Shown here one piece after another: positions 1-64,000 of a stretch of 64,000 nt of DNA; the first letter of the stretch is position 1, and each line of letters opens with the position of its first letter. The notes under the pieces were generated by a model. That model did no database searches, was not told where the DNA came from, and saw only the letters and a list, made by a program, of their open reading frames with translations. A program made the position numbers and the translations under genes. Where the stretch lies: contig CACBQR010000001.1 of assembly GCA_902541435.1 (NCBI GenBank), positions 58,240 through 122,239 on the forward strand, written 5' to 3'. This DNA comes from an uncultured Alphaproteobacteria bacterium (lineage in GTDB: Bacteria > Pseudomonadota > Alphaproteobacteria > HIMB59 > GCA-002718135).

Positions 1-1
1 T

Positions 2-1522
2 CATTTTTTAAATTCAATAGAAAAATATATTGATCATATAATTGATACTTTTGGTCGAGAAGTTGGTAAAAAAAGAGGATACCCGGGTCATCAAGAAATT
101 GAATTAGCTTTAGTAAAGGCTTATGAATATACAAATAAAAAAAAATATTTAGACCTTGCAACATATTTTATTGAAGAAAGAGGTAAGACTGACTCTAATA
201 ACAAACATTATTTTATTAATGAAAACGAAATATTAAAAAAAAATTCACAAAAATTAGATTATTCAAAATTACCTTCCAATTTAAGAGATTTTGTTGATTT
301 CTATTTAGCCAAAGATGAATCAGTATTTAAGGATTTAGAATATTGGCAGGCTCATAAAGAACCAATAAAACAAAATACTGCAGAGGGGCATTCAGTTAGA
401 GCACTTTATATGTTCACTGCTATGGCTGATCTAGCTAGAATTAATAATAACAAAGATCTTTTGAAAACTTGCAAGCTACTTTGGCGCAATATTGTAGACA
501 AAAGAATGTATATACATAGTGGCGTTGGTAGTGCGCATATAGGAGAACGATTTTCTTTTGATTATGATCTTCCTAATGACATGGCTTTTGCAGAAACTTG
601 TGCAAGTATTGCACTTATTTATTTTGCAAATAGATTGTCAAAAATAGAAATTAATAGTGAGTATGCAGATATTATAGAAAATAGTTTCTATAATCTTATT
701 CTTGCTAGTACTTCTCAGGATGGAAAAGGTTTCTTTTACGATAATTATCTTGAATGTAACCCTGGTTATTTACATTTTCAAGATAGACGACATGGTATAA
801 GAGATGAATATCACATTTGCTCTTGTTGTCCGCCAAATATAACTCGCCTAATTGCTAGTATGGATATGTATATTTATAATATCTATCAAGATTCTTTGGT
901 AGTGGATCAATACATTAGTTCTGAATTAGATCTTTCAGATAAAGAACAAGAATTAAAAATAATACAAACAAGTGAATTTCCCCATAAAGGTTATTCTGAG
1001 ATAAAAATTTTAAATTCTAATAACAAAGAATCAATTATTTATTTCCGAATTCCATCATGGGATCAAAAAACAAAAATATTAATCAATGGTGAAGAAATAA
1101 ATTACAAAACTTTCAATGGATATGCAAAAATTTATAGAAAATGGAAAGCTGGTGATAAAATAGAATTAAAATTTAATTTTACACCTCGTTTTGTAAGAAC
1201 AAATCCAAATGTCAGATATAATATTAGAAAAGCATCTATTTTTAGAGGTCCAATACTCTATTGTTTAGAAGAAATAGATAATGGAAAAAATTTAAATCGA
1301 TTTGTTATAGATAGCAATAATAGCTTTAACGAAAAAGAAGATAAAATAAATTCAGAAAATATTATTTCTTTAAGTATTAATGGATCAAAATTTGATGATA
1401 CTAATGAGTTATATATTCAAGATAAACCAAAACTTACAGATGCATATTTAAAATTTGTTCCATACTACTTATGGTCAAATAGAGGTGAAAATGAAATGTT
1501 AGTATGGATAAATGAAAAATAA
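2..1522 (+). CDS. Glycoside hydrolase family 127-like protein (beta-L-arabinofuranosidase/DUF1680 type), 5' end cut by window edge
   Basis: Frame 2 is open from base 2 (HFLNSIEKY...GHQEIELALVKAYEYT...YFIEERG) and runs into the listed 410..1522 ORF. It has the Cys-rich HICSCCPPNITR motif typical of the GH127 zinc/catalytic site. Confidence 0.8.
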   Translation, partial: HFLNSIEKYIDHIIDTFGREVGKKRGYPGHQEIELALVKAYEYTNKKKYLDLATYFIEERGKTDSNNKHYFINENEILKKNSQKLDYSKLPSNLRDFVDFYLAKDESVFKDLEYWQAHKEPIKQNTAEGHSVRALYMFTAMADLARINNNKDLLKTCKLLWRNIVDKRMYIHSGVGSAHIGERFSFDYDLPNDMAFAETCASIALIYFANRLSKIEINSEYADIIENSFYNLILASTSQDGKGFFYDNYLECNPGYLHFQDRRHGIRDEYHICSCCPPNITRLIASMDMYIYNIYQDSLVVDQYISSELDLSDKEQELKIIQTSEFPHKGYSEIKILNSNNKESIIYFRIPSWDQKTKILINGEEINYKTFNGYAKIYRKWKAGDKIELKFNFTPRFVRTNPNVRYNIRKASIFRGPILYCLEEIDNGKNLNRFVIDSNNSFNEKEDKINSENIISLSINGSKFDDTNELYIQDKPKLTDAYLKFVPYYLWSNRGENEMLVWINEK

Positions 1523-1564
1523 CCTTTTAAAATGATCTTAAAGTTTCTATAAGGTTTTAAAGAA

Positions 1565-2482
1565 ATGAATAAATATAAATACCATGGTATGTGGCCAGTT
1601 GCTCCAACACCATTTCATGAAAATGGTGAAGTTGATTATGAAGGAATGAATAGAGTTATTGACTGTATGGTTGATCAAAAAGTTGAAGGTATTTGTATTC
1701 TAGCAAATTATTCTGAACAATTTTTACTCTCAGATGATGAAAGAGAAAAATTAACAAAACTTTGTATGAAAAAAATCGATGGTAGAGTTAAAACAATTGT
1801 TACGGTCTCTCATTTTGCTACTGACATTGTACGACCTCGAGCAGAATTAGCAAAATCACTAGGTGCAGATATTATAATGATGATGCCACCTTATCATGGT
1901 GCATTGCTAAAGGGTAATCCAGATCAAATATTTGAACAGTTTAATGAAATTTCTAAAGTTGGCATACCAATTATGATACAAGATGCGCCTTTATCTGGAA
2001 TTGAACTTTCAGTACCTCTTCTTACAAAAATGATTAATGAAATTGAATATTTAACATGTTTTAAAATTGAAAGTGCTAACGCAGCATCAAAAATAAGAGC
2101 ACTTATTAAGAACTGTAGTTCTAGATTAGATGCACCTTTTGATGGAGAAGAAAGTATTACTTTGTATGCAGACTTAGAAGCTGGAATTTCTGGCAGTATG
2201 AGTTCAGCATTACTTCCAGAAAAAATTGCGCCTGTAATTGATCATTTTTGGAATAATGAAAAAGATAAAGCTGAAGAAGTCTATAATGGTATTCTTCCTT
2301 TGATAAATTTTGAAAATAGACAATGTGGTTTTAGAGCTACAAAAACAGTAATGAAAGAAGGCGGCGTAATAAAATCAGATTTTTGCAGAGATCCTATTAA
2401 GCCCTTAGATCTAGATACAAAAAATTTATTACTTAATTTTGCTAAAAGATATGATTTACTGACTTATAAATGGGGTAAATAG
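1565..2482 (+). CDS. DapA/N-acetylneuraminate-lyase family class I aldolase
   Basis: 305 aa. Family-typical N-terminus PVAPTPFHENGEVDYEGMNRVIDCMVDQKVEGICILANYSE and a candidate Schiff-base Lys in CFKIES. Starts 43 nt downstream of the GH127 gene. Confidence 0.8.
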   Translation: MNKYKYHGMWPVAPTPFHENGEVDYEGMNRVIDCMVDQKVEGICILANYSEQFLLSDDEREKLTKLCMKKIDGRVKTIVTVSHFATDIVRPRAELAKSLGADIIMMMPPYHGALLKGNPDQIFEQFNEISKVGIPIMIQDAPLSGIELSVPLLTKMINEIEYLTCFKIESANAASKIRALIKNCSSRLDAPFDGEESITLYADLEAGISGSMSSALLPEKIAPVIDHFWNNEKDKAEEVYNGILPLINFENRQCGFRATKTVMKEGGVIKSDFCRDPIKPLDLDTKNLLLNFAKRYDLLTYKWGK

Positions 2483-2520
2483 TAAAATTTAATTGACAAA
2501 TATTATTTAAAAATTACTTA

Positions 2521-3045
2521 TTGTTTATGCGAAGAGTATTTGAAGGATTGCTTGAAAGAGCAATGTTTTCGAGCAGATGGGCGTTGGCTCCTGTTTATGT
2601 TGCTCTATGTCTTACTCTACTAGTTATTACATATAAAGTTATCGCGTTATTCATTTATGAAATTACACACTTAAACGATTTAACTTTAAATGAACTTCTT
2701 GTATTCGTATTACATATTGTTGATTTAGCCCTTGTTGGAAATTTAGTTTTAATGGTTATATTTGCAGGATATGAAAATTTTGTTTCAAAAATTGATATTG
2801 CAAATCAATCTGAAGATAAACCCGAATGGATGGGTAAACTAGATTTTTCAGGCTTGAAATTAAAACTTATTGCTTCAATAGTAGCTATTTCAAGTATAGG
2901 TTTGCTAGAAGCTTTTATTGATGTTGGATCAAAAACATCAGAAGAAATTTACTTAATGATATTTATTCACGCTGTATTTATTTTATCAGGATTAGTTATA
3001 GCAATAATGGATTATATTAGCGGAATTACTAAACATCACCCATAA
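2521..3045 (+). CDS. UPF0114/YqhA-family membrane protein
   Basis: N-terminal RVFEGLLERAMFSSRWALAPVY signature and several TM helices. The listed start is TTG; the in-frame ATG at 2527 is more likely. Confidence 0.75.
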   Translation: MFMRRVFEGLLERAMFSSRWALAPVYVALCLTLLVITYKVIALFIYEITHLNDLTLNELLVFVLHIVDLALVGNLVLMVIFAGYENFVSKIDIANQSEDKPEWMGKLDFSGLKLKLIASIVAISSIGLLEAFIDVGSKTSEEIYLMIFIHAVFILSGLVIAIMDYISGITKHHP

Positions 3046-3056
3046 TTAAATAAAAA

Positions 3057-4343
3057 ATGAAACTTGATAAGTTTTTTGATGAAAAAACTGTCATAGATTT
3101 AAGTTTTTTTAATTTCTCTAATGCTGTCACAGCAGCTTATTTTGCCAACCGTAACTTAGAAGTTTTGCGAGTAAATAAAAATTTTAAAAAATTTTTTCCA
3201 ATTCTTAAAACTGTCAATAATATTCCTTTTACTAGTATTTTAGAACAGCTTGGAGTTGGAGACGAATATATTAAAAATTTTAAACAAAATTTAGAAAAAA
3301 ATGGTTTTGTTATTATTCCTAAAATAGAAATCAAAATTGATGATGAAATTAAAGTATATTCTTTACTTTCCGCTTATACTGAAAATAGAGATTTCCCTTA
3401 TTTAAATGGTATTCAAGGACAATTTGTTGATCGAACAGATGAATATAATCTTCGAAGAGAGAAGGAAGAATTACTTGAGCAAAAATTAAAAGATAGAGAA
3501 TTGATTGAAGAAAAAACGAAAAGATTAGAAAATATTGCTAATAGGTTATCAAAATATCTTTCGCCTCAAGTATATAAGTCTATTTTTGATGAAGAAGAGT
3601 CAGGTAAAAAAACAAAAGAAAGCTACGTAAGAAAAAATTTAACAATTTTTTTCTCTGATATTGTAAATTTTACTGATTTATCTGACTCGTTAGAAGCAGA
3701 AAAACTTGCTTTAATCTTAAATAATTATCTAAGTGAAATGAGTTTAATTGCAATAAATTCAGATGCTACAATTGATAAATTTATAGGTGATGCAATACTT
3801 TCCTTTCATGGCGCCCCTGAAACACTAGGCGATGAGAATGATGCTATTAATTGTATAAGCATGGCTTTAGAAATGAAAGAACGAGTTAAGGAACTGCAAT
3901 CTTTCTGGACCAGGCAGGGTGTTAAAGGTGGATTAAAGGTAAGATATGGAATCTCTTCAGGTTTTGCAAATGTTGGTGATTTTGGATCTAGCGTAATGAG
4001 TGATTATACAGCAATAGGTTCTTCTGTAAATTTAGCCTCTAGATTGCAATCCATTGCTCCTGAAAATGAAATTATTATTTCTGATACAACATATAATTTA
4101 GTTAAAAATCATATAAATTGCCAAGAGTATGAAGAAATAACTCCTAAAGGTTTTGTAAGACCTGTTAAAACTTACAAGGTAATTGATTTTAAAAATAAAA
4201 AAAATAGCAAAACAAAAAAATCATATTCGAAAAAAGGTAACCACGTGGATATTCAAATATTTGATAGTTCTGATATGAAGGCTGCAATGAAAGAATTAAA
4301 AAAACTACAAGAAGATTTTAGTAAAGAAATTGACGAAGAGTAG
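3057..4343 (+). CDS. Class III adenylate cyclase (IIIb-like) with N-terminal sensor-like domain and coiled-coil linker
   Basis: Cyclase homology domain with metal-binding Asp residues (FFSDIVNFTD, KFIGDAILSF). Substrate-specifying Lys is present (DKFIGD) and Thr replaces the second specificity Asp (DYTAIGSSVNLASRL). Confidence 0.85.
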   Translation: MKLDKFFDEKTVIDLSFFNFSNAVTAAYFANRNLEVLRVNKNFKKFFPILKTVNNIPFTSILEQLGVGDEYIKNFKQNLEKNGFVIIPKIEIKIDDEIKVYSLLSAYTENRDFPYLNGIQGQFVDRTDEYNLRREKEELLEQKLKDRELIEEKTKRLENIANRLSKYLSPQVYKSIFDEEESGKKTKESYVRKNLTIFFSDIVNFTDLSDSLEAEKLALILNNYLSEMSLIAINSDATIDKFIGDAILSFHGAPETLGDENDAINCISMALEMKERVKELQSFWTRQGVKGGLKVRYGISSGFANVGDFGSSVMSDYTAIGSSVNLASRLQSIAPENEIIISDTTYNLVKNHINCQEYEEITPKGFVRPVKTYKVIDFKNKKNSKTKKSYSKKGNHVDIQIFDSSDMKAAMKELKKLQEDFSKEIDEE

Positions 4344-4352
4344 GGGGGTATT

Positions 4353-6023
4353 CTATTTTAAAAAATTTATTATTGCATTCTTAATATCATTAACTAGATT
4401 TTTATTTTCATCTTTAGTTAATTGACTTTCATTTTTTTTCTTATCAAGTTTTAACTTTCTTTGAGCTAAAATATTTGCAACATAATCATACACATTAGGA
4501 TTTTTAGAAAATATATCTTTTATTATATCCTTGCTTACTTTTATAACTATGCAAGGTGTTTCAGCTATAACATTAGCAGACCTGGGTTCACCGGTAAGAA
4601 GACTTCCTTCACCAACAAAGTCCCCAACACCAAGTTTAGCTAAAAATACTTTATCTTTATTTTCATTATCTAAGTAAACAGATACTACTCCGTCATTTAT
4701 AACGTAAAGAGAATCTCCAGAATCATTTTGTTTAATAATGTAATCATCTTTTTCAAAATGGAGTCTTTCAGCATTTTCAGCAATTTCATCTAAATCTTCA
4801 GAATTTAAAGACATAAAAATAGGAATTTTTTGAAGTAGGACTCTATTTTTTACCGACTCATTATAAGGATTAAATTCACTAACCTGTCTTTTTTCAAAAT
4901 CTTCTCGACTTCTGTGTGTGTCAAGAGCATGTAGTCCTGTATCTTCTTCAAGTTTTCCATAAAGTTTACCCGCTGACATTTGAACGCCTGCATGTCTTAA
5001 GGTTTTATGTATTTCCATCATCACGCTATCTTGCATCGAATTTTTTAAAATTCTTTTTGTGCAATCAAAAGCAACAACAAATTCTAATCCAAACTCATTA
5101 GCACCTATAAAACGAACCCACTGTAAATTTAATTGCTCTCTACCATCAACTGGCTTAGCTTTTTTAAGAGCATTATAGAGTAACTTAGAGATATTTTCTG
5201 GGTCATGAGATGGATGAAAATATAATTTATTAAAAATATGAAATCCTTCACTCATTTTTTCTTTATCTTGTTTGCTCCAATTTGTTAAAATTGAATCTGC
5301 AACTATTTCATTTGGAATGATTACTTCAGTATTCTGAAATGTTCTTATTCTTGTACTTCTCCATGTAATATTTTCTACATAACCTGTTTTATCATCAACA
5401 GTAATCCAATCGTTTATCGCAAATGGTCTCTCAATATTTACAAAAATTCCTTTAATTAAATCTGATAAGCTTGATTGTAAAGAAAGTGCAATAGCAGCAA
5501 AAACTATACCACCTGCAGCAAGTATACTTGTAAGTTCTAAATTAAAAACAAAGGATAAAACTAAAAATGAAGGTATCGCAAATAATAAAAACTGAAAAAG
5601 AAATGTTATTATCTCAGGTATTGTTGTTCCTGATTTATTATTTAGTGATAATACTTCGTATTTATAAAACATCATTATGAATATTGATGGAATAAAATAT
5701 AAAGTTATCAGTAAGATTTTTTCTGTAAGGTTACTTATAGTTTCATTAATTAAAAAAAATTCCTTTTGAATAACTATATCATACGAAAAATTTACCATTA
5801 GATATGATAAAATAGGAAGTATAATGATAGTAAATAGTACTCGTGTAAATTTCTTTAATTTGTTTAACTGTATTACAGAACCAATAATGAATACAGAAAT
5901 GAGTATATATAAAGAATTTAAAGTAACTGCATTATTATAAAATAATAGAATAGATAAAATACATAATAAGCTTATTAAAATTATACTAATCTTAGATAGT
6001 AGGTAAAAAATGTTAATTTTCAT
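4353..6023 (-). CDS. MscS-family mechanosensitive channel fused to a C-terminal cyclic-nucleotide-binding domain (bCNG-type)
   Basis: Multiple N-terminal TM helices and an MscS core (LSDLIKGIFVNIERPFAINDWITVDDKTGYVENITWRSTRIRT). The C-terminal cNMP-binding motif is GDFVGEGSLLTGEPRSANVIA. Confidence 0.85.
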   Translation of the reverse strand: MKINIFYLLSKISIILISLLCILSILLFYNNAVTLNSLYILISVFIIGSVIQLNKLKKFTRVLFTIIILPILSYLMVNFSYDIVIQKEFFLINETISNLTEKILLITLYFIPSIFIMMFYKYEVLSLNNKSGTTIPEIITFLFQFLLFAIPSFLVLSFVFNLELTSILAAGGIVFAAIALSLQSSLSDLIKGIFVNIERPFAINDWITVDDKTGYVENITWRSTRIRTFQNTEVIIPNEIVADSILTNWSKQDKEKMSEGFHIFNKLYFHPSHDPENISKLLYNALKKAKPVDGREQLNLQWVRFIGANEFGLEFVVAFDCTKRILKNSMQDSVMMEIHKTLRHAGVQMSAGKLYGKLEEDTGLHALDTHRSREDFEKRQVSEFNPYNESVKNRVLLQKIPIFMSLNSEDLDEIAENAERLHFEKDDYIIKQNDSGDSLYVINDGVVSVYLDNENKDKVFLAKLGVGDFVGEGSLLTGEPRSANVIAETPCIVIKVSKDIIKDIFSKNPNVYDYVANILAQRKLKLDKKKNESQLTKDENKNLVNDIKNAIINFLK

Positions 6024-6057
6024 TTTGTAATTTTTGCTATAAAGAATTTATATAAAA

Positions 6058-6798
6058 ATGAATTCATTTTCAAAGTATTTATTCGAACACTTGCATTTTG
6101 GTCTTGAAGAGAAGGATTTTACACTTATTGAAAAAATTATATTCTTTTTCATTATATTGAACTGTGTTTTTGTTGTTATTGAGTCAGAAAAATTGATTTA
6201 TGAGCAATATAATCAGCTCTTTGACTCAGCAAAACTTTTTTTTGGTATAGTATTTTTAATTGAGTATATTTGTAGATTAATTGCTGTAGATCAAATTAAC
6301 AAATTTAAAGGTTTTAAAGGAAAGATTAAATATATTTTTACATTACCTGCTCTAATTGATGCAATTGCACTTATTCCATTATTTTTAATTGGTATCAATG
6401 AAGGTTTTTTAGTACGATTATTAAGAGCTATAAGAATATTTAGCATTCTTCGTTTTGGACGTTTTAGTGAGTCAGTAGATTTTATACTTCATGCAATATA
6501 TGACAGGAGACACGAATTAATTTTTTCATTACTACTAACTCTAAGTTTAATGTTATTGTCTGCGACTTTACTTTATGTTGTAGAAGGTGATTTACAACCT
6601 GAAGCTTTTGGCTCTATCCCAAGAGCTTTATGGGTAAGTTCTGCAGCTTTACTATCAACAGGTTATGGTGATTACACACCTATTACATTTTTAGGTAGAT
6701 TTGCAGCAGTATGCACTGCATTGTTTGGAATTGGAGCAGTTGCTTTACCAGCAGGTATATTAGCAAGCGCTTTTACAGATAGAAAAAATAAAGATTAA
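6058..6798 (+). CDS. Six-TM voltage-gated-type potassium channel
   Basis: K+ selectivity filter TGYGD (LLSTGYGDYTP) and an S4-like Arg ladder (LVRLLRAIRIFSILRFGRF). Confidence 0.8.
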   Translation: MNSFSKYLFEHLHFGLEEKDFTLIEKIIFFFIILNCVFVVIESEKLIYEQYNQLFDSAKLFFGIVFLIEYICRLIAVDQINKFKGFKGKIKYIFTLPALIDAIALIPLFLIGINEGFLVRLLRAIRIFSILRFGRFSESVDFILHAIYDRRHELIFSLLLTLSLMLLSATLLYVVEGDLQPEAFGSIPRALWVSSAALLSTGYGDYTPITFLGRFAAVCTALFGIGAVALPAGILASAFTDRKNKD

Positions 6799-8624
6799 TT
6801 AATAACTTGATTTGTAAAATTTTCTAAATTTTTATTCATTTCCTCATCCGGTAGATGAAAGCCTTTAATTGTCTCTTTCCAATCTAGTTTTGAATAATCA
6901 TCATATTTGTTAACAAAATATTCATTTTCTTTTAAATTAATTTCATTATTCTTTTCTTTTAATGAAAATAAGAGGAATATCCAAGATCGTGGTTCCAACT
7001 CTTTAATTTTTTGAGCTTGAGTTATGCAAACATCATAATCCTTTTTACAAAAATAACCTAAGACAAGATCTCTATACCTGTTATCTGATGTTTTTTGACC
7101 AGCAGGTATAGGATCTAATTCAAGTGCTTTATGAAGTAATTCTAATCCTTGATCAATTTTTTTATTTCTTACTAATATTTCACCATAAACTGCAAGTACT
7201 CTTGGATCATTTGGATTCATAGAGTAGGCAATCTTTCCGTGTTCTTCTGACTCTTCATATTTTTTTTGCATTAAGGAAATAGCTGAGCTAATTCTTCTCA
7301 CTTCATAATCGTTCTCATCATGCTCTAAACTTTTCTCAATATGATGAAAAATCATTTTCATCATTTTATCATTATCTTCATAATATTGTTTACCTAGGCC
7401 ACCACCAATTGTACAAGCTTTAAGTGAGTGTGCTCTTGCATTTGTTTCATCTTGTTCGAGAGCTTTATCAAAGTGATATAAAGCCTTATCATTGTGTTCT
7501 TTTGCTGATGATTGTCTAAGCCAATGATATCTTCCAATAACTAAATTTTCATAAGAATTTAAATTTTCCGTAGGTTTTCTTTTAATGTTTTGTAAATTTG
7601 TAATTTCTATATTACCTAATAATTCTTTTGATATTTTTTGAACAATTTCATCTTGGATATCAAAAATATCTTCAAGAACTCTATCATATCGATCCCCCCA
7701 TATAATGGAACCATCCTTTGCATTAGTTAAATCTACTGCTACTCTTAATCTATTACCAGCTGATCTAATGTTTCCACCAACTAAAAAATCTATTTTATGT
7801 TTTTTTGCGAATGTAAGTGCGTCCTCATTACTTTTATCATGATCGTCACATGTTTTTTTTGATACAACATCAAATTCTTTCATTCTGGAAAATTCAATAA
7901 TTAAATCCCCTGTAATAGCTTCTACCAAAAATTCACTGTCATCATTTTTGCTAACATTCTTAAATGTGAGTATAGCTATTTTTGGTTGAGAAGAATTTCT
8001 TGATATAATTACATTATCATCTTTTTTATTATTTTCATTTTCATTAATTTCCTCATTAACTTCTTCTGAGAAGAAGTCATCTTCATCTATTTTTAAACCT
8101 TTTACTTTAAAAACCTCAAACCCATCACTTATATTTTTGAGTTTCCTTGTACCATCAGCTTCTATTGAATAATCAATTCTTTTATCAACTTGATCTTTTA
8201 CTATTTTTGAAACGAGAATTTTACCTGGTTCACTTTGACTTTCTAATCTTGCAGCAACATTTACACCTGAGCCCATAATGTTATTATTTTCTACAATTAC
8301 ATCATCTACATGAATACCTACTCTCCAGCTTAATTGCAACTTAGTTAAAGAATGTTCATTTCTTTCATATAATTTATCCTGAAATTCGATAGCAGCTTTC
8401 ACGCACTGTACAGGACTGGCAAATTCGGCGACTACAGAATCGCCAGCAGTTGAAAAAATTTTACCATCAAATTTAGCAATAATTTCATCAATAATTTTTC
8501 TGCATTCATTAAGATTAGATAAAGTTAACTCTTCATTTTCTTCCATATGTTTGCTGAAATTTACACAATCAGTAGCTAAGATAGTTGCGAGTTTTCTTTC
8601 TGTATTCATAATTTTTTTTATCAA
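6795..8624 (-). CDS. Class III cyclase-homology-domain protein with middle TolB-N-like domain and C-terminal TPR repeats
   Basis: N-terminal CHD (ILATDCVNFS, STAGDSVVAEF, GSGVNVAARLES), followed by a TPR-like helical repeat region. Its 3' end overlaps the K+ channel gene by 4 nt, convergently. Confidence 0.8.
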   Translation of the reverse strand: MIKKIMNTERKLATILATDCVNFSKHMEENEELTLSNLNECRKIIDEIIAKFDGKIFSTAGDSVVAEFASPVQCVKAAIEFQDKLYERNEHSLTKLQLSWRVGIHVDDVIVENNNIMGSGVNVAARLESQSEPGKILVSKIVKDQVDKRIDYSIEADGTRKLKNISDGFEVFKVKGLKIDEDDFFSEEVNEEINENENNKKDDNVIISRNSSQPKIAILTFKNVSKNDDSEFLVEAITGDLIIEFSRMKEFDVVSKKTCDDHDKSNEDALTFAKKHKIDFLVGGNIRSAGNRLRVAVDLTNAKDGSIIWGDRYDRVLEDIFDIQDEIVQKISKELLGNIEITNLQNIKRKPTENLNSYENLVIGRYHWLRQSSAKEHNDKALYHFDKALEQDETNARAHSLKACTIGGGLGKQYYEDNDKMMKMIFHHIEKSLEHDENDYEVRRISSAISLMQKKYEESEEHGKIAYSMNPNDPRVLAVYGEILVRNKKIDQGLELLHKALELDPIPAGQKTSDNRYRDLVLGYFCKKDYDVCITQAQKIKELEPRSWIFLLFSLKEKNNEINLKENEYFVNKYDDYSKLDWKETIKGFHLPDEEMNKNLENFTNQVIN

Positions 8625-8692
8625 AAATCTATAATATAATCATCAAAAATTAATAATTAAATTTTAATATTATTATATTTAAAATGTAAATA

Positions 8693-8722
8693 TTGACAAA
8701 GTTCAAGCATGATTAGTATTTA
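8693..8722 (+). promoter_or_regulatory. Candidate sigma70-type promoter for the 8759 gene
   Basis: TTGACA at 8693-8698, an 18-nt spacer, then TATTTA at 8717-8722, about 37 nt upstream of the start codon. Based on sequence pattern only. Confidence 0.25.
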
Positions 8723-8758
8723 TCTAATTATTAATAATTTTTAAAGGAGACAATAATC

Positions 8759-9163
8759 ATGATAATGGCTTGGGGAGGTACTTTAAATTTAGTCTTGTAT
8801 ATTATTAGCATGTTAGGTTTAGGCTATTATGCGTTTCTAACTGTTCTAAGTCCTAATACATTAGTTACTCGTTATGATTTGGGAGAAAAGTCAGTTCCTA
8901 TTATAAGAATTGTTGGAACTTTTGTTTTACCAATTTTAATTTTGGGAATTTATTTACTTTTTCGAGGACCTGAAGGTGCTTGGATTTTTCTTGTATTAAA
9001 TTTTCTTGTTTCAACACATCAGGTAATTTTAGGGTGGGCAACTAGGTTTAAAATTATTGACCCTGATTCAAAGCAAGATATTGGTGATGAGGTAGTAGGG
9101 CATGTATTTGTCATAATTGCAATTGTGCTAATCTATAGACTTTCAGATATAATTTATACTTAA
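8759..9163 (+). CDS. Hypothetical small integral membrane protein (about 4 TM)
   Basis: 134-aa ORF with hydrophobic helices, preceded by AAAGGAG as a Shine-Dalgarno sequence. Confidence 0.55.
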   Translation: MIMAWGGTLNLVLYIISMLGLGYYAFLTVLSPNTLVTRYDLGEKSVPIIRIVGTFVLPILILGIYLLFRGPEGAWIFLVLNFLVSTHQVILGWATRFKIIDPDSKQDIGDEVVGHVFVIIAIVLIYRLSDIIYT

Positions 9164-9197
9164 ATAATTTTGCTGGGATTTTAAATTCCAGCAAATT

Positions 9198-9737
9198 TTA
9201 TCTCAAAGAAAATTCTTTTACTTTATTGAATTCAAAATGATCAGCTGCATGTTTTTTAGCATATAAAACCTCTTCAACAATGCCGTCTTCATTAATCATT
9301 ATATCTGTAACTGCTGTATTAAAATAACCTCCAAGAGGAATAGGCATAAAGCCTCTTATTAATGCAGGAAAAATTACAAATGTCTTATATAAACCCGCTA
9401 AAAATAATTTACTCCAAGATCTTTCAATTTCATATTTTTTAAAATATTTAAAATTTTCATCAGCTAATACAGTGAATGGAGTAGGGCCGTGCTTTTTCAT
9501 ATTCGATTTTAATAGATTTACACTAGAATGAAAAATTCCTACATGAGTAAAGTTTGGTCCAAATTCATTATATCGTCTATTGAATTCTAATAATCTTAAA
9601 TTACAAAAAGTGCATCCAGCAACTCTATAAAAAGTTAACAAAACTTTTTTACCCTTTGTGTCAGAAAAATTAAATTCTGAACCATCATGTTTTGGAAGAG
9701 TAATTTCATCAATTTTATCACCTTTTTTTATTTTCAT
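9198..9737 (-). CDS. AhpC/TSA (redoxin) family thiol-disulfide oxidoreductase-like protein
   Basis: Thioredoxin-fold pattern KKVLLTFYRVAGCTFCN with a CxxC motif. 179 aa. Confidence 0.7.
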   Translation of the reverse strand: MKIKKGDKIDEITLPKHDGSEFNFSDTKGKKVLLTFYRVAGCTFCNLRLLEFNRRYNEFGPNFTHVGIFHSSVNLLKSNMKKHGPTPFTVLADENFKYFKKYEIERSWSKLFLAGLYKTFVIFPALIRGFMPIPLGGYFNTAVTDIMINEDGIVEEVLYAKKHAADHFEFNKVKEFSLR

Positions 9738-9810
9738 TATATACCTGTTACTAAATATCTTATTATTATATTAAGATATTTTTAAATAAATATTAAAATT
9801 CATTAATAAA

Positions 9811-11286
9811 TTATAAATGAGGGTTGGTGTAAATAGGCCAAATTTTTCTTTTTAATTTAATATACTTATTTTTTTTTGGATTATTTGGATAAATACCATT
9901 TATTGAAGCATAAATTATTTCAGATACATGTGGCTTAAAAGATTTATAAAAATGATTTGTGGATTTAACAATGATAATATTTTTTTTTGAGATATTTATA
10001 CCTAACTTACTAAATAGATCTGTTGAAAATGTTTGGCATCTATTTGAATTTAATACAACTTCAATTCCATCAAAGGTAATACAAGCGCTATCTCCCATCG
10101 GTACAAGAGAACTACCAAATTTTTGATAAACATTTTTTTTTATTTTTTTAACAAATACTTTTTTATGTATTGGCCCTCCTGATTCTTTCATAATTTTTGA
10201 TCCAAAATTTAAATTTATCTCTTTATTTTCTCCTGCTTCGTGACACAATTTAACAGCTAAAGGATCCCAAATAGAGCCTAGGGCGATATTTTTTAACTTC
10301 ATTGATATTGCTTTTTTAATTAAGGTAGTTGAATCTCCAGATACTCCTCCACCAGGATTATCCCAAATATCAGCAATTAAAATAGGTTTTTTATTTTTTT
10401 TTGATAATTTTTTAGCTTCTTTCAAAGAGTTTGTTGCTGAGAATGTTTTTGGTGCTAAATTTTTTCTTTTACTAAAAAGACTCATCCCTAATTCATAAGA
10501 TATTTTGTCACCATATTTTTTTTTATTATTTGTTATGACTACTATTTTGGCTCCTAGATCAGGAGAGTCTCCAGCCATAAAACCATGAATAACTGAAATT
10601 GATAATATATGACTTTTATTTTCTAATAATTTAATTTTATCTATAAAGGATCTCATTGGTTCTTTGCTTGTAGGTAAAATAGTCATCATTTTAACATCAA
10701 ATACAGAAATTTTAGGTTTGATATTTTTATTGAATGTTTTGATAGATAAATTTATACAATTTTTAGCTGTCTCTACAAAATCTGTATGAGGAAATTCTTT
10801 AAACACTGTTAAAATGTTAGTATTAGTAATAAATTTTTTACTTAAATGACTATGAGGATCAAAAGTTACACCTATAACAACATCTGAACCAACTATTTTT
10901 CTAATATTTTTTAATAGATCTCCCTCACAGTCTACGCAGTTTTTAGCTATCATTGCTCCATGTAAACCTAAAAGAACTATATCCAATTTACCTGCATTTT
11001 TTATTTCTTTTAGAATTAATTTTTTTAAATCATTCCATGTTTTTGAATCAATTAATCCACCTGGCTCAGCCCAAGTAGCAGTGCCTTCTATTAATTTAAT
11101 TTCACCATTAGCTTTTCTTTTTCTTAATAGTGGAAAGAGGGCAGAGCATAAAGTTGGTGTTTTGGGATGATGATATGGTTTTGCAAAAAATGTTTCTTTA
11201 AAACTTTTCATATTAGTTTTTAGAGGTGAGAATGTATTTGTTTCTGTTGCTAAGGAAGCACAGTAAACTTTAGGTATTTTTTTCAT
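9811..11286 (-). CDS. M81 family metallopeptidase (MlrC-like)
   Basis: 491 aa. The N-terminal ATETNTFSP motif and overall length are typical of MlrC N- and C-domain proteins. Confidence 0.7.
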   Translation of the reverse strand: MKKIPKVYCASLATETNTFSPLKTNMKSFKETFFAKPYHHPKTPTLCSALFPLLRKRKANGEIKLIEGTATWAEPGGLIDSKTWNDLKKLILKEIKNAGKLDIVLLGLHGAMIAKNCVDCEGDLLKNIRKIVGSDVVIGVTFDPHSHLSKKFITNTNILTVFKEFPHTDFVETAKNCINLSIKTFNKNIKPKISVFDVKMMTILPTSKEPMRSFIDKIKLLENKSHILSISVIHGFMAGDSPDLGAKIVVITNNKKKYGDKISYELGMSLFSKRKNLAPKTFSATNSLKEAKKLSKKNKKPILIADIWDNPGGGVSGDSTTLIKKAISMKLKNIALGSIWDPLAVKLCHEAGENKEINLNFGSKIMKESGGPIHKKVFVKKIKKNVYQKFGSSLVPMGDSACITFDGIEVVLNSNRCQTFSTDLFSKLGINISKKNIIIVKSTNHFYKSFKPHVSEIIYASINGIYPNNPKKNKYIKLKRKIWPIYTNPHL

Positions 11287-11307
11287 GATAAATTTAAATT
11301 AAAAATA

Positions 11308-12366
11308 TTATATTTTTTTAGCAGCAGATGTCTCTTTAATATTACTAAGCTTAGTGTATCGATCAATCATTTGAGTAGTTTTATGCCCACTTTGAGCCAT
11401 TATTTCATGAGTTGGTACACCGTTCATTCTAGCTTGAGTAATAGAACCAATTCTTAAACTGTGGCCTGAAATTTTATCACAATTATCTAAATCAGCTTCT
11501 CTTGCTCTTTTTTTAAGTATTAGGACAAAGCTTGTATCTGTAAGACTTATTTTTTGATTTTTATTATTTAGAATATATTTTTCAATATTATTAGCTCTAT
11601 TTATTTTATAGAACAGGGGGCCTTGATCTATTAAAGCTACTTCTAACCAATCTTTCAGTGCTTTTACTGGACAATAATCATTATTAGTTTTGGGAAGGTA
11701 TATCATTCTTCCTTCACCTTTTTGATCAGTCTTGGAAAAAGGTATCAATACCTGAACACCATCCTCTTCAAAATTTAAATGTTCATATTTCATACCTAAA
11801 AGCTCAGATCTTCTACAAAAACTATAAAAACCTATTAAAATAAGAGCTCTATCTCTTATGTTTCTAAAATCTTCGTTATTATTTGGAATTTTATCAATAA
11901 TTTTTTCAATATCTGCTTTTAGCAACTCTCTTGCTTGACCAGATTTATTATTTTTTTCATCTCTAACAATTGCACTAATTGTTTCAGAGATATTTGGATT
12001 TTTTCTATCAAATTGAAAACCGTTAACTCTATATTTATATGTAATAGATGCTAAGATTCTTTGTATAGTGGAAGCTTTATAGGCAGTAGAGGAGTAGGGG
12101 TTGTTATTTACATTTTCTCTACCCGGTATGTTGCTAGATCCTTTGAGTATTTTCGCCTCCGGATCTTCATGAAGCCAATCCATATAATTAGCTGTTAATG
12201 CGTAAGCACTATCTAGATCATCAACATCTAAAGGACTGCAATTGTATTTATTTTTGCAATAATCTATAAATTTTAACCAATCTCCCTGATACTTATCCTG
12301 AGTGTTTTTAGCTTTGGATTTTTCCTTTAGTTTACTTACGTTTTCATTTAGTGATATTTTAACCAT
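11308..12366 (-). CDS. Tyrosine site-specific recombinase/integrase
   Basis: Catalytic-domain motifs RDRALILIGFYSFCRRSEL (Arg) and GHSLRIGSITQARMNGVPTHEIMAQSGHKTTQMIDRYTK (H-x-x-R ... H ... Y). Confidence 0.85.
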   Translation of the reverse strand: MVKISLNENVSKLKEKSKAKNTQDKYQGDWLKFIDYCKNKYNCSPLDVDDLDSAYALTANYMDWLHEDPEAKILKGSSNIPGRENVNNNPYSSTAYKASTIQRILASITYKYRVNGFQFDRKNPNISETISAIVRDEKNNKSGQARELLKADIEKIIDKIPNNNEDFRNIRDRALILIGFYSFCRRSELLGMKYEHLNFEEDGVQVLIPFSKTDQKGEGRMIYLPKTNNDYCPVKALKDWLEVALIDQGPLFYKINRANNIEKYILNNKNQKISLTDTSFVLILKKRAREADLDNCDKISGHSLRIGSITQARMNGVPTHEIMAQSGHKTTQMIDRYTKLSNIKETSAAKKI

Positions 12367-12375
12367 AATATATAT

Positions 12376-12397
12376 TACGATAATTACAGTTATCGTA
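12376..12397. repeat. Perfect 8-bp inverted repeat TACGATAA-N6-TTATCGTA just upstream of the integrase start
   Basis: Read directly from the sequence, 10-31 nt upstream of the integrase ATG. Possible operator or recombinase-binding site. Confidence 0.3.
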
Positions 12398-12518
12398 AAT
12401 AATAGTCAATAGAAAAATAATATTTATATATATCAATAGTTTATATATATTATCTAAATATATTTATAATATTACAAACTAGATATAGATTTTCACGTGT
12501 AATAAAATACTGTATATA

Positions 12519-13253
12519 GTGTATCAAATGGAACAATTACCGCAGATTTCAGCTGATTCCCAGATCTTTATATTAACGGGTGCTGGTATAAGTAAAGAGT
12601 CTGGGATTGAAACTTTTAGAGACTCAGATGGACTTTGGAATAACCATAGGATTGAGGATGTTGCCAGTCCCGAAGGTTTCTATAGAAACCCTACTCTTGT
12701 CTATGATTTTTATAATAAACGTCGAAAAGAACTAAATTCAGGAATTAAGCCAAATAAGGCTCATATTTTACTTCATGAATTAGAAAAAACATATAAAATT
12801 CATATAGTTACACAGAATATCGATAATTTACATGAGATTGGAGGATCATCATCAATAATTCATATGCACGGTGAGCTAAATAAGGCGAGATGTATAATGA
12901 ATGATAATCATGTGTTTGAGTGGATAGAGGACCTAAATGAAACCCATAAATGCCCTAAATGCGGCTCTCAAATGAGACCTCACATTGTATGGTTTGGTGA
13001 AATACCAATGCAAATGGATGAAATCCATGATTTAGCCGAACAATCTAGTCTATTTGTTTCTATAGGCACATCAGGACAAGTCTACCCTGCTGCTGGTTTC
13101 GTTTCAATGTTTAAAGATATGGGCAAACCAACAGTTGAATTAAATCTAGAGCCATCAAGTAATCAAAATCAATTTGATTTTGCTATTCATAAACCTGCAA
13201 CAGTTGCCGTTGAAGAATTTAAACATTTACTTTTAAGTAATAAAAAAAACTAA
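12519..13253 (+). CDS. cobB: NAD-dependent protein deacylase, Sir2 family (CobB-like)
   Basis: TGAGISKESGIETFRDSDGLWN NAD-binding motif, QNIDNLHE, catalytic HG(E) and a CPKCG zinc ribbon. The listed start is GTG; an ATG lies at 12528. Confidence 0.8.
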   Translation: MYQMEQLPQISADSQIFILTGAGISKESGIETFRDSDGLWNNHRIEDVASPEGFYRNPTLVYDFYNKRRKELNSGIKPNKAHILLHELEKTYKIHIVTQNIDNLHEIGGSSSIIHMHGELNKARCIMNDNHVFEWIEDLNETHKCPKCGSQMRPHIVWFGEIPMQMDEIHDLAEQSSLFVSIGTSGQVYPAAGFVSMFKDMGKPTVELNLEPSSNQNQFDFAIHKPATVAVEEFKHLLLSNKKN

Positions 13254-13336
13254 TTTATTCACGTTATTAAATTTTTTTTAACAAAAAAATTTTTCTAGAA
13301 CTTTCTTTATAAAGAATCATTAGCATTAATGTTTTT

Positions 13337-13792
13337 ATGACAAGAAAACGTCCTGATTACACTGAAGCACGTAATTATTACATAAAAGGAGAGAGAAATG
13401 AGTACCCTACTCTTCAAGATATCGCTACAGAATTCAATTATTCTTTATCAACACTAAGAAAACAAGCAGCTAATGAAGGCTGGCTTTCAAAAAGAAAAGA
13501 AAGAATTGATCTGAAAGAAACAATAAAGATGAGAAAAGAATTTATGGGAAAAGCATCTAAGCTTACTAATGTTTCCTTCAACGCAATAAGTGCTGCAGAA
13601 TATATAATCAATAAAATTCAAGAAGAACAAAAGCAAATTGAATTAGGAATTAAAATTTTTGATGTACACATAGCTACAAAGCAAATTTGGGCTTTAAATA
13701 ATGCAATGAAACTTGTGGAAAGAGGCCAACAAACACTCGATGAGATTGAAAATGGACACATGTCTCCTATTGAAGACTTTTCTTTTTTATAA
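13337..13792 (+). CDS. HTH protein resembling phage terminase small subunit / YjcR (COG5484)-type
   Basis: N-terminal pattern RKRPDYTEARNYYIKG...TLQDIATEFNYSLSTLRKQAANEGWLSKRKE matches the HTH plus 'W..KR' signature of that family. This is recalled from memory, not searched. Confidence 0.45.
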   Translation: MTRKRPDYTEARNYYIKGERNEYPTLQDIATEFNYSLSTLRKQAANEGWLSKRKERIDLKETIKMRKEFMGKASKLTNVSFNAISAAEYIINKIQEEQKQIELGIKIFDVHIATKQIWALNNAMKLVERGQQTLDEIENGHMSPIEDFSFL

Positions 13793-14398
13793 TTTAAAAT
13801 TCTTATGAATAAATGATCTATCTTGAGGATATAAATAAGTTTCTTCAGTGAAAAATACATCTAATGGTCCTGATACGATATTGTAAATATACTCATCATT
13901 TTTTTTAAGAGTTTTCAAATGTTTGACACGTGACTTATCTGTATTCCAAAAATGGTGTAATATTTTTCCTCTTTCAAAATATAAAACTAAATGTTCCTTA
14001 AAATTATCATCAAAAATACCTTGATTTAAAGCATATCCATGAGGAATTCCGTTTTTAAAAGAACAATAAAAAGTATTTTTTACCTCACTGGTTCTATACT
14101 CCATCATATGCATTAAAGTTGTTCCATTTCTTACACCATTTTTATATTCTGCACTTTCATATTCTCTTAAACCTAAATTTAAAAAATATATTTTTGTATC
14201 TAAATGTCTGCTACAATTGATATTTTCTAAATCGTAATAAATTCCAGATTTATATTCAAAGTTAAATTTTTTATTACCTCTACCGTGTGGAGTTTTATTA
14301 TCTTTCTTGGTATCGCCAGTGTATGTAAAATCTAAAAACTGCTTATCTTTGTCATCAAGAATTCTCTTAATTACAATTTTTTCGTCATCTTTAAACAT
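13787..14398 (-). CDS. MORN-variant repeat protein (YwqK-like), paralog 1
   Basis: G-x-x-HG repeat motifs (TPHGRGNKKF, YKNGVRNGT, FKNGIPHGYA). Roughly 45% identical by eye to the 15679..16287 product, e.g. EHLVLYFERGKILHHFWNTDKSR vs EHLVLYFLNGEIVHHFWCNDKSR. Confidence 0.55.
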   Translation of the reverse strand: MFKDDEKIVIKRILDDKDKQFLDFTYTGDTKKDNKTPHGRGNKKFNFEYKSGIYYDLENINCSRHLDTKIYFLNLGLREYESAEYKNGVRNGTTLMHMMEYRTSEVKNTFYCSFKNGIPHGYALNQGIFDDNFKEHLVLYFERGKILHHFWNTDKSRVKHLKTLKKNDEYIYNIVSGPLDVFFTEETYLYPQDRSFIHKNFKL

Positions 14399-14417
14399 TC
14401 TTAGATACCATATTTAA

Positions 14418-15413
14418 TTATTTGGGTGATAAAAGAAGAAAATGATTGCTTGGACTTTCAGGGATAAAAGCAGGGGTCCATGGGTCATAACCATCTTTGT
14501 ATGCCATAGCTAATTCATAATCATCCATTTCCATATTAGGATATTTTTTTTTAAATTTTTCGTACTTTTCATCTTGTTCAACTCTTTTAAGTTGTTTTTC
14601 TTTATTATTTTTAAAACCCTCATCAAAAATTTCATACATTTTATATTTTCCTGGTTTCATATTTATTTCAAATGCTTCACCAAGAGTCTGAATACACAAA
14701 TTTCCCGATTTAATATTTATATTACAATTAGATTTTATTTTTTTATCTTTATAAAACTCTGTTGATTCTAGTTCTTGCTTAAATTGACAATGATTTAAAA
14801 ATTTATCTATATTAGCTTCTTGAAGCGATATCTCTGCCATACCAAACTCAAATCTGATTAAATTATCAAGAAATTTAGCTATAATATTTCTATTACCTAT
14901 CTTTTCTGCCAATAACAAAAAATTTCTATCAGAAACTTCTCTATCTTTGATTCCAATCATTTTTAATGAAAATGATTTAATCTTCATTAAGTCTAAAATA
15001 TTACAGTTTTCATTAATATTTTCTGTCCTAAACACATTCATGAAATTTAACGTTTCATTTTTTGATTTTTTATAATTTAAAATTTTATATTTTATTAATT
15101 CCTTCATACTTTCATCAATATCAATCTTTTTTCTATAAGATATTTTTGAACTAGTAGTTGAAATAATCAATTCCGTTACTTCTTTTTTATTATTATAGGA
15201 TGAAAAAAATTTAACTCCTCTTTTTATAACATTACCAAAACTACTAAATATCTGAAAGTTTCTATTAAATCTTAAAATTTTATTATCTCTCCCATTTTTG
15301 AATGTCTTTAAAAAATCAATATTATCTGTCTTTAAAGAATCATCAAAAAAATAAATGTATCCTTCATTGTTATTTCTTGGTTCAAGTTCAATACTTTTAA
15401 TTAATTGATACAT
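14418..15413 (-). CDS. Hypothetical protein (331 aa)
   Basis: Long ORF collinear with its neighbours. No family recognised. Confidence 0.6.
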   Translation of the reverse strand: MYQLIKSIELEPRNNNEGYIYFFDDSLKTDNIDFLKTFKNGRDNKILRFNRNFQIFSSFGNVIKRGVKFFSSYNNKKEVTELIISTTSSKISYRKKIDIDESMKELIKYKILNYKKSKNETLNFMNVFRTENINENCNILDLMKIKSFSLKMIGIKDREVSDRNFLLLAEKIGNRNIIAKFLDNLIRFEFGMAEISLQEANIDKFLNHCQFKQELESTEFYKDKKIKSNCNINIKSGNLCIQTLGEAFEINMKPGKYKMYEIFDEGFKNNKEKQLKRVEQDEKYEKFKKKYPNMEMDDYELAMAYKDGYDPWTPAFIPESPSNHFLLLSPK

Positions 15414-15421
15414 AAATAGTT

Positions 15422-15676
15422 TTATTCTAATATTTTTTTTATATCGTCTAATTTAGATTTAAAACTATTTCTTAAACCTTTTATAAGGTCATTATTTTCT
15501 TTTTTTGTTGATTTTAAATACTTACTTATTTTTTTATATTTTTTAAATAAATCAAATAGAGCTTTATCAAATTCATCTTCTTTTTTATTAAACTCTTCAT
15601 TAGCTATTAGAAGCTCCTCCATTTTCTCTTTAGAGGCTGGAGAGTTTCTATTAGGAAATTTTAAAATCTTACCCAT
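15422..15676 (-). CDS. Hypothetical small Lys/Glu-rich coiled-coil protein
   Basis: 84-aa ORF tightly spaced between neighbours (gaps of 8 and 2 nt), suggesting operon membership. Confidence 0.5.
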   Translation of the reverse strand: MGKILKFPNRNSPASKEKMEELLIANEEFNKKEDEFDKALFDLFKKYKKISKYLKSTKKENNDLIKGLRNSFKSKLDDIKKILE

Positions 15677-15678
15677 AT

Positions 15679-16287
15679 TTATTTAAGTTTAAATTTTTTG
15701 TAGTTTGTCCATGATCTATCGTGAGGAAAAATATTATCCTCATCAGTAAACCAAACCTCTAAATCAGTGCTAGTAATATTATAAATCCTGCTATCATGTT
15801 TTTTTAATTTTTTTAAATGTCTATCTCGTGATTTATCATTACACCAAAAATGATGCACTATTTCACCATTTAAAAAATATAAAACCAAGTGCTCTCTAAA
15901 ATTGGTATCATAAATACCTTGTTGTAATGCATACCCATTAATTACTCCATCTGCAAAAGTACAATGAAATAGTGTATTTTCTTCATGATGATCATCTGGT
16001 CTAAAAGCTAATGTTGCTTCTCCATGCCTTAAGCCATTTTTATAATTTGCAGTTTCATCAACTCTTATGCCTAGCCCATATAAGAATACTTGTGTGTTGA
16101 AATCATTAGTGCTTTTCAACATCTCCCAATCATATGTTATTTTTTCGTTATAGATGAATTTCTTTTTACCTTTACCGTGTGGTAAGCCAACTTTGTCTAT
16201 GTCGCCATCATATTTAAAACCCAATATATCTTTATTTTTTTTCTTAAGGATTTTAAAAACTGCATTTCTTTCTGGATCAACAACCAT
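15679..16287 (-). CDS. MORN-variant repeat protein (YwqK-like), paralog 2
   Basis: LPHGKGKKKF, YKNGLRHGEA and FADGVINGYA motifs. Paralogous to the 13787..14398 product. Confidence 0.55.
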   Translation of the reverse strand: MVVDPERNAVFKILKKKNKDILGFKYDGDIDKVGLPHGKGKKKFIYNEKITYDWEMLKSTNDFNTQVFLYGLGIRVDETANYKNGLRHGEATLAFRPDDHHEENTLFHCTFADGVINGYALQQGIYDTNFREHLVLYFLNGEIVHHFWCNDKSRDRHLKKLKKHDSRIYNITSTDLEVWFTDEDNIFPHDRSWTNYKKFKLK

Positions 16288-16424
16288 TATATACTTTCCT
16301 AATATAGAAATTATAAACCATCTTATTTACAATTTCAGCTTTATAAAAAGAAGATTGATTTGATATTGAAATCTTTAGCATTCTGATATTTATCCATATT
16401 ATGGTTTTCAACTAATCAAAATAC

Positions 16425-16607
16425 TCAAAGTTTTTTAAGAGCATAGTATAAAGGTCCTGCACTTAATACTAAACCTATAACAATTTTTACTACTGCGTGT
16501 CCATCAAGTCCAGTATAATAAGGGATTGTAAAAAATAGTTCCATTGCGAGATAAAGAACCCAAAATGAACCAAATAAAACAAGTAATATTTTTAATAATT
16601 TCTTCAT
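16425..16607 (-). CDS. Small two-TM membrane protein (60 aa)
   Basis: Two hydrophobic helices. It is preceded by a GAAAGGAAAAATT-ATG leader that is conserved with the repeat-peptide gene. Confidence 0.55.
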   Translation of the reverse strand: MKKLLKILLVLFGSFWVLYLAMELFFTIPYYTGLDGHAVVKIVIGLVLSAGPLYYALKKL

Positions 16608-16683
16608 AATTTTTCCTTTCGTAAAGTTTATAAATATTAAAACGTTCCTGGTTTTATTTTGTTTGAAATTAATTAAAAAAATG
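16608..16683 (-). promoter_or_regulatory. Conserved 76-nt leader/promoter element, copy 1
   Basis: About 94% identical (4 mismatches, 1 indel) to 22813..22889, whereas the downstream coding sequences are unrelated. The identity includes the SD region and a GGAAC motif. Confidence 0.6.
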
Positions 16684-16726
16684 TAAGTTTTTGAAAAAGC
16701 TTTCCCTCTTTACTAGGAATATTCAA

Positions 16727-19717
16727 TTAATTTACACCAACAATTGTATAGGGTGACCAGTAAAAAGGATGAGAATAATTGTTATCTTGTAATAGTTGAA
16801 TCTGTGACATTTTAAGTTTTTCAAAAAAGTTTTTAGCATTATTTTTAAAAAATTCTGTAGTGATCAATTCAGCCGAGTTAGTTTCCACTGCCCATTTAGT
16901 TGTGAGCATATTTTTTGATCCAGAGTAAAAAAATGATCTAGTTAAACCTGAATAATAATCACCACTTAGATCAGGAGATGCTGTATTACATGCTGATAAT
17001 ATTAATAAATTTGAATTAAATTTTTGATTTAAAATTTCTGAAGTTGTTAAATATCCATCATTAGAATTGTCTAAATTTTGAGAAAGAACAATTGCAGGCT
17101 CATTTATATTATCAACTTCATTTGCTTTTAATGCATGTGTAGCAAACATCATATATTCACTATCCATGTTCGTTGTATTTATCAGAGTTTCATTAGCTTG
17201 ATTTCCTAATAACAGAACTGTGTCATTATTTTCAAAATTTTCACTAATAAATTTAACTTCACTTTCAGTGTTAGGTAATTGAGTAAAAGTATTATCAAAA
17301 TTTGGATTCCCTACTCCAATAAATTTCTTAGCGTACTCAGTATTTTTAAGATTTTTTAATAAATAAAAAGATTCAATTGAGGGAAGATAACTGAAACCAT
17401 ATTTCTTTATAAGGAAATCTTGTTCAGAAAAATTATCTCCATTTATTTCATTATCTAATAAGCTGGCAAAAGGTATAGAAGAAATAATATCGTCAGAAAT
17501 AACAGTAATTTTATCATCAAATTGAATACTACTTTCAAAAGGCTCAATCAGAATTTTATATAAATCATAGCCAACATTAAATCGGGATATATTACTTCTA
17601 GGTTCTTCTAATAATAATCTTAAATTTTTTATTTTTAATAAAATATCATTTTTTATATTTTTTATTATTCTAAAATCCGTATTCTTTTGATCGACAAAAA
17701 GTATAATTAAATCTTCATTGTAAAAAGTATATAAAAAAATATTTTCATTTACATCAATTGCTTCTTGTATTTTCTCTAATGAATAATTGGTATTATTTAA
17801 TAAAAAATTTAATTCCTGATAATTGTCTTCTAACAGATCATTTATAGCATTTAGTTCATATGAATACTCTTCAATTTTAGACATAATATCTTTTTCTTGT
17901 TCTCTATCGATTTCATCAGCTAACTGTATTTTAGTTAAATCATTTCTTAATCCAGAAATTTGATTTCTTAATGTTTCTTTTTTTTGTAAATTATCAATGA
18001 TTTCTTCATTTTGTATATTACTTTTTACAATCATTTCTCTAATAAAATTAGAAAAATCACTACTATCTAAATATGAAATTAAATTAAATGCTGAGTTAGT
18101 ATTTACATTATTATCATTAATAATTTTTAAATAATTATAAAACCCATCCTTAAAAAATGGGTTTAAAATAACTAAATCATTTAGATTATTCTCCAATACT
18201 ACATTTAATGTTTCTTCATAAATTCTAACAGCTTCATTAATGCGATTATTAAGAAAAAAACATTTAGCTAATAAATTTTTTGATTCTAAAAGATTGATGT
18301 TATCATTTGTTAAATATTTTCTTTTAATCTCAATTGATTCCTCCATTTTTTCAATGCAAGCCTCTTTATTTTTGCTTAGAAAATATTCTTCTGAAAAGAT
18401 TTTTAAAGCTTCAGCATAGTCAATTTCTGAAGTTTTTTTTGAACCATCAAGATATTCTGAAATATATTTATCAATATCTTCATTCAAATATTGTAAGATT
18501 TTTATTTTTATTGGAACATTTCTGAAATGTAATCTTTCGAGCCCAAAAAAAGCATCATAAACATTTTTTTCTGCTAAATTAAAATATGAAATAGATTTTT
18601 GAAAGTCTCCTTTTTCAAAATAATATTTCGATATTTCAAATTGAGCAAAAGAATAATCAGCTAAAAAAACATCTTCAGGATTATTTTTATAATAATTATC
18701 TATTTTAAAAAAAACCTTATACGCTTCATTTTTTTTATTTGCATTTAAAAGTATTCTAGCTTTTTGTGAAAATAATTGCATTAAATAAGAATCTTCTCTT
18801 GCACCAGAATAATTATGAATTCTTAAAGCCTCATCTATCGACTCTATTGCTAAATTATAATTACCAGCACTCTCATATGCTTCAGCCAAAATTCCATAGT
18901 CGTAAGCTAAATTTTGTACATTCTTACCTTCTCTTATTGTTAGAAGGTTGATCACTTCATTTGCATAATCTATTGCTTTTAAATAATCATTGGCGGCATT
19001 GGCATATATCGAAGCCCAATAATAAACAAACTCATTAGGCCGAGTATTATTTATTGACTGATTATTAATATAATCAATTGTATCAATGATTTTTTCAAGA
19101 TCCTGATAATAATTTCCTGAAGAATTTAAATCAATTAATTCAAGCTGAGCATATACATTGCCGCTATCTGCTGATAATTTTAAATGTTTTTGTGCTTTAT
19201 CAAAATCATTTTCAAATACTTCTCCGTATTTATAAAAATAACCTAACTTATAATTTGCACAGCCAATATTGTTATTGCTACCAATAGTTACATATTTTTT
19301 AACTTTTTCAAAATCAACTATATCTTGATCATAATTGTCACCTATTAATCCAAAAAAATATAAATCTGCAGCATCACAAGTGGCCTCATAGTATCCCTTA
19401 TTAATAGATTTTAATAAATATTCCTCTTTGAATTTGATATCTACTTTTTCATTATAGATAACTGCTAAAATATAATATGCTTCCGCTAAATCATTTTGAT
19501 CTATTAGTTTTTTACAATCATTTTCTAAAAAATCTAAATCATAAATTGATACATCAAAACCATCATGCTGATGAGCATTTTTAATTATATTAACTGCATC
19601 CTCGCATTTGAGTTGATTAGCTCTGATATTTTTACTCGATAATAAATTAAGAGTAATTGGTACAAGTAAAATGAAAATAAATGTTTTAATAAAAAATTTT
19701 TTATATTGAACACTCAT
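16727..19717 (-). CDS. Exported Sel1/TPR-repeat protein with C-terminal CHAT (caspase-fold) protease domain
   Basis: Signal-peptide-like N-terminus (FIFILLVPITLNLLSSKNIRA-NQ) and Sel1/TPR helical repeats. The C-terminal CHAT His/Cys dyad contexts are MFATHA and LLILSACNTA. Confidence 0.8.
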   Translation of the reverse strand: MSVQYKKFFIKTFIFILLVPITLNLLSSKNIRANQLKCEDAVNIIKNAHQHDGFDVSIYDLDFLENDCKKLIDQNDLAEAYYILAVIYNEKVDIKFKEEYLLKSINKGYYEATCDAADLYFFGLIGDNYDQDIVDFEKVKKYVTIGSNNNIGCANYKLGYFYKYGEVFENDFDKAQKHLKLSADSGNVYAQLELIDLNSSGNYYQDLEKIIDTIDYINNQSINNTRPNEFVYYWASIYANAANDYLKAIDYANEVINLLTIREGKNVQNLAYDYGILAEAYESAGNYNLAIESIDEALRIHNYSGAREDSYLMQLFSQKARILLNANKKNEAYKVFFKIDNYYKNNPEDVFLADYSFAQFEISKYYFEKGDFQKSISYFNLAEKNVYDAFFGLERLHFRNVPIKIKILQYLNEDIDKYISEYLDGSKKTSEIDYAEALKIFSEEYFLSKNKEACIEKMEESIEIKRKYLTNDNINLLESKNLLAKCFFLNNRINEAVRIYEETLNVVLENNLNDLVILNPFFKDGFYNYLKIINDNNVNTNSAFNLISYLDSSDFSNFIREMIVKSNIQNEEIIDNLQKKETLRNQISGLRNDLTKIQLADEIDREQEKDIMSKIEEYSYELNAINDLLEDNYQELNFLLNNTNYSLEKIQEAIDVNENIFLYTFYNEDLIILFVDQKNTDFRIIKNIKNDILLKIKNLRLLLEEPRSNISRFNVGYDLYKILIEPFESSIQFDDKITVISDDIISSIPFASLLDNEINGDNFSEQDFLIKKYGFSYLPSIESFYLLKNLKNTEYAKKFIGVGNPNFDNTFTQLPNTESEVKFISENFENNDTVLLLGNQANETLINTTNMDSEYMMFATHALKANEVDNINEPAIVLSQNLDNSNDGYLTTSEILNQKFNSNLLILSACNTASPDLSGDYYSGLTRSFFYSGSKNMLTTKWAVETNSAELITTEFFKNNAKNFFEKLKMSQIQLLQDNNYSHPFYWSPYTIVGVN

Positions 19718-19840
19718 AATTAACGTTATTTATACAATGATTTTTTTTTTCATAACTACATTTTTCTCTATTTTTTTTGATTTTTACATAAGTTGTCATT
19801 CAATTAAATATAAAACGACTGAAAAGGTAAATTGTTTTAA

Positions 19841-21421
19841 TTAATGTGGTACAAAAATGAAATCACCTCCATCATGACCTGCTTTAAGTAAAACAGACAT
19901 TTCCGGAACTTGATCAGCATTATTGATGACGTATTTTCTAATATTAGGAAAAAGATCATCACTTAGCACAATGCTATTATTTTCTTTTAGAGTATTTATT
20001 AACGCGTTAGCAAAAACTGAATGATTATTTTCACCGGAGTCTACAGCTGGTTCATCACCGCCAGCAGATGTGATAACCACACGGGTTTTTTTTGATACTA
20101 CTTTGGTAATATCTTTAGTTAGATTTAGTTTCTGTTTACCTCTCATTAAGCTTCCAGAAAAACAGCTATCTGAAATTAAGAGGACATGTTTTGCTTTTGT
20201 AGCTTTAATATTATCAAGAATGTAGGAATTATTGATCCATTTGGATCTTTTGGTTGTGTCTGCATCTATTGGAAGCCAGTACCCTCGCTCTTCATCATTA
20301 TCAAGTTCGCCGTGTCCAGCGTAATAAATTAATAAATTATCAAAGGGTTGCATCTGACTTCTTATTTCAAAGATTGCATCTTTCATTTCATCATGTTTTT
20401 GATCAACTAAAAGAGTCACATTAAAATTATAGTTGTTTTCTAATATCTCAGCAACTTTAGTAGCATCATTAACAGCAGTATTTAGCTTTGGCAGATATTC
20501 GTAATTGTTATTACCAATTACAAGGGCATAATAATTACCAAAATTAATTTCATCTCTAAATGATTCATTCTTATTGCCTTGGACAACAACTGTTTCATTA
20601 TTTAATAAATTTTCATTATATGCGCCTAATTCTTTTAATCGTCCTATCGCATAATCACTACCAAGTTTAGCTGCTTCAGTATAAAATTTAATTGCTTCAT
20701 CTAAATCTTCATCGACACCAAGACCAAATTCGTAATGCCATGCAAGATTACCTAGGGCAAATACTTCATTAGACTCAGCTGCTTTTAATGTCCATTCTAG
20801 ACCTTTCTCGTAATCCATTTCTGTCCCTCTTCCTCCAGCATACATCCATCCAAGGTTTGCTTGTGCAATGACATTATTTAATTCTGCGCCTACTGAATAC
20901 CATTTAAAAGCTTCCTCATAATTAGACTCTGTTCCGATGCCATACATGTTATGATATGCAAATTCAGTTACAGCATAATCATAAAAATTATCATCTTCAC
21001 CTAGTTCCACAGCTATTTTAACCATTTCAAAAGATAATTTTAAATGCTCTGGTAAATTAAATATATCCTCTTCCTGTCTAACAATCTCAGATATTCTTAA
21101 ATACATATAAATAGTATTATGCAAATTATACATTGAATTAGCGTATTCAACTGAAGCAATAATATCTTGATTAGTTCCTATTCCTTTTAATAAAAATTCA
21201 GATGTATTTTCAATTCCTAAATAATCACCTTTATCTGCTAATGCTTTGTAGCACAAAAAAGCTTCAGAAAAATTTTCATCATTATAAAAAGCTACTGCTT
21301 TGTCGTTTAAGAAACCAATTGATTTATCTTCTGTACATATTTGATTAGCTATAAGTTGATTTGAAAATATTAATAAGAATAAAAAAAATAGAATTTTATA
21401 TATTTTTGCACTCACCCACAT
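19841..21421 (-). CDS. Exported Sel1-repeat protein with C-terminal caspase (peptidase C14) domain
   Basis: Signal peptide (LFFLFLLIFSNQLIA-NQ) and Sel1 repeats (AQANLGWMYAGGRGTEMDYEKGLEWTLKAA...). The C14 dyad contexts are LIYYAGHG and LLISDSCFSG. Confidence 0.85.
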   Translation of the reverse strand: MWVSAKIYKILFFLFLLIFSNQLIANQICTEDKSIGFLNDKAVAFYNDENFSEAFLCYKALADKGDYLGIENTSEFLLKGIGTNQDIIASVEYANSMYNLHNTIYMYLRISEIVRQEEDIFNLPEHLKLSFEMVKIAVELGEDDNFYDYAVTEFAYHNMYGIGTESNYEEAFKWYSVGAELNNVIAQANLGWMYAGGRGTEMDYEKGLEWTLKAAESNEVFALGNLAWHYEFGLGVDEDLDEAIKFYTEAAKLGSDYAIGRLKELGAYNENLLNNETVVVQGNKNESFRDEINFGNYYALVIGNNNYEYLPKLNTAVNDATKVAEILENNYNFNVTLLVDQKHDEMKDAIFEIRSQMQPFDNLLIYYAGHGELDNDEERGYWLPIDADTTKRSKWINNSYILDNIKATKAKHVLLISDSCFSGSLMRGKQKLNLTKDITKVVSKKTRVVITSAGGDEPAVDSGENNHSVFANALINTLKENNSIVLSDDLFPNIRKYVINNADQVPEMSVLLKAGHDGGDFIFVPH

Positions 21422-22496
21422 CTTGTTTCTTATTATCGTTTAAATCGATACATTGTTTTTCTGTAACACCATCTTCATTATTATCATAATTATATTGTAA
21501 AACCCATTTACCATTCTTTTTTATCCAGGCTATAATAAGTTCATCTTTTAAATTTTTATTTTCATCATAAAAATATTCATCATAGTAACCATCTTTATTA
21601 TAATCTACATCTTCCCTCTCAAAATAATTATCGCAATCCATATCCCATTTACGAAGTGTATAATTTTCTTTTTCTTCTATTTTTCCTTCATTCGCATACT
21701 TACAATTATTTGAATTAGTTATTTTTGGTATAACTGGTGGATTATTTAAAAATGCTACTACTTCATCTGCCGAAACAGCATAATTAAGACCAGGTGAGTC
21801 AGTTCTTTTGAATGAATTAATTCCAATAATTTTTCCATCATTTGATATTAAAGGGCCTCCAGAATTACCAGGATTTATTGGTGTTTGAGTTTGAACAATA
21901 TTAGCTGTATGTTCATACCATTTATAATTATCTCTTAATTGACTTACAAACCCTCTAGTGTACGTACAGTTTTCTCCCTGTGGATTTCCTATCGCATGCA
22001 CATCATCACCAATTAAAACATTATTCATATCAGTTTCAATCGAATAGGGTTCAACATTATAATTTTTTGATTTAATTTTATTTCTTTCAAGCTTAATCAA
22101 TGCAAGATCTTTTTTAATTATATAACTCACTACTTCAGCTCTAAAAATTGTATCACTTGCGTTTGGATCATATTTTTCACTAGTACAAAAACCTACCATA
22201 ATTAAAGGGCTAACCCCTTCATCATTTGAGATCACATGATAATTAGTTATTATTAATCCATCATTACCAATAAGAGCACCTGATCCACTGCTTGAAGGTG
22301 TTAATATTATTGCTGTTTTTGGGGCATTAGTCTTATATATATTAGATCCAATACTGCGAGTTGTAATATCACTTTCTAAATTACTTTTAATTTCAGATAA
22401 CTCGGTGTGTAATTTTAATTCTAAATAACTAGGTATTTCACCTTGGGCAAAAACACTACTGGATAAAAATATTATAAAAAGTATTAACCTAAACAT
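21396..22496 (-). CDS. Exported trypsin-like serine protease (S1 family) with Asp-rich C-terminal domain
   Basis: Signal peptide (ILFIIFLSSSVFA-QG) and catalytic triad contexts TNYHV, DLALIKL and GNSGGPL. The C-terminus has two DxNxDG calcium-loop-like motifs (DYNKDG, DNNEDG). Overlaps the caspase gene by 26 nt. Confidence 0.85.
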   Translation of the reverse strand: MFRLILFIIFLSSSVFAQGEIPSYLELKLHTELSEIKSNLESDITTRSIGSNIYKTNAPKTAIILTPSSSGSGALIGNDGLIITNYHVISNDEGVSPLIMVGFCTSEKYDPNASDTIFRAEVVSYIIKKDLALIKLERNKIKSKNYNVEPYSIETDMNNVLIGDDVHAIGNPQGENCTYTRGFVSQLRDNYKWYEHTANIVQTQTPINPGNSGGPLISNDGKIIGINSFKRTDSPGLNYAVSADEVVAFLNNPPVIPKITNSNNCKYANEGKIEEKENYTLRKWDMDCDNYFEREDVDYNKDGYYDEYFYDENKNLKDELIIAWIKKNGKWVLQYNYDNNEDGVTEKQCIDLNDNKKQDVGECKNI

Positions 22497-22534
22497 TCTA
22501 ATAATTTAAAATAAATTAAAGTTAAAATAAATAG

Positions 22535-22563
22535 AAAAAGCCACTTTAAAAGTGGCTTTTTTT
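22535..22563 (-). terminator. Intrinsic (bidirectional-looking) terminator after the repeat-peptide gene
   Basis: AAAAAGCCAC-TTTAAAA-GTGGCTTTTTTT: a GC core stem flanked by A and T tracts, 19 nt downstream of the stop at 22582. Confidence 0.6.
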
Positions 22564-22581
22564 GTAAAATTTAATAGAAAA

Positions 22582-22812
22582 TTAATTAAGGTGGAAATCA
22601 TAACCTCCAAAGATGTTTGGTTGTGACCAACCATTAACGTCACCGTGGTAGTTATAACCACCAAAAATATTTGGTTGTGACCAGCCATTTACATCACCGT
22701 GGTAATTATAACCGCCAAAGATGTTTGGTTGTGACCAAGTGTAAGCATTAGCTGAAGATCCAGCAGCTAGAAGTGCCATAGTTAAAGTTATAGTTTTAAT
22801 TAAGTTTTTCAT
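22582..22812 (-). CDS. Exported tandem-repeat peptide (76 aa): signal peptide plus 3 x WSQPNIFGGY(N/D)(Y/F)H... repeats
   Basis: The likely start is the ATG at 22812, preceded by GAAAGGAAAATT; the listed ORF start at 22845 lacks an SD. Signal peptide MKNLIKTITLTMALLAAGSSANA, followed by two identical 18-aa units and one 15-aa variant. Confidence 0.7.
   Translation of the reverse strand: MKNLIKTITLTMALLAAGSSANAYTWSQPNIFGGYNYHGDVNGWSQPNIFGGYNYHGDVNGWSQPNIFGGYDFHLN
22585..22737 (-). repeat. Tandem 54-bp coding repeat (2 full units plus 1 truncated unit)
   Basis: The units encode identical peptides but differ at synonymous sites, e.g. CCA AAC ATC vs CCA AAT ATT for P-N-I. Confidence 0.85.
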
Positions 22813-22889
22813 AATTTTCCTTTCGTAAAGTTTATAAATATTCAAACGCTCCTGTTTTTATTTTGTTTGAGATTAATTAAAAAAAAATG
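22813..22889 (-). promoter_or_regulatory. Conserved 76-nt leader/promoter element, copy 2
   Basis: Near-identical to 16608..16683. It starts right after the upstream terminator T-tract. Confidence 0.6.
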
Positions 22890-22914
22890 CACGGTAAGGA
22901 GGAAAACCGTGCAT
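22879..22914 (-). terminator. Intrinsic terminator downstream of the sigma/anti-sigma operon
   Basis: On the minus strand: ATGCACGG-TTTTCCTCCTTA-CCGTGCAT followed by a T9 run. Confidence 0.65.
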
Positions 22915-22991
22915 TAACATAAGGAGTGAACCATAGCTTTGAGAACGATTAGCTATGATACTTAGTAAAACGTGTAAGGTAAAAAAATGTT

Positions 22992-23765
22992 TTAATTTTT
23001 TGGAAATAGATAAATAAAATTATAATCACTAATAATTTTGTAGTCACCAGTAATATCAATTGGTTCGCTTCCAATCTGTATTTCAATATGATGGAGATCC
23101 CATTTGTTTGAATCTGTGGAGCCACAATAAATATAATAATTATCACTGGTATTTTCTGTTTTATTAGAGATTTTTATTTGTTTTCTATCTAATTCTCGGG
23201 GACACTCTAACTCTTTATTTGAATCTGAACTTCTGGTTTGAGTTAAAGGTACTGAAACAGCAGAATAATTGTTTCTTTCTAGTTTTAATTCAACAGATTG
23301 AACTGTATTTCCTTCCATAAATAAATTTGGATATTCATCAACTAACACTTCTGAAACTTGTAAATACTGATCATTACTCATCATTTTACCCGTTTCTATG
23401 ATTTGTTGATTACCTATAAAAAATATTCCAACCGCAACAGCAAATAACACAGCTTTTGATTGAATAGGTATTACAAGAATAGGTTCAAAAATCTTTGAAA
23501 TAAAATTTTGATTTTTTTCTTTAGTATTTACAGATGTATCAATCTTACTCTGCAAGTCGTCAAATTTTTGACTAAACTTAGAAATTGAATCATCAATTTG
23601 GCTTGTATTAAAATTTTGATCAATGGAATTATCTAAATTTTTAAATTCTGATAATTTTTTTTGAGCATCTTGGTTATCATTAAGATATTGCTCAAATTCT
23701 AATCTTTCTTTTTCATTTAAAAGACCATCAATATAGTCAAAATATGTTGAGTCGCTTATTTTCAT
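22992..23765 (-). CDS. Putative membrane-spanning anti-sigma factor
   Basis: 4-nt overlap with the upstream ECF sigma gene. It has an N-terminal anti-sigma-like helix pattern (YIDGLLNEKERLEFEQYLNDNQDAQKKL), a single TM (AVLFAVAVGIFFIG) and an extracytoplasmic C-terminal domain. Confidence 0.6.
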   Translation of the reverse strand: MKISDSTYFDYIDGLLNEKERLEFEQYLNDNQDAQKKLSEFKNLDNSIDQNFNTSQIDDSISKFSQKFDDLQSKIDTSVNTKEKNQNFISKIFEPILVIPIQSKAVLFAVAVGIFFIGNQQIIETGKMMSNDQYLQVSEVLVDEYPNLFMEGNTVQSVELKLERNNYSAVSVPLTQTRSSDSNKELECPRELDRKQIKISNKTENTSDNYYIYCGSTDSNKWDLHHIEIQIGSEPIDITGDYKIISDYNFIYLFPKN

Positions 23766-24340
23766 AGTTTTATGTTATGTTTTTGACAAATATCATACAT
23801 CTTTAAACGTATAGAAGTCATTTTTGTTCTAATTGTATTAGGATTAATGTTTAATATATCCCCTATTTCTCTAAATTTCTTATTTTTTAAGTAATATAAA
23901 CTTACGATTTCAAAATCTTCCTCAGGCAATTCTTTTTGAAGAATAGCTGTGAGATTAGTATATGAGCCTTCATCTTGACTATTTTCTAATGCTTCATCTG
24001 CTCTTGGTCTATTATCTACTTCAAGAGAGAAATCATCTGTTGTTTGAGTTTTTCGTCGTATTTCTTTTCTTTGGTAATCTATAATAATATTTTTTATAGA
24101 TGTTTTAAAGTACCCCTCTAAAGTACCTTCGCTTAGAATTTTTTTTAAACTTTCAACGTCATTTTCAAATCTATTAAAAAATTTAACTAACATTTCACTA
24201 ACTATATCTTTTGCAATATCTTGAAGATTTTTTGTTTCTGATAATTGAAATTTCACTCTTTTGTACGTAAACCAAATAAGCTCATCTTTAATTTTTTCAA
24301 ATTCCTTACCTACATCTAGATGAAATTTATTAGTATTCAT
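23762..24340 (-). CDS. ECF-type sigma-70 family RNA polymerase sigma factor
   Basis: About 190 aa, with a region-2-like segment and a region-4 HTH (FREIGDILNINPNTIRTKMTSIRLKM). Confidence 0.8.
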   Translation of the reverse strand: MNTNKFHLDVGKEFEKIKDELIWFTYKRVKFQLSETKNLQDIAKDIVSEMLVKFFNRFENDVESLKKILSEGTLEGYFKTSIKNIIIDYQRKEIRRKTQTTDDFSLEVDNRPRADEALENSQDEGSYTNLTAILQKELPEEDFEIVSLYYLKNKKFREIGDILNINPNTIRTKMTSIRLKMYDICQKHNIKL

Positions 24341-24418
24341 AAATTAGGAAATAAATATCAGAAAATATTCAAACAATAAAACATTCTAAGCGTCTTATAG
24401 GCAAAGAAAGGATTTATT

Positions 24419-24694
24419 ATGTTTGTAATTTTTGGAACAACAAGTAGAAAAATTGAAGAAGAAAAAGGTTATTTTGTATGCCCTCAATGTCAGGTTTTAA
24501 GACCTTATGTTTTAGCGAGTATGCAAACTTGGTTTACATTATTTTTTATCCCCCTTTTTCCCGTAGGAGAAAAAAATAATCGACATGTAGAATGCAAAGA
24601 ATGCTCAACAACTTTTTATCCAAGAGTGCTTGATTTCAATCGATATACGGTTGATGGACAAATTCTAGGAGAAGAAAGCCAAGTTACAACATGA
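24419..24694 (+). CDS. Small zinc-ribbon protein with hydrophobic segment
   Basis: CPQC ... CKEC cysteine pairs and a WFTLFFIPLFPV hydrophobic stretch. Confidence 0.55.
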   Translation: MFVIFGTTSRKIEEEKGYFVCPQCQVLRPYVLASMQTWFTLFFIPLFPVGEKNNRHVECKECSTTFYPRVLDFNRYTVDGQILGEESQVTT

Positions 24695-24754
24695 AACTTA
24701 AGATAATCATAAAATTATATTGATTTCACAATATTTGCATGATTATTTGATAGA

Positions 24755-27700
24755 ATGAAATGTCCCAAGTGTGGAAGTTCAATGGTTTTAAAAACTGCTG
24801 AATATGGGCCATGGAAAGGTAATGAATTTTATGGATGTTCAAAATATCCTAAATGCAAAGGCTTAGTTAATGTTAGCGATAAAAAGATAAATAATGAAAG
24901 TAGAAAAACAAAAGATAAAATTGAAGAAGTTATGACAATTGCTAAAGGCTATGAAGATCCAATACCCTATTCTGAAGCAAAAGAATATAGTGAGGAAGAG
25001 CAAGATCTTACTAAAAAGTCATTAGAGACTATAAGAGAAAAACTATTAGATGTTTCAGGAAGAAATCCACTTATTTCATTTAGACATTCAGAGAAAAAAA
25101 GAGATCAGGTAAGGTTTATTGATGAGGTTTTGGATATTCTTCATGAAAAACTTAATGAAGGAAAAAGTTTAAATATTATTTCGTTGCCTGAACCAGAAGG
25201 TGAGCCCGAAGATGAAAATGATGCAAGATTTCAATTAGAGCTAAACATTTCTAAGGACGCAGATGAAAAGTTCATTGAAGAAATGAAAAAATTACCGGAA
25301 GATGATGATGGATTATCAAAAAGAGCACTTAAAATTCTTCGAGATTTAAAAGATAGAGTCAGAGAAAAATTAGGTATGCCTCCAAGATTAGCAAGGGAAA
25401 TTCTTTCAAGAAAAGAATATGCGATAAGATCTGATTTAATACCTAATTATGAAATGCATGTTGTGAACGATGATAATGAAGATACTGAAAGATGGAATGA
25501 TACAAATTTACAAACACTTCTTTTTAGTGACGAATTAGATAGAAATTTAAAATCTGTTTGGAATAAATATAAGCAAGGATACGAAGAAAAAGGAATTAAT
25601 ACACTTCATTTAATATTAGGTTTTCTTGAATGGTATGAAAGTGATTACTCAGATAAAAAAATTGTTTCACCATTACTAATTCAACCTGTTGATATTGAAA
25701 GAGAGAAAACATTTAAAGGTCATAAATATAAGATTAAGACAACAGGTGACCAAGAGGAAATTAATCTAAATTTAACAAAAAGATTAAGTGATGATTTTGG
25801 TATTTTGCTTCCTGAAATAGAAGAAGATGAAACTCCACAAAGTTATTTAAATAGAGTTCAAGAAAAAATTCAATCTAAATCAAATTGGCAAGTTAAAAAT
25901 TATCTTACATTAGGCCATCTAGATTATGCAAATATTTTAATGTATCAAGATTTAGATTCATCAAAGTGGCCAAATGAAGAAGATTTATTGGGTAGTGAAA
26001 TAATTAATGACGTTCTTTTTGGTAATGAAAATATGTCAGATAGTTATCAAGATGACTATGAAATTGATGATGACAACATTGAAAAAATAGCGCCATATCT
26101 TGTTTTGGATGCTGACTCTTCACAACACAGCGCAGTTATAGATGTTTTACAGAATAAAAACTTAGCCTTAAAAGGTCCTCCTGGCACAGGAAAATCTCAG
26201 ACAATAACTAATATTGTTGGTGCTGCTTTAGCACAAGGTAAAAAAATTCTATTTGTGTCAGCAAAATCAGCAGCATTAGATGTTGTTTATAGTAGATTAC
26301 AAAATATTGGATTAGGTGAGTTTTGTTTAAAATTACATGGTGTAAATGCAAAGAAGAAAGAATTAATTGAATCATTAAAAAAAAGATTAGAAAAAGAAGA
26401 AAGTCATTTAAAACCTTCAATTAAAGAAAATGCAGATCAATTAAAAAAATATAAAAAACAATTAAATACATATGTAAATGATCTTAATTCTACGTTTGGT
26501 AAAATTGGAAAAACTATTCAAGAAATTTTTTGGTCTTCAATTAAATATGATCAGGAATGTGATGAATTAAATATTTCACAAGATTTAAAAAATATTAATT
26601 TCACAAACTGTAAAGATTTAACAAGTGTTCAAGTAGATGATGCATGCAATAAATTAGATAATCTAAAAGAAATCATACAAAGTTTTCACAAAAAATACTC
26701 CAGAATAGAGGATCATCCTTTTTATGGAGTGCAAAAATTTAGCTTAAATAAGTTTGATTTAGATGATCTAGAAGATAATCTTAAATCAGTTAGTAATTAT
26801 ATAAAAATCATTATTGAAAAAATAAACAAGTTTAGTGAAATTAATAACTTTAAAACTGACTTAAACGATTTTAATTTAGAAAACATAAAAATTTTTAGAA
26901 GAAGTTTAGATCTCAGTGTCCCAGATAACTTATCTGATAGATTATTACATTTTGCTAAAGAAGAAAAAATAAACCAATTACATGAAGATACAATACAACA
27001 TTTCAAGAAATCAGTTGAGCTGAAAGAAAATATTGAACATAAATATTTTGATACAAAAATTATCCATGAGGAAATCGAAAATTTATCTAAATTAATTGCA
27101 CAACTTTATAATGTAATAATCTTTTATGATGGAAAGTTAAACAGTACACAATTATCAGACATTAAGCAGCAGATAAAAAATTATGATGAGAAATATAATT
27201 ACTCTATTGAAACTTTAATTAGTTTTATTCAAAATTTATCTTCTTGTTTTGATATTAAGGATAACTACTCAAAAGAGAATATTACTAAATTTATTAGTTT
27301 AATAATTTTTTTAAATCAATTATCTCAAGACGATCTTAGTTTTAATTATGAAAATTTAGTGTCACAGGATAACTTTGATTATTTAAATAAGTTATTTATA
27401 CAAATAGAAAATACAGAAAAAAACAACAAAGAAATAATAACAAAATATAAAATTGAAGAATACGAAAACGTATCAGAATTAAGAGATTTACGACATATCT
27501 TTAATCAAGCAGGTTTTTTCGCTTTTTTAAATAGTAAATATAAAGAAGCAAAAAATAAATTTAATAATTTACATAAAGATTCTCAAAATAGAAAATTGTC
27601 TAATCAACATATGGTCAATGAGATTAAAAAGATTGAAGCATACATTGATGAAAAGAATAGAATCAATAAAGACACAAAAATAAATGAAATACTCTCATTA

Positions 27701-30166
27701 TCTTACAATGAAATTCTTTTAAATATAGATTCATTGAAGCGTTTAGTTGCTTTTGGACGATCAATTAGAGAAAAATATTACAATTATAATATATTTGATG
27801 AAAAAATAAGAACCACACTATTATTCAGTGATAAATCAAAAATTTCAAATATACTCAAATTAATTAAAGAGAAAAATTATCTCAATCTAGACTTATCTAA
27901 AAAACTTGAAGATATTGATCACGAGAATATTTTAGATAAAAAAAATGAAATAACTGAAAAAAGTGGTGAAATTTTCCATTTACTTGAAGAATTAAGTAAA
28001 TTTAAATTGAATAAAAATACAAACTTTGCAGATATTTATAGTTTAAATAATTCCTTAAAAGAACTTATTGAACAAAACACGATAGTAGAAACTGAAAGTG
28101 AATTTCTAGAAAAAATATCCTTAAATTTAAAATTTGTAAATAAATCTGAATTAGAAATATATGAACAAAGTGTTTCTTTTTTGAAAACAATTTCTAAATT
28201 TCCATCTGAAATTTATAAATTTATTTTAGATGGTGAAATAGAAAATAGAATTAACTTGTTAAAAGATTTTACCAATGATTTATCAAATCATGTTGATAGT
28301 TTGTTTGAAAATTATCATAAAATAATAAGAATTGGAGCGATTGCAGAAAATAATTTTTTAAAAGATAATAAAATTAATTATGCGAATTTAAATGTAATAA
28401 AAGCGTTATTTGATGAAAAAAATAACTCCTTCAATGAATTAAATTCTTGGTTGTCTTATTTAAATGCAAAATCTGGCACTGATGGCGATAATATAAATCT
28501 TTTAGTAGAACTTTCTGAAAAAAATTTTGAATTAACCAATTATTTTAGCAAAGCATATAAAAAAGTTTTGTATCAATCTCTCATGAAAAAAATATTCACT
28601 GAATATCCAAGTATTCAAAATTATACAGGATTTAATATTGAGGCTGACAGAAAAAGATTTCAAGACTTAGATACAAATATAAATTATTTACATACTCAGG
28701 ATTTAATCAACTCTTTAATGAAAAGAAAACCTCCTCAGGGTGTGAGAAGAGGTTTAGTAAGAGATTATACCGAAATGGGTTTAATTAATCATTTAACACA
28801 AGGGGAAAGACGTAAAGTACCTTCGATTAGAAAGTTACTTACGAGAGCTGGTGATGCAATTAGAGAGCTAAAACCTTTTTTTATGATGTCTCCCCATTCT
28901 GTTGCAAGATTTTTGCCGCCTAAAGGGATTGAGTTTGATTTAATATTAATTGATGAAGCTTCACAATTAAAGCCAGAATTTGCATTGGGTGCATTAGCAA
29001 GAGCTAAAAGAGCAGCAATAATGGGCGATCCTATGCAGATGCCACCCTCTTCTACATTTGAAAGACAGATAGATATTGATGAGGATGAAGAAGTGCAAAC
29101 AATTGACGAAAAATCAATTCTAGATGTCGCATTAACAAAATTTGAAGCAAGAAGAGATTTAAAATGGCATTATAGATCAAGAGATGAGTCATTAATCGCA
29201 TTTTCAAATAAAGAATTTTATAATGATAGGCTAATAATATTTCCTAATTCATTTATTGATACAGATCATTTAGGAATTAAAATTAAAAAAGTTGATGCCT
29301 TTTATCAAGGACAAACAAACAGAGATGAAGCCATAGAAGTAAAAAATAGCATTTGTGAATTCATGGAAAAGTATCCTGAAAAGAGTTGTTTAGCAGTTAC
29401 TATGAATATTTATCAATCAGAACTGATTCAAAATCTCATGGAAGAGGAAGAAAGAAGTAACAAAGTAGTTAGTGATTATATTAACAAATGGGAAAATACT
29501 CTAGAACCATTCACAGTTAAAAACTTAGAGCGTGTTCAAGGTGACGAGCGTGATTGTATATTTATTTCAACATTATATGGTCCCGCAGGTCCAAATTTAC
29601 CTACTGCTCAAAGATTTGGTCCAATAACAACACAATATGGTTACAGAAGATTAAATGTTTTATTTACAAGAGCAAAAGAAAGAGTTGAAGTTATCACTTC
29701 AATGAATCCAAATGATATTAAATTTGATGAAGGTTCTTCAATGGGTGGAGCTAAGTATGGACAGAAAGTTTTAAGTGATTATTTAAATTACGCTCATACT
29801 GGAAAACTGTATTCAGGAGAAGTTACTGATCGAGAAGTAGGAAGTGATTTTCAGTTATTTGTTGGAAATAAGTTAAAAGAAAGAGGATATGAAGTACAAC
29901 AAGAAATAGGTGTTAAAGGATTTTTCATTGATATTGGTGTTAAACATCCAAAATATCCAAATAAATATTTAATTGGAGTTGAGTGTGATGGAGCGGCATA
30001 TCATTCAAGTAAGTCAGCAAGAGATAGGGATAGATTGAGGCAAGATATTTTAGAAGGACTTGGATGGGATATATATAGAATTTGGTCAACAGATTGGTTT
30101 AATAATCCAGAAAACGAAATTAACAAATTAGTAGACTATATTGAGAACAAGGTTCAACAAACTTAA
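24755..30166 (+). CDS. Large SF1 helicase-nuclease (Hhe-like): topoisomerase-type C4 zinc finger, DUF4011-like region, Upf1/DNA2-like AAA_11/AAA_12 helicase, C-terminal Vsr/DUF559-like endonuclease fold
   Basis: N-terminus CPKCGSSMVLK...YGCSKYPKCKG; DUF4011-like LLDVSGRNPLISFRHS; Walker A GPPGTGKSQT (aa 474); Walker B LILIDEASQL (aa about 1400). Also motif VQGDERD and the C-terminal ECDGAAYHSSKSARDRDRLRQDILEGLGWDIYRIWSTDW. Confidence 0.85.
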   Translation: MKCPKCGSSMVLKTAEYGPWKGNEFYGCSKYPKCKGLVNVSDKKINNESRKTKDKIEEVMTIAKGYEDPIPYSEAKEYSEEEQDLTKKSLETIREKLLDVSGRNPLISFRHSEKKRDQVRFIDEVLDILHEKLNEGKSLNIISLPEPEGEPEDENDARFQLELNISKDADEKFIEEMKKLPEDDDGLSKRALKILRDLKDRVREKLGMPPRLAREILSRKEYAIRSDLIPNYEMHVVNDDNEDTERWNDTNLQTLLFSDELDRNLKSVWNKYKQGYEEKGINTLHLILGFLEWYESDYSDKKIVSPLLIQPVDIEREKTFKGHKYKIKTTGDQEEINLNLTKRLSDDFGILLPEIEEDETPQSYLNRVQEKIQSKSNWQVKNYLTLGHLDYANILMYQDLDSSKWPNEEDLLGSEIINDVLFGNENMSDSYQDDYEIDDDNIEKIAPYLVLDADSSQHSAVIDVLQNKNLALKGPPGTGKSQTITNIVGAALAQGKKILFVSAKSAALDVVYSRLQNIGLGEFCLKLHGVNAKKKELIESLKKRLEKEESHLKPSIKENADQLKKYKKQLNTYVNDLNSTFGKIGKTIQEIFWSSIKYDQECDELNISQDLKNINFTNCKDLTSVQVDDACNKLDNLKEIIQSFHKKYSRIEDHPFYGVQKFSLNKFDLDDLEDNLKSVSNYIKIIIEKINKFSEINNFKTDLNDFNLENIKIFRRSLDLSVPDNLSDRLLHFAKEEKINQLHEDTIQHFKKSVELKENIEHKYFDTKIIHEEIENLSKLIAQLYNVIIFYDGKLNSTQLSDIKQQIKNYDEKYNYSIETLISFIQNLSSCFDIKDNYSKENITKFISLIIFLNQLSQDDLSFNYENLVSQDNFDYLNKLFIQIENTEKNNKEIITKYKIEEYENVSELRDLRHIFNQAGFFAFLNSKYKEAKNKFNNLHKDSQNRKLSNQHMVNEIKKIEAYIDEKNRINKDTKINEILSLSYNEILLNIDSLKRLVAFGRSIREKYYNYNIFDEKIRTTLLFSDKSKISNILKLIKEKNYLNLDLSKKLEDIDHENILDKKNEITEKSGEIFHLLEELSKFKLNKNTNFADIYSLNNSLKELIEQNTIVETESEFLEKISLNLKFVNKSELEIYEQSVSFLKTISKFPSEIYKFILDGEIENRINLLKDFTNDLSNHVDSLFENYHKIIRIGAIAENNFLKDNKINYANLNVIKALFDEKNNSFNELNSWLSYLNAKSGTDGDNINLLVELSEKNFELTNYFSKAYKKVLYQSLMKKIFTEYPSIQNYTGFNIEADRKRFQDLDTNINYLHTQDLINSLMKRKPPQGVRRGLVRDYTEMGLINHLTQGERRKVPSIRKLLTRAGDAIRELKPFFMMSPHSVARFLPPKGIEFDLILIDEASQLKPEFALGALARAKRAAIMGDPMQMPPSSTFERQIDIDEDEEVQTIDEKSILDVALTKFEARRDLKWHYRSRDESLIAFSNKEFYNDRLIIFPNSFIDTDHLGIKIKKVDAFYQGQTNRDEAIEVKNSICEFMEKYPEKSCLAVTMNIYQSELIQNLMEEEERSNKVVSDYINKWENTLEPFTVKNLERVQGDERDCIFISTLYGPAGPNLPTAQRFGPITTQYGYRRLNVLFTRAKERVEVITSMNPNDIKFDEGSSMGGAKYGQKVLSDYLNYAHTGKLYSGEVTDREVGSDFQLFVGNKLKERGYEVQQEIGVKGFFIDIGVKHPKYPNKYLIGVECDGAAYHSSKSARDRDRLRQDILEGLGWDIYRIWSTDWFNNPENEINKLVDYIENKVQQT

Positions 30167-30181
30167 CAAATAATTATTTTT

Positions 30182-30478
30182 ATGATTAATGTTGTTTTTG
30201 CTATTTGGTATTTAATAATTTTCACTCTATATCTTTATAATTCCATTTTTAATGATTATGTAATGACATTTGAGTTGTGGTTAACGTCTATTATTTATTT
30301 AGTACCATATTCTTATCAATTGTTAAGGTTACGTAGAAGTATAGTAGATTATGAATCATCTGATGGAACTGAAAAGTTCTCTAAAATTGATACTGCTGAG
30401 TCGCTAAAAATTATTAATCAACCGGCATTAATGATAATTATGATAATAATTTGTTTAGCTATTTCTTTTATAATTTAA
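30182..30478 (+). CDS. Hypothetical small membrane protein
   Basis: 98-aa ORF with N- and C-terminal hydrophobic helices. Confidence 0.45.
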   Translation: MINVVFAIWYLIIFTLYLYNSIFNDYVMTFELWLTSIIYLVPYSYQLLRLRRSIVDYESSDGTEKFSKIDTAESLKIINQPALMIIMIIICLAISFII

Positions 30479-30777
30479 AATTTTAATCTAGACTTCAAAT
30501 ATAAAACGAGTGGTACAATAAATAAAAAACCAAATAGTAAGAATATTTTGATAACTAATTCTAATGCCCAAGGTGCATTCATATATTCATCTATACAGAT
30601 ATCTTGAGCAGTTCCTTGATCACTATAAACATAATTATTGTCCACGCTTTGACAATATTCTAAAGCATTATCAAATACAGGTGTGCTTGGGCTTTTATGA
30701 ACAAACAAAGAGTTTAGAGCTATAATAGATACGACAACAGGTGTAATGAAGAAATAAAACCAGAAATTATTAATCAT
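30475..30777 (-). CDS. Hypothetical small membrane protein
   Basis: 100 aa with two TM helices flanking a Cys-containing loop. Overlaps the upstream gene by 8 nt. Confidence 0.5.
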   Translation of the reverse strand: MINNFWFYFFITPVVVSIIALNSLFVHKSPSTPVFDNALEYCQSVDNNYVYSDQGTAQDICIDEYMNAPWALELVIKIFLLFGFLFIVPLVLYLKSRLKF

Positions 30778-31054
30778 ATAAATGAAAATAATTTAATTTA
30801 AATGACCAAGTAGATGTCACAAGACAGAGAAAAAACATGACATACAAAACTTCTTTTTGAAATTCTGGAGCTTCTTTTTTCTTAAAATGTAAATAATAGA
30901 GCCACGATGCTATAATGATAGAAATAAATAAGAATAATCCACTTTGTAGATATTCAAATTCTATATTGATACTAAAAGATAAAGCTAAAACAATAAAATA
31001 GGATGTTAAAAATAAAATAACCCTCGATAAAGATTCCATTAATGGTCCCTGCAA
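30770..31054 (-). CDS. Hypothetical small membrane protein
   Basis: 94 aa with about 3 TM helices. Overlaps the upstream gene by 16 nt. Confidence 0.5.
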   Translation of the reverse strand: MQGPLMESLSRVILFLTSYFIVLALSFSINIEFEYLQSGLFLFISIIIASWLYYLHFKKKEAPEFQKEVLYVMFFLCLVTSTWSFKLNYFHLYD

Positions 31055-31884
31055 TTTTGTAAATTATTAGTTTCCAAAATAAAATCATATAATTGACCAG
31101 ACCAAGAATATAATTTTGTATCTTCACAATTTGAAAAGTTGGTTTTTAAATCAATTAGCTCTAAAATATTATTTTGATAATCTCTTTTAGCCGAATACCA
31201 AAAGGCTCCCCCTCCATAAAAATAGCTTTTTGAATGTGTGGCAATATAATAATCATCATGAAAATCTAAAATTCCATCATAAAGATATAAAAAATCTTTA
31301 GTATTAATATCGAATACAATATTTTTAATATGAGTTGACTCTAATAATTGAATATGGATTTTATTATCTAAAGTTTTTATAAAATTCGCTTTGTGTCCAT
31401 AAGAATTATATAAATCATAGATGTACCAATAATTATCATCTACAAATAAAATTGAATCTTCATCAAGATAACATCTTTCACCACAAACGACTCTATTAAA
31501 ATTTGTAATGTAAGATTTATAATAGCTCAAATCATGTGAAACTTTAATCCTAGGGTTGTTTAGAAAATTAACTGGGTAGTTAGTAATCTTATTCTGAAAT
31601 TGTTCCCTTAGACATTCTAAATCAAGATTAGAACTAGCATAGATTCCTAACCAATAATCTGGGTCTTTTTCTTTATGAAAAAAATAACTATCAATTTTAC
31701 CTTTCGAACATTTATTTAAATCATGTTCAATCATCATTAAGTCAATCTCTCTTGGTAGTTCGTAATGAGCTAATAAAGGTGTGGCACTTAAGAGGAGTTT
31801 TAAAATGATTAATTTTATAATTTTATAATGAATATTTTTTTGACTCAGTGCCACAGAAATATTTCTATTTATTAATTTAGGCAA
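31039..31884 (-). CDS. Hypothetical exported protein (281 aa, Tyr/Asp/Asn-rich)
   Basis: Signal-peptide-like segment IIKLIILKLLLSATPLLA-HYE. The listed start is TTG and the true start is uncertain. Confidence 0.5.
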   Translation of the reverse strand: MPKLINRNISVALSQKNIHYKIIKLIILKLLLSATPLLAHYELPREIDLMMIEHDLNKCSKGKIDSYFFHKEKDPDYWLGIYASSNLDLECLREQFQNKITNYPVNFLNNPRIKVSHDLSYYKSYITNFNRVVCGERCYLDEDSILFVDDNYWYIYDLYNSYGHKANFIKTLDNKIHIQLLESTHIKNIVFDINTKDFLYLYDGILDFHDDYYIATHSKSYFYGGGAFWYSAKRDYQNNILELIDLKTNFSNCEDTKLYSWSGQLYDFILETNNLQNCRDH

Positions 31885-31913
31885 ATTCGGGTTTAAAATA
31901 TGTTTAGATTAAG

Positions 31914-31953
31914 ATTTGTTCTTAATATTACCTCAATGATTGCTCATTTTTAT
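31914..31953. repeat. 40-bp direct repeat, copy 1
   Basis: ATTTGTTCTTAATATTACCTCAATGATTGCTCATTTTTAT matches 32944..32983 at 37 of 40 positions. Confidence 0.75.
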
Positions 31954-32002
31954 ATAATTTTATGAGAGGCATGTATGCCTCACTTTGTTTTCAATTGTTA
32001 AT

Positions 32003-32218
32003 TTAACTTATACTGTCTTGTAGATGGTCAATATAAAAAACAATAGCTACTAATATTGTTACAATTATTGCAAGAGTTAATGCGTAATTACCAGCTGGTT
32101 CTGAATCTTTTCTTTTTGCTTTTTTATCAAACGATAAAGAAGTAAATCCTACTACTAATATCCAAAGTAAAGATGCTACAAATAACAAAATCCATTTTAT
32201 AAAAGATATTAAAAGCAT
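32003..32218 (-). CDS. Hypothetical two-TM membrane protein (71 aa)
   Basis: Its start shares 1 nt with the upstream gene's stop. Two hydrophobic helices. Confidence 0.45.
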   Translation of the reverse strand: MLLISFIKWILLFVASLLWILVVGFTSLSFDKKAKRKDSEPAGNYALTLAIIVTILVAIVFYIDHLQDSIS

Positions 32219-32841
32219 TAATTAACCCAATGTTGCTGTAAGGTATTTAAATAATTTTCAATTAATTTTTTAAGATTCATATTATTCTGCATTTTAATTG
32301 CTTTAGTAATCTTTTGAATTTTTTTAAAGTCATCTTTATCATTTTTATGTTCACTGATTATATAAAATAGCCCGTATTTAATTTTATTACTCTCAAGAAT
32401 ATCAATGTTAGCTTCAAAACTACAAAAAAATTGATTTAGATGAATGGTTAAGCATTTTAAAATTTCACCATGACTACCAAAACAACAATTTTTATTTAGT
32501 ATGTTTACTTTGAAACCTATTTTCTCAAATTTTTCTTTGTATGGTTTTACAATTTGAATAATTTCAGGAATTAATTTGTCATATCTTTCTATGTTCTTTA
32601 TTTTAACTCTACATCTCTCAATTTCATTAACAAATTTGTCTTCTTGAACAGCTATAAGTTTATTTACTACAACTGCATTAATTTTTTGATATTTTGTGAG
32701 GAAGTCTCTCATTTGAGGATCACCTTCTTTAACTTTAGTTGTGTTTAATTTATGTTGTGCAATTTTTATTTTTATATAATCTTTTTCTACGTTGAATAAA
32801 TGAGCTTTTGTGCGATTATATTCATTGCTTTTTACTAACAT
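32218..32841 (-). CDS. Hypothetical protein (207 aa)
   Basis: ORF with no recognisable family, translationally coupled to the 71-aa membrane protein. Confidence 0.55.
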   Translation of the reverse strand: MLVKSNEYNRTKAHLFNVEKDYIKIKIAQHKLNTTKVKEGDPQMRDFLTKYQKINAVVVNKLIAVQEDKFVNEIERCRVKIKNIERYDKLIPEIIQIVKPYKEKFEKIGFKVNILNKNCCFGSHGEILKCLTIHLNQFFCSFEANIDILESNKIKYGLFYIISEHKNDKDDFKKIQKITKAIKMQNNMNLKKLIENYLNTLQQHWVN

Positions 32842-32943
32842 TATTTTGGCTCTTCAAAAGGAAACATCACAATTTTAAAAGTTTTTCTTCATTTATTAAA
32901 ATCTATTAATTTTATCATACTTTTTAAATTTTAGAATATTTTA

Positions 32944-32983
32944 ATTTGATCTTAATATTACCTTAATGATTTCTCATTTTTAT
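32944..32983. repeat. 40-bp direct repeat, copy 2
   Basis: ATTTGATCTTAATATTACCTTAATGATTTCTCATTTTTAT, in the same orientation as copy 1 and 1030 bp away. Confidence 0.75.
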
Positions 32984-32988
32984 CAAAT

Positions 32989-33759
32989 TTGATTTTTATA
33001 GAAGCATTAGTGGCACCAGTTATCAAAAGAATTATAATTTTTCTATTCTCCCTCCTTATTATTGTTCTCCTTCTAGCTGGTGCTGCTAAAGGAGATCAAT
33101 TATTAAGTTCCAAAGAATTTATTAAAAAAGAACTCCCCCTTGATCAGGGAAATGACAAACTCATTATTACTGAAGCACAGGAATATCCAAAAAGATCATT
33201 TTATTTTGATCCTTTAGTTGTTTTTAATGAGCAAGATGAGGTAAGTTTATGTGGTTATGAGCTTACTACAGTTGATTTTACTGGAACGAGGATTGTTGTA
33301 AGTCTTTACGCTGCACTTTTTGATGATGCGCCAGCAATTATCAATTATGTGCGATTAGAAACATTACAATTAACGCCTTTTGATAAAGAATTATCCTTTA
33401 GAGATATGAAAAAATTAGAACTCTATCCCTACACAATGGAAATTATAAAAAATAATACTTTATTTGAATCTCTTGAAAGAAATAATTCTAAAGCAAGTGC
33501 TATTATTCATGAATCATCCAATAATTATCTCTTAAATAAAGGTAAAATCTTAAAAGAATTTTATATGGGTGGATACGACTTACACGTAGAGTTTATTAGG
33601 GGATACCCTATTCACATCCCTATTCCGCAAAATATTAAGTTTTTAAATGCTAAAATTGATCTCATTGATCACTGTCTTATTGAACTAAGAAATAATGAGA
33701 AAAAAATTAAAAAACCTGAAGAAAACTTTTTAAAAGAAGTATTTCATAAAATATCCTAA
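32989..33759 (+). CDS. Hypothetical membrane-anchored protein (256 aa)
   Basis: N-terminal TM (IIIFLFSLLIIVLLLAGAAKG). TTG start as listed. Confidence 0.5.
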   Translation: MIFIEALVAPVIKRIIIFLFSLLIIVLLLAGAAKGDQLLSSKEFIKKELPLDQGNDKLIITEAQEYPKRSFYFDPLVVFNEQDEVSLCGYELTTVDFTGTRIVVSLYAALFDDAPAIINYVRLETLQLTPFDKELSFRDMKKLELYPYTMEIIKNNTLFESLERNNSKASAIIHESSNNYLLNKGKILKEFYMGGYDLHVEFIRGYPIHIPIPQNIKFLNAKIDLIDHCLIELRNNEKKIKKPEENFLKEVFHKIS

Positions 33760-33835
33760 CTTGAAATTAAAAAAGCTATATTAAAAAGTTTTTAAACTAA
33801 TTGATTTTACTACACTTGTAATTAGATAAGAATGT

Positions 33836-34444
33836 ATGAAAGAAACGTATTACAAACCATTTGGACCCACAATAGGTAAGTATAATTTATCAAAAAAAAT
33901 GACTAACAAAGTTAATTCTCATGCTAATAAAATAATTGAAAGTAAACATAAAAGTAAAGTGTTAGATCATTCACACAGATTAGTGGGAAATGTTCAGCAA
34001 CAATTTCGTTTAACAAAAGAATTTCTTGTTACTAGCGGTTTAGAAAAACAACTTAACCGTATTATTGAATCTTATTACAAAAACGTTATTCAAATAAAAC
34101 CCTCTTCTATTAAAATTGATCGCGCATGGATCGTTAGACAGTTTGCTGGTGATTTTAATCCCCCACATATTCATAGAGGTAACGTTAGTGGAGTTTGTTA
34201 TCTTGAGGTTCCAAATTCTATTAAATATAATAAAGAAATTGCTTTTGCTGGAAGACTCTCTTTTTTTGATGGTCGTGTCTCTATGCCACGTAATAGCCCT
34301 CCTTTAGTAAAGCATCGTATTACATTTAAACCTCGTGTCGGAGATATGTATTTATTTCCTGCTTTTTTAATGCATGATGTTCATCCATTTCGTAAAGACG
34401 GCGAACGAAGATGTTTTTCTTTTAATGCATTTGTAAAAACTTAA
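33836..34444 (+). CDS. Putative 2OG-Fe(II) oxygenase superfamily protein (TIGR02466/2OG-FeII_Oxy_5-like)
   Basis: DFNPPHIHRGNVSGVCYLEVP and MYLFPAFLMHDVHPF fit the His...His facial-triad pattern of this family. This is recalled from memory, not searched. Confidence 0.6.
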   Translation: MKETYYKPFGPTIGKYNLSKKMTNKVNSHANKIIESKHKSKVLDHSHRLVGNVQQQFRLTKEFLVTSGLEKQLNRIIESYYKNVIQIKPSSIKIDRAWIVRQFAGDFNPPHIHRGNVSGVCYLEVPNSIKYNKEIAFAGRLSFFDGRVSMPRNSPPLVKHRITFKPRVGDMYLFPAFLMHDVHPFRKDGERRCFSFNAFVKT

Positions 34445-34468
34445 AACTTATTTTTGTATTTGTCTAAA

Positions 34469-35647
34469 TTATTGACTTTTTTCTAGAACTCCTGCTACTT
34501 TATTTTGTTTCATAAGAAATGTCATTAGAATTGAAATTATAAAAAATAAAATACAAAATGCATAAACATTAAATGTAAGCCCGTTTACTGAGGCAGAGTA
34601 TCCAATTATTGCTGGTCCAAAAACAAACCCTGATTGTCCTAAGCTAGTAACATGTGAAATTGTTATTGGAATTGGTTTATGTGATGTCCTCACTGACTCT
34701 CTAATTATAATTGGCATAAAATTTGAGCTAAGAAAACCAAAAAGAGCAACACCAAAAAATATTATATAAACATTCATCGTTAAAGTTGATAAAAATAAGA
34801 TTACAGAGCCTAAAACGGAAAAAAGTGGGCCAACAAATATTTCATTTAAAATTTTTATAAGGAAAGGTGCTATTATGTTACTGATTATTGCTCCAAAGTT
34901 GAAAAAGAATACAATAGAACCAGCAAGAAATAAACTTGAATTTAAATCTTCTAACAACCAGGCAGAAGACCACACCATAATTATGCCCATTGAAGCAGTC
35001 TGGAACATATTTATTATTCCAAATAAAAAAGTTTTAGGTGAGGGTAAGGAAAATTTAGCTGCGTTGTTAGGAACGTCATATTTTCTATTAAGACCATAAA
35101 TATGTAAAAATACTAAAGCAGATAATGCTATAATACCTAAAACTAAAAAGTAATTAAAAGGGTCAAAATTGTATCCCAGGGAAATAGTAGACAAGGCAGC
35201 TGCACCTATTGATCCAAAAGCCCAAGAAGTTTTAAATATTGGTGTTAATATCTTTTTGGTTTTATTTTCAATTATTGTTACTTGAGTTAATACACAAGGA
35301 GCCTGAATTCCCATACCAATTCCGAATATTGCATAACTTAATATTAAAAAATAATAAGTTTCAAAATAAAAAACTGGCAATGGAACAAAGGAAATAATAA
35401 TTCTAGAAATTTTTAAACAATTAGTGGTTCCAATTTTTGGTACTAAAAATCTTGAGGAAAGTAAATTAGACAAGATTACAAATACCCCAAAAAAAGTAAC
35501 AGCAAATCCAAGTTCATCTTTAGATATTTTTAAGAGATCAAGTACAATTGGAGTATAAATCATAAAAGAACTTATTAAAAAAAAAGTGATGAATCCTACT
35601 GAGTAGGTTGCATAAAATGATTTTAATAATTGTTCATTTTCTGACAT
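34469..35647 (-). CDS. MFS transporter, paralog A
   Basis: About 12 TM helices. Shares PKIGTTNCL and GPAIIGYSA...GLTFNVYA motifs with 35667..36821 and 43703..44842. Confidence 0.75.
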   Translation of the reverse strand: MSENEQLLKSFYATYSVGFITFFLISSFMIYTPIVLDLLKISKDELGFAVTFFGVFVILSNLLSSRFLVPKIGTTNCLKISRIIISFVPLPVFYFETYYFLILSYAIFGIGMGIQAPCVLTQVTIIENKTKKILTPIFKTSWAFGSIGAAALSTISLGYNFDPFNYFLVLGIIALSALVFLHIYGLNRKYDVPNNAAKFSLPSPKTFLFGIINMFQTASMGIIMVWSSAWLLEDLNSSLFLAGSIVFFFNFGAIISNIIAPFLIKILNEIFVGPLFSVLGSVILFLSTLTMNVYIIFFGVALFGFLSSNFMPIIIRESVRTSHKPIPITISHVTSLGQSGFVFGPAIIGYSASVNGLTFNVYAFCILFFIISILMTFLMKQNKVAGVLEKSQ

Positions 35648-35666
35648 ATAATTATTATTATTATTA

Positions 35667-36821
35667 TTAAGTTACTTCTGTTCTCATTAGAGATACAGTT
35701 AAAATTGATATTGAAATAAAAACGAAACACAAAGCATACATGTTAAATGTTAATCCAAGTTTTTCTGCAGAAAAACCTACTATTGCGGGTCCAAAAACTA
35801 AACCAGAAAAACCAATACTAGATATATGAGATATAGTTTTAGGGATTGAATCTTTGGAATATTTGATTGCTTGCCTAAAAATAATTGGCTGCATATTAGA
35901 GCACGAAAAACCAAATATTATCATGCCGATCAAAATGATGTAAATATTTTGAGAAACTATTGTAAAAATTAATACTACTGATCCAATTATGGTAAAATAT
36001 GGACCTACAAATTTTTCATTAAAAATTTTAATAAGCCTTGAAGCCATTATGTTTGCAGATATTTCACCGATATTAAAAAATAGCAAAACAAAACCAGCTA
36101 AATAAACTGGTCCCAATAAATCATTAATAAACCATAGAGAAGACCAATTGAGAATTATACCGATCGATGCAAAAATCATCATGTTAACTAAAGCGTACAA
36201 AAAAATAGTTTTAGATGGTAAAGAGAAACTTGGTGCTTTATCTACATAATCAAGTTTTTTTGGTAAACCAAAAAAAAACATAGAAATAGAAGATAGAAAA
36301 ATAAAAACTCCAATAAGAGCAAATAATAATTTCGGATCAACTTTAAGCCCAAAACAAAAGCTTGCTAGTAATGCTCCAAATATAGATCCTACTGAAAAAC
36401 AAGATTTAAAAATTGGATTTAATATTTTTTTAGTTTTTGATTCTAATATAGCAATTTGTGTAAAAAGACTTGGAGCCTGGATGCCCACCACTGCTCCCCA
36501 AAAAATACTTAATAGAATATACACCTCGTACTTAGGTATATAAAAAATTAGAAATGGAATAAATGCATACGATAATCTTGCAATTATCAAACAATTGGTT
36601 GTTCCAATCTTAGGAAGTAAAAATCTTGTTGCTATTTGATTGATAATAATATTTGTGATTCCAAATACTGTTATACCTAAAGCAAATTCAGTTTCGGTAA
36701 TTTTTAAACTTTCTAAAACTATTGGCGTATAAACAAAATAGGTACTTATTAAAAACATCACTATTGCACCCTGAGAATAAGCGGCGAGGAAAAATTTGTT
36801 ATAATTTATTTCTTGAGTCAT
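35667..36821 (-). CDS. MFS transporter, paralog B (tandem with A)
   Basis: About 12 TM helices, with PKIGTTNCL and GPAIVGFSAEKLGLTFNMYA. Confidence 0.75.
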   Translation of the reverse strand: MTQEINYNKFFLAAYSQGAIVMFLISTYFVYTPIVLESLKITETEFALGITVFGITNIIINQIATRFLLPKIGTTNCLIIARLSYAFIPFLIFYIPKYEVYILLSIFWGAVVGIQAPSLFTQIAILESKTKKILNPIFKSCFSVGSIFGALLASFCFGLKVDPKLLFALIGVFIFLSSISMFFFGLPKKLDYVDKAPSFSLPSKTIFLYALVNMMIFASIGIILNWSSLWFINDLLGPVYLAGFVLLFFNIGEISANIMASRLIKIFNEKFVGPYFTIIGSVVLIFTIVSQNIYIILIGMIIFGFSCSNMQPIIFRQAIKYSKDSIPKTISHISSIGFSGLVFGPAIVGFSAEKLGLTFNMYALCFVFISISILTVSLMRTEVT

Positions 36822-37009
36822 TTAATTTGTATGGATTATTAACATCAATGTAAGTAATTACTAATTTATCATGAATTAAATATTAAATATTAATAGCTAT
36901 TTGGATTATTCAATGTTTTAGGATTTTATTAATGTATTTTTTATATTTACTGTCAATCTCCAGTAGAGAAATCAAATATAATAATCATAATCGTCTTAAT
37001 AATATTCAT

Positions 37010-37046
37010 ACCAACTAAGTAGATTGTTAAGGACTCTGCTATATAA
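37010..37046 (+). promoter_or_regulatory. Repeated 37/38-bp promoter-like element, copy A
   Basis: ACCAACTAAGTAGATTGTTAAGGACTCTGCTATATAA differs from 39164..39201 by 1 mismatch and 1 indel. It ends in a CTATATAA -10-like box. Confidence 0.45.
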
Positions 37047-37072
37047 TTAGCGTATAGGTCAACTGGGTGAGT

Positions 37073-37100
37073 GGTAAGGCCTATAGCTTACCCTTTTTCT
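37073..37100 (+). terminator. Candidate plus-strand intrinsic terminator in an intergenic region
   Basis: GGTAAG-GCCTATAG-CTTACC followed by CTTTTTCT. No plus-strand gene lies upstream for 2.6 kb. Confidence 0.35.
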
Positions 37101-37515
37101 AATTTGTTTGAGGCTCAACTGTTATGAATTTTTTATTAATCCAAGAGTTGATTCCACTTTGTGCATTGTAAATAATAGTATTAAATTTCTCATCTATCAT
37201 ATTAGCGACTATCTTAGATCTTTTTCCTGATCTACAAATTAAGATTATTGGATCAGTTACACTTATTTCTAGTTGTAATTTTTCGAACCATTCATCAAAA
37301 TTATAATTCCCCTCATCATCGAAAAAAGTTAGTAAAATACTTTTTGGAATAACGCCGGTTTGAACCCACTCTGCACTTCTTCTTACATCTACAATTGGAA
37401 TATTAAGATTTGATAATTTTATCATTTCTTGATCATTAACATCTATAACTTCTGCAAATGCAAATTTAACAGTCAATAAACCAACTATAATCTTTATATA
37501 AAATCTAATATTCAT
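37099..37515 (-). CDS. Exported single-domain rhodanese (sulfurtransferase)-like protein
   Basis: Signal-peptide-like N-terminus and the active-site loop CRSGKRS. Confidence 0.8.
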   Translation of the reverse strand: MNIRFYIKIIVGLLTVKFAFAEVIDVNDQEMIKLSNLNIPIVDVRRSAEWVQTGVIPKSILLTFFDDEGNYNFDEWFEKLQLEISVTDPIILICRSGKRSKIVANMIDEKFNTIIYNAQSGINSWINKKFITVEPQTN

Positions 37516-37615
37516 TAATTTTCTTCACAAAAAGTTTGGTAGTTATTTAAAAGAATTAGTCGTGTTCTCCACCAGGGTCATTTTTTGGCAGTTTAACTTT
37601 ATAGGGATTGCCATT

Positions 37616-37927
37616 TTATTTAGTTATTTCTGAAAAAGTGATTTCGAGACCTTTGTCGGTAAGAAGATTTTCTATCTTCTTTAAAAAATTATCGTCTTCT
37701 TCACCACTTTCTCTTTTAGCTATATATTTATCCCAATCATCCATACTACTCCATTCCTCGGTTAAAAGTAAAACATTTTTATTTTCTGTATCTATGGATC
37801 TAATAATACTTTTGCACCCTTCTTGCGATAAAGTGTAAGCTCTTCCATTTGGTAAGTTATGTAAATTTATATATTCATCCATTTTACCTTCTTTAATATG
37901 AACTTTGATCCAAACCATTAATGACAT
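37616..37927 (-). CDS. ABM (antibiotic biosynthesis monooxygenase)-like small alpha+beta protein
   Basis: 103 aa, with the pattern WIKVHIKEGKMDEY...LLLTEEWSSMDDWDKYIAKR. Confidence 0.55.
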   Translation of the reverse strand: MSLMVWIKVHIKEGKMDEYINLHNLPNGRAYTLSQEGCKSIIRSIDTENKNVLLLTEEWSSMDDWDKYIAKRESGEEDDNFLKKIENLLTDKGLEITFSEITK

Positions 37928-37961
37928 TTTATAACTCCTTTATAATTTTTTATTTAAAGTT

Positions 37962-38264
37962 TTAGTAATTTTCAACTATACTGTAGCTGTTTTCTTGAAC
38001 TATTTCACCTAGCTTACTTCCATCATTAATCATAAGTTTTAAGTCTGAATGACTTCTAACTAAGTCTCTCGTTTTGCCTAAATGTTCAAAATTATCAAAA
38101 TTACAATTAAAAGAAATATGACCCCACATATTTCCAGACATAATTGCTATTGTGCATTTGTTAGCACCTTGATCTTTCCATAACTTTGCAAATTTTTTAA
38201 CATTTTCCATTGCCTGATCGTTTTGACCAGGGAAAGGTTTCATAATCCATTGTATTCTAACCAT
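37962..38264 (-). CDS. Hypothetical small protein (100 aa)
   Basis: ORF preceded by an AGAAAGGAGAAAT SD. No family recognised. Confidence 0.5.
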   Translation of the reverse strand: MVRIQWIMKPFPGQNDQAMENVKKFAKLWKDQGANKCTIAIMSGNMWGHISFNCNFDNFEHLGKTRDLVRSHSDLKLMINDGSKLGEIVQENSYSIVENY

Positions 38265-38284
38265 ATTTCTCCTTTCTAAATAAT

Positions 38285-38767
38285 TTAGTTTGGCATTTCT
38301 ATTGACGTAACAAAGTTTAAGGTATCACCACCCATAAATTGAACACCATTTAAATAGCTACCTCCACCAGTCACACCTTCAAACTTACCTGTTCCCGAAA
38401 TAAATGTCCAATCTCCTCCACCTTTAGCGGGTTCCCAATTTCCACTTGTCAGAAAAAGATCACCATCAGTATCATGAACTGTACACATAAAAAATCCTGC
38501 TAGAGGAATGCCATCTTTATTTGCAATACCTTTACCCTTACAGTCTGCCATAACTTCTTTAGGCCACCCTTCAGGAGCATCATCATAAATCCAAAAAGAA
38601 TCATTGCTCCAGTTCCAAATTTGAGCTTCACTAGCTGTTACTATCGGTGCTTCAAAGCCACTTGTATTATATGCGGTTCCAGTAAATTCATATTTTTCAC
38701 CAGCAAATGCAGAGCCAAACATTAAAAAAATGGAAGACATCAAGATTAGTAAAAATTTATTTTTCAT
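38285..38767 (-). CDS. Hypothetical exported protein (160 aa)
   Basis: Signal peptide MKNKFLLILMSSIFLMFGSAFA. Confidence 0.55.
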   Translation of the reverse strand: MKNKFLLILMSSIFLMFGSAFAGEKYEFTGTAYNTSGFEAPIVTASEAQIWNWSNDSFWIYDDAPEGWPKEVMADCKGKGIANKDGIPLAGFFMCTVHDTDGDLFLTSGNWEPAKGGGDWTFISGTGKFEGVTGGGSYLNGVQFMGGDTLNFVTSIEMPN

Positions 38768-38844
38768 ATTATTCCTCTTTTGTTTATATATTTTGATATA
38801 TTTTTATTTAGGTATTAAAATTTCACAGTTCAATAATAATTTCA

Positions 38845-39123
38845 TTACAGAACTTTTAATAAATCCTCATCATCAATCATTGCTTCAACTTGAGGAAAAG
38901 TACACATTGGTGCCCAACTCATCATAAAGCCGTGAAGTTTTTCATGACTTTCTGCATCTACAATTACATAACCATAGCCACTTGCTGAATTATGAACTCT
39001 AGCTATTTTAGTTACTCCTTCAGGAAATTCAGCATCTCTTTCTTCTTGAGTCATATTTTTAAATAACTCTTGTGCAGCTAATTTCTTATCTTCATATACA
39101 ACATACTTTAAGTGATATAACAT
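38845..39123 (-). CDS. Small alpha+beta protein, possibly DUF3303-like
   Basis: 92 aa. The family assignment is a recollection-based guess. Confidence 0.45.
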   Translation of the reverse strand: MLYHLKYVVYEDKKLAAQELFKNMTQEERDAEFPEGVTKIARVHNSASGYGYVIVDAESHEKLHGFMMSWAPMCTFPQVEAMIDDEDLLKVL

Positions 39124-39163
39124 TTTTTATCCTTTCAATTTAATTATCAAAGATTAACTTAAC

Positions 39164-39201
39164 ACCAACTAAGAAGATTGTTAATGGACTCTGCTATATA
39201 A
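39164..39201 (+). promoter_or_regulatory. Repeated promoter-like element, copy B (upstream of SnoaL-like gene)
   Basis: ACCAACTAAGAAGATTGTTAATGGACTCTGCTATATAA, about 97 nt upstream of the ATG at 39298. Confidence 0.45.
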
Positions 39202-39297
39202 ATATATCATGTCTATATTGCTTCCAAAGCATTTATCTAAGAGTAAAAAATATGTAACAAAAAGGTGTTAAAGTTATTGCAAAAGAAAGGAAAAATT

Positions 39298-39666
39298 ATG
39301 GACTCAAAAGCATTAGTAGAACAATGTTACGATCTTTTTGGAAAAGGTGACATGGAAGGTTTTATGAATATAGTACATGACGATTTTATTTGGGTATATC
39401 CAGGTGATAAGCATCCATTTTCTGGAACTCATAATAAAGAGGGTTTTCAACAACAATTAATGAAAACTCCTGAACTCTGGACCAATTTTAAAGTTACGAT
39501 AGAATCAATGATCAGCGAAGGTGATAAAGTTTTTGTAAATGCAAAAGCAACTGCTGAAGGCATGGATACAATTTTTGGACACTACATGGAAGTAAAAGAT
39601 GATAAGTTGTCAAAGTTTATCGCTTATGATGATACTTTAAGTATGTTTAATGCAATGAAAAAATAG
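39298..39666 (+). CDS. SnoaL-like / NTF2-fold protein
   Basis: MDSKALVEQCYDLFGKGDMEGFMNIVHDDFIWVYPG pattern. The ATG at 39298 has an AAAGGAAAAATT SD; the listed ORF starts at a GTG at 39265. Confidence 0.65.
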   Translation: MDSKALVEQCYDLFGKGDMEGFMNIVHDDFIWVYPGDKHPFSGTHNKEGFQQQLMKTPELWTNFKVTIESMISEGDKVFVNAKATAEGMDTIFGHYMEVKDDKLSKFIAYDDTLSMFNAMKK

Positions 39667-39715
39667 ATTTTACAAAAAATTCATTAGAGGGGATTAACTC
39701 CCCCTCAAATATATT

Positions 39716-39991
39716 ATGAAAATTATTTCACACGCAAAACTAACTAAAGGTTATGAGCATTGGAAACAAGCGTTTGATGAAAACGAAAGTTTAAGACAAG
39801 AATATGGGGTTACTGTACTAGCTTATGGACATCCCAAAGATAACAAAGATGAAATATATACTGTTCTTCAGGTTGAGTCTATGGAGCGAATGCAAGAAAT
39901 GCTCAATTTACCTTCAATGGTAAAATTAAGAACAGAAGCAGGAGTAAATCTTGAAACTCAAACATTCATTATGTTAAAAGGTGGAAATTAA
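39716..39991 (+). CDS. Small conserved protein, paralog 1 of a pair (91 aa)
   Basis: About 50% identical by eye to the 41677..41946 product (VLAYGHPKD, KLRT(E/D)AGV). Confidence 0.55.
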   Translation: MKIISHAKLTKGYEHWKQAFDENESLRQEYGVTVLAYGHPKDNKDEIYTVLQVESMERMQEMLNLPSMVKLRTEAGVNLETQTFIMLKGGN

Positions 39992-40000
39992 TATTATAAT

Positions 40001-40390
40001 ATGTCTAATCCTTTTATTTTAATAGCGAGAATACGTGTAAAAGAAGGTAAGGTTGAAGAGTATCTTAAAATAGCAAAAGAAGCGGATGATGCTGTTAATG
40101 CATCAGAACCAGATATGCTAATCCATACATTTGATCAAGATCCAACAGATCCATTAGAATTTACCTGGAGTGAAGTCTACCGTACAAGTGAGGCAATGGT
40201 TCATCACATTAACAACCCTCCTGTTGTAGCTTATGTAGAAAAACATCAAGAAATAGCAGATAAATTTGAAATAGAAGTTTATGGTAATATTACTAATGAA
40301 ACAATCAAAGCAATTGAAGCTTTAAATGTCCCTTTCAAGCACTTTAAAACAACAGAAGTTGGTTACATAAGAAAAGAAAAATTTATTTAA
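40001..40390 (+). CDS. ABM-domain (putative quinol monooxygenase-like) protein
   Basis: ILIARIRVKEGKVEEYLKIAKE...FTWSEVYRTSEAMVHHINNP pattern. 129 aa. Confidence 0.6.
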   Translation: MSNPFILIARIRVKEGKVEEYLKIAKEADDAVNASEPDMLIHTFDQDPTDPLEFTWSEVYRTSEAMVHHINNPPVVAYVEKHQEIADKFEIEVYGNITNETIKAIEALNVPFKHFKTTEVGYIRKEKFI

Positions 40391-40395
40391 TTTAA

Positions 40396-40424
40396 TGAAA
40401 AAAAGCACTCTAGTTTGAGTGCTT
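40396..40424 (-). terminator. Intrinsic terminator after the GYD gene
   Basis: On the minus strand: AAGCACTC-AAACTA-GAGTGCTT followed by a T7 run. Lies between convergent genes. Confidence 0.6.
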
Positions 40425-40430
40425 CTTAAA

Positions 40431-40748
40431 TTAAGAAGTAGGAGGAGAAAAATCTACTTTATTTCCCATTTCTCTTACTTTGTTTAAATCCACTGACTCT
40501 AAAGTTACTGCTTCAACAAGAGTACCTGCCGCTTTAGCTTTTAAGGCACATGCAGCCATACTTTCAAATGACTCTGCCTCTGCAATCATGACAAAATCAT
40601 ACTGACCTCTTGTTATATGATAATCAATTAATTTACCTCCAACACTGCTAACCATTTTTTCCATAGCTGCTTTTCTGTCTGAGTCTCCATTAATGATACC
40701 ATCTGCACCTTTTTGGGAATAAATACCAAGTGATACAAAAATTGACAT
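40431..40748 (-). CDS. GYD-domain protein
   Basis: 105 aa with RGQYDFVMIAEAES, the characteristic G-Y-D core. Confidence 0.65.
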   Translation of the reverse strand: MSIFVSLGIYSQKGADGIINGDSDRKAAMEKMVSSVGGKLIDYHITRGQYDFVMIAEAESFESMAACALKAKAAGTLVEAVTLESVDLNKVREMGNKVDFSPPTS

Positions 40749-40981
40749 TTAACATCCTCCTTTCAATTTAATTATAAATTAATATAGAATTTTTTATTAA
40801 AATTTTATCAAGATCAACAATCTTTTTATTAATAAAACTAAAAGGTTTGAATAACTATTCGTCAATATTTATTATTTTTTATTAATAATATTTTTTGCTT
40901 AACTTAATTATTATTCAATAATAGAATATTCATAAAATTGTAAAATTTGATTTTTAAATTTTAAAAAACAAAAGGAGATTT

Positions 40982-41302
40982 ATGTTATTTGAAAAATTAC
41001 AAAAAGCATTTGAAGAAAAAGATGCAAAAGCTCACAGAGCTCTTTTCCATGAAGACCATGAATTTATTAGTCACAAGCAAAATAAAGTTTTTAAAAAAAG
41101 TGAAGGAAGTGAAGAACAAACATTAGAAATGTTTAATAATATTACCCAAGATAAAGTTCGTTGTATTTATGAAAATGATGAAATTTTAGTTACACATCGC
41201 TTTAATACTTATGCATCTGGCGATAAAGAAGCTTTAATGATGGTTGCATTAAAAAAAGATGGATTAATTTGGAGAACAGAGACTGGCGCTACAGAAATGT
41301 AA
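40982..41302 (+). CDS. Small NTF2-like (SnoaL_2/DUF4440-like) protein
   Basis: 106 aa. The pattern KAFEEKDAKAHRALFHEDHEF fits this fold; assignment is tentative. Confidence 0.45.
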   Translation: MLFEKLQKAFEEKDAKAHRALFHEDHEFISHKQNKVFKKSEGSEEQTLEMFNNITQDKVRCIYENDEILVTHRFNTYASGDKEALMMVALKKDGLIWRTETGATEM

Positions 41303-41327
41303 ATAAACTTATTTTTAAGGAGGATTT

Positions 41328-41651
41328 ATGAAAAAAGGATATTGGGTAGGACAAGTAAAAGAAATTAAAAATGAAGAAAAATGGGGTCAATATTTAGAAA
41401 AATTTATGAATATTGTTGCTGAGGAGGCAGAAAAGAAATCAGGAAATTTTGTTCCTACTGCTAGCAGTGAACCAAAGTTCTATATTCAAAAGAATTTTGA
41501 TTTATTATATTCAGCAGTTGTTGAATTTAATAGCGTACAAGATGCAATAGATGGGTACAATGATCCTCGTTATCAAGAAGCTTTGGCACATTTAGGCGAA
41601 AATAAAGAGGATGTTGTTGTGAGAAATTTGGTAATTATAGAAGCAAATTAA
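41328..41651 (+). CDS. DUF1330-family protein
   Basis: MKKGYWVGQVKEIKNEEKW...VVEFNSVQDAIDGYNDPRYQEA matches the DUF1330 pattern. Confidence 0.65.
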   Translation: MKKGYWVGQVKEIKNEEKWGQYLEKFMNIVAEEAEKKSGNFVPTASSEPKFYIQKNFDLLYSAVVEFNSVQDAIDGYNDPRYQEALAHLGENKEDVVVRNLVIIEAN

Positions 41652-41676
41652 ATAAATAGAAAAAAAAGGAAGTATT

Positions 41677-41946
41677 ATGAAAATTATTATGAATGTTAGA
41701 TTAAAAGAAGGTTATGAAAAATGGAAAAATCTTTTTCTCAGTGTTGATACTCATAGAGAAAAATATGGAATAAAAGTTTTAGCATATGGCCACCCTAAAG
41801 ATGATGAAACTAAAATTTATCAAGTATTAGAGATTGAATCGATGGAAAAAATGCAAGCAGCAATGCAAGATCCAGAATTAGCAAAACTTAGAACTGATGC
41901 TGGTGTTGATTTAGATAGCCAAGAATTAGTTTTCTTGGTCGAGTAG
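41677..41946 (+). CDS. Small conserved protein, paralog 2 of a pair (89 aa)
   Basis: Paralogous to the 39716..39991 product. Confidence 0.55.
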   Translation: MKIIMNVRLKEGYEKWKNLFLSVDTHREKYGIKVLAYGHPKDDETKIYQVLEIESMEKMQAAMQDPELAKLRTDAGVDLDSQELVFLVE

Positions 41947-42050
41947 ATAAATAAAAAATAAAACACTATATATTCCTGGGGTATAAAGCCCTCTCCACTG
42001 AGGGAGTTTTGCCCCATTAAGATCAATTGATTAGTATTTTCTTGAATAAA

Positions 42051-43658
42051 TTAGTGATTTGACCTCAATAATAAGTCTGTAGCTTTATCTGCTATTGCCA
42101 TAGCTGGAGCATTAGTATTAGCACCGACAATTGTTGGCATCATCGACACATCAAAAACTCTTAAATTTTTTATTCCTTTCACTTCTAATTTTGTATTGAG
42201 CACTGCCATTTCATCATTGTCCCTACCCATTTTGCATGTACCAACAGGGTGCCAATTTGTTTTAATCATTTTTTTTGAATAATTAATGATATCTTCATCT
42301 GAATTAATAGATCGACCAGGAACTGTTTCTTCCAAAACAATATCGGATAAAGGTTTTGTTTGAATTACCTTTCTTGCAAGCTTAACGGCATTTAACATAA
42401 CATTCATATCATCTTCATGACTTAAGAAATTTGGATCAATAAGAGGTAAATCTAATGGGTTGGAAGATTGAATTCTAACCTCACCTCGTGATTTTGGATT
42501 CATTAGACAAGATGTAAGAGTTAAACCGTGATCAGGTTTTATGCCTTTTGTATCTCTATCGGTATACATTATGGGCACGCAATACAGTTTAATTTTAGGA
42601 TCTTTTTTATCTTCTAAATTTTCTGGATTAAAAAAAGAGCAACTATCGACACCTTGTGATCGTACAGGTCCTGAATTAAATAATAAATACTGAATTCCAT
42701 TTTTTATCATTCGCCACCCTTCATCTTGTTTATAATAACTATAACCAGCTTTTACTCTCGAGATAACAGGAACTTCATGATGATCTTGCAAATTTTTACC
42801 TACACCTTTTAAATTTTCAATTACTGGAATATTAAATTGTTGTAATTGCTCTTCTTCCCCTATTCCAGAATGCATTAAAATTTTAGGTGTTATGTATGCT
42901 CCTGATGTTAAAATAATATCATTCGCAAAATATTTAGTTGGTTTACCATTTGATATACATTCAACACCAATTGCTTTTTTTTGATCAAGAATAACTTTTG
43001 TTACAATAGAACTAGTCTTAATTTCTAAATTTTTATTATTAGTTTTTGATTTTAAAAAGGCACTATACACATCACACCTTTTGCCATTACCAATGGTGTA
43101 TTGCATAGTTCCTACTCCATATTGATCACCATCATTGAAATCATCATTATAAGGCAAACCCATGGTTTGCATTGTTTTGATATATAAGTTTGTACCTTCT
43201 ACAATATAACCAGGATCAGAAACTTTTAAGTTACCTTTGTTTCCATGATATTCATTTTGAATACGTTGATTATCTTCAAGTTTAACAAAATGTTTAAGTA
43301 AAGAGTTCCAATTCCAATTACTATCTTCACTCTCCTCTTCCCATTTATCATAATCTGATGGTTTACCTCGCATATATACCATTCCATTTACTTTTGAGCC
43401 TCCTCCAAGTGTTTTGGCTTGTGCTATAAAATGCTGACGGTTATTTAATTGTTTTTGCGGAATAGACTCATAAAATTTTAAGAATGGACTATTTTCTAAA
43501 CCTTTAATCCAACCAGCTGGCATCGATAAAAGTAAATTATTTGATTTAATTCCTTCTTCTAAAATTAAAACAGAAGCACCGTGATCAATTAATTTTGTTG
43601 CTGTAATAATTCCTGACGTTCCACCACCAGCTATTATGAAATCATATATTTTTGTCAT
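42051..43658 (-). CDS. GMC-family FAD oxidoreductase (choline dehydrogenase-like)
   Basis: FAD motif DFIIAGGGTSG, GMC signature GGGSKVNGMVYMRG, and C-terminal NWHPVGTCKMG. Confidence 0.85.
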   Translation of the reverse strand: MTKIYDFIIAGGGTSGIITATKLIDHGASVLILEEGIKSNNLLLSMPAGWIKGLENSPFLKFYESIPQKQLNNRQHFIAQAKTLGGGSKVNGMVYMRGKPSDYDKWEEESEDSNWNWNSLLKHFVKLEDNQRIQNEYHGNKGNLKVSDPGYIVEGTNLYIKTMQTMGLPYNDDFNDGDQYGVGTMQYTIGNGKRCDVYSAFLKSKTNNKNLEIKTSSIVTKVILDQKKAIGVECISNGKPTKYFANDIILTSGAYITPKILMHSGIGEEEQLQQFNIPVIENLKGVGKNLQDHHEVPVISRVKAGYSYYKQDEGWRMIKNGIQYLLFNSGPVRSQGVDSCSFFNPENLEDKKDPKIKLYCVPIMYTDRDTKGIKPDHGLTLTSCLMNPKSRGEVRIQSSNPLDLPLIDPNFLSHEDDMNVMLNAVKLARKVIQTKPLSDIVLEETVPGRSINSDEDIINYSKKMIKTNWHPVGTCKMGRDNDEMAVLNTKLEVKGIKNLRVFDVSMMPTIVGANTNAPAMAIADKATDLLLRSNH

Positions 43659-43702
43659 TAATAATTTCTATAGAAATAGTAAATTCTTACAATAAAATAA
43701 AA

Positions 43703-44842
43703 TTATTTATTTAATTGATTAATAAAGTAAATAAACAATAATCCATTAAATGCCCAAATAAAACAAAGAGCGATAACATTAAAAGTTAAACCGAATGTTT
43801 CCGCTGAAAATCCAATTATAGCTGGTCCTATTAGAAAGCCAGAGAATGCAATTGTTGTGATATTTGCAGCAGTGATTGATATACTTTCATTAGTATATTT
43901 TAAACCTTGCATTAAAACGACTGGATAAAAATTTGAAGTGGAGAGAGCAAATAAAAATACTGCAAAAATAATAATATAAATATTCGCAGTTAAAATAGAA
44001 ATAAAGAAAATCAAACAACCAACTAAACCAAAATAACCTGCTGCAAATTTTACACCGTAAGCATTAACAATTTTTTCACCATATATTCTGCCTACAAATT
44101 CTCCACCTCCCCAACAAAGAATTGACAATGATGCAACGTACAAGGATGCATTAAGATCTCTTTTTAACCATAATGGTGTCCATTCTAGCATAATACCAAC
44201 TGTACCCATAAATATTGCTAAATTTAATCCAAAGAATAAAACTTTTCTTTCAGGTATTTTAAATTTAGCTAATTTTTCATAGTAATCATTTTCAGAAGAT
44301 AAACCAAATATGAATGTAAGAATGATTATTAAAGTTAAAAAGAATATTAAACCTATAAAAATATGAGGTGGATATAAATTTAAATAAAAAAATAAACTTG
44401 CAAAAATACCACTAATAATAAAACCAAAACTAAATGAAGCTTGCTGGTATGTTTGATAAATTCTTTTGGTTTTATTTTCAATAAAGTTAGTACTACTAGC
44501 GATAGTAGGGAAAATTAAACCTGCAGCTATTGATAATGGAATACTTGAAAGAAAAAAAATTTGTATATTATTTGCCGTAATGAAAATGTACGGAAAAATA
44601 GCAAAACTTAATTGACCCAACATTAAAGTTTTAGTGGTACCAATAAGTGGAACAATTACTCTTCCTGATAATTGACTAAAAATAAGTTGAAGAACTGCAA
44701 AAATTGTAAACCAAATTCCTAAATCAGTTTCTTTTATCCCAACTCTGTCAAATAGCCATGGAATATTTGTAACAGTAATTCCCCAGGTAAAAGCCAAAGC
44801 AAAACCATTCAAGCATATTGCAAAAAATGCTTTTCTATACAT
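43703..44842 (-). CDS. MFS transporter, paralog C
   Basis: About 12 TM helices. PLIGTTKTL and GPAIIGFSAETFGLTFNVIA are related to paralogs A and B. Confidence 0.75.
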   Translation of the reverse strand: MYRKAFFAICLNGFALAFTWGITVTNIPWLFDRVGIKETDLGIWFTIFAVLQLIFSQLSGRVIVPLIGTTKTLMLGQLSFAIFPYIFITANNIQIFFLSSIPLSIAAGLIFPTIASSTNFIENKTKRIYQTYQQASFSFGFIISGIFASLFFYLNLYPPHIFIGLIFFLTLIIILTFIFGLSSENDYYEKLAKFKIPERKVLFFGLNLAIFMGTVGIMLEWTPLWLKRDLNASLYVASLSILCWGGGEFVGRIYGEKIVNAYGVKFAAGYFGLVGCLIFFISILTANIYIIIFAVFLFALSTSNFYPVVLMQGLKYTNESISITAANITTIAFSGFLIGPAIIGFSAETFGLTFNVIALCFIWAFNGLLFIYFINQLNK

Positions 44843-44867
44843 TCTTACCTAATACAATTTATTAAAT

Positions 44868-45155
44868 TTAAGAAATAGTTGAAGTATTGTGTTTAATAAT
44901 ACCTGATATTTCAATTATTTCAGAAGCTACTCCACCAGATCTTTCAGCATGTTCTTTAATGAGATCTTCAGAAGCAGCATTATAAATACAATAAATTGCA
45001 TCATTTAGAACATAACTTTGTTCTTGTTGTATTTCTTTTCCTTCCTCTCTCATTTCAATAAGTGCCTTTTCAGACTCTTTAGCCCCTTTATCAAGATCAT
45101 TAGAAGGAGTTTTGGAAACTCCAGGTATTTCTCTTTTAATTAAAAATTTTTTCAT
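44868..45155 (-). CDS. DUF4242-like small protein
   Basis: 95 aa. The pattern YCIYNAASEDLIKEHAERSGGVASEIIEI resembles DUF4242; assignment is tentative. Confidence 0.5.
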   Translation of the reverse strand: MKKFLIKREIPGVSKTPSNDLDKGAKESEKALIEMREEGKEIQQEQSYVLNDAIYCIYNAASEDLIKEHAERSGGVASEIIEISGIIKHNTSTIS

Positions 45156-45203
45156 ATATTTTTCTTAATATTATTTTGTAATTGTTACAATATTATTAAA
45201 CTA

Positions 45204-46139
45204 TTAAGTTCTAAGAGTAGTTTTGGCTACGACTAATTCCTCACGTTTATTTTCTCTAAATACAACAAAGATACCGCTTACCATAATAAGAAAAATTCCA
45301 ATAAATGAATTTATATCGGGCACTTCAGAAAAAATAATGATTCCTATTATTATTGCAAAAATTAGATGTACGTACTCAGTTATACTATTAACTAGAGGTG
45401 AACCTACTCTATATGCTGCAATCAAACAAAATATCCCAAGACTTCCAGTTATAGAAATAAAAAGTATTAATCCAATAAATTGAAGATCATTAAGTACCCA
45501 AGGATTACTAAGAATATAAAAAATTGATAAATTAAAATCTGAATTATGTAATAAAATACTAATTGCGCTTCCTCCAACAAATGCACCTATATAAATATGA
45601 AAAGTTTGTTGAAATAAATTATCATTTTTTGAAGTTTTTTTTGCCAAAGTCATCGATAATGCATAGGTGGCTGCAGCAATTATTGGAAATAACATATAAA
45701 TATTTATGTCATTAAATTCTGGCTTAATAATTAAAAGCGTTCCACTAAAACCAACAAAAATTGAAAATATTCTATTCAAGCCAATTTTTATATTCAGAAT
45801 AAAGTAAGAATAAATAGTAATAAAAAATGGACTTACAAAAAATAAACTCGTTGCTTCTGCTAAAGTGATTTGGCTCAATGAAATAAAAAATAAGGTAAAG
45901 CCGAAGAAGAATGTTGAGCCTCTAAAAATTGCTATATAAGGGTGTGCAGTTCCAAAGAATATTGGTTGTTTTGTGTATATTAAATATAGGCATAACAATG
46001 AAAATCCTACCCCTCCTCTAAATACGAGTATTTGCATTAAGGAGGCATCATGGATGGTATATTTAATTAAAACGTCCTGGGTAATGATGAACAACATCCC
46101 CACAATAATTAAAATAAGACCTTTTATGTTATTATTCAT
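45204..46139 (-). CDS. DMT superfamily (EamA-like) transporter
   Basis: 311 aa, about 10 TM helices arranged in two repeats. Confidence 0.7.
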   Translation of the reverse strand: MNNNIKGLILIIVGMLFIITQDVLIKYTIHDASLMQILVFRGGVGFSLLCLYLIYTKQPIFFGTAHPYIAIFRGSTFFFGFTLFFISLSQITLAEATSLFFVSPFFITIYSYFILNIKIGLNRIFSIFVGFSGTLLIIKPEFNDINIYMLFPIIAAATYALSMTLAKKTSKNDNLFQQTFHIYIGAFVGGSAISILLHNSDFNLSIFYILSNPWVLNDLQFIGLILFISITGSLGIFCLIAAYRVGSPLVNSITEYVHLIFAIIIGIIIFSEVPDINSFIGIFLIMVSGIFVVFRENKREELVVAKTTLRT

Positions 46140-46199
46140 ATAAATTTTCTTAGAGTAATTTAGGTATTAGTTTAGAAAAAAAAATAATATATAATTATT

Positions 46200-47222
46200 T
46201 TGATGATTTTTTATCTTGTAACACCGCTAATATTGATTTTTACTAGTTCTTTAGGATTAATCATTAATCCCTCTTGGTCAATTTCACCTTTTATTTGGGT
46301 TTTCGTATTAGTTCCAATTATCGACCTTGTATTACCTTACTTAAGTAAAGATGATGTTGAGTTAAATGAAAGTGTGTTTCACAATTTTTCTATTTTAATC
46401 ATTCTTCCCTGTATTTTATTTTTAATTATATTTGGTTTAGTTGTTGTTTCAAACTCCACTATCACTGTATTAACTGCCGCTGCTCTAGGGGCAGCTGTAG
46501 GTATGTCTGGCGGTTCTATTGGCATTACAACGGCACATGAGCTCATTCATCGTAAAAATAAATTTATGAGAGGTATTGGAGTTTTTTTATTAGTTTTATG
46601 TTGTTATGGACATTTTCGAATTGAACATATTTATGGTCATCATTTAAATGTAGCTACTAAAGAAGATCCTGCCACAGCAAGAAGAGGGGAAAATTTTTAT
46701 TTTTATTTTATTCGCTGTGTAATCAATAGTGTGATTTCATCTTGGAATATTGAAAAAAATATTCTTGATAGAAAAAGATTAAATACATTTAGTTTCCAAA
46801 ACAGAATGATTCATTATTTTGTATTAGAATTTTTATTTTTAGTATTCGCTTTTTTAATTGCCGGTATTAATGGTTTAGTTTTTGTTATCTTTCATTCTTT
46901 TGTTTCTATAATCTTATTAGAGTTAGTAAATTATATTCAGCATTATGGTTTAGAAAGAAAAAAAGAAAATGGAAGATACGAGAGATTTACAGATTTACAT
47001 TCTTGGAATAGTCGTCACATCTCTGCTAATTGGTCGACATTTAATTTAGGTCTTCATGCAGAGCATCACCAGAGCGCATCAAAGCCCTATCCTCTTTTAT
47101 CTCAAGAAGAAAAAGCAATAGAGATGCCTGCTAATTACTCCATTATGTTGATTATGGCTTTAATCCCTCCTTTGTGGTTTTTTGTGATGGATAGGAAAAT
47201 AGATAACTTAAAAACTATTTAA
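46200..47222 (+). CDS. Membrane di-iron alkane hydroxylase/fatty-acid desaturase family protein (AlkB-like)
   Basis: Histidine boxes HELIHR, EHIYGHH, NYIQHYGL and LHAEHH in the AlkB order. TTG at 46200 or ATG at 46203. Confidence 0.7.
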   Translation: MMIFYLVTPLILIFTSSLGLIINPSWSISPFIWVFVLVPIIDLVLPYLSKDDVELNESVFHNFSILIILPCILFLIIFGLVVVSNSTITVLTAAALGAAVGMSGGSIGITTAHELIHRKNKFMRGIGVFLLVLCCYGHFRIEHIYGHHLNVATKEDPATARRGENFYFYFIRCVINSVISSWNIEKNILDRKRLNTFSFQNRMIHYFVLEFLFLVFAFLIAGINGLVFVIFHSFVSIILLELVNYIQHYGLERKKENGRYERFTDLHSWNSRHISANWSTFNLGLHAEHHQSASKPYPLLSQEEKAIEMPANYSIMLIMALIPPLWFFVMDRKIDNLKTI

Positions 47223-47228
47223 TTTAAT

Positions 47229-47912
47229 ATGATAGATTTTTTTTCTAAGTTGAAAGATAATCGTATTTTTCAATTTTCTGTTGTTGTTATAATTATATTA
47301 AATGCCATTCTTATTGGAGCTACAACATATAAATTAGATCCTATATTTTTAAATACTATTCACTTACTTGATTATGCAATCACTGTTTTCTTTGTTATTG
47401 AAATTTTAATTCGTTTTATTGGAGAAAAAGAAAAGAAAAATTTCCTAAAAGATGGCTGGAATGTATTTGATACAATCATTGTAGCAATCTCACTCATTCC
47501 TATTCCAAATAATTCTAGTTTTTTAGTTCTACGACTTCTTCGTATTTTTAGAGTATTACGTCTAATATCAGTTATTCCGGAATTAAAAAAAATTATAGAA
47601 GCTATTCTTGCTTCCATTAAGAGGGTATTTTTTGTCAGTCTGCTTTTATTTATTATACTCTATATTTACGCAACAATGGGCTCTATTTTATTTGGAGAAG
47701 ATGATCCAGAAAGATGGGCTGATTTAGGAATTTCTCTAATCACCCTATTTCAAGTTTTAACTTTATCTAGCTGGGAAAATGTTATGCTACCTATGCAAGC
47801 TGTTTATTGGTGGGCTTGGATTTATTTCTTTAGTTTCATTTCAATTTGTTCAATTACAATATTGAATTTGGTAATTGCTATACTTGTAGATGTTGTAAAT
47901 CATCAAAAATAG
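47229..47912 (+). CDS. Bacterial voltage-gated cation channel (BacNaV/NaChBac-like, single 6-TM domain)
   Basis: S4 Arg ladder VLRLLRIFRVLRL. The pore FQVLTLSSWENVM resembles the TLESW filter region. Confidence 0.75.
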   Translation: MIDFFSKLKDNRIFQFSVVVIIILNAILIGATTYKLDPIFLNTIHLLDYAITVFFVIEILIRFIGEKEKKNFLKDGWNVFDTIIVAISLIPIPNNSSFLVLRLLRIFRVLRLISVIPELKKIIEAILASIKRVFFVSLLLFIILYIYATMGSILFGEDDPERWADLGISLITLFQVLTLSSWENVMLPMQAVYWWAWIYFFSFISICSITILNLVIAILVDVVNHQK

Positions 47913-48047
47913 TATTGAAAAATAACATTAATATTTAATTTTTTAGTTTTTTATGTTAAAATATTTTAATAGCAGTTGTAGTAACCTGCTCTAACAAAAC
48001 TCCTGCAGTCGAAGAATACCTGCGTTAAAAAACATAAGGGAGGCAAA

Positions 48048-48500
48048 ATGTTTGATAAAAAAGAAGATAATACAAGTTCAACACCTGATGTGTTTAGACC
48101 TGCTAAGGGATCTGCAAAAGTTGTTATTGGTCAAGGTGTAGTTATTAATGGTGAAATTAAAAAAGCTGATGAAGTGCAAATTGACGGTGAAGCAGATGTT
48201 ACGATGAAAACAGATAATTTAGTAGTAGGTGCTACTGGTGACTGTAAAGGCGCGATTGAAACTCATAACGCTGATATTTGGGGTGCATTTGATGGCGATA
48301 TTAAAGCATCTGGTACTCTTACTATTCAAGAACAAGGTAAAGTTTCAGGTAAAATTGAATATCAAAATTTACAAATTAAACTTGGCGGTCAAATAAGTGG
48401 TGATATTAAACTTTCTGATAAAATTCAATCAATTAAAAAAGATACAAAACCTTCAGATGAGAATAATGTTTCATTGCAAGAATCTATGAAAAAAGAATAA
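48048..48500 (+). CDS. Bactofilin-family cytoskeletal protein
   Basis: Beta-helical repeat pattern GQGVVINGEIKKADEVQIDGEADV...GKVSGKIEYQNLQIKLGGQISGDIKL. Strong SD AAGGGAGG. Confidence 0.75.
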   Translation: MFDKKEDNTSSTPDVFRPAKGSAKVVIGQGVVINGEIKKADEVQIDGEADVTMKTDNLVVGATGDCKGAIETHNADIWGAFDGDIKASGTLTIQEQGKVSGKIEYQNLQIKLGGQISGDIKLSDKIQSIKKDTKPSDENNVSLQESMKKE

Positions 48501-48510
48501 GCTAATCATA

Positions 48511-48915
48511 GTGAAAGAAAGATTATTTAAACCTTTACATTGGATAATGCTGATCCTTATCTCTTTAGATTTTATTGATACAACTTATCGAATTACGTAT
48601 GGATACTTTTCAGGTCAAGGTGTTCAACCACCTGTAGGAGATTTTAATGTTCAGATTTCCACTTTAGATTTTATTGTGAGTATAGTTTTTCAATTAGCAA
48701 TCGCTTACACAATTTATATGTTGTATAGCATGAAAAAAAGTGGTGGTTATTATTTAGTAGGTTTAAATATTCTTTTTGTTATTTATGGGTTTGTTTTAGG
48801 GCCGTTTAGTACAGTACCAGCTGCAGAAGTTATACCTCTTATTGCAGGCTTTATGGTTTTCTATATTATTTTGGTTATTGGGATACCTTATTTGTATTCT
48901 GATAAATATGAGTAA
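48511..48915 (+). CDS. Hypothetical membrane protein (about 4 TM)
   Basis: 134-aa hydrophobic ORF starting 10 nt after the bactofilin gene. GTG start. Confidence 0.5.
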   Translation: MKERLFKPLHWIMLILISLDFIDTTYRITYGYFSGQGVQPPVGDFNVQISTLDFIVSIVFQLAIAYTIYMLYSMKKSGGYYLVGLNILFVIYGFVLGPFSTVPAAEVIPLIAGFMVFYIILVIGIPYLYSDKYE

Positions 48916-48916
48916 T

Positions 48917-49201
48917 TTATAAAAGTATATTTTTGTATTTCTTTTTAAATAGATTTAATTTTTCTCTTCCATTGAAATCCAATCTATAGGATGTAAATAA
49001 ATCTTTTTTGGTACCTATATCTTTTTTTGAAACACTAACAAATTTTAGATCAATATCTTCTACATCATCAATGTTTCTAACAAGTAAAGCTAATTTCCAT
49101 TCTAATTCTTTGCTACGAAAATTTTCTGGAATAGTATCTTCTTTGACTGAATTATTTTTATTTTGGTTAAATAAATTAGATATATTTTCTAAAATTTTCA
49201 T
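48917..49201 (-). CDS. Hypothetical protein (94 aa)
   Basis: ORF only. No family recognised. Confidence 0.4.
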   Translation of the reverse strand: MKILENISNLFNQNKNNSVKEDTIPENFRSKELEWKLALLVRNIDDVEDIDLKFVSVSKKDIGTKKDLFTSYRLDFNGREKLNLFKKKYKNILL

Positions 49202-49384
49202 AATTGATATATAGGTTGTGTAATGAGAAGTTCAAATAAATTAACTTTTATCAAAAAGAGCTATTTAATTTTAATAACATTATTAGATTTAATTGAATTG
49301 TAATAAATTTGTATTATGTATTTATTAGAACGATTTGACTCTATTGCGGTTCACAAGCAGCTAAAAAGAGATACGTATAAAATT

Positions 49385-49421
49385 ATCCTCCCATTAAGAG
49401 AAATGGCGAGGATTTTTTTTT
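49385..49421 (+). terminator. Strong intrinsic terminator directly upstream of a small ORF (attenuator or sRNA 3' end)
   Basis: ATCCTCCCAT-TAAGAGAA-ATGGCGAGGAT (one bulge) followed by a T9 run. It ends 7 nt before the ATG at 49428. Confidence 0.6.
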
Positions 49422-49439
49422 GAATAAATGGAGAAAAAT

Positions 49440-49700
49440 ATGAACTTATGTGTTGTTACAAAAGGAACATTTACGAAAGATGATTATATGGAATTATATA
49501 ATTACTTTAAAGAAGATATAGCTAAATACACAGATGGCTTTGATATGGCTTTTGTGAAAGATGGTCATGTTATTAGTATGGCCAATGTTACTGACCAAGA
49601 TAAATTTTATGCTTTATTTGAAGATCCAAAATCAAAAGAATTTGATGCAAAATTTAATAGTACAGACACTGTGTACACTTTAGAGAAGCAAGAATATTAA
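49440..49700 (+). CDS. Hypothetical small protein (86 aa from ATG 49440)
   Basis: GGAG at 49431-49434 is spaced for the ATG at 49440; the listed start is 49428. Its 3' end overlaps ureG by 4 nt, convergently. Confidence 0.5.
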
Positions 49701-50308
49701 ATCCCACCTTGAGAAATTAAGAAGTCAGAAATTTTTTCTATTCCGTTATTATTTTTCATTTCACCGAAAACATAAGGTAACCCATTTCTGGCTTCCTTTA
49801 CATCCTCTTCCATTTGATCAATATTAACATCGACATGAGGTGCTAAATCAACTTTATTAACTATCAACAAATCTGATTTTTTTATAGCAGGAGCTTTTTT
49901 TCTTGGAATGTCTGCTCCTTGGGCAACATCAATCATATAAATTGTTAAATCAACTAACTCTGGACTAAAAGTAGCTGCCAAATTATCGCCGCCTGATTCA
50001 ATAAGTATTAATTCTAAATCAGGAAATTTATTTTTCATTTCATCAACGGCTAGTAAATTAATTGAACAATCTTCTCGGATAGCCGTATGGGGACACCCAC
50101 CTGTTTCAACTCCTTTAATTCTTTCCATAGGAAGAACTTGAGCTCTCATTAAATATTCTGCATCTTCAGTTGTATAAATATCATTTGATATTACTGCCAT
50201 TGAAATTCTGTTTGATAAATGACGGCATAAAGCTTCTGTTAAGCTAGTTTTTCCTGTTCCTATTCCTCCACCTATACCAACTTTTAACGGACCATTTATA
50301 TTGTTCAT
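49697..50308 (-). CDS. ureG: Urease accessory GTPase UreG
   Basis: P-loop [17 protein letters not shown] and NKVDL motifs. Confidence 0.95.
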
Positions 50309-50940
50309 GTTAAATAAATCCTTGAATCTAAATTTTCATGTTTAATTGCAAAAATATCACCAATAAAAAAACTCGTTCCAATATCTTTAAGAGTTAATTG
50401 GTATGATTGATCTAAAAATTTTTGTATTTGATCAATAAAATTAACATTTAATATTTGTCCATCTTTTTGTGATATAGGAATATGCTTTACACAAACATTA
50501 ATTAAGTTTGAAATATATGACTGGAGATAAAATTTAATTAAGTCATCAAATTTTATATTAAAATGAAGAGCTGCTTTGCTAATACAATAAACAAAAGATG
50601 TATTTTCTTCTAATACTAGCTCCCAACTATCTTTCATTATCTTTCGAAATGAATTACCCATATCAATCATTTCTATGTGTCTTTCTTTGGAAGAAGCACT
50701 TGCTAGAATTAAGTCATTAATTTCTTCACCCACATACACAGACTTTAAAAAAATATAATCATTTCGAAGACTGCCATAAAATAATAATGCTTCTAAATAT
50801 TCTCTAACATCATCTTTATTTTTAATTTTATTACCATCTATTAATGCCTCTAAACCATGTGAGTATGCATATGAACCAACAGGAAAGGACGAAGAAAACC
50901 AAATTTGTAATATTTGAAGAGGATCTTTTATTTTTTTCAT
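50305..50940 (-). CDS. ureF: Urease accessory protein UreF
   Basis: Position in the ure operon and the motif [21 protein letters not shown]. The start is set at the internal ATG at 50940, which abuts the ureE stop; the listed ORF extends to 51006. Confidence 0.85.
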
Positions 50941-50941
50941 T

Positions 50942-51388
50942 TTAGTGTTTATGACTATGAGTACGTCCCATACCGTAAGCTCCACCTTCAGGTTTAAATT
51001 TTTCAAAAACTTTTTTTACATTCCCGTGTAATTTTAAAATCATATCTAAAATTACAGCATCATCTTGAATAAGAATTCTTTTCTCTTCAATTTGACAAGG
51101 TAAATGCCTGTTGCCAATATGCCAAATAATATGTTTTAAATTATTACCTGTAATTTCAATCAAATTTTCTTCTTTTGAAACTACTTGAATTAAATTTCCA
51201 TTTTCTAATTCGAAATAATGATCTTCATCCATACTGACTGTTTCTTCTAGATTAACTAAAAATTCCGTTCCATTATCTGTTGTTAATTTTTTTCGTCGTA
51301 TAAATCGTTCTTCATAAGATAAAGTAATTTCATCTTGTATATTTTTACTAGCATCTTTGTGATCTGTTATTTTAAAAGCTGTTTGCAT
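50942..51388 (-). CDS. ureE: Urease accessory metallochaperone UreE
   Basis: HIGNRHLP motif and a His-rich tail (RTHSHKH). Confidence 0.9.
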   Translation of the reverse strand: MQTAFKITDHKDASKNIQDEITLSYEERFIRRKKLTTDNGTEFLVNLEETVSMDEDHYFELENGNLIQVVSKEENLIEITGNNLKHIIWHIGNRHLPCQIEEKRILIQDDAVILDMILKLHGNVKKVFEKFKPEGGAYGMGRTHSHKH

Positions 51389-51393
51389 AAAAT

Positions 51394-53100
51394 TTAATAC
51401 ATGAAATAACGTTGAGCTAAAGGTAGTATTTTAGCAGGCTCACAGGTAATTAATTCTCCATCTGCCTTAACTTCATAAGTTTCTGGATTAACTTCTATAT
51501 TTGGACAATAATCATTTAATACCATATCTTTTTTAGAAATTTTTCTAATATTTTTAACTGGCAATAAAGATTTGCTAATTCCAGAATTTTTGAATGAATT
51601 TTTATCTAAAGACGCTTTACTTACAAATGTTGCAGTAGATTTTTCTAATGATTTTCCAAAAGAAGAAAACATTGGTCGCGAATACACTGGTTGTGGTGTT
51701 GGAATAGAAGCATTAGGATCACCCATTTGCGAACAAGAAATACTTCCACCTTGCAAAACCATTTCAGGTTTAACACCAAAAAAAGCAGTATCCCAAATGA
51801 CAATATCTGCGCGTTTATTCTTTTCGATACTGCCAATATGATCGGAAATACCATGAGCAATGGCAGGATTAATTGTATATTTTGCAATATAACGTTTAAC
51901 ACGTAAATTATCATTATCACCCTGCTCTTCCTTTAATTGTCCACGTTGTACTTTCATTTTATGTGCTGTTTGCCATGTTCTTATAATAACTTCACCAACA
52001 CGACCCATTGCTTGACTATCAGATGCAATAATTGAAAATGCTCCCATATCATGGAGTATATCTTCTGCGGCAATTGTTTCTTTTCGAATTCTACTTTCAG
52101 CAAATGCAACATCTTCTGGTATTGATTTATCAAGGTGATGACAAACCATTAACATGTCTAAGTGCTCTTCAACTGTATTAACAGTATAAGGTCTTGTGGG
52201 GTTTGTTGATGAAGGAATAACATATTCTTCACCACAAACTTTTATAATATCAGGCGCATGACCTCCTCCTGCTCCCTCTGTGTGAAAAGCGTGAATAGTT
52301 CTTCCATTAATCGCCTTAATCGTGCTTTCTACAAATCCACTTTCATTCAATGTATCAGTGTGAATCATAACTTGAATGTCATGTTCATCAGCTACATTTA
52401 AACAATTATCGATAGCTGCTGGAGTTGTGCCCCAATCTTCATGTAATTTAAGTGAACTTGCACCAGAAATTACTTGTTCTTCAAGAGCTTTAGGTAATGA
52501 ACTGTTTCCTTTTCCTGCAAAAGCTAAGTTCATAGAAAAAGCATCAGCTGATTGTATCATTTTCTCTATATGCCATGGTCCAGGTGTAACTGTAGTTGCC
52601 AAAGTACCGTGTGCAGGACCAGTTCCACCTCCCAACATAGTTGTAATACCAGAATGAAGTGCATCATCTATTTGTTGAGGACAAATAAAATGTATATGAC
52701 TATCAAATCCACCAGCTGTTATAATTTTGCCTTCACCAGCAATTATTTCTGTTCCAGGTCCAATAATAATATTTACATTGGGTTGAGTATCTGGATTACC
52801 TGCTTTTCCAATTTCATAAATTAATCCATCCTTAAGACCAATATCAGCTTTATAAATTCCATTTACATCAACAATTAAAGCGTTTGTTATAACTGTATCA
52901 ACAGCGCCGTCTTTGCGAGATACTTGAGATTGCCCCATTCCATCTCGAATAACTTTTCCTCCACCAAATTTTACTTCTTCACCATATGTTGTTAAATCTT
53001 TTTCCACTTCAATAAAAAGTTCAGTGTCAGCAAGTCTAACTTTATCACCAGTTGTTGGTCCATACATATCAGCATAAGCTTCTCTTTTAATTTTTTTCAT
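51394..53100 (-). CDS. ureC: Urease alpha subunit
   Basis: 568 aa with [19 protein letters not shown] and DSHIHF active-site motifs. Confidence 0.97.
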
Positions 53101-53408
53101 TACAATTGACCCATTACTTTCTTATTAAAACCAAATATCTTCCTATTTCCCGTTATTGGAATTAATTCTACATCTTTTGATTGACCAGGTTCAAACCGAA
53201 CGGCTGTACCAGACGGTATATCTAAACGCATACCATGTGATTTTTCTCTATCAAATTTTAAATATTCATTTGTTTCAGCAAAATGATAATGACTACCAAC
53301 TTGAATTGGACGATCCCCACTATTTGAAACTTTTAAAGTTATTGATTGTCTTTCAACATTTAAATGAATGTCACTAGTTTGTTTTGTTATTATTTCACCA
53401 GGTTTCAT
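53100..53408 (-). CDS. ureB: Urease beta subunit
   Basis: MKPGEI...[13 protein letters not shown] signature. Confidence 0.95.
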
Positions 53409-53710
53409 TATCTAATCGGTTTATGTACTGTTACTAATTTTGTTCCATCTGGAAATGTTGCTTCAACTTGTACTTCTGGTATCATATCAGGAATACCATC
53501 CATACAATCTTCTTTTTTAACTACGTGCGCACCTGTTTCCATTAATTCTGACACCATTTTTCCATCTCTTGCACCTTCTATGACAAAATCTGTTATCAAC
53601 GCTATCGCTTCTGGATAATTAAGTTTAACACCTCTTTCTAAACGTTTTCTGGCAACATTAGCTGCCATACTGACCATCAACTTATCTTTTTCTCTTGGTG
53701 TTAATTTCAT
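53408..53710 (-). CDS. ureA: Urease gamma subunit
   Basis: [12 protein letters not shown]...[14 protein letters not shown] signature. Confidence 0.95.
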
Positions 53711-54505
53711 TTATAGACCCCAACTTTTTGGTAGTTTATCATTTATTATATTTTTCATAATAAAATTTAGTGTTTTTTTTAAATCATAATTATCATCGGC
53801 TAAGCACCTAATTATAATCTTATCATCAAATTTTGTCATTTCACAATAATGATTTTCTAAGTTTTTTATAATTTTACTTAACTCAGACTCAAGTTGATGA
53901 ATAATATCACCAAAAATTAAAATTGTTGATAAAGATGATTGATTATTAAAGGTATAATTGTTTTTAAAATTATCAATCGTTGATCCTTTTATATTAATTG
54001 CTTCAAAATGCTTTATTGTAGAATTTTTAATAATTTTCCATTGATCAGAGAAAGAAATATTTTTAATTTTTTCAGACATTGCTTTTCTTCCAAAAATCGT
54101 AGTTTCACAAAAAATCAAATTAGAATTATTTGATAGATTAATATTTATACTTCTTCTTAATTTTGAATTATCAAATAAAATTAACTCTTTGGGCAACCAA
54201 TACAAAGTTGAATTATTTAAATTGATATTTATGTCTACTTTAGCAGGATCACCTATTCCTGAATAAATCTTTTCAGCGGCTTGCGTACAAATACTTAATT
54301 CAGAATTATGAATTGTAGCATTAATTTCAATATTATCATTACAAGTAATTCCTCCTGCAGTGTTAATTAAAACTAATTCTTTACTTTTATTATAATCATT
54401 TGGATTTAAAATTTTACAACATCCACTTTGAAAATATTTTTTAAAATTATTATCAAATAATTCAATATTAATTTCCCCATTTGACCTTTGTAGTAATTTG
54501 TCCAT
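53711..54505 (-). CDS. ureD: Urease accessory protein UreD
   Basis: First gene of the ure cluster, 264 aa, with UreD-like length and position. Confidence 0.8.
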   Translation of the reverse strand: MDKLLQRSNGEINIELFDNNFKKYFQSGCCKILNPNDYNKSKELVLINTAGGITCNDNIEINATIHNSELSICTQAAEKIYSGIGDPAKVDININLNNSTLYWLPKELILFDNSKLRRSININLSNNSNLIFCETTIFGRKAMSEKIKNISFSDQWKIIKNSTIKHFEAINIKGSTIDNFKNNYTFNNQSSLSTILIFGDIIHQLESELSKIIKNLENHYCEMTKFDDKIIIRCLADDNYDLKKTLNFIMKNIINDKLPKSWGL

Positions 54506-54554
54506 AATTATTCAATTAAGTATAATCGAAACAAAATATATGAAAATGAATATT

Positions 54555-54631
54555 TGGCGTGCCCGGCATGATTCGAACATGCGGCCCCCAGATTAGGAAT
54601 CTGGTGCTCTATCCTACTGAGCTACGGGCAC
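54555..54631 (-). tRNA. tRNA-Arg (anticodon CCT)
   Basis: The reverse complement GTGCCCGTAGCTCAGTAGGATAGAGCACCAGATTCCTAATCTGGGGGCCGCATGTTCGAATCATGCCGGGCACGCCA folds as a 77-nt cloverleaf. The anticodon loop is TTCCTAA and the CCA end is encoded. Confidence 0.95.
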
Positions 54632-54638
54632 TCCTTTT

Positions 54639-54923
54639 TTAATTTTTATGATTTAATGTTACTTCACCAGTCTTTGTATCAACAACATCAAAAGTTTTTT
54701 CATTATTACTCATTCTTTTAGCTCTAGCTGCAGAAGCACGCTCCATTGCATCATTATCAGCATATAAAGATACAGCCATTACAGTTGTATCACTTGCACG
54801 AATTTGTAGTAATTGTTGTGCTTCAGGAAATTCACTTGGTGCTTTTGCTGAATAATCTTTAATAGATTCATCAGCATCTTCTTTAGATTTAAAGTTAATT
54901 GTTGTTATTCTTGCTACTGTCAT
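54639..54923 (-). CDS. Hypothetical small alpha+beta protein (ABM-like?)
   Basis: 94-aa ORF at the distal end of the ABC transporter operon. Confidence 0.5.
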   Translation of the reverse strand: MTVARITTINFKSKEDADESIKDYSAKAPSEFPEAQQLLQIRASDTTVMAVSLYADNDAMERASAARAKRMSNNEKTFDVVDTKTGEVTLNHKN

Positions 54924-54946
54924 TTTTCCTCCTTCATTTTATTCAA

Positions 54947-55777
54947 TTATTTAACTGCTCCTTCAGTTAAACCAGATACAAAATATTTTCCAATAAATAC
55001 AAATAATAATATCACTGGTAAACTTGCAAGAACAGCTCCAGATAATAAAAAACCCCAATCAATTTGATATTGACCAACAATTCCAGCTAGACCAACAGGT
55101 AAGGTTTTTAGATCATCGCCACTTATTAATATTGACGCAAAAAGATATTCTGTCCAAGAAATAATAAAGCAAAAAATTGCTACACTCGCTATACCTGGGG
55201 CAGCTAGAGGAACAATAATTCTAGAAATTACGATATATCTAGATGCGCCATCAATATATGCCGCCTCCTCTATCTCATTAGGAATTAATTTAAAGAAAGC
55301 TTTTAACATCCAAACCGCAAATGGAGTGGCAAATAAAACATTAACAACAATCAAAGCAAAATAACTGTTAAGTAGATTTACTTTTGCAAACAATAAATAA
55401 ATAGGTACTAATAAAATTACTCCTGGAAAAGCATAAGTAACTAGAAGCGAGTATTCTACAAATTTATTTCCATAAAATTTAAGTTTATGTAAGCCATAAG
55501 CTGCTGATACAGATAAAATGATGGAAATTATCATAGAAGAAAATGAAACTATTAAACTATTTTTTAAATATATAAAAAAATCTGAGTTAAATAATATTTT
55601 ATTATAATGCTCTAAAGTAAAAGATCTTGGAATAATAGTTGTAGATGTAGCAATAATTTCTTCAGGGCTTTTAAAAGATGATGTAATTATCCAAAAAAAA
55701 GGAAAGAAAAAAATAAGTATTATTAATAATAAAGATAAGCTTAAAAATATAAGTTTGATATTATTTTCTTTAATCAT
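54947..55777 (-). CDS. Carbohydrate-type ABC transporter permease (MalG/UgpE-like)
   Basis: 6 TM helices and the EAA loop EIEEAAYIDGASRYIVISRIIVPLAAPG. Confidence 0.85.
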   Translation of the reverse strand: MIKENNIKLIFLSLSLLLIILIFFFPFFWIITSSFKSPEEIIATSTTIIPRSFTLEHYNKILFNSDFFIYLKNSLIVSFSSMIISIILSVSAAYGLHKLKFYGNKFVEYSLLVTYAFPGVILLVPIYLLFAKVNLLNSYFALIVVNVLFATPFAVWMLKAFFKLIPNEIEEAAYIDGASRYIVISRIIVPLAAPGIASVAIFCFIISWTEYLFASILISGDDLKTLPVGLAGIVGQYQIDWGFLLSGAVLASLPVILLFVFIGKYFVSGLTEGAVK

Positions 55778-56642
55778 CTTCTTTTGGCGCCATGGATTTG
55801 ATAAATATTATTGAAAATAGTAATAACAAAAAGCTAGTAACTATTGATAAGGTCGCAGCTTGACTAATTCTAAATTTAGTAAACGCAGTTTCATAAATTA
55901 ATAACGGTAATGTAGTTGTAGCACTTGATGGTCCGCCCTTTGTGATTAACCATATAATGTCAAATATATTAAATGATAGTAATGTACCAACTAGACCTAA
56001 AACAAAAAGAACACTTTTAAGGTTTGGAAATGTAATGAAAAGAAATTGTTGAACAAAATTCGCTCCATCAACTTTAGATGCATCATACATTTCCCTATTT
56101 ATAGAATTAAGCCCAGAAAGAATAATTAATGCTAGAAAAGGACTCCAACGCCATGAGTTTATTAGAACTAAACTTATAAAAGCTTTATTAGGAGAACTAA
56201 AGAAACCCGTTGCTTCATCTAATAATCCAATATCAATTAAAACTGAATTTATTACACCACTACTACTACTTAACATTAATTTCCAAATAACAACAACAAC
56301 TACTGTTGGAATAATAAATGACAAAATAATCCAATTAGCCATAATTTTTTTACCAGGGAATTTATAGTTGATAGTTAAGGCAATAGTGAATGCAAAAAAT
56401 GTCTGACAGATTGCATTACCAATTATCCAATAGAAACTATTTAATGAAGCATTTAAAAATTTAGATTTACCAAATAGTTTTATGTAGTTATCAATACCTA
56501 CAAATTTTCCTGATGTACCAATTATCTTGACATTAAACAAACTTAATTCAAATGCTATATAAATTGGAACTAAAATAATAAGGGAAATCCAAATGACTAA
56601 TGGAGATACAAACAGCCAACCTTCAATATTATTTTTTTTCAC
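55770..56642 (-). CDS. Carbohydrate-type ABC transporter permease (MalF/UgpA-like)
   Basis: 6 TM helices and the EAA-like loop YDASKVDGANFVQQFLFITFPNLK. Confidence 0.85.
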   Translation of the reverse strand: MKKNNIEGWLFVSPLVIWISLIILVPIYIAFELSLFNVKIIGTSGKFVGIDNYIKLFGKSKFLNASLNSFYWIIGNAICQTFFAFTIALTINYKFPGKKIMANWIILSFIIPTVVVVVIWKLMLSSSSGVINSVLIDIGLLDEATGFFSSPNKAFISLVLINSWRWSPFLALIILSGLNSINREMYDASKVDGANFVQQFLFITFPNLKSVLFVLGLVGTLLSFNIFDIIWLITKGGPSSATTTLPLLIYETAFTKFRISQAATLSIVTSFLLLLFSIIFIKSMAPKEDD

Positions 56643-56686
56643 AAAAATGACAGCACCTCAAAGAGAGGTGCTGAAAATGTTATAAA

Positions 56687-57958
56687 TTATTCAATAGCTT
56701 CAGTCATTATTTCCATACCTTCACTAACTGCATCTTTTGCACTTTTGCCATCGATTAAAGTTAGTTGAAGAGTTTGAGCTAATAAATTCTGAGCAGATAT
56801 AGATGATATGCTTGTAAAAGTATTACCATTTGTAAAACCAAATAGACTTCCTCTTGTTGAATTGTCTAACATTGTTTCTACTTGTGATTTATATTTTACA
56901 ACAACCGGATCATCCCAATAAGTTGAATCTTTACTTCCAGCTTCAGTTATTGGTAAAAATAATCCTGGCTCCATGTTGATGAATCTTCCATAATTTCCAG
57001 GCTCCATTAAGAAACTTAGAAACTTTTTAGAAGCTTCCATTTTTGCCTCATCTGCTGTCATTATCATTGCAGAATTTACATATGAAACAGTTCCAGCTCT
57101 ATGAGCTTTACCGTTTGCGTGAGGTATTTGAATTACACCTAAGTCACTAGCATCTCCACCAGCTTGTGAATCATATGTAGAGATAACAGTAAACTGTAAT
57201 ATCATTGCACAGCCTTTACTTGCAAAACAAGCTTCAGCTTCGCCCCAAGTCCAGTTTGCTGCATCAGGAGCTGAATATTGATATAATTCTTTATAAACAT
57301 CGTATGCTGCTACAGTTTGAGGATTATCAAATCTTAGAGTACCATCAGAATTATAAATTTCTTCTGCACCTGAGTTAACCATAAAACTATAGATTGTTTG
57401 ATCAGTATAAAGCTGTTTATTGCCAGGAAGGCCTATTCCATAAACTCCATCTTTAGTCAGAGCTTTAGCAGCTTTCTTTAAATCAGACCAAGTTTTTGGT
57501 GGCTCAATTCCAGCCGCTTCAAAATCACTTTTTCTATACCATAGTGATAAACCCATGTTCCATAAAGGAACAGCCCAGGTATGACCATTATAAGTATATT
57601 GATCGAGTGCTTTTTGGTAAAAACCATATTTTGAATCTAACTCTGCAACAAAATCCTCAACTGGTTGTGCTGCACCCATATCGGCGAGTATGGGAGTAAA
57701 ATCTGGAATACCAACTAATATTTCTGGTGCAGTTCCAGCAGCAACTGATGCAGGAGCTTTAGCATAAATTTCACCCCAATTTTGAACTTCTTGTGTTACA
57801 TTAATATCTGGATTTGCAGAATTAAATTCATCTATTAATGTTTGAATTCTATCTACTCTATGCGGAACACCTTCCATATGCCAAAAAGTAACATTTGTTA
57901 CAGCATAAGCATTCAAAGAAAATAGAATTGTAATAAAAAATAGTAATATTTTATTCAT
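56687..57958 (-). CDS. ABC transporter extracellular solute-binding protein (family 1, sugar-type)
   Basis: Signal peptide MNKILLFFITILFSLNAYA. 423 aa, located upstream of the two permease genes. Confidence 0.85.
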   Translation of the reverse strand: MNKILLFFITILFSLNAYAVTNVTFWHMEGVPHRVDRIQTLIDEFNSANPDINVTQEVQNWGEIYAKAPASVAAGTAPEILVGIPDFTPILADMGAAQPVEDFVAELDSKYGFYQKALDQYTYNGHTWAVPLWNMGLSLWYRKSDFEAAGIEPPKTWSDLKKAAKALTKDGVYGIGLPGNKQLYTDQTIYSFMVNSGAEEIYNSDGTLRFDNPQTVAAYDVYKELYQYSAPDAANWTWGEAEACFASKGCAMILQFTVISTYDSQAGGDASDLGVIQIPHANGKAHRAGTVSYVNSAMIMTADEAKMEASKKFLSFLMEPGNYGRFINMEPGLFLPITEAGSKDSTYWDDPVVVKYKSQVETMLDNSTRGSLFGFTNGNTFTSISSISAQNLLAQTLQLTLIDGKSAKDAVSEGMEIMTEAIE

Positions 57959-58029
57959 TTTTCCTCACTTAATTTATGATTAATATTTTAATATCAATAT
58001 ACTAATATTATCAACTAAATTTAAAACTT

Positions 58030-59517
58030 TCACCAAATATTATTTAATGACTCTCTTAATTTTTTATATTTTTGATATTTATTATTAAGATATTTGGAAT
58101 GTTTTCTTTGTGGTGTGTAAATATGACCAATATTTTGGTGATCATTAATTAAATTTTTTAAATCTTTTTTATGTAAATAACTGTCAATTAAGAATGAAAT
58201 ACCTAATGCACCTAATTCGGAATTATTTAAAATTTTAACTTTAGTATTTAAAACATTTGAAATTAATTGAGGTAAAACTTTACTTTTTGATGCACCTCCT
58301 GCAAGATAAAGACTGTCCTTAGTTTTAATTTTATTCGCATAACAATCCTTAATAGATAATGCTAAACCTTCATAACAAGCAGTCATAACATCAAAATTTT
58401 TATGATGTGGTAAAATGCCAAAAATTTCAGCTTTAGAATTTAAATTCACAAATGGAGATATTGATCCTCCATAATTTATATAAGGTAGAAATATCAATGA
58501 ATTTTCTGGATATTTAAAAGTTAAATATTTTTTTTCAAAATTATTAATTATTTTAATTTTTTGTGAATATTTTTTTGGATTTTTGTAAAAATTATCAATG
58601 ACCCAATCAATATTAGTTGTACCTGCAACATTTATTTTAGTTTCTAACCATGTATTATTTAAAGAAGCAAAAAATAAACCTGAACCATCTTGAGAAATTT
58701 TCGAATTATTTTTAACTATGATATTATGACATGTAGTTCCAATAATACTTATTTTTTTGTTATGATTAATTCCACCAGCCCCTAGAATAGAAGCTATTAC
58801 ATCACCACATCCTATAATGACTGGAGTACCAACTTTTAAACTTGTTAATTTTGATGCACTCTTAGTAACGAATCCTCCTAATTCATTTGATTTTTTTATT
58901 TCTGGGAAAAGTTTAAAATATTTAGTACTTAGGTTAAAAATTTTGAAGATTTTTTTTGATAATTTTTTATTTTTTATATCTCCTGGGTATACTGAAACTT
59001 CTGTTTCATCATTATTTATATTCCCTGTTAATTTAAATCTTAACCAATCTTTACACGTTAAGATGTATTTAATTTTCTTTAAATTTTCACTTTCAAATTT
59101 AGTCATCCACTTTAGGATCGGTATAGTACAGCCATATTGTGTGATAGAGCCTGTAATTTTATAAATTTGATCAAATATTTTTTTATTAGTGAAAATTTTT
59201 TGGCTTCTTGTGTCATTCCACAAAATTGCATTTCTTACTGGTTTATTTTTATTATTAATTGACCAAAACCCAACCATATTTCCAGTTATGCCTAAACCAG
59301 CAATTGATTGTGACTGAATTTTAGATTTTTTTATTAAATGTTTAATACATTTTGCGGTAAGTGACCAAAATTTTTCCATTTCAATTTCAGATTTACCAAA
59401 CTTATCAGTTATTACTGGGTTTTTAACACTATAAGAATTTATGTGTTTGAAATTTGTATTGAATATTACAGTCTTTATTACTGAAGTCCCAGCATCAATT
59501 GCAATATAATATTTCAA
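58030..59517 (-). CDS. FGGY-family carbohydrate kinase
   Basis: N-terminal IAIDAGTSVIKTVIF and C-terminal LAGGASKSKV motifs. Confidence 0.85.
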   Translation of the reverse strand: MKYYIAIDAGTSVIKTVIFNTNFKHINSYSVKNPVITDKFGKSEIEMEKFWSLTAKCIKHLIKKSKIQSQSIAGLGITGNMVGFWSINNKNKPVRNAILWNDTRSQKIFTNKKIFDQIYKITGSITQYGCTIPILKWMTKFESENLKKIKYILTCKDWLRFKLTGNINNDETEVSVYPGDIKNKKLSKKIFKIFNLSTKYFKLFPEIKKSNELGGFVTKSASKLTSLKVGTPVIIGCGDVIASILGAGGINHNKKISIIGTTCHNIIVKNNSKISQDGSGLFFASLNNTWLETKINVAGTTNIDWVIDNFYKNPKKYSQKIKIINNFEKKYLTFKYPENSLIFLPYINYGGSISPFVNLNSKAEIFGILPHHKNFDVMTACYEGLALSIKDCYANKIKTKDSLYLAGGASKSKVLPQLISNVLNTKVKILNNSELGALGISFLIDSYLHKKDLKNLINDHQNIGHIYTPQRKHSKYLNNKYQKYKKLRESLNNIW

Positions 59518-59533
59518 AAGTTATCTCTTATAT

Positions 59534-59713
59534 TTACAACCACGAATAACCAACACAAACTAAAGCTATAATTAAAAAAAAATTCATAACTCTTTTTCTA
59601 TTTTTAACTTGTTGATCATCTAAATTTTTATTTCTAGAGAGATAATATACGTAACATCCGATTGCGAATGCTACAAATCCTCCAAGATAGGCATACCATT
59701 GTAAGTCAGTCAT
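59534..59713 (-). CDS. Possible small two-TM protein (59 aa), not in the ORF track
   Basis: Hand-translated: MTDLQWYAYLGGFVAFAIGCYVYYLSRNKNLDDQQVKNRKRVMNFFLIIALVCVGYSWL. No clear SD. Confidence 0.35.
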   Translation of the reverse strand: MTDLQWYAYLGGFVAFAIGCYVYYLSRNKNLDDQQVKNRKRVMNFFLIIALVCVGYSWL

Positions 59714-59886
59714 TTATTAATATTATATATTATTATATAAAAATATTATCAAATACAGAAAGCAACATTTACTTTAAAATATTACAAACATTGCTAATTA
59801 TTGATTAATGTGAACTATGTATAAAATTTACAAGACTTATTTAATCAATTTTTATAAGGATAATTTTTTAATTTTAAAAATATGAT

Positions 59887-61662
59887 ATGAAAAAAGATTC
59901 TACTTTCTTTAGTACATCAAAATTATTACTCCCTTATTTATGGCCCAAAAGCAGAAAAGATCTTAGAATAAGAGTAGTTTTAGCTGGGTTGAGTATGATA
60001 TTAGCAAAAGTAGCTAGCGTTTATACACCTTTAATCCTTGGAAATGCTGTTGATTCACTTAATGATTTAAGTAGTGGTATAAATTTATTATTATATGTTC
60101 CGATTGCTATTATTATATCTTATGGAATTGTAAGAATAGCTTCATTTGCTTTTAATGAAATCAGAGACGCTCTTTTTTCTAAAGTATCTCAAAATGCTAT
60201 TAGAAGAGTAAGTCTAAAAGTTTTCAAACATTTACATTTTTTGTCTTTAGATTTCCATCTTTCAAGACAGACTGGAGGTCTTAATAGATTTATTGATAGG
60301 GGGACAAAAGGAATAGATTTTTTATTACGCTATGTTCTATTTAATGTAGTTCCAACATTTATTGAGCTAGTTCTTGTTATATTTATTTTACTTACCTTAT
60401 ACGGATTTGAATACGCAATCATAACTTTTATTACTATTTCTATCTATGTTATTTTAACATTTACAATTACTCAATGGAGATTGCAATTTAGAAAAGATAT
60501 GAATTTAGCAGATAATGCTGCAAGTACTAAAATGATTGATAGTCTTCTTAATTTTGAAACTGTTAAATATTTTAATAACGAAAATCATGAGTTTAAAAGA
60601 TTAGATGAGTCACTAGAAAAATATGAAAACGCAGCAAACAAGAACAGGACATCCTTATCTCTTTTAAATATTAGCCAAACATTTGTAATAATGATTGGAA
60701 TAACTTTTATGCTTGTTTTAACAGTATTTGGAATTCAGAATAAAACTATAACTGTTGGCGGTTTTGTAGTTATCAATGCTTATATGCTTCAACTCTATCA
60801 GCCATTAAATTTTCTAGGAACTATTTATCGCGAAATAAGACAATCGTTAGTTGATATGGAAAATATGTTTAATCTTTTAAAAGAAAAAAATAATATTGAT
60901 GATAGTGGAAGTGAACATTTAAATAACAATAATGCAGAAATAATTTTTAAAAATATTTTTTTTGGATATGAAAATAAAAGAACAATTATCAAAAATATAT
61001 CCTTTAGTATACCAGAAGGTAAATCTTTAGCGATAGTTGGACCAACTGGTGCAGGGAAATCAACAATAAGTAAATTATTGTTTCGTTTTTATGATCCAGA
61101 TAGTGGAGAAATATTAATTAATAAGAAAAATATAAAAAAATACAAACAAAACTCATTAAGACAAATGATAGGTGTCGTCCCCCAGGATACAGTTTTATTC
61201 AATGACACAATTTTTTATAATATTTCTTATGGTTTGATAAACTCAAGTGAAGAAGATGTAATAAATGCAGCAAAAATTGCTGGTATCCATGATTTTATTG
61301 AAAGTATTCCTGATAAATACAATACTATTGTGGGTGAGAGAGGTCTTAAATTATCTGGAGGAGAAAAACAAAGAGTTGCTATAGCAAGAGCTGTTTTAAA
61401 AAATCCATCAATCCTCTTTTTTGATGAAGCAACATCAGCATTAGACACTAATACAGAAAAAGAAATAAATAAAAATTTAAACAAAATATCTCAAGGTAAA
61501 ACCACATTAATTATAGCTCATAGACTCTCAACTGTGTCAAATGCAGATAAAATAATTGTTATAGATAAAGGAAATATTGTTGAAGAAGGAGATCATTCAA
61601 GCCTACTAAATAAAGATGGGTTATACGCATTAATGTGGAATAAACAAAAACATCAAAATTAA
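59887..61662 (+). CDS. ABC transporter permease/ATPase fusion, ATM1/HMT1-like exporter
   Basis: N-terminal LLPYLWPKSRKDLRIRVV, Walker A GPTGAGKST, signature LSGGEKQRVAIARA, Walker B ILFFDEATSALD. Confidence 0.85.
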   Translation: MKKDSTFFSTSKLLLPYLWPKSRKDLRIRVVLAGLSMILAKVASVYTPLILGNAVDSLNDLSSGINLLLYVPIAIIISYGIVRIASFAFNEIRDALFSKVSQNAIRRVSLKVFKHLHFLSLDFHLSRQTGGLNRFIDRGTKGIDFLLRYVLFNVVPTFIELVLVIFILLTLYGFEYAIITFITISIYVILTFTITQWRLQFRKDMNLADNAASTKMIDSLLNFETVKYFNNENHEFKRLDESLEKYENAANKNRTSLSLLNISQTFVIMIGITFMLVLTVFGIQNKTITVGGFVVINAYMLQLYQPLNFLGTIYREIRQSLVDMENMFNLLKEKNNIDDSGSEHLNNNNAEIIFKNIFFGYENKRTIIKNISFSIPEGKSLAIVGPTGAGKSTISKLLFRFYDPDSGEILINKKNIKKYKQNSLRQMIGVVPQDTVLFNDTIFYNISYGLINSSEEDVINAAKIAGIHDFIESIPDKYNTIVGERGLKLSGGEKQRVAIARAVLKNPSILFFDEATSALDTNTEKEINKNLNKISQGKTTLIIAHRLSTVSNADKIIVIDKGNIVEEGDHSSLLNKDGLYALMWNKQKHQN

Positions 61663-61734
61663 TTAAAAGTTTTTATATTATTTAAGTTTAAATAATTACT
61701 TGATGTAAAAGCTAAATATACTTAAAAAGTATTA

Positions 61735-62763
61735 ATGGCCTATAAAGCAAATAATAAAAGATATAAAAAATTAGAATACAGAAGATGTGGAAATAGCGGA
61801 TTGCTTTTACCACCTATTACACTTGGTCTATGGCATAACTTTGGTGGGAAAAAATCTATGTCAAAAGAAGCAAAGAAGATGCTTTTTAGAGCATTTGATA
61901 GAGGTGTAACTCATTTTGATTTAGCAAATAATTATGGTCCACCTGCTGGATCTGCAGAAGAAAATTTTGGTAAAGTTATGAATTCAGATTTTAAAAAATA
62001 TAGGGACGAAATGATAATATCAAGTAAGGCAGGGTATCATATGTGGGATGGTCCATATGGTGAATGGGGTTCAAAAAAATATTTAACTGCAAGCCTTGAT
62101 CAAAGTTTGAAAAGAATGAAGCTAGAATACGTAGATATTTTTTATTCTCATCGTTTTGATCCATTAACACCTTTAGAAGAGACAGCAGATGCACTAGCTC
62201 AATCAGTTACAAGTGGTAAGGCTTTATACGTAGGAATTTCATCATATAGTTCAAAACAAACAATTAAAATGAACAAGTTATTAAAAGATAGAGGTATTAG
62301 TTGTTTAATTCATCAACCATCTTACTCGATGATCAATAGATGGGTGGAAAAAGATTTATTATCTACATTAAAAAAATTAGATATTGGATGTATTGCATTC
62401 TCTCCTCTCGCACAAGGAATGTTATCGGGAAAATATTTAAAAAATATACCTAAAGTATCAAGGATTTCAGATAATTCATCTCTTGATAAAAAAATGATTA
62501 CAAAAAGTTATTTAGTTAAAATTAAAGAGTTAACAAAAATTGCAAATAAAAGAGGACAATCTTTACCTCAAATGGCACTTTCTTGGATACTTCGTCACCC
62601 AAATATGACATCAGCTCTAATTGGCGCAAGAACAGTAAAGCAATTAGATGAATGTTTAGATAGTCAAAATAATCTAACTTTTAGTAATTCTGAATTAAAA
62701 GAAATAGATAAATATGCAAAAGAAGAAAAAATTAATCTGTGGTCTAAATCAAGTACAGATTAA
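61735..62763 (+). CDS. yghZ: Aldo/keto reductase, YghZ (L-glyceraldehyde-3-phosphate reductase)-like
   Basis: The N-terminus YRRCGNSGLLLPPITLGLWHNFG closely parallels E. coli YghZ. Confidence 0.8.
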   Translation: MAYKANNKRYKKLEYRRCGNSGLLLPPITLGLWHNFGGKKSMSKEAKKMLFRAFDRGVTHFDLANNYGPPAGSAEENFGKVMNSDFKKYRDEMIISSKAGYHMWDGPYGEWGSKKYLTASLDQSLKRMKLEYVDIFYSHRFDPLTPLEETADALAQSVTSGKALYVGISSYSSKQTIKMNKLLKDRGISCLIHQPSYSMINRWVEKDLLSTLKKLDIGCIAFSPLAQGMLSGKYLKNIPKVSRISDNSSLDKKMITKSYLVKIKELTKIANKRGQSLPQMALSWILRHPNMTSALIGARTVKQLDECLDSQNNLTFSNSELKEIDKYAKEEKINLWSKSSTD

Positions 62764-62769
62764 TATTTA

Positions 62770-63693
62770 ATGAAATACAATATTTTAATAACTGACATTT
62801 TAATAAAAGATTTTGTGCATGTTTATAAAAAAAATTTTAGTGTTGATTGTTTATGGAAATTGGAGGGTAAAATTGATTTTAATAAATACCAAGGAATAGT
62901 TGTCACCGGTGGTTTTAAAACTGATAAAAAATTTCTTAAAAAATTTAAAAATCTAAAAATAGTTTCAGTATTTGGTGTTGGGTATGATGGTGTTGATTTG
63001 AATTATTGTAAAAATAATAAAATAGTTATAACAAATACACCTAAAGTTCTTACTGACGATGTTGCTGACTTAGCACTTGGCCTCATGATGTCTTTATCAA
63101 GAAAAATAAATGAGGCCCATAATTTTATTTTGAAAAAAAAATGGAGTAAAAGACCGTTTGAATTAACAACTAGCCTTACTAACAAAAAAGTAGGAATTGT
63201 AGGTATGGGTGAAATAGGTAAAGCATTTTCTAAACGAGTAAAAACACTTTCTATGAAAATAGTTTATTTTGGACCAAATAAAAAAAAATTAAAATATAAA
63301 TATTTCAAAAATTTAAAAGATATGGCTAGTGTAATTGATGTAATGGTAATTACATGTATTGGTGGAAGAAAAACAAAAGACTTAATAAACAAAACTATCT
63401 TTAAACTCATGAAGCCCTCTTCTATAATAGTAAATGTTTCAAGAGGATCTGTTATTAATGAAGTTCATTTATTAGATGCTTTGAATAAAAATTTAATATC
63501 TGGTGCGGCATTAGATGTCTTTGAAATGGAGCCAAAAATTAACAATAAATTTTTAAAATTAAAAAACGTTTTGTTATCTCCTCATAATGGAAGTGCTACT
63601 TTTGAGACAAGAGAAAAAATGGCTAATATTAGTTCACAAAATTTACTAAATTTACTATATTTAAATAAATCAAAAAACCGAGTTAAATATTAA
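62770..63693 (+). CDS. D-isomer-specific 2-hydroxyacid dehydrogenase (glyoxylate/hydroxypyruvate reductase-like)
   Basis: NAD-binding VGIVGMGEIGKA, plus ALDVFEMEP and SPHNGSAT motifs. Confidence 0.85.
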   Translation: MKYNILITDILIKDFVHVYKKNFSVDCLWKLEGKIDFNKYQGIVVTGGFKTDKKFLKKFKNLKIVSVFGVGYDGVDLNYCKNNKIVITNTPKVLTDDVADLALGLMMSLSRKINEAHNFILKKKWSKRPFELTTSLTNKKVGIVGMGEIGKAFSKRVKTLSMKIVYFGPNKKKLKYKYFKNLKDMASVIDVMVITCIGGRKTKDLINKTIFKLMKPSSIIVNVSRGSVINEVHLLDALNKNLISGAALDVFEMEPKINNKFLKLKNVLLSPHNGSATFETREKMANISSQNLLNLLYLNKSKNRVKY

Positions 63694-63731
63694 AATATTG
63701 AAATTAGTTTTTTTTTTGATAGATTTTTTGA

Positions 63732-64000
63732 GTGATATTTTTAAGAAATTTTTTTATAATTTTAATATTTGTCTTTCTTTCTTTTAATTTTTTATTCGAT
63801 TTCACATATATAAATAAACAAATTAACAATAATCTAAATCAGTTTGTTTATAAATACATTTTATTTCATAAAAATACGACAAATTTAAAAACTCAAATAA
63901 AAGATCTCAAAAAAGAACGTAATCAATTCAGAGCACAAAAAGAATTATTTGAAGAAGCATATAAAGATTTATATGATGATAGTTTTGAAACTGAATATAA
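63732..64000 (+). CDS. Possible 5' part of a membrane-anchored coiled-coil protein running off the window
   Basis: Open frame from the GTG at 63732 to the window end (VIFLRNFFIILIFVFLSF...KDLKKERNQFRAQKELFEE). No stop codon is seen. Confidence 0.3.
   Translation, partial: MIFLRNFFIILIFVFLSFNFLFDFTYINKQINNNLNQFVYKYILFHKNTTNLKTQIKDLKKERNQFRAQKELFEEAYKDLYDDSFETEY

Follow-up and report, generated by a model that had tools for sequence, protein, structure and literature searches.

Described protease-sigma circuits and the present locus

In the DdvS/DdvA system, a transmembrane anti-sigma factor carries a periplasmic TPR-CHAT protease, and this fused protease is proposed to act as the site-1 protease (PMC11506125). 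The type III-B CRISPR system of Haliangium ochraceum contains a SAVED-CHAT to PCaspase cascade together with PCc-sigma and the inhibitor PCi (bioRxiv 10.1101/2023.06.23.546230). In the type III-E system Craspase (Cas7-11, Csx29, Csx30, Csx31 and RpoE), a TPR-CHAT protease acts on a sigma-regulating complex (PMC10028731).

The cluster analysed here consists of seven minus-strand ORFs at positions 16425-24340 of the window, the whole 64 kb stretch of DNA under study (Table 1). It is a rare island of genes in a marine bacterium of the SAR11 type and looks like an envelope-side relative of the protease/sigma signalling circuits recently found in bacterial immunity. The original prediction held that no system of this composition had been described; the three systems above are already on record, and the cluster is a new, split, exported arrangement of their protease/sigma themes.

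The cluster shares with DdvS/DdvA an ECF sigma factor paired with a (here putative) single-pass anti-sigma factor, a TPR-CHAT protein with an intact His-Cys dyad that would also lie on the periplasmic side, a defence-island setting, and a proposed logic in which CHAT would act as site-1 protease before RseP. However, the TPR-CHAT is here a separate secreted protein of 996 aa (two such proteins in type B, see below), unfused to the anti-sigma. The anti-sigma, at 257 aa, lacks the CHCC zinc site and has no Cys/His ligands in its first 60 residues. The regulon appears to be the protease/peptide/sRNA cluster itself rather than CBASS/CRISPR, a caspase and an S1 protease are added, and the host is a streamlined alphaproteobacterium, not a member of the Myxococcota.

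The SAVED-CHAT/PCaspase locus likewise combines genes for a CHAT protease, a C14 caspase, a sigma factor and a small protein, and is the precedent for a CHAT protease activating a caspase that cleaves many substrates. That cascade is cytoplasmic, triggered by cA3 through the SAVED domain and encoded next to cmr genes, whereas the present cluster has no SAVED, CRISPR or cyclase, every component has a predicted export signal, and it adds a putative membrane anti-sigma and an S1 protease. The only Pfam domains of the CHAT protein are Sel1, TPR and CHAT, and Pfam and PADLOC scans of the checked flanking ORFs gave no cas or cyclase domain. With Craspase the cluster has in common the coupling of a TPR-CHAT protease to the release of an ECF-type sigma; Csx29 is also the best structural match of the CHAT protein. 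It differs in having neither Cas7-11 nor crRNA, in a protease that is predicted to be exported rather than RNA-guided, and in a membrane anti-sigma as regulator in place of Csx30/Csx31. Between 13.5 and 25 kb of the window there is no repeat array and, besides the Hhe helicase, no gRAMP-sized ORF.

The SigmaE/RseA/DegS (E. coli) and SigmaW/RsiW/PrsW (B. subtilis) systems of regulated intramembrane proteolysis also pair an ECF sigma with a single-pass anti-sigma. The former adds an HtrA-like S1 protease in the envelope and sigma-dependent sRNAs (MicA, RybB); as in the latter, a PrsW-family protease lies near the related loci L027 and L007, with none found in the window. In contrast to DegS, the S1 protease here has no PDZ domain, scores far below the DegS/DegP cutoffs and lies behind a putative sigma-dependent promoter instead of being constitutive. 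Unlike both systems, the cluster is accessory, not core.

Table 1. Features of the cluster, with positions in the window and the evidence for each (L numbers are related loci).
Feature	Position	Strand	Evidence
60-aa protein (TM60), two TM segments	16425..16607	-	crude TM check; cluster conservation
ECF-type motif, 60-aa gene	16640..16664	-	identical in L012, L018, L019
Exported Sel1/TPR-CHAT protease, 996 aa (predicted)	16727..19717	-	CHAT, 1e-40; TPR_12, Sel1
ECF-type motif, CHAT gene	19813..19837	-	also in L010, L011, L019
Exported Sel1-repeat + C14 caspase protein, metacaspase-like (predicted)	19841..21421	-	Peptidase_C14, Sel1
Exported HtrA-like S1 protease (predicted), no PDZ, C-terminal DxNxDG loops	21396..22496	-	Trypsin_2, 8e-25
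Hairpin terminator/attenuator, peptide gene to S1 gene	22535..22561	-	conserved in L008, L011, L012
Secreted 76-aa peptide (predicted)	22582..22812	-	signal peptide + three PNxFGG-type 18-aa repeats
ECF-type motif, peptide-S1-caspase operon	22844..22868	-	conserved, spacer variable: L008, L012, L030, L026
Candidate sigma-dependent small RNA, ~85 nt	22880..22966	-	fold z-score, covariation, covariance model
ECF-type motif AAAC-N16-CGTTT, small RNA	22968..22992	-	conserved in L008, L012, L026, L027, L030
Putative single-pass anti-sigma, 257 aa	22992..23765	-	position, TM topology, conservation
ECF (group IV) sigma factor, 192 aa	23762..24340	-	TIGR02937 + Sigma70_r4_2
ECF-type motif AAAC-N16-CGTC, Zn-ribbon gene	24371..24394	+	same motif, same place in L012, L030
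Zn_ribbon_15 small protein, 91 aa, hydrophobic hairpin	24419..24694	+	Pfam Zn_ribbon_15, 5.6e-8

Proteins of the cluster

The ORFs, domains, catalytic residues, overlaps, repeats, both hairpins and the duplicated leader listed in the original prediction are all present, and the profile searches it proposed (Pfam/NCBIfam) matched TIGR02937 ECF, Sigma70_r4_2, Trypsin_2, Peptidase_C14, Sel1, CHAT and TPR_12. The sigma factor scores 65.1 bits against TIGR02937 (cutoff 42.9, residues 15-181) and 32 bits against Sigma70_r4_2 (cutoff 25.7). It comprises the sigma2 and sigma4 regions only, as ECF (group IV) factors do, with the superfamily model above cutoff; no specific ECF subgroup model reaches its own cutoff. 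Its coordinates overlap those of the next gene by 4 nt. The product of that gene has an N-terminal helical domain, a single TM segment at about residues 100-120 (crude heuristic) and a C-terminal domain, ~135 aa long and rich in beta structure, in which two Cys are conserved (alignment A1); this domain would lie on the periplasmic side. The AF2 model (pLDDT 50) was too poor for a fold search and was used for secondary structure alone. Position, topology and conservation with sigma in all loci speak for the earlier call of an anti-sigma factor, whereas Pfam and NCBIfam gave no significant family match, with zf-HC2 sub-threshold but in register (E=0.12); we infer the function from the former.

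The S1 protease shows the motifs TNYHV, DLALIKL and GNSGGP and two DxNxDG loops in its translation. Only its protease domain matches the HtrA/DegP family (TIGR02037, 101.7 bits versus a cutoff of 416.2), and the C-terminal 114 aa have no family match. The 26-nt overlap of its gene with the caspase gene follows from the coordinates and is kept in L008. The caspase protein matches Peptidase_C14 (PF00656) at 4e-27 and 95.9 bits (cutoff 21.4). Its catalytic residues H370 (YAGHG) and C420 (DSCFSG) stand in conserved motifs, as expected of a C14 peptidase, and are invariant among 18 homologues. Its nearest solved relatives are MALT1 and Yca1; an exact look-up of the protein returned nothing. In the CHAT protein, H861 (ATHA) and C910 (LSACNT) are invariant among 33 diverse CHAT proteins. 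A phmmer search with the CHAT protein against PDB sequences found TPR/Sel1 proteins only. Foldseek with its AF2 model (pLDDT 75) returned Csx29 (7y8t_B, 8eey_B; 1.2e-12), separase and DdvA (8rot_A, 6e-11), and the protein is predicted to have the TPR-CHAT fold of these three.

Signal-peptide-like N-termini, judged by a crude n/h/c-region and (-3,-1) heuristic, were found on the peptide and all three proteases, in line with the original prediction, and on their orthologues in three other loci. The proteases are putatively periplasmic. A mature N-terminus A/NQ-x-C-x-ED had also been proposed as common to the caspase and CHAT proteins; this similarity is weak: the Cys register differs (NQICTED versus NQLKCED), and the NQ is absent from L008 and from type-B loci. 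The N-terminal Cys was considered as a lipoprotein signal and rejected, as no lipobox precedes it.

Repeat analysis recovered the three tandem 18-aa repeats of the peptide as 54-nt repeats, and the second predicted hairpin does follow the gene. Pfam and NCBIfam gave no match for the peptide, a literature search for the PNxFGG motif found nothing, nor did tblastn of a PNxFGG protein against plasmids, and PHROGs gave no match for the small proteins of the cluster. PNxFGG-repeat proteins form an undescribed family of about 190 clusters at 50% identity, with 2 to >10 repeats, and the family is found without proteases too. TM60 keeps 93% identity between cluster types that have otherwise diverged; its cluster at 90% identity has 54 members, and in every locus that shows the upstream neighbour, this is the CHAT gene or, in the same position, a long ORF that is cut. 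The leaders of the peptide and TM60 genes, predicted to be about 94% identical over 76 nt, measure 91-93% over 60-76 nt with one indel (85% over 101 nt). The Zn-ribbon gene, divergent from sigma and outside the coordinates first reported, is kept next to sigma in L012, L027 and L030.

Probable regulon, candidate small RNA and distribution

The motif AAAC-N16-CGTY occurs at five sites in the 64 kb window, all in the intergenic DNA of the cluster and facing its genes: the small RNA, the peptide-S1-caspase operon, the CHAT gene, the 60-aa gene and the divergent Zn-ribbon gene. The CGTTT form would be expected 0.38 times, and 0 of 100 shuffles reach 4 sites. The boxes are conserved and the 16-nt spacer is variable in the window, L008, L012, L030, L026 and L027. 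AAC (-35) and CGT (-10) are the typical ECF promoter signature, and it is probably this sigma that reads the motif. As all five sites fall within the cluster, it looks like the sigma factor's own regulon. No such motif was detected in front of the sigma gene, which is uncommon among ECF sigmas. Conservation of the module in diverged loci and confinement of the motif to the cluster support the proposal, at the level of sequence, that the exported proteases form a functional unit with their own sigma/anti-sigma pair. The original prediction covered neither the promoter logic nor the small RNA, the divergent Zn-ribbon gene or the location in a defence island.

The candidate small RNA is encoded between the genes for the anti-sigma and the peptide and combines a 5' hairpin with an unpaired ACUCCU motif and a terminator hairpin whose loop reads CCUCC. 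Its fold has z = -6.2, compensatory changes affect three base pairs of hairpin 1 among 6 loci, and its covariance model matches at orthologous sites only. The hairpin had been taken for a terminator after the anti-sigma gene; it is present and folds strongly, but it closes a separate short transcription unit with its own promoter. A small-ORF reading of this region was rejected (the ORFs have 6-23 codons and are not conserved). The Listeria LhrC family (RF00616), short sRNAs of the envelope-stress response, is similar in carrying CU-rich motifs both in a loop and in an unpaired stretch, but the weak full-length match (span 22879-22975, E=0.16) scores 23.3 bits, far below the gathering threshold of 110, and the phyla are unrelated, so this is an analogy at most and not membership. 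An RNA-duplex scan against the start regions of the window ORFs gave no target within the cluster; most of its hits were genes with a strong AGGAGG site, and it is uninformative on real targets.

The gene set recurs, diverged, in marine metagenomes, as the proposed neighbourhood check required. Across about 4 diverged metagenomic loci, which form the comparative base, protein identities are 24-63%: 63% for sigma (with the L012 orthologue), 45% for the anti-sigma, 45% for the peptide, 39% for S1 and 24% for CHAT. In type A a motif precedes the CHAT gene or, in L008, the gene is coupled to that of the caspase; CHAT and caspase genes are neighbours in L007 as well. In type B the CHAT gene is present twice, on the opposite strand, and the Sel1 protein lacks a caspase domain; here the motif stands upstream of the S1, Sel1, peptide, TM60 and sRNA genes, the CHAT genes being without it. 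The peptide and S1 genes are adjacent in both types. In type C, S1 would follow the peptide and a 68-aa gene, as judged by joining the L035 and L001 fragments. Partial associations are a PDZ-CHAT next to a Sel1-caspase (L007) and an S1 protease with three caspases (L001).

A profile search of GTDB species representatives with the anti-sigma alignment gave no orthologue; nor did one with the sigma alignment, where two distant Bacteroidota sigmas were among the matches listed. The cluster is likely absent from these representatives. Metagenome contigs yielded at least two loci. Searches of viral contigs with the anti-sigma and TM60 were negative, and a phage origin of the cluster was therefore rejected.

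Both sides of the cluster carry variable, defence-like cargo. An Hhe helicase-nuclease gene (5e-230), a separate single-gene defence system, adjoins it in the window, and RM-like, PLD-helicase or PDDEXK genes flank it in other strains. Against PADLOC-DB 2.0 the cluster proteins match no defined defence system and give generic protease-domain matches only, the sigma, anti-sigma and CHAT proteins having none at all; the regulon contains no recognised defence effector.

A proposed split periplasmic circuit and its alternatives

As the best explanation of the whole, to which we give a probability of about 0.45, the cluster would form an extracytoplasmic module for signalling and response, complete in itself, which some Pelagibacteraceae carry in a variable island of the defence type. 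We tentatively propose, at slightly less than even odds, that it works like DdvS/DdvA and like CHAT to caspase circuits, but in the periplasm and split into separate proteins, leading from an envelope signal to sigma release. At rest, the sigma would be held at the membrane by its co-translated single-pass anti-sigma. An envelope signal would lead to cleavage of the anti-sigma, and the released sigma would transcribe from the AAAC-N16-CGTY promoters, inducing the proteases, the peptide and the sRNA. The output would comprise a small RNA whose CU-rich motifs resemble anti-Shine-Dalgarno sequences; the secreted PNxFGG-repeat peptide, expressed at a high level, and, by read-through past the attenuator, the exported S1 and Sel1-caspase; either the TPR-CHAT protease, in type A, or, in type B, the Sel1 protein; the 60-aa two-TM protein; and the Zn-ribbon membrane protein.

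Which protease cuts what we infer by analogy. As in DdvA, the exported TPR-CHAT could be the signal-activated site-1 protease, clipping the periplasmic domain of the anti-sigma directly or via the caspase or S1. The induced caspase and S1 may be downstream effectors on envelope or foreign proteins, after the SAVED-CHAT to PCaspase model. The trigger is most likely an envelope insult such as phage attack. A division in which CHAT is the pre-existing sensor and the rest is output fits, because the type B CHAT genes lack the motif and the other genes and the sRNA have it; in type A, CHAT is behind the motif or coupled to the caspase, and a pure sensor role would therefore need basal expression.

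A bolder reading, which we think unlikely, makes the cluster an extracytoplasmic caspase-type immune or alarm cascade. Constitutive periplasmic TPR-CHATs would sense a protein of phage or other foreign origin in the envelope, cleave the minimal anti-sigma and also activate the sigma-induced pro-caspase and S1, and sigma would deploy the peptide, the small membrane proteins and the anti-SD sRNA, so that the cell surface is remodelled or shut down. If true, this would be the first periplasmic CHAT to caspase cascade and an inducible sigma-based defence circuit in SAR11.

The three proteases might instead process the repeat peptide, sigma simply switching on its production; the peptide would then be either a multi-core precursor, cut into units of 18 aa, or a subunit that polymerises or is amyloid-like and must be trimmed. 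The peptide gene is first in its operon and has the strongest expression signals, followed by the attenuating terminator and then the protease genes, the usual layout of structural and processing genes. Its adjacency to S1 is kept in types A and B (in type C it would follow from the joined L035 and L001), and its repeats are G/N/Y-rich like known self-assembling peptides. However, PNxFGG-repeat proteins occur elsewhere without a neighbouring protease or sigma (L031, the one neighbourhood examined outside this lineage), which somewhat weakens the idea of a dedicated substrate or precursor. Neither the repeat junctions (NG/W, SG/W, SG/S) nor the C-termini (HLN, YIN, LWDY) are conserved as cleavage sites, and the mature peptide lacks Lys and Arg, the residues that metacaspases usually recognise. 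Genes for modification or export are absent. We regard peptide maturation as distinctly unlikely.

We give similarly little credence to an island-borne sigmaE-type regulon for envelope stress or quality control, in which the proteases would remove damaged proteins from the envelope, the sRNA would stop outer-membrane protein synthesis and no conflict would be involved. The HtrA/DegP-like S1 domain fits it, as do the extracytoplasmic location of all products (crude heuristic) and a sigma-dependent, CU-rich sRNA that weakly resembles LhrC and parallels MicA and RybB, the sigmaE-dependent sRNAs of that system. Yet the module is very restricted and patchy in its distribution: 5.8 billion proteins yield only five 90%-identity clusters of the anti-sigma family, and among the matches listed no GTDB representative carries the module. 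It lies in a hypervariable island beside defence genes, and the caspase and TPR-CHAT are specific regulatory proteases rather than bulk quality-control enzymes.

Very improbable is a Sec-secreted bacteriocin-like peptide with TM60 as its immunity factor and the proteases as accessories: small two-TM proteins are typical immunity proteins, and the near-identical promoter-leader cassettes, alike through the ribosome-binding region, suggest matched expression, but TM60 (93%) does not co-vary with the peptides (45%) between cluster types, L030 has the peptide and no called or ≥50-aa TM60-like ORF in the region examined, the leaders are much less similar in type B, and three proteases and the sRNA are left unexplained.

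SAR11 is the ocean's most abundant bacterial lineage and is known for almost no transcriptional regulation. Its model strain HTCC1062 reportedly has two sigma factors only, sigma70 and sigma32 (PMC13198564). The cluster, read as a self-contained signalling and response module, would add two undescribed elements, the PNxFGG-repeat secreted proteins and a covariation-supported small RNA, and its five-promoter regulon offers a compact, testable output set. As a split form with several proteases, it would carry the recently discovered protease-to-sigma circuits (DdvA, Craspase, CalpL, SAVED-CHAT/PCaspase) into the periplasm. An accessory island with its own ECF sigma, anti-sigma, promoters and sRNA may thus be how SAR11-type cells can acquire an inducible response.

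Gene content and predicted activities

All seven open reading frames of the original prediction were found on the minus strand of the window (GC ∼ 27%), which lies on a 172-kb NCBI contig, and family scans bore out the assignments of the ECF sigma factor, the S1 protease, the Peptidase_C14/Sel1 protein and the CHAT/TPR protein. The overlaps of 4 nt and 26 nt between genes agree with the coordinates. The resemblance of the S1 protein to HtrA/DegP is confined to the protease domain, and the scans found no PDZ domain in it. For the putative anti-sigma factor they gave no significant family match; an in-register match to zf-HC2 (E = 0.12) is sub-significant and lacks the zinc ligands. Two cysteines are kept in the alignment of its C-terminal domain, which would fit a periplasmic location of that domain. 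A crude check of n/h/c regions and of positions (−3,−1) showed that the peptide and each of the three proteases begin, as expected, with a signal-peptide-like segment. The n/h/c-region check also gave one internal transmembrane segment in the putative anti-sigma factor and two in TM60 (the 60-aa two-TM protein), and the export and membrane pattern is identical in three other loci.

The proteases are predicted to be catalytically competent. The dyads named earlier fall on invariant columns, H861 and C910 in an alignment of 33 diverse CHAT proteins, H370 and C420 among 18 caspase homologues. An AlphaFold model of the CHAT protein (33-sequence alignment) has a mean pLDDT of 75, with single values of ∼ 90 in the CHAT domain. 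The closest PDB match to this predicted TPR-CHAT fold in Foldseek is Csx29, the TPR-CHAT protein of Craspase (1.2e-12), followed by separase and then by the anti-sigma factor DdvA (8rot_A, 6e-11). Each of these is a regulatory protease that cuts a narrow range of substrates.

Features of the cluster and of the DNA around it, in window coordinates; type B is the more diverged of the two module types described in the text
Feature	Position	Strand	Identity, type B vs window	Evidence and remarks
ECF sigma factor	23762-24340	minus	63%	TIGR02937, 65.1 bits vs cutoff 42.9; Sigma70_r4_2 also matches
Putative anti-sigma factor		minus	45%
Candidate sigma-dependent sRNA	22880-22966	minus		∼ 85 nt, between anti-sigma and peptide genes; promoter motif 22968-22992
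PNxFGG peptide (76 aa)		minus	45%
S1 protease	21396-22496	minus	39%	Trypsin_2, 8e-25
Sel1 + Peptidase_C14 protein	19841-21421	minus		Peptidase_C14, 4e-27
Sel1/TPR + CHAT protein	16727-19717	minus	24%	CHAT, 1e-40
TM60	16425-16607	minus	93%
Zn_ribbon_15 gene	24419-24694	plus		91 aa, hydrophobic hairpin, divergent; AAAC-N16-CGTC motif in front (24371 onward)
Hhe gene	24755-30166	plus		1803 aa, directly adjoins cluster; PADLOC Hhe model, 5e-230; also PDC-S37
MORN-like paralogues	13787-14398, 15679-16287	minus		∼ 200 aa each
Conserved edge of variable region	11308-13792
Rfam 5' ureB sRNA match	52668-52947	plus		93.6 bits
Urease alpha-subunit gene	51394-53100	minus

Recurrence of the module and its chromosomal site

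By sequence comparison the CHAT protein has few relatives: two are close, at 98% and 85% identity, and the next ones share 29%. Among 5.8 billion proteins the anti-sigma family forms no more than five clusters at 90% identity. Pattern scans found the cluster neither in viral contigs nor, among the matches listed, in GTDB species representatives. Many caspase matches carry the name Candidatus Pelagibacter, and the protein cluster of a neighbouring gene includes 'M81 family metallopeptidase [Pelagibacteraceae bacterium]'.

Co-occurrence of the gene set elsewhere was confirmed in marine metagenomic loci, where the module recurs, diverged, as two types. Type A (the window, L008 and the fragments L010, L011 and L019) has the order anti-sigma, peptide, S1, Sel1-caspase, CHAT, TM60, with 61-85% protein identity between the window and L008. 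Type B (L012, L027 and L030) runs from a divergent Zn-ribbon gene through sigma, anti-sigma, peptide and S1 to a protein with Sel1 alone; its two CHAT genes are encoded on the opposite strand, and in L012 TM60 comes next. TM60 of L012 (gene at 10001-10183) has a promoter-leader identical to that in the window. The near-identity of TM60 across types that are otherwise 24-63% identical suggests either recombination at the island boundary or very strong constraint.

Looser associations were also seen. In L007 a PDZ-CHAT gene lies immediately 5' of a Sel1-caspase gene, and when L035 and L001 are combined, S1 seems to follow the peptide and a 68-aa protein, with three caspases close by. On the marine contig L001 (1-12214) the S1 protease has many DxDxDG loops and the caspases are two Sel1-caspases (849 and 516 aa) and a multi-TM protein (627 aa); HNH, helicase and metallophosphatase genes are also present, and the AAAC-N16-CGTC motif occurs twice (at 1281 and 4429). 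This locus may represent the system in a third form. Genes for a PrsW-family membrane protease and for a homologue of pentameric ligand-gated ion channels occur in L027 (226-2622), beside the type B cluster, and in L007 (4933-8189), beside the PDZ-CHAT/Sel1-caspase pair; neither is present in the window. In Bacillus, the site-1 cleavage of anti-sigmaW is made by PrsW.

Both types sit at the chromosomal site that the module has in the window, with a common flank of AhpC, MlrC-like, integrase-family and CobB-like SIR2 genes. In all loci the variable region has a conserved edge, which encodes the integrase-family protein (352 aa), the CobB-like SIR2 protein and a protein of 151 aa that faintly resembles terminase small subunit or HTH proteins. 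Both flanks of the module vary and have a defence-like content: Hhe in the window, PDDEXK, NUDIX and PLD-helicase genes in L018, and HNH, DUF2779 and methyltransferase genes in L030. The Hhe protein of the window combines a Zn-ribbon, DUF4011, an AAA_11/12 helicase and an MTES_1575/DUF559 nuclease. Two paralogues with weak similarity to MORN repeats (DNA 72% identical over 194 nt) enclose a 331-aa and an 84-aa gene without assigned function; this block occupies the position where L012 and L018 hold other cargo.

Promoter motif and candidate small RNA

The duplicated leader of the original prediction was recovered at 91-93% identity across 60-76 nt. Both copies contain TCAAAC-N16-CGTTT, of which the window has two sites against 0.01 expected. 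The shorter AAAC-N16-CGTTT occurs exactly four times in the 64 kb, always on the minus strand and always intergenic within the cluster (0.38 expected; four sites reached in 0 of 100 shuffles). AAAC-N16-CGTY adds one site only, on the plus strand directly 5' of the Zn_ribbon_15 gene. This gene carries the cluster past 16425-24340, and gene and motif are kept in L012, L027 and L030. In the orthologous loci both boxes are kept and the 16-nt spacer is variable. An AAC −35 box with a CGT −10 box is the usual signature of ECF promoters. We infer that the sigma factor has its own cluster as its regulon.

One site each is found in front of a short non-coding unit, the peptide gene, the CHAT (type A) or Sel1 (type B) gene, TM60 and the Zn-ribbon gene, five in all. 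Since the S1 and caspase genes stand 3' of a hairpin without a promoter motif of their own, their transcription would depend on read-through. The motif was found neither upstream of the sigma gene nor upstream of the opposite-strand CHAT genes in type B.

The terminator downstream of the peptide gene was detected. The hairpin claimed as a terminator after the anti-sigma gene is also real, but it ends a separate unit of ∼ 85 nt with its own promoter motif. This candidate small RNA folds far better than shuffled sequences (z = −6.2), and across six loci compensatory changes at three positions preserve the pairing of its 5' hairpin. Also conserved are an ACUCCU motif in a single-stranded stretch and a terminator loop with CCUCC; no conserved ORF was found in the region. 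Its covariance model matches orthologous sites only, and its sole Rfam match, to LhrC, is sub-threshold (23 bits vs 110). A target scan within the window was uninformative. The Rfam 5' ureB match, antisense to the urease alpha-subunit gene, may just reflect conserved urease coding sequence and not a real small RNA.

Proposed circuit and its alternatives

In DdvA a CHAT domain is fused to an anti-sigma factor and is the proposed site-1 protease (PMC11506125), and in the SAVED-CHAT→PCaspase cascade the caspase acts on many substrates (bioRxiv 10.1101/2023.06.23.546230). The module is not a member of DdvS/DdvA, because the CHAT/anti-sigma fusion and the zinc site are absent, nor is it Craspase (no Cas7-11), SAVED-CHAT/PCaspase (no SAVED domain and no cOA source) or DegS/DegP (no PDZ domain). 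By analogy, its working most resembles that of the four combined, in a split and exported form. The claim that no described system has this composition is not borne out as worded, the themes being those of described systems; a description of the arrangement itself was not found in the accessible portions of the literature joining CHAT domain, ECF and anti-sigma.

We propose that the ECF sigma factor is sequestered by the membrane anti-sigma factor. On an envelope signal a periplasmic protease, most plausibly the TPR-CHAT protein, would cut off the outer domain of the anti-sigma factor, and the freed sigma would drive the five promoters. CHAT would be a sensor already in place, and S1, Sel1, peptide, TM60 and sRNA the output. 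This fits type B, where these five have the motif but the CHAT genes do not. CHAT may in turn activate the induced caspase and S1 protease, whose substrates may be many, as in SAVED-CHAT→PCaspase.

Maturation of the peptide could instead be the purpose of the proteases. The mature peptide is built from units of the pattern [WS]S[QY]PN[IF][FLM]GGY[DN]Y, three in type A (the predicted tandem repeats, recovered as 54-nt units) and two in type B. An exhaustive phmmer search (E ≤ 1e-3) gave 190 clusters at 50% identity. Most members retrieved have an N-terminal signal-peptide-like segment and carry 2 to > 10 repeat units of ∼ 16-20 aa (protein clusters P0311-P0460, e.g. P0318, P0319 and P0324), and some have a C-terminal domain of ∼ 280 aa (P0329, P0422 and P0448). 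No Pfam or NCBIfam model matched the family and a literature search gave no match to PNxFGG; these repeat proteins are an undescribed family. The one member examined in a different lineage has neither sigma factor nor protease nearby, which weakens the maturation idea, and we regard it as unlikely. A SigmaE-like quality-control regulon is also an improbable explanation, and a bacteriocin with its immunity function a very improbable one. That the genes lie together by chance is excluded, given the motif statistics and the conservation of synteny.

To the sigma-regulated exported-protease model as a whole we give a tentative probability of about 0.45; within it, the assignment of the cluster to its own regulon is much firmer than the assignment of who cleaves what. 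Given the defence-island setting, the trigger would most likely be phage or competitor attack. For the SAR11 strain HTCC1062 no sigma factors other than sigma70 and sigma32 are reported (PMC13198564), and an island-borne ECF circuit in SAR11 is therefore notable.

Follow-up and report, generated by a model that had tools for sequence, protein, structure and literature searches.

The window (the whole stretch of DNA that was analysed, 64 kb in length, with a GC content of about 27%) carries a gene cluster in which an ECF sigma factor, three secreted proteases and several small genes lie close together (Table 1). The best NCBIfam match of the sigma factor is to the ECF superfamily only. Its 257-residue neighbour is a putative anti-sigma factor, assigned from position and topology; neither the single sequence nor a four-sequence profile gave a match in Pfam, NCBIfam or the PDB. 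The trypsin-like protein has no PDZ domain in Pfam. On the minus strand the three protease genes (16727..22496) are bracketed by two near-identical leaders of about 76 nt, one abutting the ATG of a 60-residue membrane protein and the other that of a secreted 76-residue peptide. Proteins identical or related to those of the cluster are found in Tara and other marine metagenomes, and the genome records that hold homologs of the peptide are titled Pelagibacteraceae, Alphaproteobacteria or Pirellulales.

Table 1. Positions of the leaders, their parts and the surrounding features in the window
Feature	Position	Strand	Remarks
Leader copy 1 (motif site 1)	16608..16683	−	T7/AATTAAT tract, −35, spacer, −10, 5′UTR of ~30 nt with SD
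Copy 1 −35, TTTCAAAC	16661-16665	−	positions are those of CAAAC
Copy 1 spacer	16645-16660	−	16 nt
Copy 1 −10	16640-16644	−	CGTTT
Copy 1 SD	16614-16619	−	AAAGGA
60-aa two-TM ORF	16425..16607	−	proposed to be driven by copy 1; a real gene, with 82% amino acid identity in L011
Leader copy 2 (motif site 2)	22813..22889	−	T9/AATTAAT tract, −35, spacer, −10, 5′UTR with SD
Copy 2 −35, TCTCAAAC	22865-22869	−	positions are those of CAAAC
Copy 2 spacer	22849-22864	−	16 nt
Copy 2 −10	22844-22848	−	CGTTT
Copy 2 SD	22818-22823	−	AAAGGA
Secreted 76-aa peptide	22582..22812	−	proposed to be driven by copy 2; signal peptide and 3 WSQPNIFGGYNYHGDVNG repeats
Intrinsic terminator of the peptide gene	22535..22561	−	12-bp stem and T-run
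Trypsin/HtrA-like protease	21396-22496	−	secreted
Sel1-caspase	19841-21421	−	secreted
TPR-CHAT	16727-19717	−	secreted, 996 aa
Motif site 3	22967..22993	−	TTAAAAC-N16-CGTTTTAC; overlaps the anti-sigma stop codon; proposed promoter of the candidate sRNA
Motif site 4	19812..19838	−	TTAAAAC-N16-CGTTTTA; caspase-CHAT intergenic region; weakest site
Motif site 5	24370..24396	+	TTCAAAC-N16-CGTCTTA; 22 nt before the zinc-ribbon gene (SD AAAGGA) and the Hhe helicase
Candidate sRNA, ~85 nt	22879..22962	−	hairpin 1, unpaired UUCACUCCUUAU, terminator hairpin GCACGG-UUUUCCUCCUUA-CCGUGC and U9
Candidate sRNA with promoter	22879-22993	−	equivalents at L011 852-965, L044 11321-11430, L045 1961-2076 and L013 1235-1356
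Putative anti-sigma factor, 257 aa	22992..23765	−	single-pass transmembrane; 4-nt overlap with the sigma gene
ECF sigma factor, proposed reader of the motif	23762..24340	−	TIGR02937, 65.1 bits (cutoff 42.9)
Zinc-ribbon protein	24419-24694	+	divergent from the sigma gene
Hhe-type anti-phage helicase	24755-30166	+	NF042953, 1230 bits; PADLOC Hhe/PDC-S37

The original prediction, made from the letters of the sequence, described two near-identical leaders that differ by 4 substitutions and 1 indel, and both copies were recovered on the minus strand with exactly these differences (5/70 aligned columns, from AATTAAT to the ATG). The T-run at the 5′ edge comprises seven residues in copy 1 and nine in copy 2. 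Both copies also contain the predicted Shine–Dalgarno (SD) sequence, 7–8 nt before the ATG. The two downstream coding sequences are indeed unrelated, with BLASTP between the proteins giving no alignment at E≤100, and the homology between the leaders ends at about the ATG. An apparent ungapped extension of the repeat by some 27 nt into the coding regions was rejected as compositional, since the indel places it 1 nt out of register and it reflects A/T-rich composition; the 5′ coding end of the 60-residue gene is the same in L041, a locus which has no leader. Further copies were sought in the window with leader cores of 28 nt and 27 nt, allowing up to 3 mismatches, and these occur in two places only (expectation from shuffles 0.00). 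A repeat search of the window likewise returned the leader copies as the sole pair of their kind.

Comparison with related loci separates the constrained parts of the leader from the rest. A syntenic ortholog of the cluster, L011 (protein identity 61–85%, third-codon identity 0.45–0.82), carries both leaders at the two equivalent positions. The four-way alignment of window and L011 leaders resolves into conserved blocks, namely AATTAAT-TCAAAC, 16 variable nucleotides, CGTTT, and ATAAACTTTA..AAAGGAAA..ATG. The −35 and −10 elements are invariant in this comparison and the spacer varies; the −35 (TTTCAAAC or TCTCAAAC) is the same in all four leader copies. Extending the comparison to every site of the motif in four loci (the window, L011, L044 and L045), [AC]AAAC is present at 16/16 sites, and the −10 reads CGTTT at 13 of the 16 and CGTCT at the three zinc-ribbon sites. 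Every site has a spacer of exactly 16 nt, with a sequence that varies among orthologs and strains. The resulting consensus, T-[AC]AAAC-AA-N14-CGTTT-tA, has the AAC at −35 and the CGT at −10 that are the hallmark of ECF promoters. A sigma-70 promoter was considered and rejected, a consensus scan having found no sigma-70-like hexamer pair inside either leader.

These data relocate the promoter elements. The GGAAC/GGAGC box originally suggested as an ECF −35 sits in the variable spacer; L011 has GAAAC and AACAC instead, and strains vary here as well, those with an identical peptide having GGAAC, GGAGC or TAGGAAC at this place. Strain variants differ solely in the spacer or upstream. With the −35 correctly placed, the earlier statement that no convincing −10 exists at canonical spacing no longer applies, as TCAAAC, 16 nt and CGTTT occur in all copies. 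We also note that L010 has a rearrangement or assembly junction immediately 5′ of the −35. On this metagenome contig (488-640) the junction falls exactly where the −35 begins and connects the peptide gene and its promoter to a tilS-like ORF, which is truncated and lies downstream of a ybgF/cpoB-like gene; it represents either a genuine alternative site of insertion or a chimeric assembly.

The leader elements resemble characterised ECF promoters of B. subtilis, such as those of sigW (TGAAAC-N16-CGTA) and sigV (GCAAAC...CGTC) (PMC5758882). The −35 ending in AAC, the −10 starting with CGT, the spacer of around 16 nt and a homopolymer tract by the −35 are shared with that set (PMC5758882), as is the occurrence of several copies, making up a small regulon near a sigma/anti-sigma operon. 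Unlike the B. subtilis promoters, those described here are predicted from sequence, and the window sigma factor is distant and lacks an autoregulatory copy of the motif.

The bipartite motif is not confined to the leaders. In the window [AC]AAAC-N16-CGT[TC]T occurs five times where 0.52 occurrences are expected, the maximum among 300 shuffles being three. All five sites are intergenic, lie within the cluster, face the downstream unit and fall within 8 kb of the sigma gene. The motif is similarly over-represented in L011 (three copies, 0.06 expected), L044 (four, 0.17 expected) and L045 (four, 0.07 expected), at equivalent positions before the sRNA, peptide, Sel1 and zinc-ribbon genes; the sigma factors of L044 and L045 are 67% and 69% identical to that of the window. 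In L044 the zinc-ribbon gene is not followed by a helicase, whereas the window motif precedes a zinc-ribbon gene with Hhe. The fourth site of the window is rated weakest because the caspase-CHAT intergenic region is absent from L011. This region (19717-19841, minus strand, 123 nt) has no SD, and its motif is some 95 nt away from the start of CHAT, whereas the two genes abut in L011; it may be the remnant of the leader of a lost small gene.

The leaders are most likely ECF-type promoter-plus-SD cassettes read by the adjacent ECF sigma factor, a reading we hold with good, though not complete, confidence. The bipartite motif could instead be read by another factor, either a sigma factor encoded elsewhere or a DNA-binding regulator that recognises two half-sites, and we consider this improbable. 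The sigma gene itself has no upstream motif, none being found on its strand in 24341-24418, nor before the sigma genes of L044 and L045; the usual signature of autoregulation is thus missing in the window lineage. A palindrome, AATTAATT, lies just 5′ of the −35 in both leaders, and TTAATTAA flanks the CHAT-proximal site, as might suit a different regulator. Against this stand the clustering of all five sites around the sigma gene and the behaviour of the motif in distant clusters, where the −35 half tracks the type of sigma factor (CAAAC/AAAAC, GGAAT or TGAAT) as the CGT and the 16-nt spacing stay constant.

These distant clusters were reached through the peptide. It is one member of a family of small secreted proteins built of two to four (S/T)xPNIFGGYNY repeats, comprising 61 clusters (homologs P0001–P0061, loci L013–L037), which has no Pfam or NCBIfam match and is mentioned in no paper. 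It occurs, among others, in marine SAGs of Pelagibacteraceae and Alphaproteobacteria and in Pirellulales/Planctomycetes. Where the genome is marine and AT-rich, the peptide usually lies beside an ECF sigma factor and proteases of trypsin, caspase and CHAT type, an association seen again in L013, L019, L025, L028 and L023/L036. The sigma factors of these clusters are barely related to that of the window, and the clusters carry 3–6 copies of GGAAT/TGAAT-N16-CGT, promoters that differ from those of the window in the −35 half only and are sited, among other places, upstream of the peptide homologs. L013 has five to six copies of GGAAT-N16-CGTTTAC (0.02 expected), including the promoter of the sigma gene itself and that of an Hhe-like helicase; L019, L025 and L028 have GGAAT-N16-CGTC, again including the sigma operon; and L036 has four copies of TGAAT-N16-CGT[TC]. 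In the GGAAT-type clusters, then, the motif does precede the sigma operon, unlike in the window, and this speaks against an unrelated reader. The position of an Hhe helicase hints at a defence gene in the regulon. The helicase stands behind an ECF-type site both in the window, by way of the zinc-ribbon gene, and in L013 (4469-9056, with its own GGAAT-N16-CGTTTAC site).

The earlier suggestion that the element is targeted by the adjacent ECF sigma factor is thus very probably right, though not by way of the GGAAC box that had been proposed. Likewise, of the suggestion that a shared promoter or structured 5′UTR co-regulates both genes, the promoter part is supported and the structured-RNA part fails.

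The RNA-level alternative, in which the leader would act as a structured 5′UTR, riboswitch or thermometer common to both mRNAs, had been judged equally possible at the outset; we now rate it slightly below the alternative reader and clearly unlikely. Its appeal lies in a 28-nt UTR block identical between the copies, in the conservation of ATAAACTTTA..AAAGGAAA in L011, and in a small CUUU-NNN-AAAG hairpin that the leader UTR could form. Folding energies were no better than those of shuffles, however (MFE z of −0.71, +0.21, −1.23 and −0.91 for the UTRs, and of −0.57 and +0.87 for full elements, an overall range of −1.2 to +0.9), and the leader has no Rfam match at the gathering threshold or at E≤5. 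The conserved −35 and −10 blocks, lying upstream of the likely start, would moreover stay untranscribed. The segment from the −10 to the SD is of different sequence and length (24–31 nt) in L044, L045 and L013, which are deeper relatives, and only the SD is kept there, as GAAAGGA in L044 and L045. The deep constraint is therefore on the −35, the spacing, the −10 and the SD, and not on an RNA motif. The identical 28-nt block does exceed the needs of a promoter and SD, an excess that we attribute to recent copying or gene conversion; an extra lineage-specific function, for example as a binding site for a protein or sRNA, is conceivable. The lineage-specific UTR block reads ATAAACTTTACG.

The history of the two copies is informative in this respect. 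Homologs of the 60-residue gene (80–98% identity) in L040, L041 and L043 lie 14 nt after an 86-residue ORF and have another SD and no leader, the homology of these loci to the window starting 12 nt before the ATG. It follows that the cassette was grafted onto the 60-residue gene in the lineage shared by the window and L011. Copy 2 is preceded by the terminator U-run, whose counterpart in copy 1 is the T-run at the 5′ edge, and this suggests that copying went from copy 2 to copy 1. The copies in the window lineage differ from one another at 2–5 positions; orthologous copies differ at 7 (copy 1) and 12–14 (copy 2), and the two L011 copies at 15. Such differences suggest that gene conversion or re-copying took place within the window lineage. 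We propose that the cassette of the peptide gene was copied before the 60-residue gene and then kept by purifying selection, probably with gene conversion; such copying would account for the match between the leaders beyond the −35 and −10.

The same observations could be turned to another account, in which a recent segmental duplication or gene conversion left the leader behind as a remnant with no function. The closer likeness of the window-lineage copies to each other than to their orthologs, and the T-run at the 5′ edge of copy 1, whose equivalent in copy 2 is part of the sRNA terminator, would suit it. We nevertheless regard this as very unlikely. Both copies are kept at the same two positions in L011 despite 15–40% protein divergence. 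Leader 1 differs from its L011 counterpart in only 7/71 columns (about 90% identity), against about 50% in the adjacent intergenic DNA (the first ~55 nt past the CHAT stop codon) and 45–82% at third codon positions. A second strain, P0062, also retains copy 1, where an N-terminal over-extension of the protein translates to the leader with one residue changed. The least credible of the alternatives is a dispersed repeat or miniature mobile element that has nothing to do with the genes, even though the two copies lie 6.2 kb apart in an island with an integrase (11308-12366). A pattern of 25 specified bases that matches all four known copies gave no match in 185,579 species genomes or in viral contigs; its only two matches in JGI metagenomes both fall at the peptide locus. 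The leader lacks inverted terminal repeats and always abuts a start codon.

We record here some features of the island edge. The segment 11308-16619, corresponding to L041 5635-8326 and comprising the 60-residue gene, a 151-residue gene, SIR2 and a tyrosine integrase, is conserved at 85–91% nucleotide identity, the SIR2 gene and integrase lying at 11.3–13.3 kb of the window. The cargo upstream of this edge differs, being the ECF/protease cluster here and genes for a pentameric ligand-gated-channel-like protein and PrsW in L040 and L041. In the window about 2.6 kb (13803-16418) is inserted between the 60-residue and 151-residue genes. Two paralogous MORN-like genes of about 200 codons (13787-14398 and 15679-16287, both on the minus strand, 72% nucleotide identity over 194 nt) flank ORFs of 84 and 331 residues that have no assigned function.

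Between the anti-sigma stop codon and copy 2 lies a candidate sRNA, and the 5′ T-run of that leader doubles as its U-run. Its predicted fold is far more stable than expected (MFE z of −6.0 in the window, −7.7 in L011 and −5.3 in L013). In an alignment of four lineages 97% of the cells pair, against 23–37% in slid controls, and three pairs of helix 1 have changed on both sides; these pair counts refer to the four alignable lineages, as MAFFT misaligned the most divergent, L013. The L013 analogue is not downstream of any operon, so the structure is not merely the terminator of the sigma operon. The unpaired motifs ACUCCU(U) and CCUCC(U) are conserved, and these motifs, ACUCCUU and CCUCCUUA, are similar to the anti-Shine–Dalgarno tail at the 3′ end of 16S rRNA. 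The RNA belongs to no Rfam family. Pairing of the sRNA with the leader SD was considered and rejected; duplex ranking favours other genes that have an SD (48048 and 8759), and the complementarity is not conserved in L044. We regard the sRNA as well supported as a candidate, with an apparent ECF-type promoter of its own.

Two further RNA observations were made. L025 (~11860-11906, minus strand) and L028 (~15650-15692, minus strand) each have a strong conserved hairpin with a CCUCC loop (MFE of −18 and −22 kcal/mol), which may be an analogous RNA element. Separately, an Rfam match to the Helicobacter 5′ ureB sRNA (RF02514, 93.6 bits) at 52668-52947 on the plus strand is antisense to a 568-residue ORF (51394-53100, minus strand) and probably reflects conservation of urease coding sequence rather than an sRNA.

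The preferred reading, that the leaders are ECF promoters carrying their own SD, makes each copy in all likelihood a complete expression cassette that has been duplicated, with an A/T-rich upstream tract, a promoter and a short A/U-rich 5′UTR of no stable fold that holds the ribosome-binding site. Once freed from its membrane anti-sigma factor, the ECF sigma factor would read the bipartite motif and direct RNA polymerase to start a few nucleotides downstream of CGTTT at the five promoters; in the leaders this gives the predicted transcription start. Both small genes would be switched on together with the candidate sRNA, CHAT and the zinc-ribbon/Hhe pair. Most genes of the window lack a recognisable SD, and the motif-bearing genes of the cluster have GAAAGGA. 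Because the leaders combine the best −35, the A/T tract and a strong SD in this setting, they would be expected to give the highest output, to the benefit of two small products targeted to the envelope. The protease genes beyond the peptide terminator, which lack a motif except for CHAT in the window, may rely on read-through of the terminator. We note that the other window genes with an SD (8759, 38285, 48048 and 56687) are few in all.

The closest described system is the DdvS/DdvA ECF sigma/anti-sigma pair of Myxococcus xanthus, which controls a CBASS-CRISPR defence island through four DdvS-dependent promoters (PMC11506125, PMC6061681). Both have an ECF sigma factor, a transmembrane anti-sigma factor (putative here), a periplasmic TPR-CHAT module and an ECF promoter repeated over the island (PMC11506125). 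A candidate defence gene, here the Hhe helicase, likewise stands behind one of the motif sites. The systems differ in that the TPR-CHAT of the window is a separate secreted protein of 996 residues and is not fused to the anti-sigma factor, the putative 257-residue anti-sigma factor having no CHAT domain. The window also has trypsin-like and caspase-like proteases and secreted repeat peptides, unlike the DdvS/DdvA island.

A second comparison is with the sigmaE envelope-stress regulon of E. coli, in which cleavage of the anti-sigma factor is triggered by DegS and which includes the sigmaE-dependent sRNAs MicA and RybB. There too ECF promoters drive both protein genes and sRNA, and a protease of the HtrA/DegS family is encoded in the cluster described here. 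The sRNA and the peptides of the window have no sequence relation to the E. coli components, and the anti-SD loops suggest another target logic.

Taken on its own the leader is a known kind of element in an ordinary regulon architecture, and the surrounding sigma/protease/peptide module is of more interest than the leader itself. The repeat becomes a defined ECF promoter consensus, which sets the bounds of a five-unit regulon and offers a means of annotating similar islands. This uncharacterised gene set turns up across diverse marine bacteria, each version having a multi-copy ECF promoter of its own. More speculatively, and with considerable reservation, the leader could be the strongest promoter of an undescribed conserved signalling module in streamlined marine bacteria, one whose sRNA titrates SD-led mRNAs. 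If so, the module would consist of the ECF sigma factor and its membrane anti-sigma factor, the three secreted proteases, the PNIFGGYNY peptides and the ECF-driven sRNA. In response to an envelope or phage signal, the peptides, the 60-residue membrane protein and the Hhe helicase would be induced, and the sRNA would titrate the few SD-led mRNAs in a genome that scarcely uses the SD. Tiny, regulator-poor genomes that keep a dedicated sigma circuit of this kind, along with an sRNA bearing anti-SD loops beside a defence helicase, would then offer a useful entry point into how such bacteria sense envelope and phage stress.

Follow-up and report, generated by a model that had tools for sequence, protein, structure and literature searches.

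The peptide gene and its neighbours

The window, a stretch of 64 000 nucleotides from an uncultured alphaproteobacterium, carries on its minus strand an open reading frame (ORF) of 76 amino acids (22582–22812, from the ATG at 22812 to the TAA stop at 22582–22584). Its first 23 amino acids, MKNLIKTITLTMALLAAGSSANA (22744–22812), have the n-, h- and c-regions and the AxA motif expected of a Sec-type signal peptide, with predicted cleavage between ANA and YT. Both the regions and the AxA motif are conserved in the family alignment, and the peptide is probably exported via Sec; a lipoprotein is ruled out, since the signal peptide has no lipobox Cys. The product reads MKNLIKTITLTMALLAAGSSANA followed by YT-WSQPNIFGGYNYHGDVNG-WSQPNIFGGYNYHGDVNG-WSQPNIFGGYDFHLN, i.e. 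2.8 units of WSQPNIFGGYNYHGDVNG after the signal peptide, and the mature peptide of 53 amino acids contains no Cys, Lys or Arg. Unit 1 (22684–22737) and unit 2 (22630–22683) have the same 18 amino acids, and unit 3, WSQPNIFGGYDFHLN (22585–22629), is truncated; all lie on the minus strand. At the DNA level, Tandem Repeats Finder reports positions 22591–22738, with a period of 54, 2.7 copies and 85% matches. Translation, together with the signal peptide as read, confirms what the earlier note had described: an exported peptide of three units, the full ones being identical in amino acids.

The two full units differ at 7 of 54 nucleotides, all of them third codon positions and all synonymous; by the Nei-Gojobori method, 7 of 10.7 synonymous sites have changed and none of the 43.3 non-synonymous ones. 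When seven random substitutions are simulated, the peptide remains unchanged with a probability of 5×10−6 (no bias) to 5×10−5 (transition weight of 4). The peptide ORF is intact, free of frameshifts and stops, in seven orthologous metagenomic loci, and dN/dS among the orthologues is about 0.06–0.2. Neither a chance ORF nor non-coding repeat DNA would show such a codon-position pattern or stay intact in the orthologues, and both are ruled out. Family-wide, adjacent units use different codons in 38–45% of identical-residue pairs (79 genes), which rules out concerted evolution or recent duplication. The gene is real, coding and under purifying selection, and the preference of the earlier note for selection over a recent DNA duplication was well founded.

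Upstream of the peptide gene and on the same strand lies an ECF sigma factor gene (23762–24340), which matches TIGR02937 (sigma70-ECF) with 65 bits against a cut-off of 42.9, and also Sigma70_r4_2. The start of the next gene (22992–23765, minus strand) overlaps the sigma stop; its sole model match is weak (NF052375, E = 0.15). From its position, its anti-sigma-like N-terminus and one transmembrane (TM) segment read from the sequence, we infer that it encodes a putative membrane anti-sigma factor. Three protease genes follow downstream of the peptide, again on the minus strand. The first (21396–22496) encodes an exported HtrA-like or trypsin-like serine protease (Trypsin_2, 8×10−25; partial match to degP_htrA_DO, 4×10−29), in which the His, Asp and Ser motifs are visible. 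Only its protease domain is matched (residues about 66–250 of 366); Pfam and NCBIfam scans found no PDZ domain of the sigmaE/DegS type, and the C-terminal region is Asp-rich. The second (19841–21421) is an exported Sel1-repeat caspase-like protease (Peptidase_C14) with the His (YAGHG) and Cys (DSCFSG) motifs present, and the third (16727–19717) a TPR-CHAT protease (CHAT, 1×10−40; TPR_12) with an N-terminal hydrophobic segment. Beyond the sigma gene are a Zn-ribbon gene (24419–24694) and a gene for an Hhe-like defence helicase (24755–30166), matched by the Hhe and PDC-S37 models; together with an integrase and SIR2, they give the locus the context of a defence island. PADLOC gave no match for the peptide, sigma, anti-sigma or CHAT genes, and generic domain matches only for the trypsin-like and caspase-like ones.

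A family of PNIFGG-repeat proteins

The peptide is a member of a large and so far undescribed family, the 'PNIFGG-repeat' proteins. It has 61 close relatives, and a profile search (E ≤ 1×10−3) brings the family to 509 clusters at 50% identity, whose unit consensus is [ST]-S-x-P-N-[IV]-F-G-G-[YQ]-[DN]-[YF]. There are one to seven units per protein with a period of 16–21 amino acids; in some relatives the loop Ile/Val position is Ser, Ala or Gly, and the inter-unit linkers differ in length and sequence across the family, without any conserved cleavage site. With three consensus-type units of 18 amino acids behind an apparent Sec-type signal peptide, the window peptide has the features of a member. 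Homologues, to which the earlier note had looked for support, thus exist in number and with varying unit counts, and the orthologous loci among them are intact. The hosts are Pelagibacteraceae, other Alphaproteobacteria, Planctomycetota and others, spanning 26% to 69% GC across phyla, and the closest named loci belong to Pelagibacteraceae and to 'Alphaproteobacteria' single-cell genomes.

For the peptide and 28 relatives, no Pfam, NCBIfam or PADLOC family was found, only compositional noise (Nucleoporin_FG, E = 0.001–0.06), and a PDB sequence search with the family profile gave no match. A full-text search found no publication naming 'PNIFGG', and no description of the module was found in the literature on SAR11 metacaspases, ECF sigma factors and hypervariable regions. 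Phage and plasmid collections searched by tblastn with the relatives gave no match; a scan of IMG/VR gave a single weak locus of doubtful Proteus/Providencia type.

Two lines of evidence bear on the fold. In some relatives the first or last units, and no others, carry paired Cys: counted from the invariant Asn, these stand at −3/+7 in 36 units and at −5/+9 in 5. Such pairs imply an oxidising compartment. AlphaFold modelled the window peptide itself with low confidence (pLDDT 61), the Foldseek matches of that model being meaningless, and a six-unit relative, P0070, was used in its place: its model has a pLDDT of 92–96 over the repeats and consists of 12 short strands joined by PNIFGG-type loops. 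The paired cysteines and this model show each unit as a predicted strand-loop-strand with PNIFGG in the loop, the units packing antiparallel and not as a beta-solenoid. Conservation of the unit is concentrated in the loop, not in the strands. Structurally, the P0070 model is best matched by a small beta-barrel, itself a prediction and annotated YfaZ (TM 0.77, target-normalised; rmsd 2.9 Å). Matches of the P0070 model among PDB structures are weak and all antiparallel meanders or barrels, including the single-layer, fibril-forming sheets of the CPAP G-box and OspA. RHS/YD-repeat shells and the CPAP G-box meanders share with the family beta-hairpin repeats of about 20 amino acids and a Tyr-Asp/Asn motif, and they are the top, though weak, PDB matches in Foldseek; however, the E-values are 0.02 or worse with TM below 0.3, the RHS_repeat profile gave no match at E ≤ 10 (5 relatives) or at 0.01 (23 relatives), and the proteins of the family are very small and stand alone. 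Strands of 4–6 residues and a C-terminal residue that is mostly Asn or Arg rule out an outer-membrane strand protein dependent on BAM.

Expression signals and genomic context

A pattern search located an ECF-type promoter, AAACAAAATAAAAACAGGAGCGTT (22845–22868, minus strand), with AAAC as −35, a 16-nt spacer and CGTT as −10, which ends 32 nt before the ATG. Between the two is a conserved 5′ leader with Shine-Dalgarno AAAGGAAAA (22813–22844, minus strand), with blocks that are invariant when paralogous and orthologous leaders are aligned. The roughly 70 nt that precede the ATG are repeated with hardly a change at 16608–16690 and in an orthologous locus, L026, where the −35 and −10 elements are kept and the spacer has diverged. 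In the window, this second promoter and leader copy (16425–16690 with its gene, minus strand; site at 16641–16664) stands before an ORF of 60 amino acids with two TM segments (16425–16607), an arrangement also kept in L026. A possible sigma-dependent small RNA adjoins the sigma/protease module. Downstream of the peptide, an intrinsic terminator (22535–22561, minus strand) is formed by a hairpin of 12 pairs (−14 kcal/mol, z = −3.7) and a T-run; the orthologues retain it, and all SAR11-type homologues examined have a comparable hairpin behind them. The stop codon of the peptide lies 85 nt upstream of the start of the trypsin-like gene (22496). Given the recurrent leader and a hairpin that proves real, the gene can indeed be called a self-contained leader-ORF-terminator unit just upstream of the proteases, as had been proposed.

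Further ECF-type sites were found by the same pattern search upstream of the TPR-CHAT gene (19814–19837) and, on the plus strand, ahead of the Zn-ribbon gene and the Hhe-like helicase (24371–24394), where the same site is present in L028–L030. In total, the 781 nt of intergenic DNA in the cluster contain five AAAC-N16-CGTY sites, against about 0.025 expected, and all of them face the downstream gene. Within the window no such site lies upstream of the sigma gene itself. A scan for sigma-70 promoters returned 52 sites against 59 expected and is uninformative in DNA so rich in AT, and Rfam models applied to 16.3–24.8 kb gave sub-threshold noise only. An AAC...CGT pair with a spacer of 16–17 nt upstream of the peptide gene, next to an ECF sigma gene, points to an ECF regulon; judged on these motifs, the 'conserved leader' is a predicted ECF-type promoter plus 5′UTR, linking the peptide gene to the adjacent sigma/anti-sigma pair, a connection that had escaped the earlier note. 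At other loci, GAAT-N16-CGTY precedes the peptide gene in L001, L008, L011, L036 and L037, and an equivalent ECF-type site was present ahead of it in 11 of 12 further sigma-bearing metagenomic loci, in none of 11 sigma-less ones and in 1 of 10 high-GC loci.

The survey of genomic context covered 32 AT-rich loci, each 3 kb or longer. At 21 of them, the neighbours include sigma, anti-sigma, trypsin-like, CHAT or caspase genes. The remaining 11 have a PrsW context, with PrsW itself, a CII-like regulator, pLGIC channels and amine oxidase near the peptide gene; one of these loci also has a weak caspase match. Wherever the flanks of a sigma-bearing locus type are long enough, the trypsin-like gene is there, and all orthologues have the peptide gene immediately flanked by the anti-sigma gene and that of the HtrA-like protease. 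Among AT-rich lineages, marine and freshwater, the association of the peptide with the sigma/protease module is conserved. Family genes of high-GC lineages, Planctomycetota included, have no conserved neighbours, and therefore the core function of the family cannot depend on this protease set.

Possible roles of the peptide

Our preferred explanation, to which as a whole we give about an even chance, is that of a Sec-exported hairpin-repeat protein controlled by the ECF sigma factor, part of a periplasmic-protease module and acting through its loops as a protease ligand. The sigma factor, encoded about 1 kb upstream, would read AAAC-N16-CGTT and transcribe the peptide gene; the strong Shine-Dalgarno would promote translation and the intrinsic terminator would end most transcripts. 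Because no ECF-type promoter was found between the terminator and the trypsin-like gene, it is reasonable to regard read-through as the way in which the downstream proteases are expressed, i.e. as the probable source of the HtrA-like and caspase-like mRNAs. The same promoter type would serve the TPR-CHAT gene, the 60-amino-acid membrane protein and the Zn-ribbon/Hhe helicase pair. Since this promoter type is common to the peptide and other genes of the cluster, the peptide would be the abundant small output of the module, the direct product of an ECF sigma/anti-sigma, HtrA-like, caspase and CHAT system in an integrase-bordered defence island. Once in the periplasm, its identical loops may form a multivalent ligand of the co-regulated proteases, whether as substrate, pseudo-substrate or activator, a role that we infer from adjacency, co-regulation and the Ile/Val residue of the loop. 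The HtrA-like enzyme would be the likeliest partner because that Ile/Val fits the P1 residue preferred by the HtrA family. The relatives with Ser, Ala or Gly at this loop position speak against such a ligand. Binding of the loops would tune proteolysis, possibly including cleavage of the anti-sigma factor. A bolder version is that the sigma-induced ligand brings together or occupies the HtrA-like, Sel1-caspase or TPR-CHAT enzymes, with feedback on anti-sigma cleavage, and so provides a peptide-gated switch for the phage-defence island; we consider it distinctly improbable. In one variant, the peptide would be released on lysis as a danger signal to kin cells.

Several known systems invite comparison. 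In the sigmaE-RseA-DegS system of E. coli, an ECF sigma factor is paired with a membrane anti-sigma factor, and DegS, the HtrA-family site-1 protease, is activated by aromatic peptides of outer-membrane proteins (OMPs). Here too an ECF sigma gene and an overlapping, putatively membrane anti-sigma gene adjoin that of an exported HtrA-family protease, an aromatic-rich exported peptide would take part in the circuit and the candidate small RNA is adjacent. However, the protease has an Asp-rich C-terminal region instead of a PDZ domain. The peptide appears to come from a gene of its own, expressed under the sigma factor, and does not derive from misfolded OMPs. Caspase-like and CHAT enzymes join the HtrA-like one, and the locus is in a mobile defence island. 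An analogy may also be drawn with Bowman-Birk inhibitors, which are double-headed with canonical protease inhibitor loops, and with the periplasmic ecotin: the peptide would likewise expose repeated, conserved hairpin loops, presumably closed by disulfides in some relatives, in the periplasm beside a serine protease, although no sequence or fold similarity was detected. In Myxococcus xanthus, going by the available portion of PMC11506125, the ECF sigma factor DdvS and its transmembrane anti-sigma factor DdvA, which has a periplasmic TPR-CHAT, control a CBASS/CRISPR defence island. Against that description, our module is alike in combining an ECF sigma/anti-sigma pair, a periplasm-facing TPR-CHAT and defence genes that share the promoter type, in our case the Hhe helicase; it is unlike in that TPR-CHAT forms a protein of its own, in which the His and Cys motifs are found, and that trypsin-like and caspase-like proteases are added, and the available portion mentions no small repeat peptide.

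Other explanations have to be weighed against that of a protease ligand. The peptide could be a general periplasmic housekeeping mini-protein, e.g. a binder of an envelope component, that belongs to an envelope-stress regulon and has no direct interaction with the proteases. The spread of the family in phyla without conserved protease or sigma neighbours speaks for this, as do the different neighbours at the 11 loci of the PrsW context, and ECF regulons commonly contain envelope proteins. Yet each AT-rich locus of at least 3 kb represents one of two contexts, both with envelope proteases, and the invariable place of the gene between anti-sigma and HtrA-like genes in the orthologues also weighs against a housekeeping role, which we hold to be unlikely.

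Self-assembly upon sigma activation is quite unlikely; the product would be a functional amyloid, or else a beta-barrel or sheet of several peptides, forming or strengthening an envelope or surface layer. Like curli CsgA and other functional amyloids, the peptide is small, apparently Sec-exported and made of tandem, imperfect strand-loop-strand units rich in Gly, Asn and aromatics (Tyr and Phe), the family's 16–21 amino acids being close to the 18–23 or so of curli-type units. The monocistronic, strongly terminated unit with its strong ribosome-binding site suggests high expression, the model of the six-unit relative is an antiparallel assembly of 12 strands, which peptides of two to three units could complete by oligomerising, and the weak matches to fibril-forming sheets point the same way. 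Against it, the window peptide has no CsgA repeat consensus, neither it nor the 28 relatives match Curlin_rpt or any other Pfam model, and no curli-type nucleator or secretion genes (CsgB/E/F/G) are among the neighbours scanned. Moreover, the predicted packing is one of antiparallel hairpins, not a parallel solenoid, a conserved loop suggests a binding surface and not a packing core, and the locus offers no outer-membrane export route for a 53-amino-acid peptide. Of the amyloid or beta-solenoid idea in the earlier note, the strand-loop-strand unit stands; the solenoid gives way to the antiparallel meander or barrel modelled for the six-unit relative, and the secretion genes are missing nearby.

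The same note had read the locus as a precursor peptide with its processing enzymes, i.e. a RiPP-like multi-core precursor from which the neighbouring proteases would cut bioactive peptides of 18 amino acids. As in cyanobactin PatE-type precursors, several tandem, near-identical units lie in one small ORF beside proteases, here directly upstream of three with intact catalytic motifs, and the intervening terminator would permit a high ratio of peptide to enzyme. This reading does not hold up well and is very unlikely. In place of a leader peptide there is an ordinary Sec signal peptide; neither recognition sequences nor, among the neighbours scanned (sigma, anti-sigma and three proteases only), modification or maturation enzymes or a dedicated exporter were found; and the variable linkers (period of 16–21 amino acids) hold no conserved cleavage motif. 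The conserved element is a structural loop, and the Cys staples and the AlphaFold model suggest a folded multi-hairpin protein, not a string of cores. No sigma-module neighbour is conserved across the whole family, the protease neighbours being missing at 11 of 32 AT-rich loci and at essentially all high-GC loci. Finally, orthocaspases cut after Arg or Lys, as stated in the available portion of PMC6426788, and the mature peptide has neither.

Least probable, and hardly to be expected, is a membrane-active toxic effector, bacteriocin-like or acting by abortive infection in the periplasm with the two-TM protein as immunity partner: that ORF shares the promoter and leader of the peptide in the window and in L026, L001 likewise has a small membrane ORF after its peptide gene, Hhe and SIR2 are close by and Ile-Phe would be exposed at the hairpin tips. 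Against this, the peptide is polar and non-cationic, its strands are not long enough to cross a membrane, neither high-GC nor PrsW-type loci conserve a small TM partner and selection on the family is purifying, not diversifying.

Whatever the exact part played by the proposed protease ligand, the analysis defines a large, strongly conserved repeat family for which no Pfam, NCBIfam, PDB or literature record was found and whose structural unit is now clear. Its tandem units, identical in amino acids while their DNA has diverged almost to saturation, are a natural case of the signature of a repeated functional epitope. SAR11-like organisms are known for minimal regulation, and SAR11-type bacteria otherwise carry very few sigma factors. 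In such bacteria, the locus exposes what appears to be a complete and compact ECF sigma regulon. Besides its promoter motif, it comprises small exported peptides, three proteases of the periplasm, a defence helicase, a small membrane protein and perhaps a small RNA. Because this regulon lies on a mobile defence island, one can test directly whether phage defence is under the control of envelope triggers, and, if the bolder version were true, a peptide-gated proteolytic switch would turn on a phage-defence island, with the Hhe helicase and others, in SAR11-type bacteria.

A conserved peptide gene under an ECF-type promoter

The peptide gene (22582-22812, minus strand) has the translation MKNLIKTITLTMALLAAGSSANA-YT-(WSQPNIFGGYNYHGDVNG)x2-WSQPNIFGGYDFHLN and contains a repeat array with, according to Tandem Repeats Finder, a period of 54 nt, 2.7 copies and 85% identity. 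Comparison of its first two units revealed seven nucleotide differences, all at third-codon positions and all silent, i.e. 7 changes at 10.7 synonymous sites and none at 43.3 non-synonymous sites; in simulations, seven random substitutions kept the unit peptide unchanged with a probability of 5×10−6 to 5×10−5 (the G+C content of the window is 27.8%). Orthologues are intact in seven metagenomic loci (L026-L032), where the gene order is also kept (divergent Zn-ribbon gene, sigma and anti-sigma genes, peptide, trypsin-like protease, Sel1-caspase, TPR-CHAT, 60-aa ORF), and dN/dS against these orthologues is about 0.06-0.2. The number of units is two or three among close relatives, the flanking DNA of which is 97-99% identical. 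The earlier note had attributed the identity of the units to purifying selection rather than to a recent DNA duplication; the silent differences and the dN/dS values bear this out, and the peptide is a real gene under strong purifying selection. The window gene is not peculiar in this respect: in the cores of adjacent units of 79 family genes, 38-45% of the codon pairs for identical residues differ, so that ancient duplications with an unchanging peptide are the rule in the family.

The terminator and the conserved leader described in that note were also confirmed, and the gene is indeed a self-contained transcription unit, with an ECF-type promoter of its own, the ORF and, after the stop codon, a terminator hairpin of 12 pairs with a T-run (22535-22561, z = -3.7). 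The leader is the promoter. The window has seven sites of the pattern AAAC-N15-17-CGTY, five of them with a spacer of exactly 16 nt; all five fall within the 781 nt of intergenic DNA of the cluster, where about 0.025 would be expected, and each is oriented toward a downstream gene. On the minus strand, they lie ahead of the peptide gene (22845-22868), of a 60-aa ORF with two transmembrane (TM) segments (16641-16664), of the TPR-CHAT gene (19814-19837) and of a hairpin element that closely follows the anti-sigma gene (22969-22992); on the plus strand, one (24371-24394) precedes a Zn-ribbon gene followed by a Hhe-like helicase gene. Conservation over the 190 nt ahead of the peptide gene far exceeds that at its synonymous sites (1-3% versus 17-31% for L028, L029 and L032; 19% versus 81% for L026), and in L026, a divergent orthologue, both promoter blocks (-35 and -10) are invariant together with part of the 5′UTR, the spacer being changed. 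The adjacent sigma gene product matches TIGR02937 at 65 bits, which marks it as a bona fide ECF sigma by sequence. Since its only model match is weak, the product of the following gene is assigned by its features as a probable membrane anti-sigma.

Similar sites occur elsewhere. In loci L001, L008, L011, L036 and L037, which have a different ECF sigma, GAAT-N16-CGTY sites precede the peptide gene and several of its neighbours, and in L036 such sites also precede the sigma gene itself and, directly upstream, a helicase resembling that of the window. A scan of 80 further metagenomic loci for an ECF-like site 24-44 nt upstream of the peptide start gave 11 positives out of 12 sigma-bearing loci, none out of 11 loci of sigma-less context and one out of 10 high-GC loci. 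We found no report of an ECF regulon of this type in SAR11-type bacteria in the searchable literature.

Neighbouring proteases, small elements and the island

Three protease genes lie downstream of the peptide gene on the minus strand, encoding a HtrA-like serine protease without PDZ domain, a Sel1-repeat caspase-like protease and a TPR-CHAT protease; in each of the sequences, a hydrophobic, signal-like segment at the N-terminus and the catalytic motifs can be recognised. Because no ECF-type site separates the HtrA-like gene from the terminator of the peptide gene, the protease transcripts likely arise by read-through of the terminator. Instead of a PDZ domain, the C-terminal part of the HtrA-like protease (21396-21700) is rich in Asp, Asn, Gly and Tyr (DVDYNKDGYYDEYFYDENKN...) and resembles calcium-binding repeats; its homologues in L001 and L036 contain similar D-x-D-x-D-G runs.

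Between the anti-sigma stop codon and the peptide promoter (22876-22992, minus strand), a second AAAC-N16-CGTT site stands ahead of two hairpins (-23.6 kcal/mol, z = -5.8) and a T9 run. In L026, the arms of the first stem have changed in a compensatory manner (ATAGCT/AGCTAT to ATAGTT/AACTAT). Two parts of the element, for which no Rfam match was obtained, are complementary to Shine-Dalgarno sequences, namely CACUCCUUAU and a CCUCC loop; in L036, a similar CACTCCTTA is found behind an ECF-type site. The element may represent a small RNA of about 80 nt under ECF control, or no more than the terminator of the sigma operon. The 60-aa ORF (16425-16690, minus strand), with its two predicted TM segments, has a promoter and 5′UTR nearly identical to those of the peptide and is kept at the same place in L026; it may encode a partner or immunity-like protein. 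The protease cluster is closely followed, on its downstream side, by the genes of two paralogues of about 200 aa (13787-14398 and 15679-16287, minus strand), with a weak MORN-like match and with long near-identical stretches in common, e.g. HLVLYF..G.I.HHFW..DKSR..HLK.LKK.D..IYNI.

The presence of a phage-type integrase gene (11308-12366, minus strand) and a SIR2-family gene (12519-13253, plus strand) on one side, and of an 1803-aa Hhe/PDC-S37 helicase (24.8-30.2 kb, plus strand; 24371-30166 with its ECF-type site) on the other, suggests that the region at about 11-34 kb, parts of which have a GC content down to 0.24-0.25, is an integrated defence island. Given the ECF-type sites ahead of the window and L036 helicases, a known defence gene may be under envelope-sigma control.

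The repeat family and its predicted fold

A word-indexed search returned 61 relatives, and a full HMM search of 1.84 billion representatives returned 509 clusters at E ≤ 1e-3 (169 at E ≤ 1e-10). Typical members have 56-260 aa, an N-terminal signal peptide and 1-7 units (mode 2) with a period of 16-21 aa and the consensus [ST]-S-x-P-N-[IV]-F-G-G-[YQ]-[DN]-[YF]. The named genomes with matches are Pelagibacteraceae and ‘Alphaproteobacteria’ single-cell genomes (26-31% GC), Planctomycetota/Pirellulales, one deltaproteobacterium and Binatia; the Proteus and Providencia matches are two-motif proteins without signal peptides, the membership of which is doubtful. With no model in Pfam, NCBIfam or PADLOC, no PDB chain and no paper found to contain the PNIFGG motif, the family is undescribed in the libraries searched. 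In three representatives (P0091, P0153 and P0154), PN(G/A/V)FGGYNY repeats are fused to a common C-terminal domain of about 270 aa, without Pfam or PDB match. In L034 (2298-7933), a 95-aa member forms a pair with a conserved 192-aa gene downstream; this pair has an integrase/AlpA/DUF3987 element as neighbour in one contig and citrate synthase in another, which suggests that it is mobile.

In 29 out of 200 members, two cysteines occur in the first or last unit, never in middle units. Counted from the invariant Asn, they stand at -3/+7 (36 units) or -5/+9 (5 units), a constant sum, as for cross-strand partners of a strand-loop-strand centred on I-F-G; a disulfide there would imply an oxidising compartment, outside the cytoplasm. 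The AlphaFold model of the window peptide is weak (pLDDT 61) and places PNIFGG in loops between short strands. For the six-unit relative P0070, the model is confident (pLDDT 92-96 over the repeats, pTM 0.62), and in it twelve strands of 4-6 residues alternate with PNIFGG-type loops and Gly-rich linkers. Foldseek retrieved antiparallel architectures only: weak PDB matches to YD-repeat shells, CPAP G-box, OspA, FABP and streptavidin, and, from the viral structure set, a single good match to a predicted small barrel with the annotation YfaZ (TM 0.77 on target, rmsd 2.9 Å). Taken together, the cysteine pairs, the model and these matches predict a hairpin-like unit that bears the conserved loop at the tip. 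The antiparallel model does not agree with a parallel beta-solenoid, and neither the length nor the polarity of the strands would allow them to span a membrane.

Locus contexts and possible roles

Of 32 AT-rich metagenomic loci with a length of 3 kb or more, 21 contain sigma, anti-sigma, trypsin-like, CHAT or caspase genes. The other 11, one of which also has a weak caspase match, contain a different conserved set, transcribed divergently from the peptide gene (L009 3353-9776; also L012, L014, L045 and others): a CII-like regulator, a PrsW membrane protease, two pentameric ligand-gated channel homologues and a flavin amine oxidase. In this context, the place of the ECF site upstream of the peptide is taken by an inverted repeat (AATCGAAAT...TTCGATT). 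Both sets are present in L008 and L011, and the high-GC loci have no neighbours in common. 

A repeat gene with a terminator, ahead of proteases, had been read as a precursor/processing operon. Several observations speak against such a RiPP-type arrangement: the N-terminus is a signal peptide and not a leader peptide, maturation enzymes are missing, the linkers are variable, a folded multi-hairpin structure is predicted, and many family loci have no proteases. Moreover, the mature peptide lacks the basic residues at which orthocaspases cleave (PMC6426788). The amyloid or solenoid reading finds no support in the predicted topology or the gene context, although the peptide might still self-assemble.

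The product is, as judged from its sequence, an exported hairpin-repeat protein, the conserved loops of which could form a repeated epitope engaging the co-regulated proteases. The HtrA-like enzyme is the most consistent protease partner across locus types. HtrA proteases prefer aliphatic P1 residues, and the loop, in which Asn is followed by Ile or Val in 88% of units, fits this preference. The peptide might then serve the protease as substrate, inhibit it, also as a pseudo-substrate, or activate it. Functionally, the nearest precedents are the sigmaE-RseA-DegS pathway and the DdvS/DdvA system, where control over a defence island lies with a periplasmic TPR-CHAT anti-sigma (PMC11506125). We regard it as rather improbable that phage defence is switched by peptide-gated proteolysis, or that the peptide signals danger to kin cells. 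The kinds of parts, i.e. ECF sigma module, exported repeat protein and defence island, are all known. In a Pelagibacteraceae single-cell genome (L001, 5168-8735), a GAATAA-N-CGTY site of its own accompanies each of four different small exported peptides, one being another tandem-repeat peptide, (K/E)YNP(F/W)TGEW (7688-7903). In SAR11-type lineages the peptide is embedded in a module of sigma/anti-sigma and periplasmic proteases, and the sigma regulon of L001 looks like a set of small secreted peptides.
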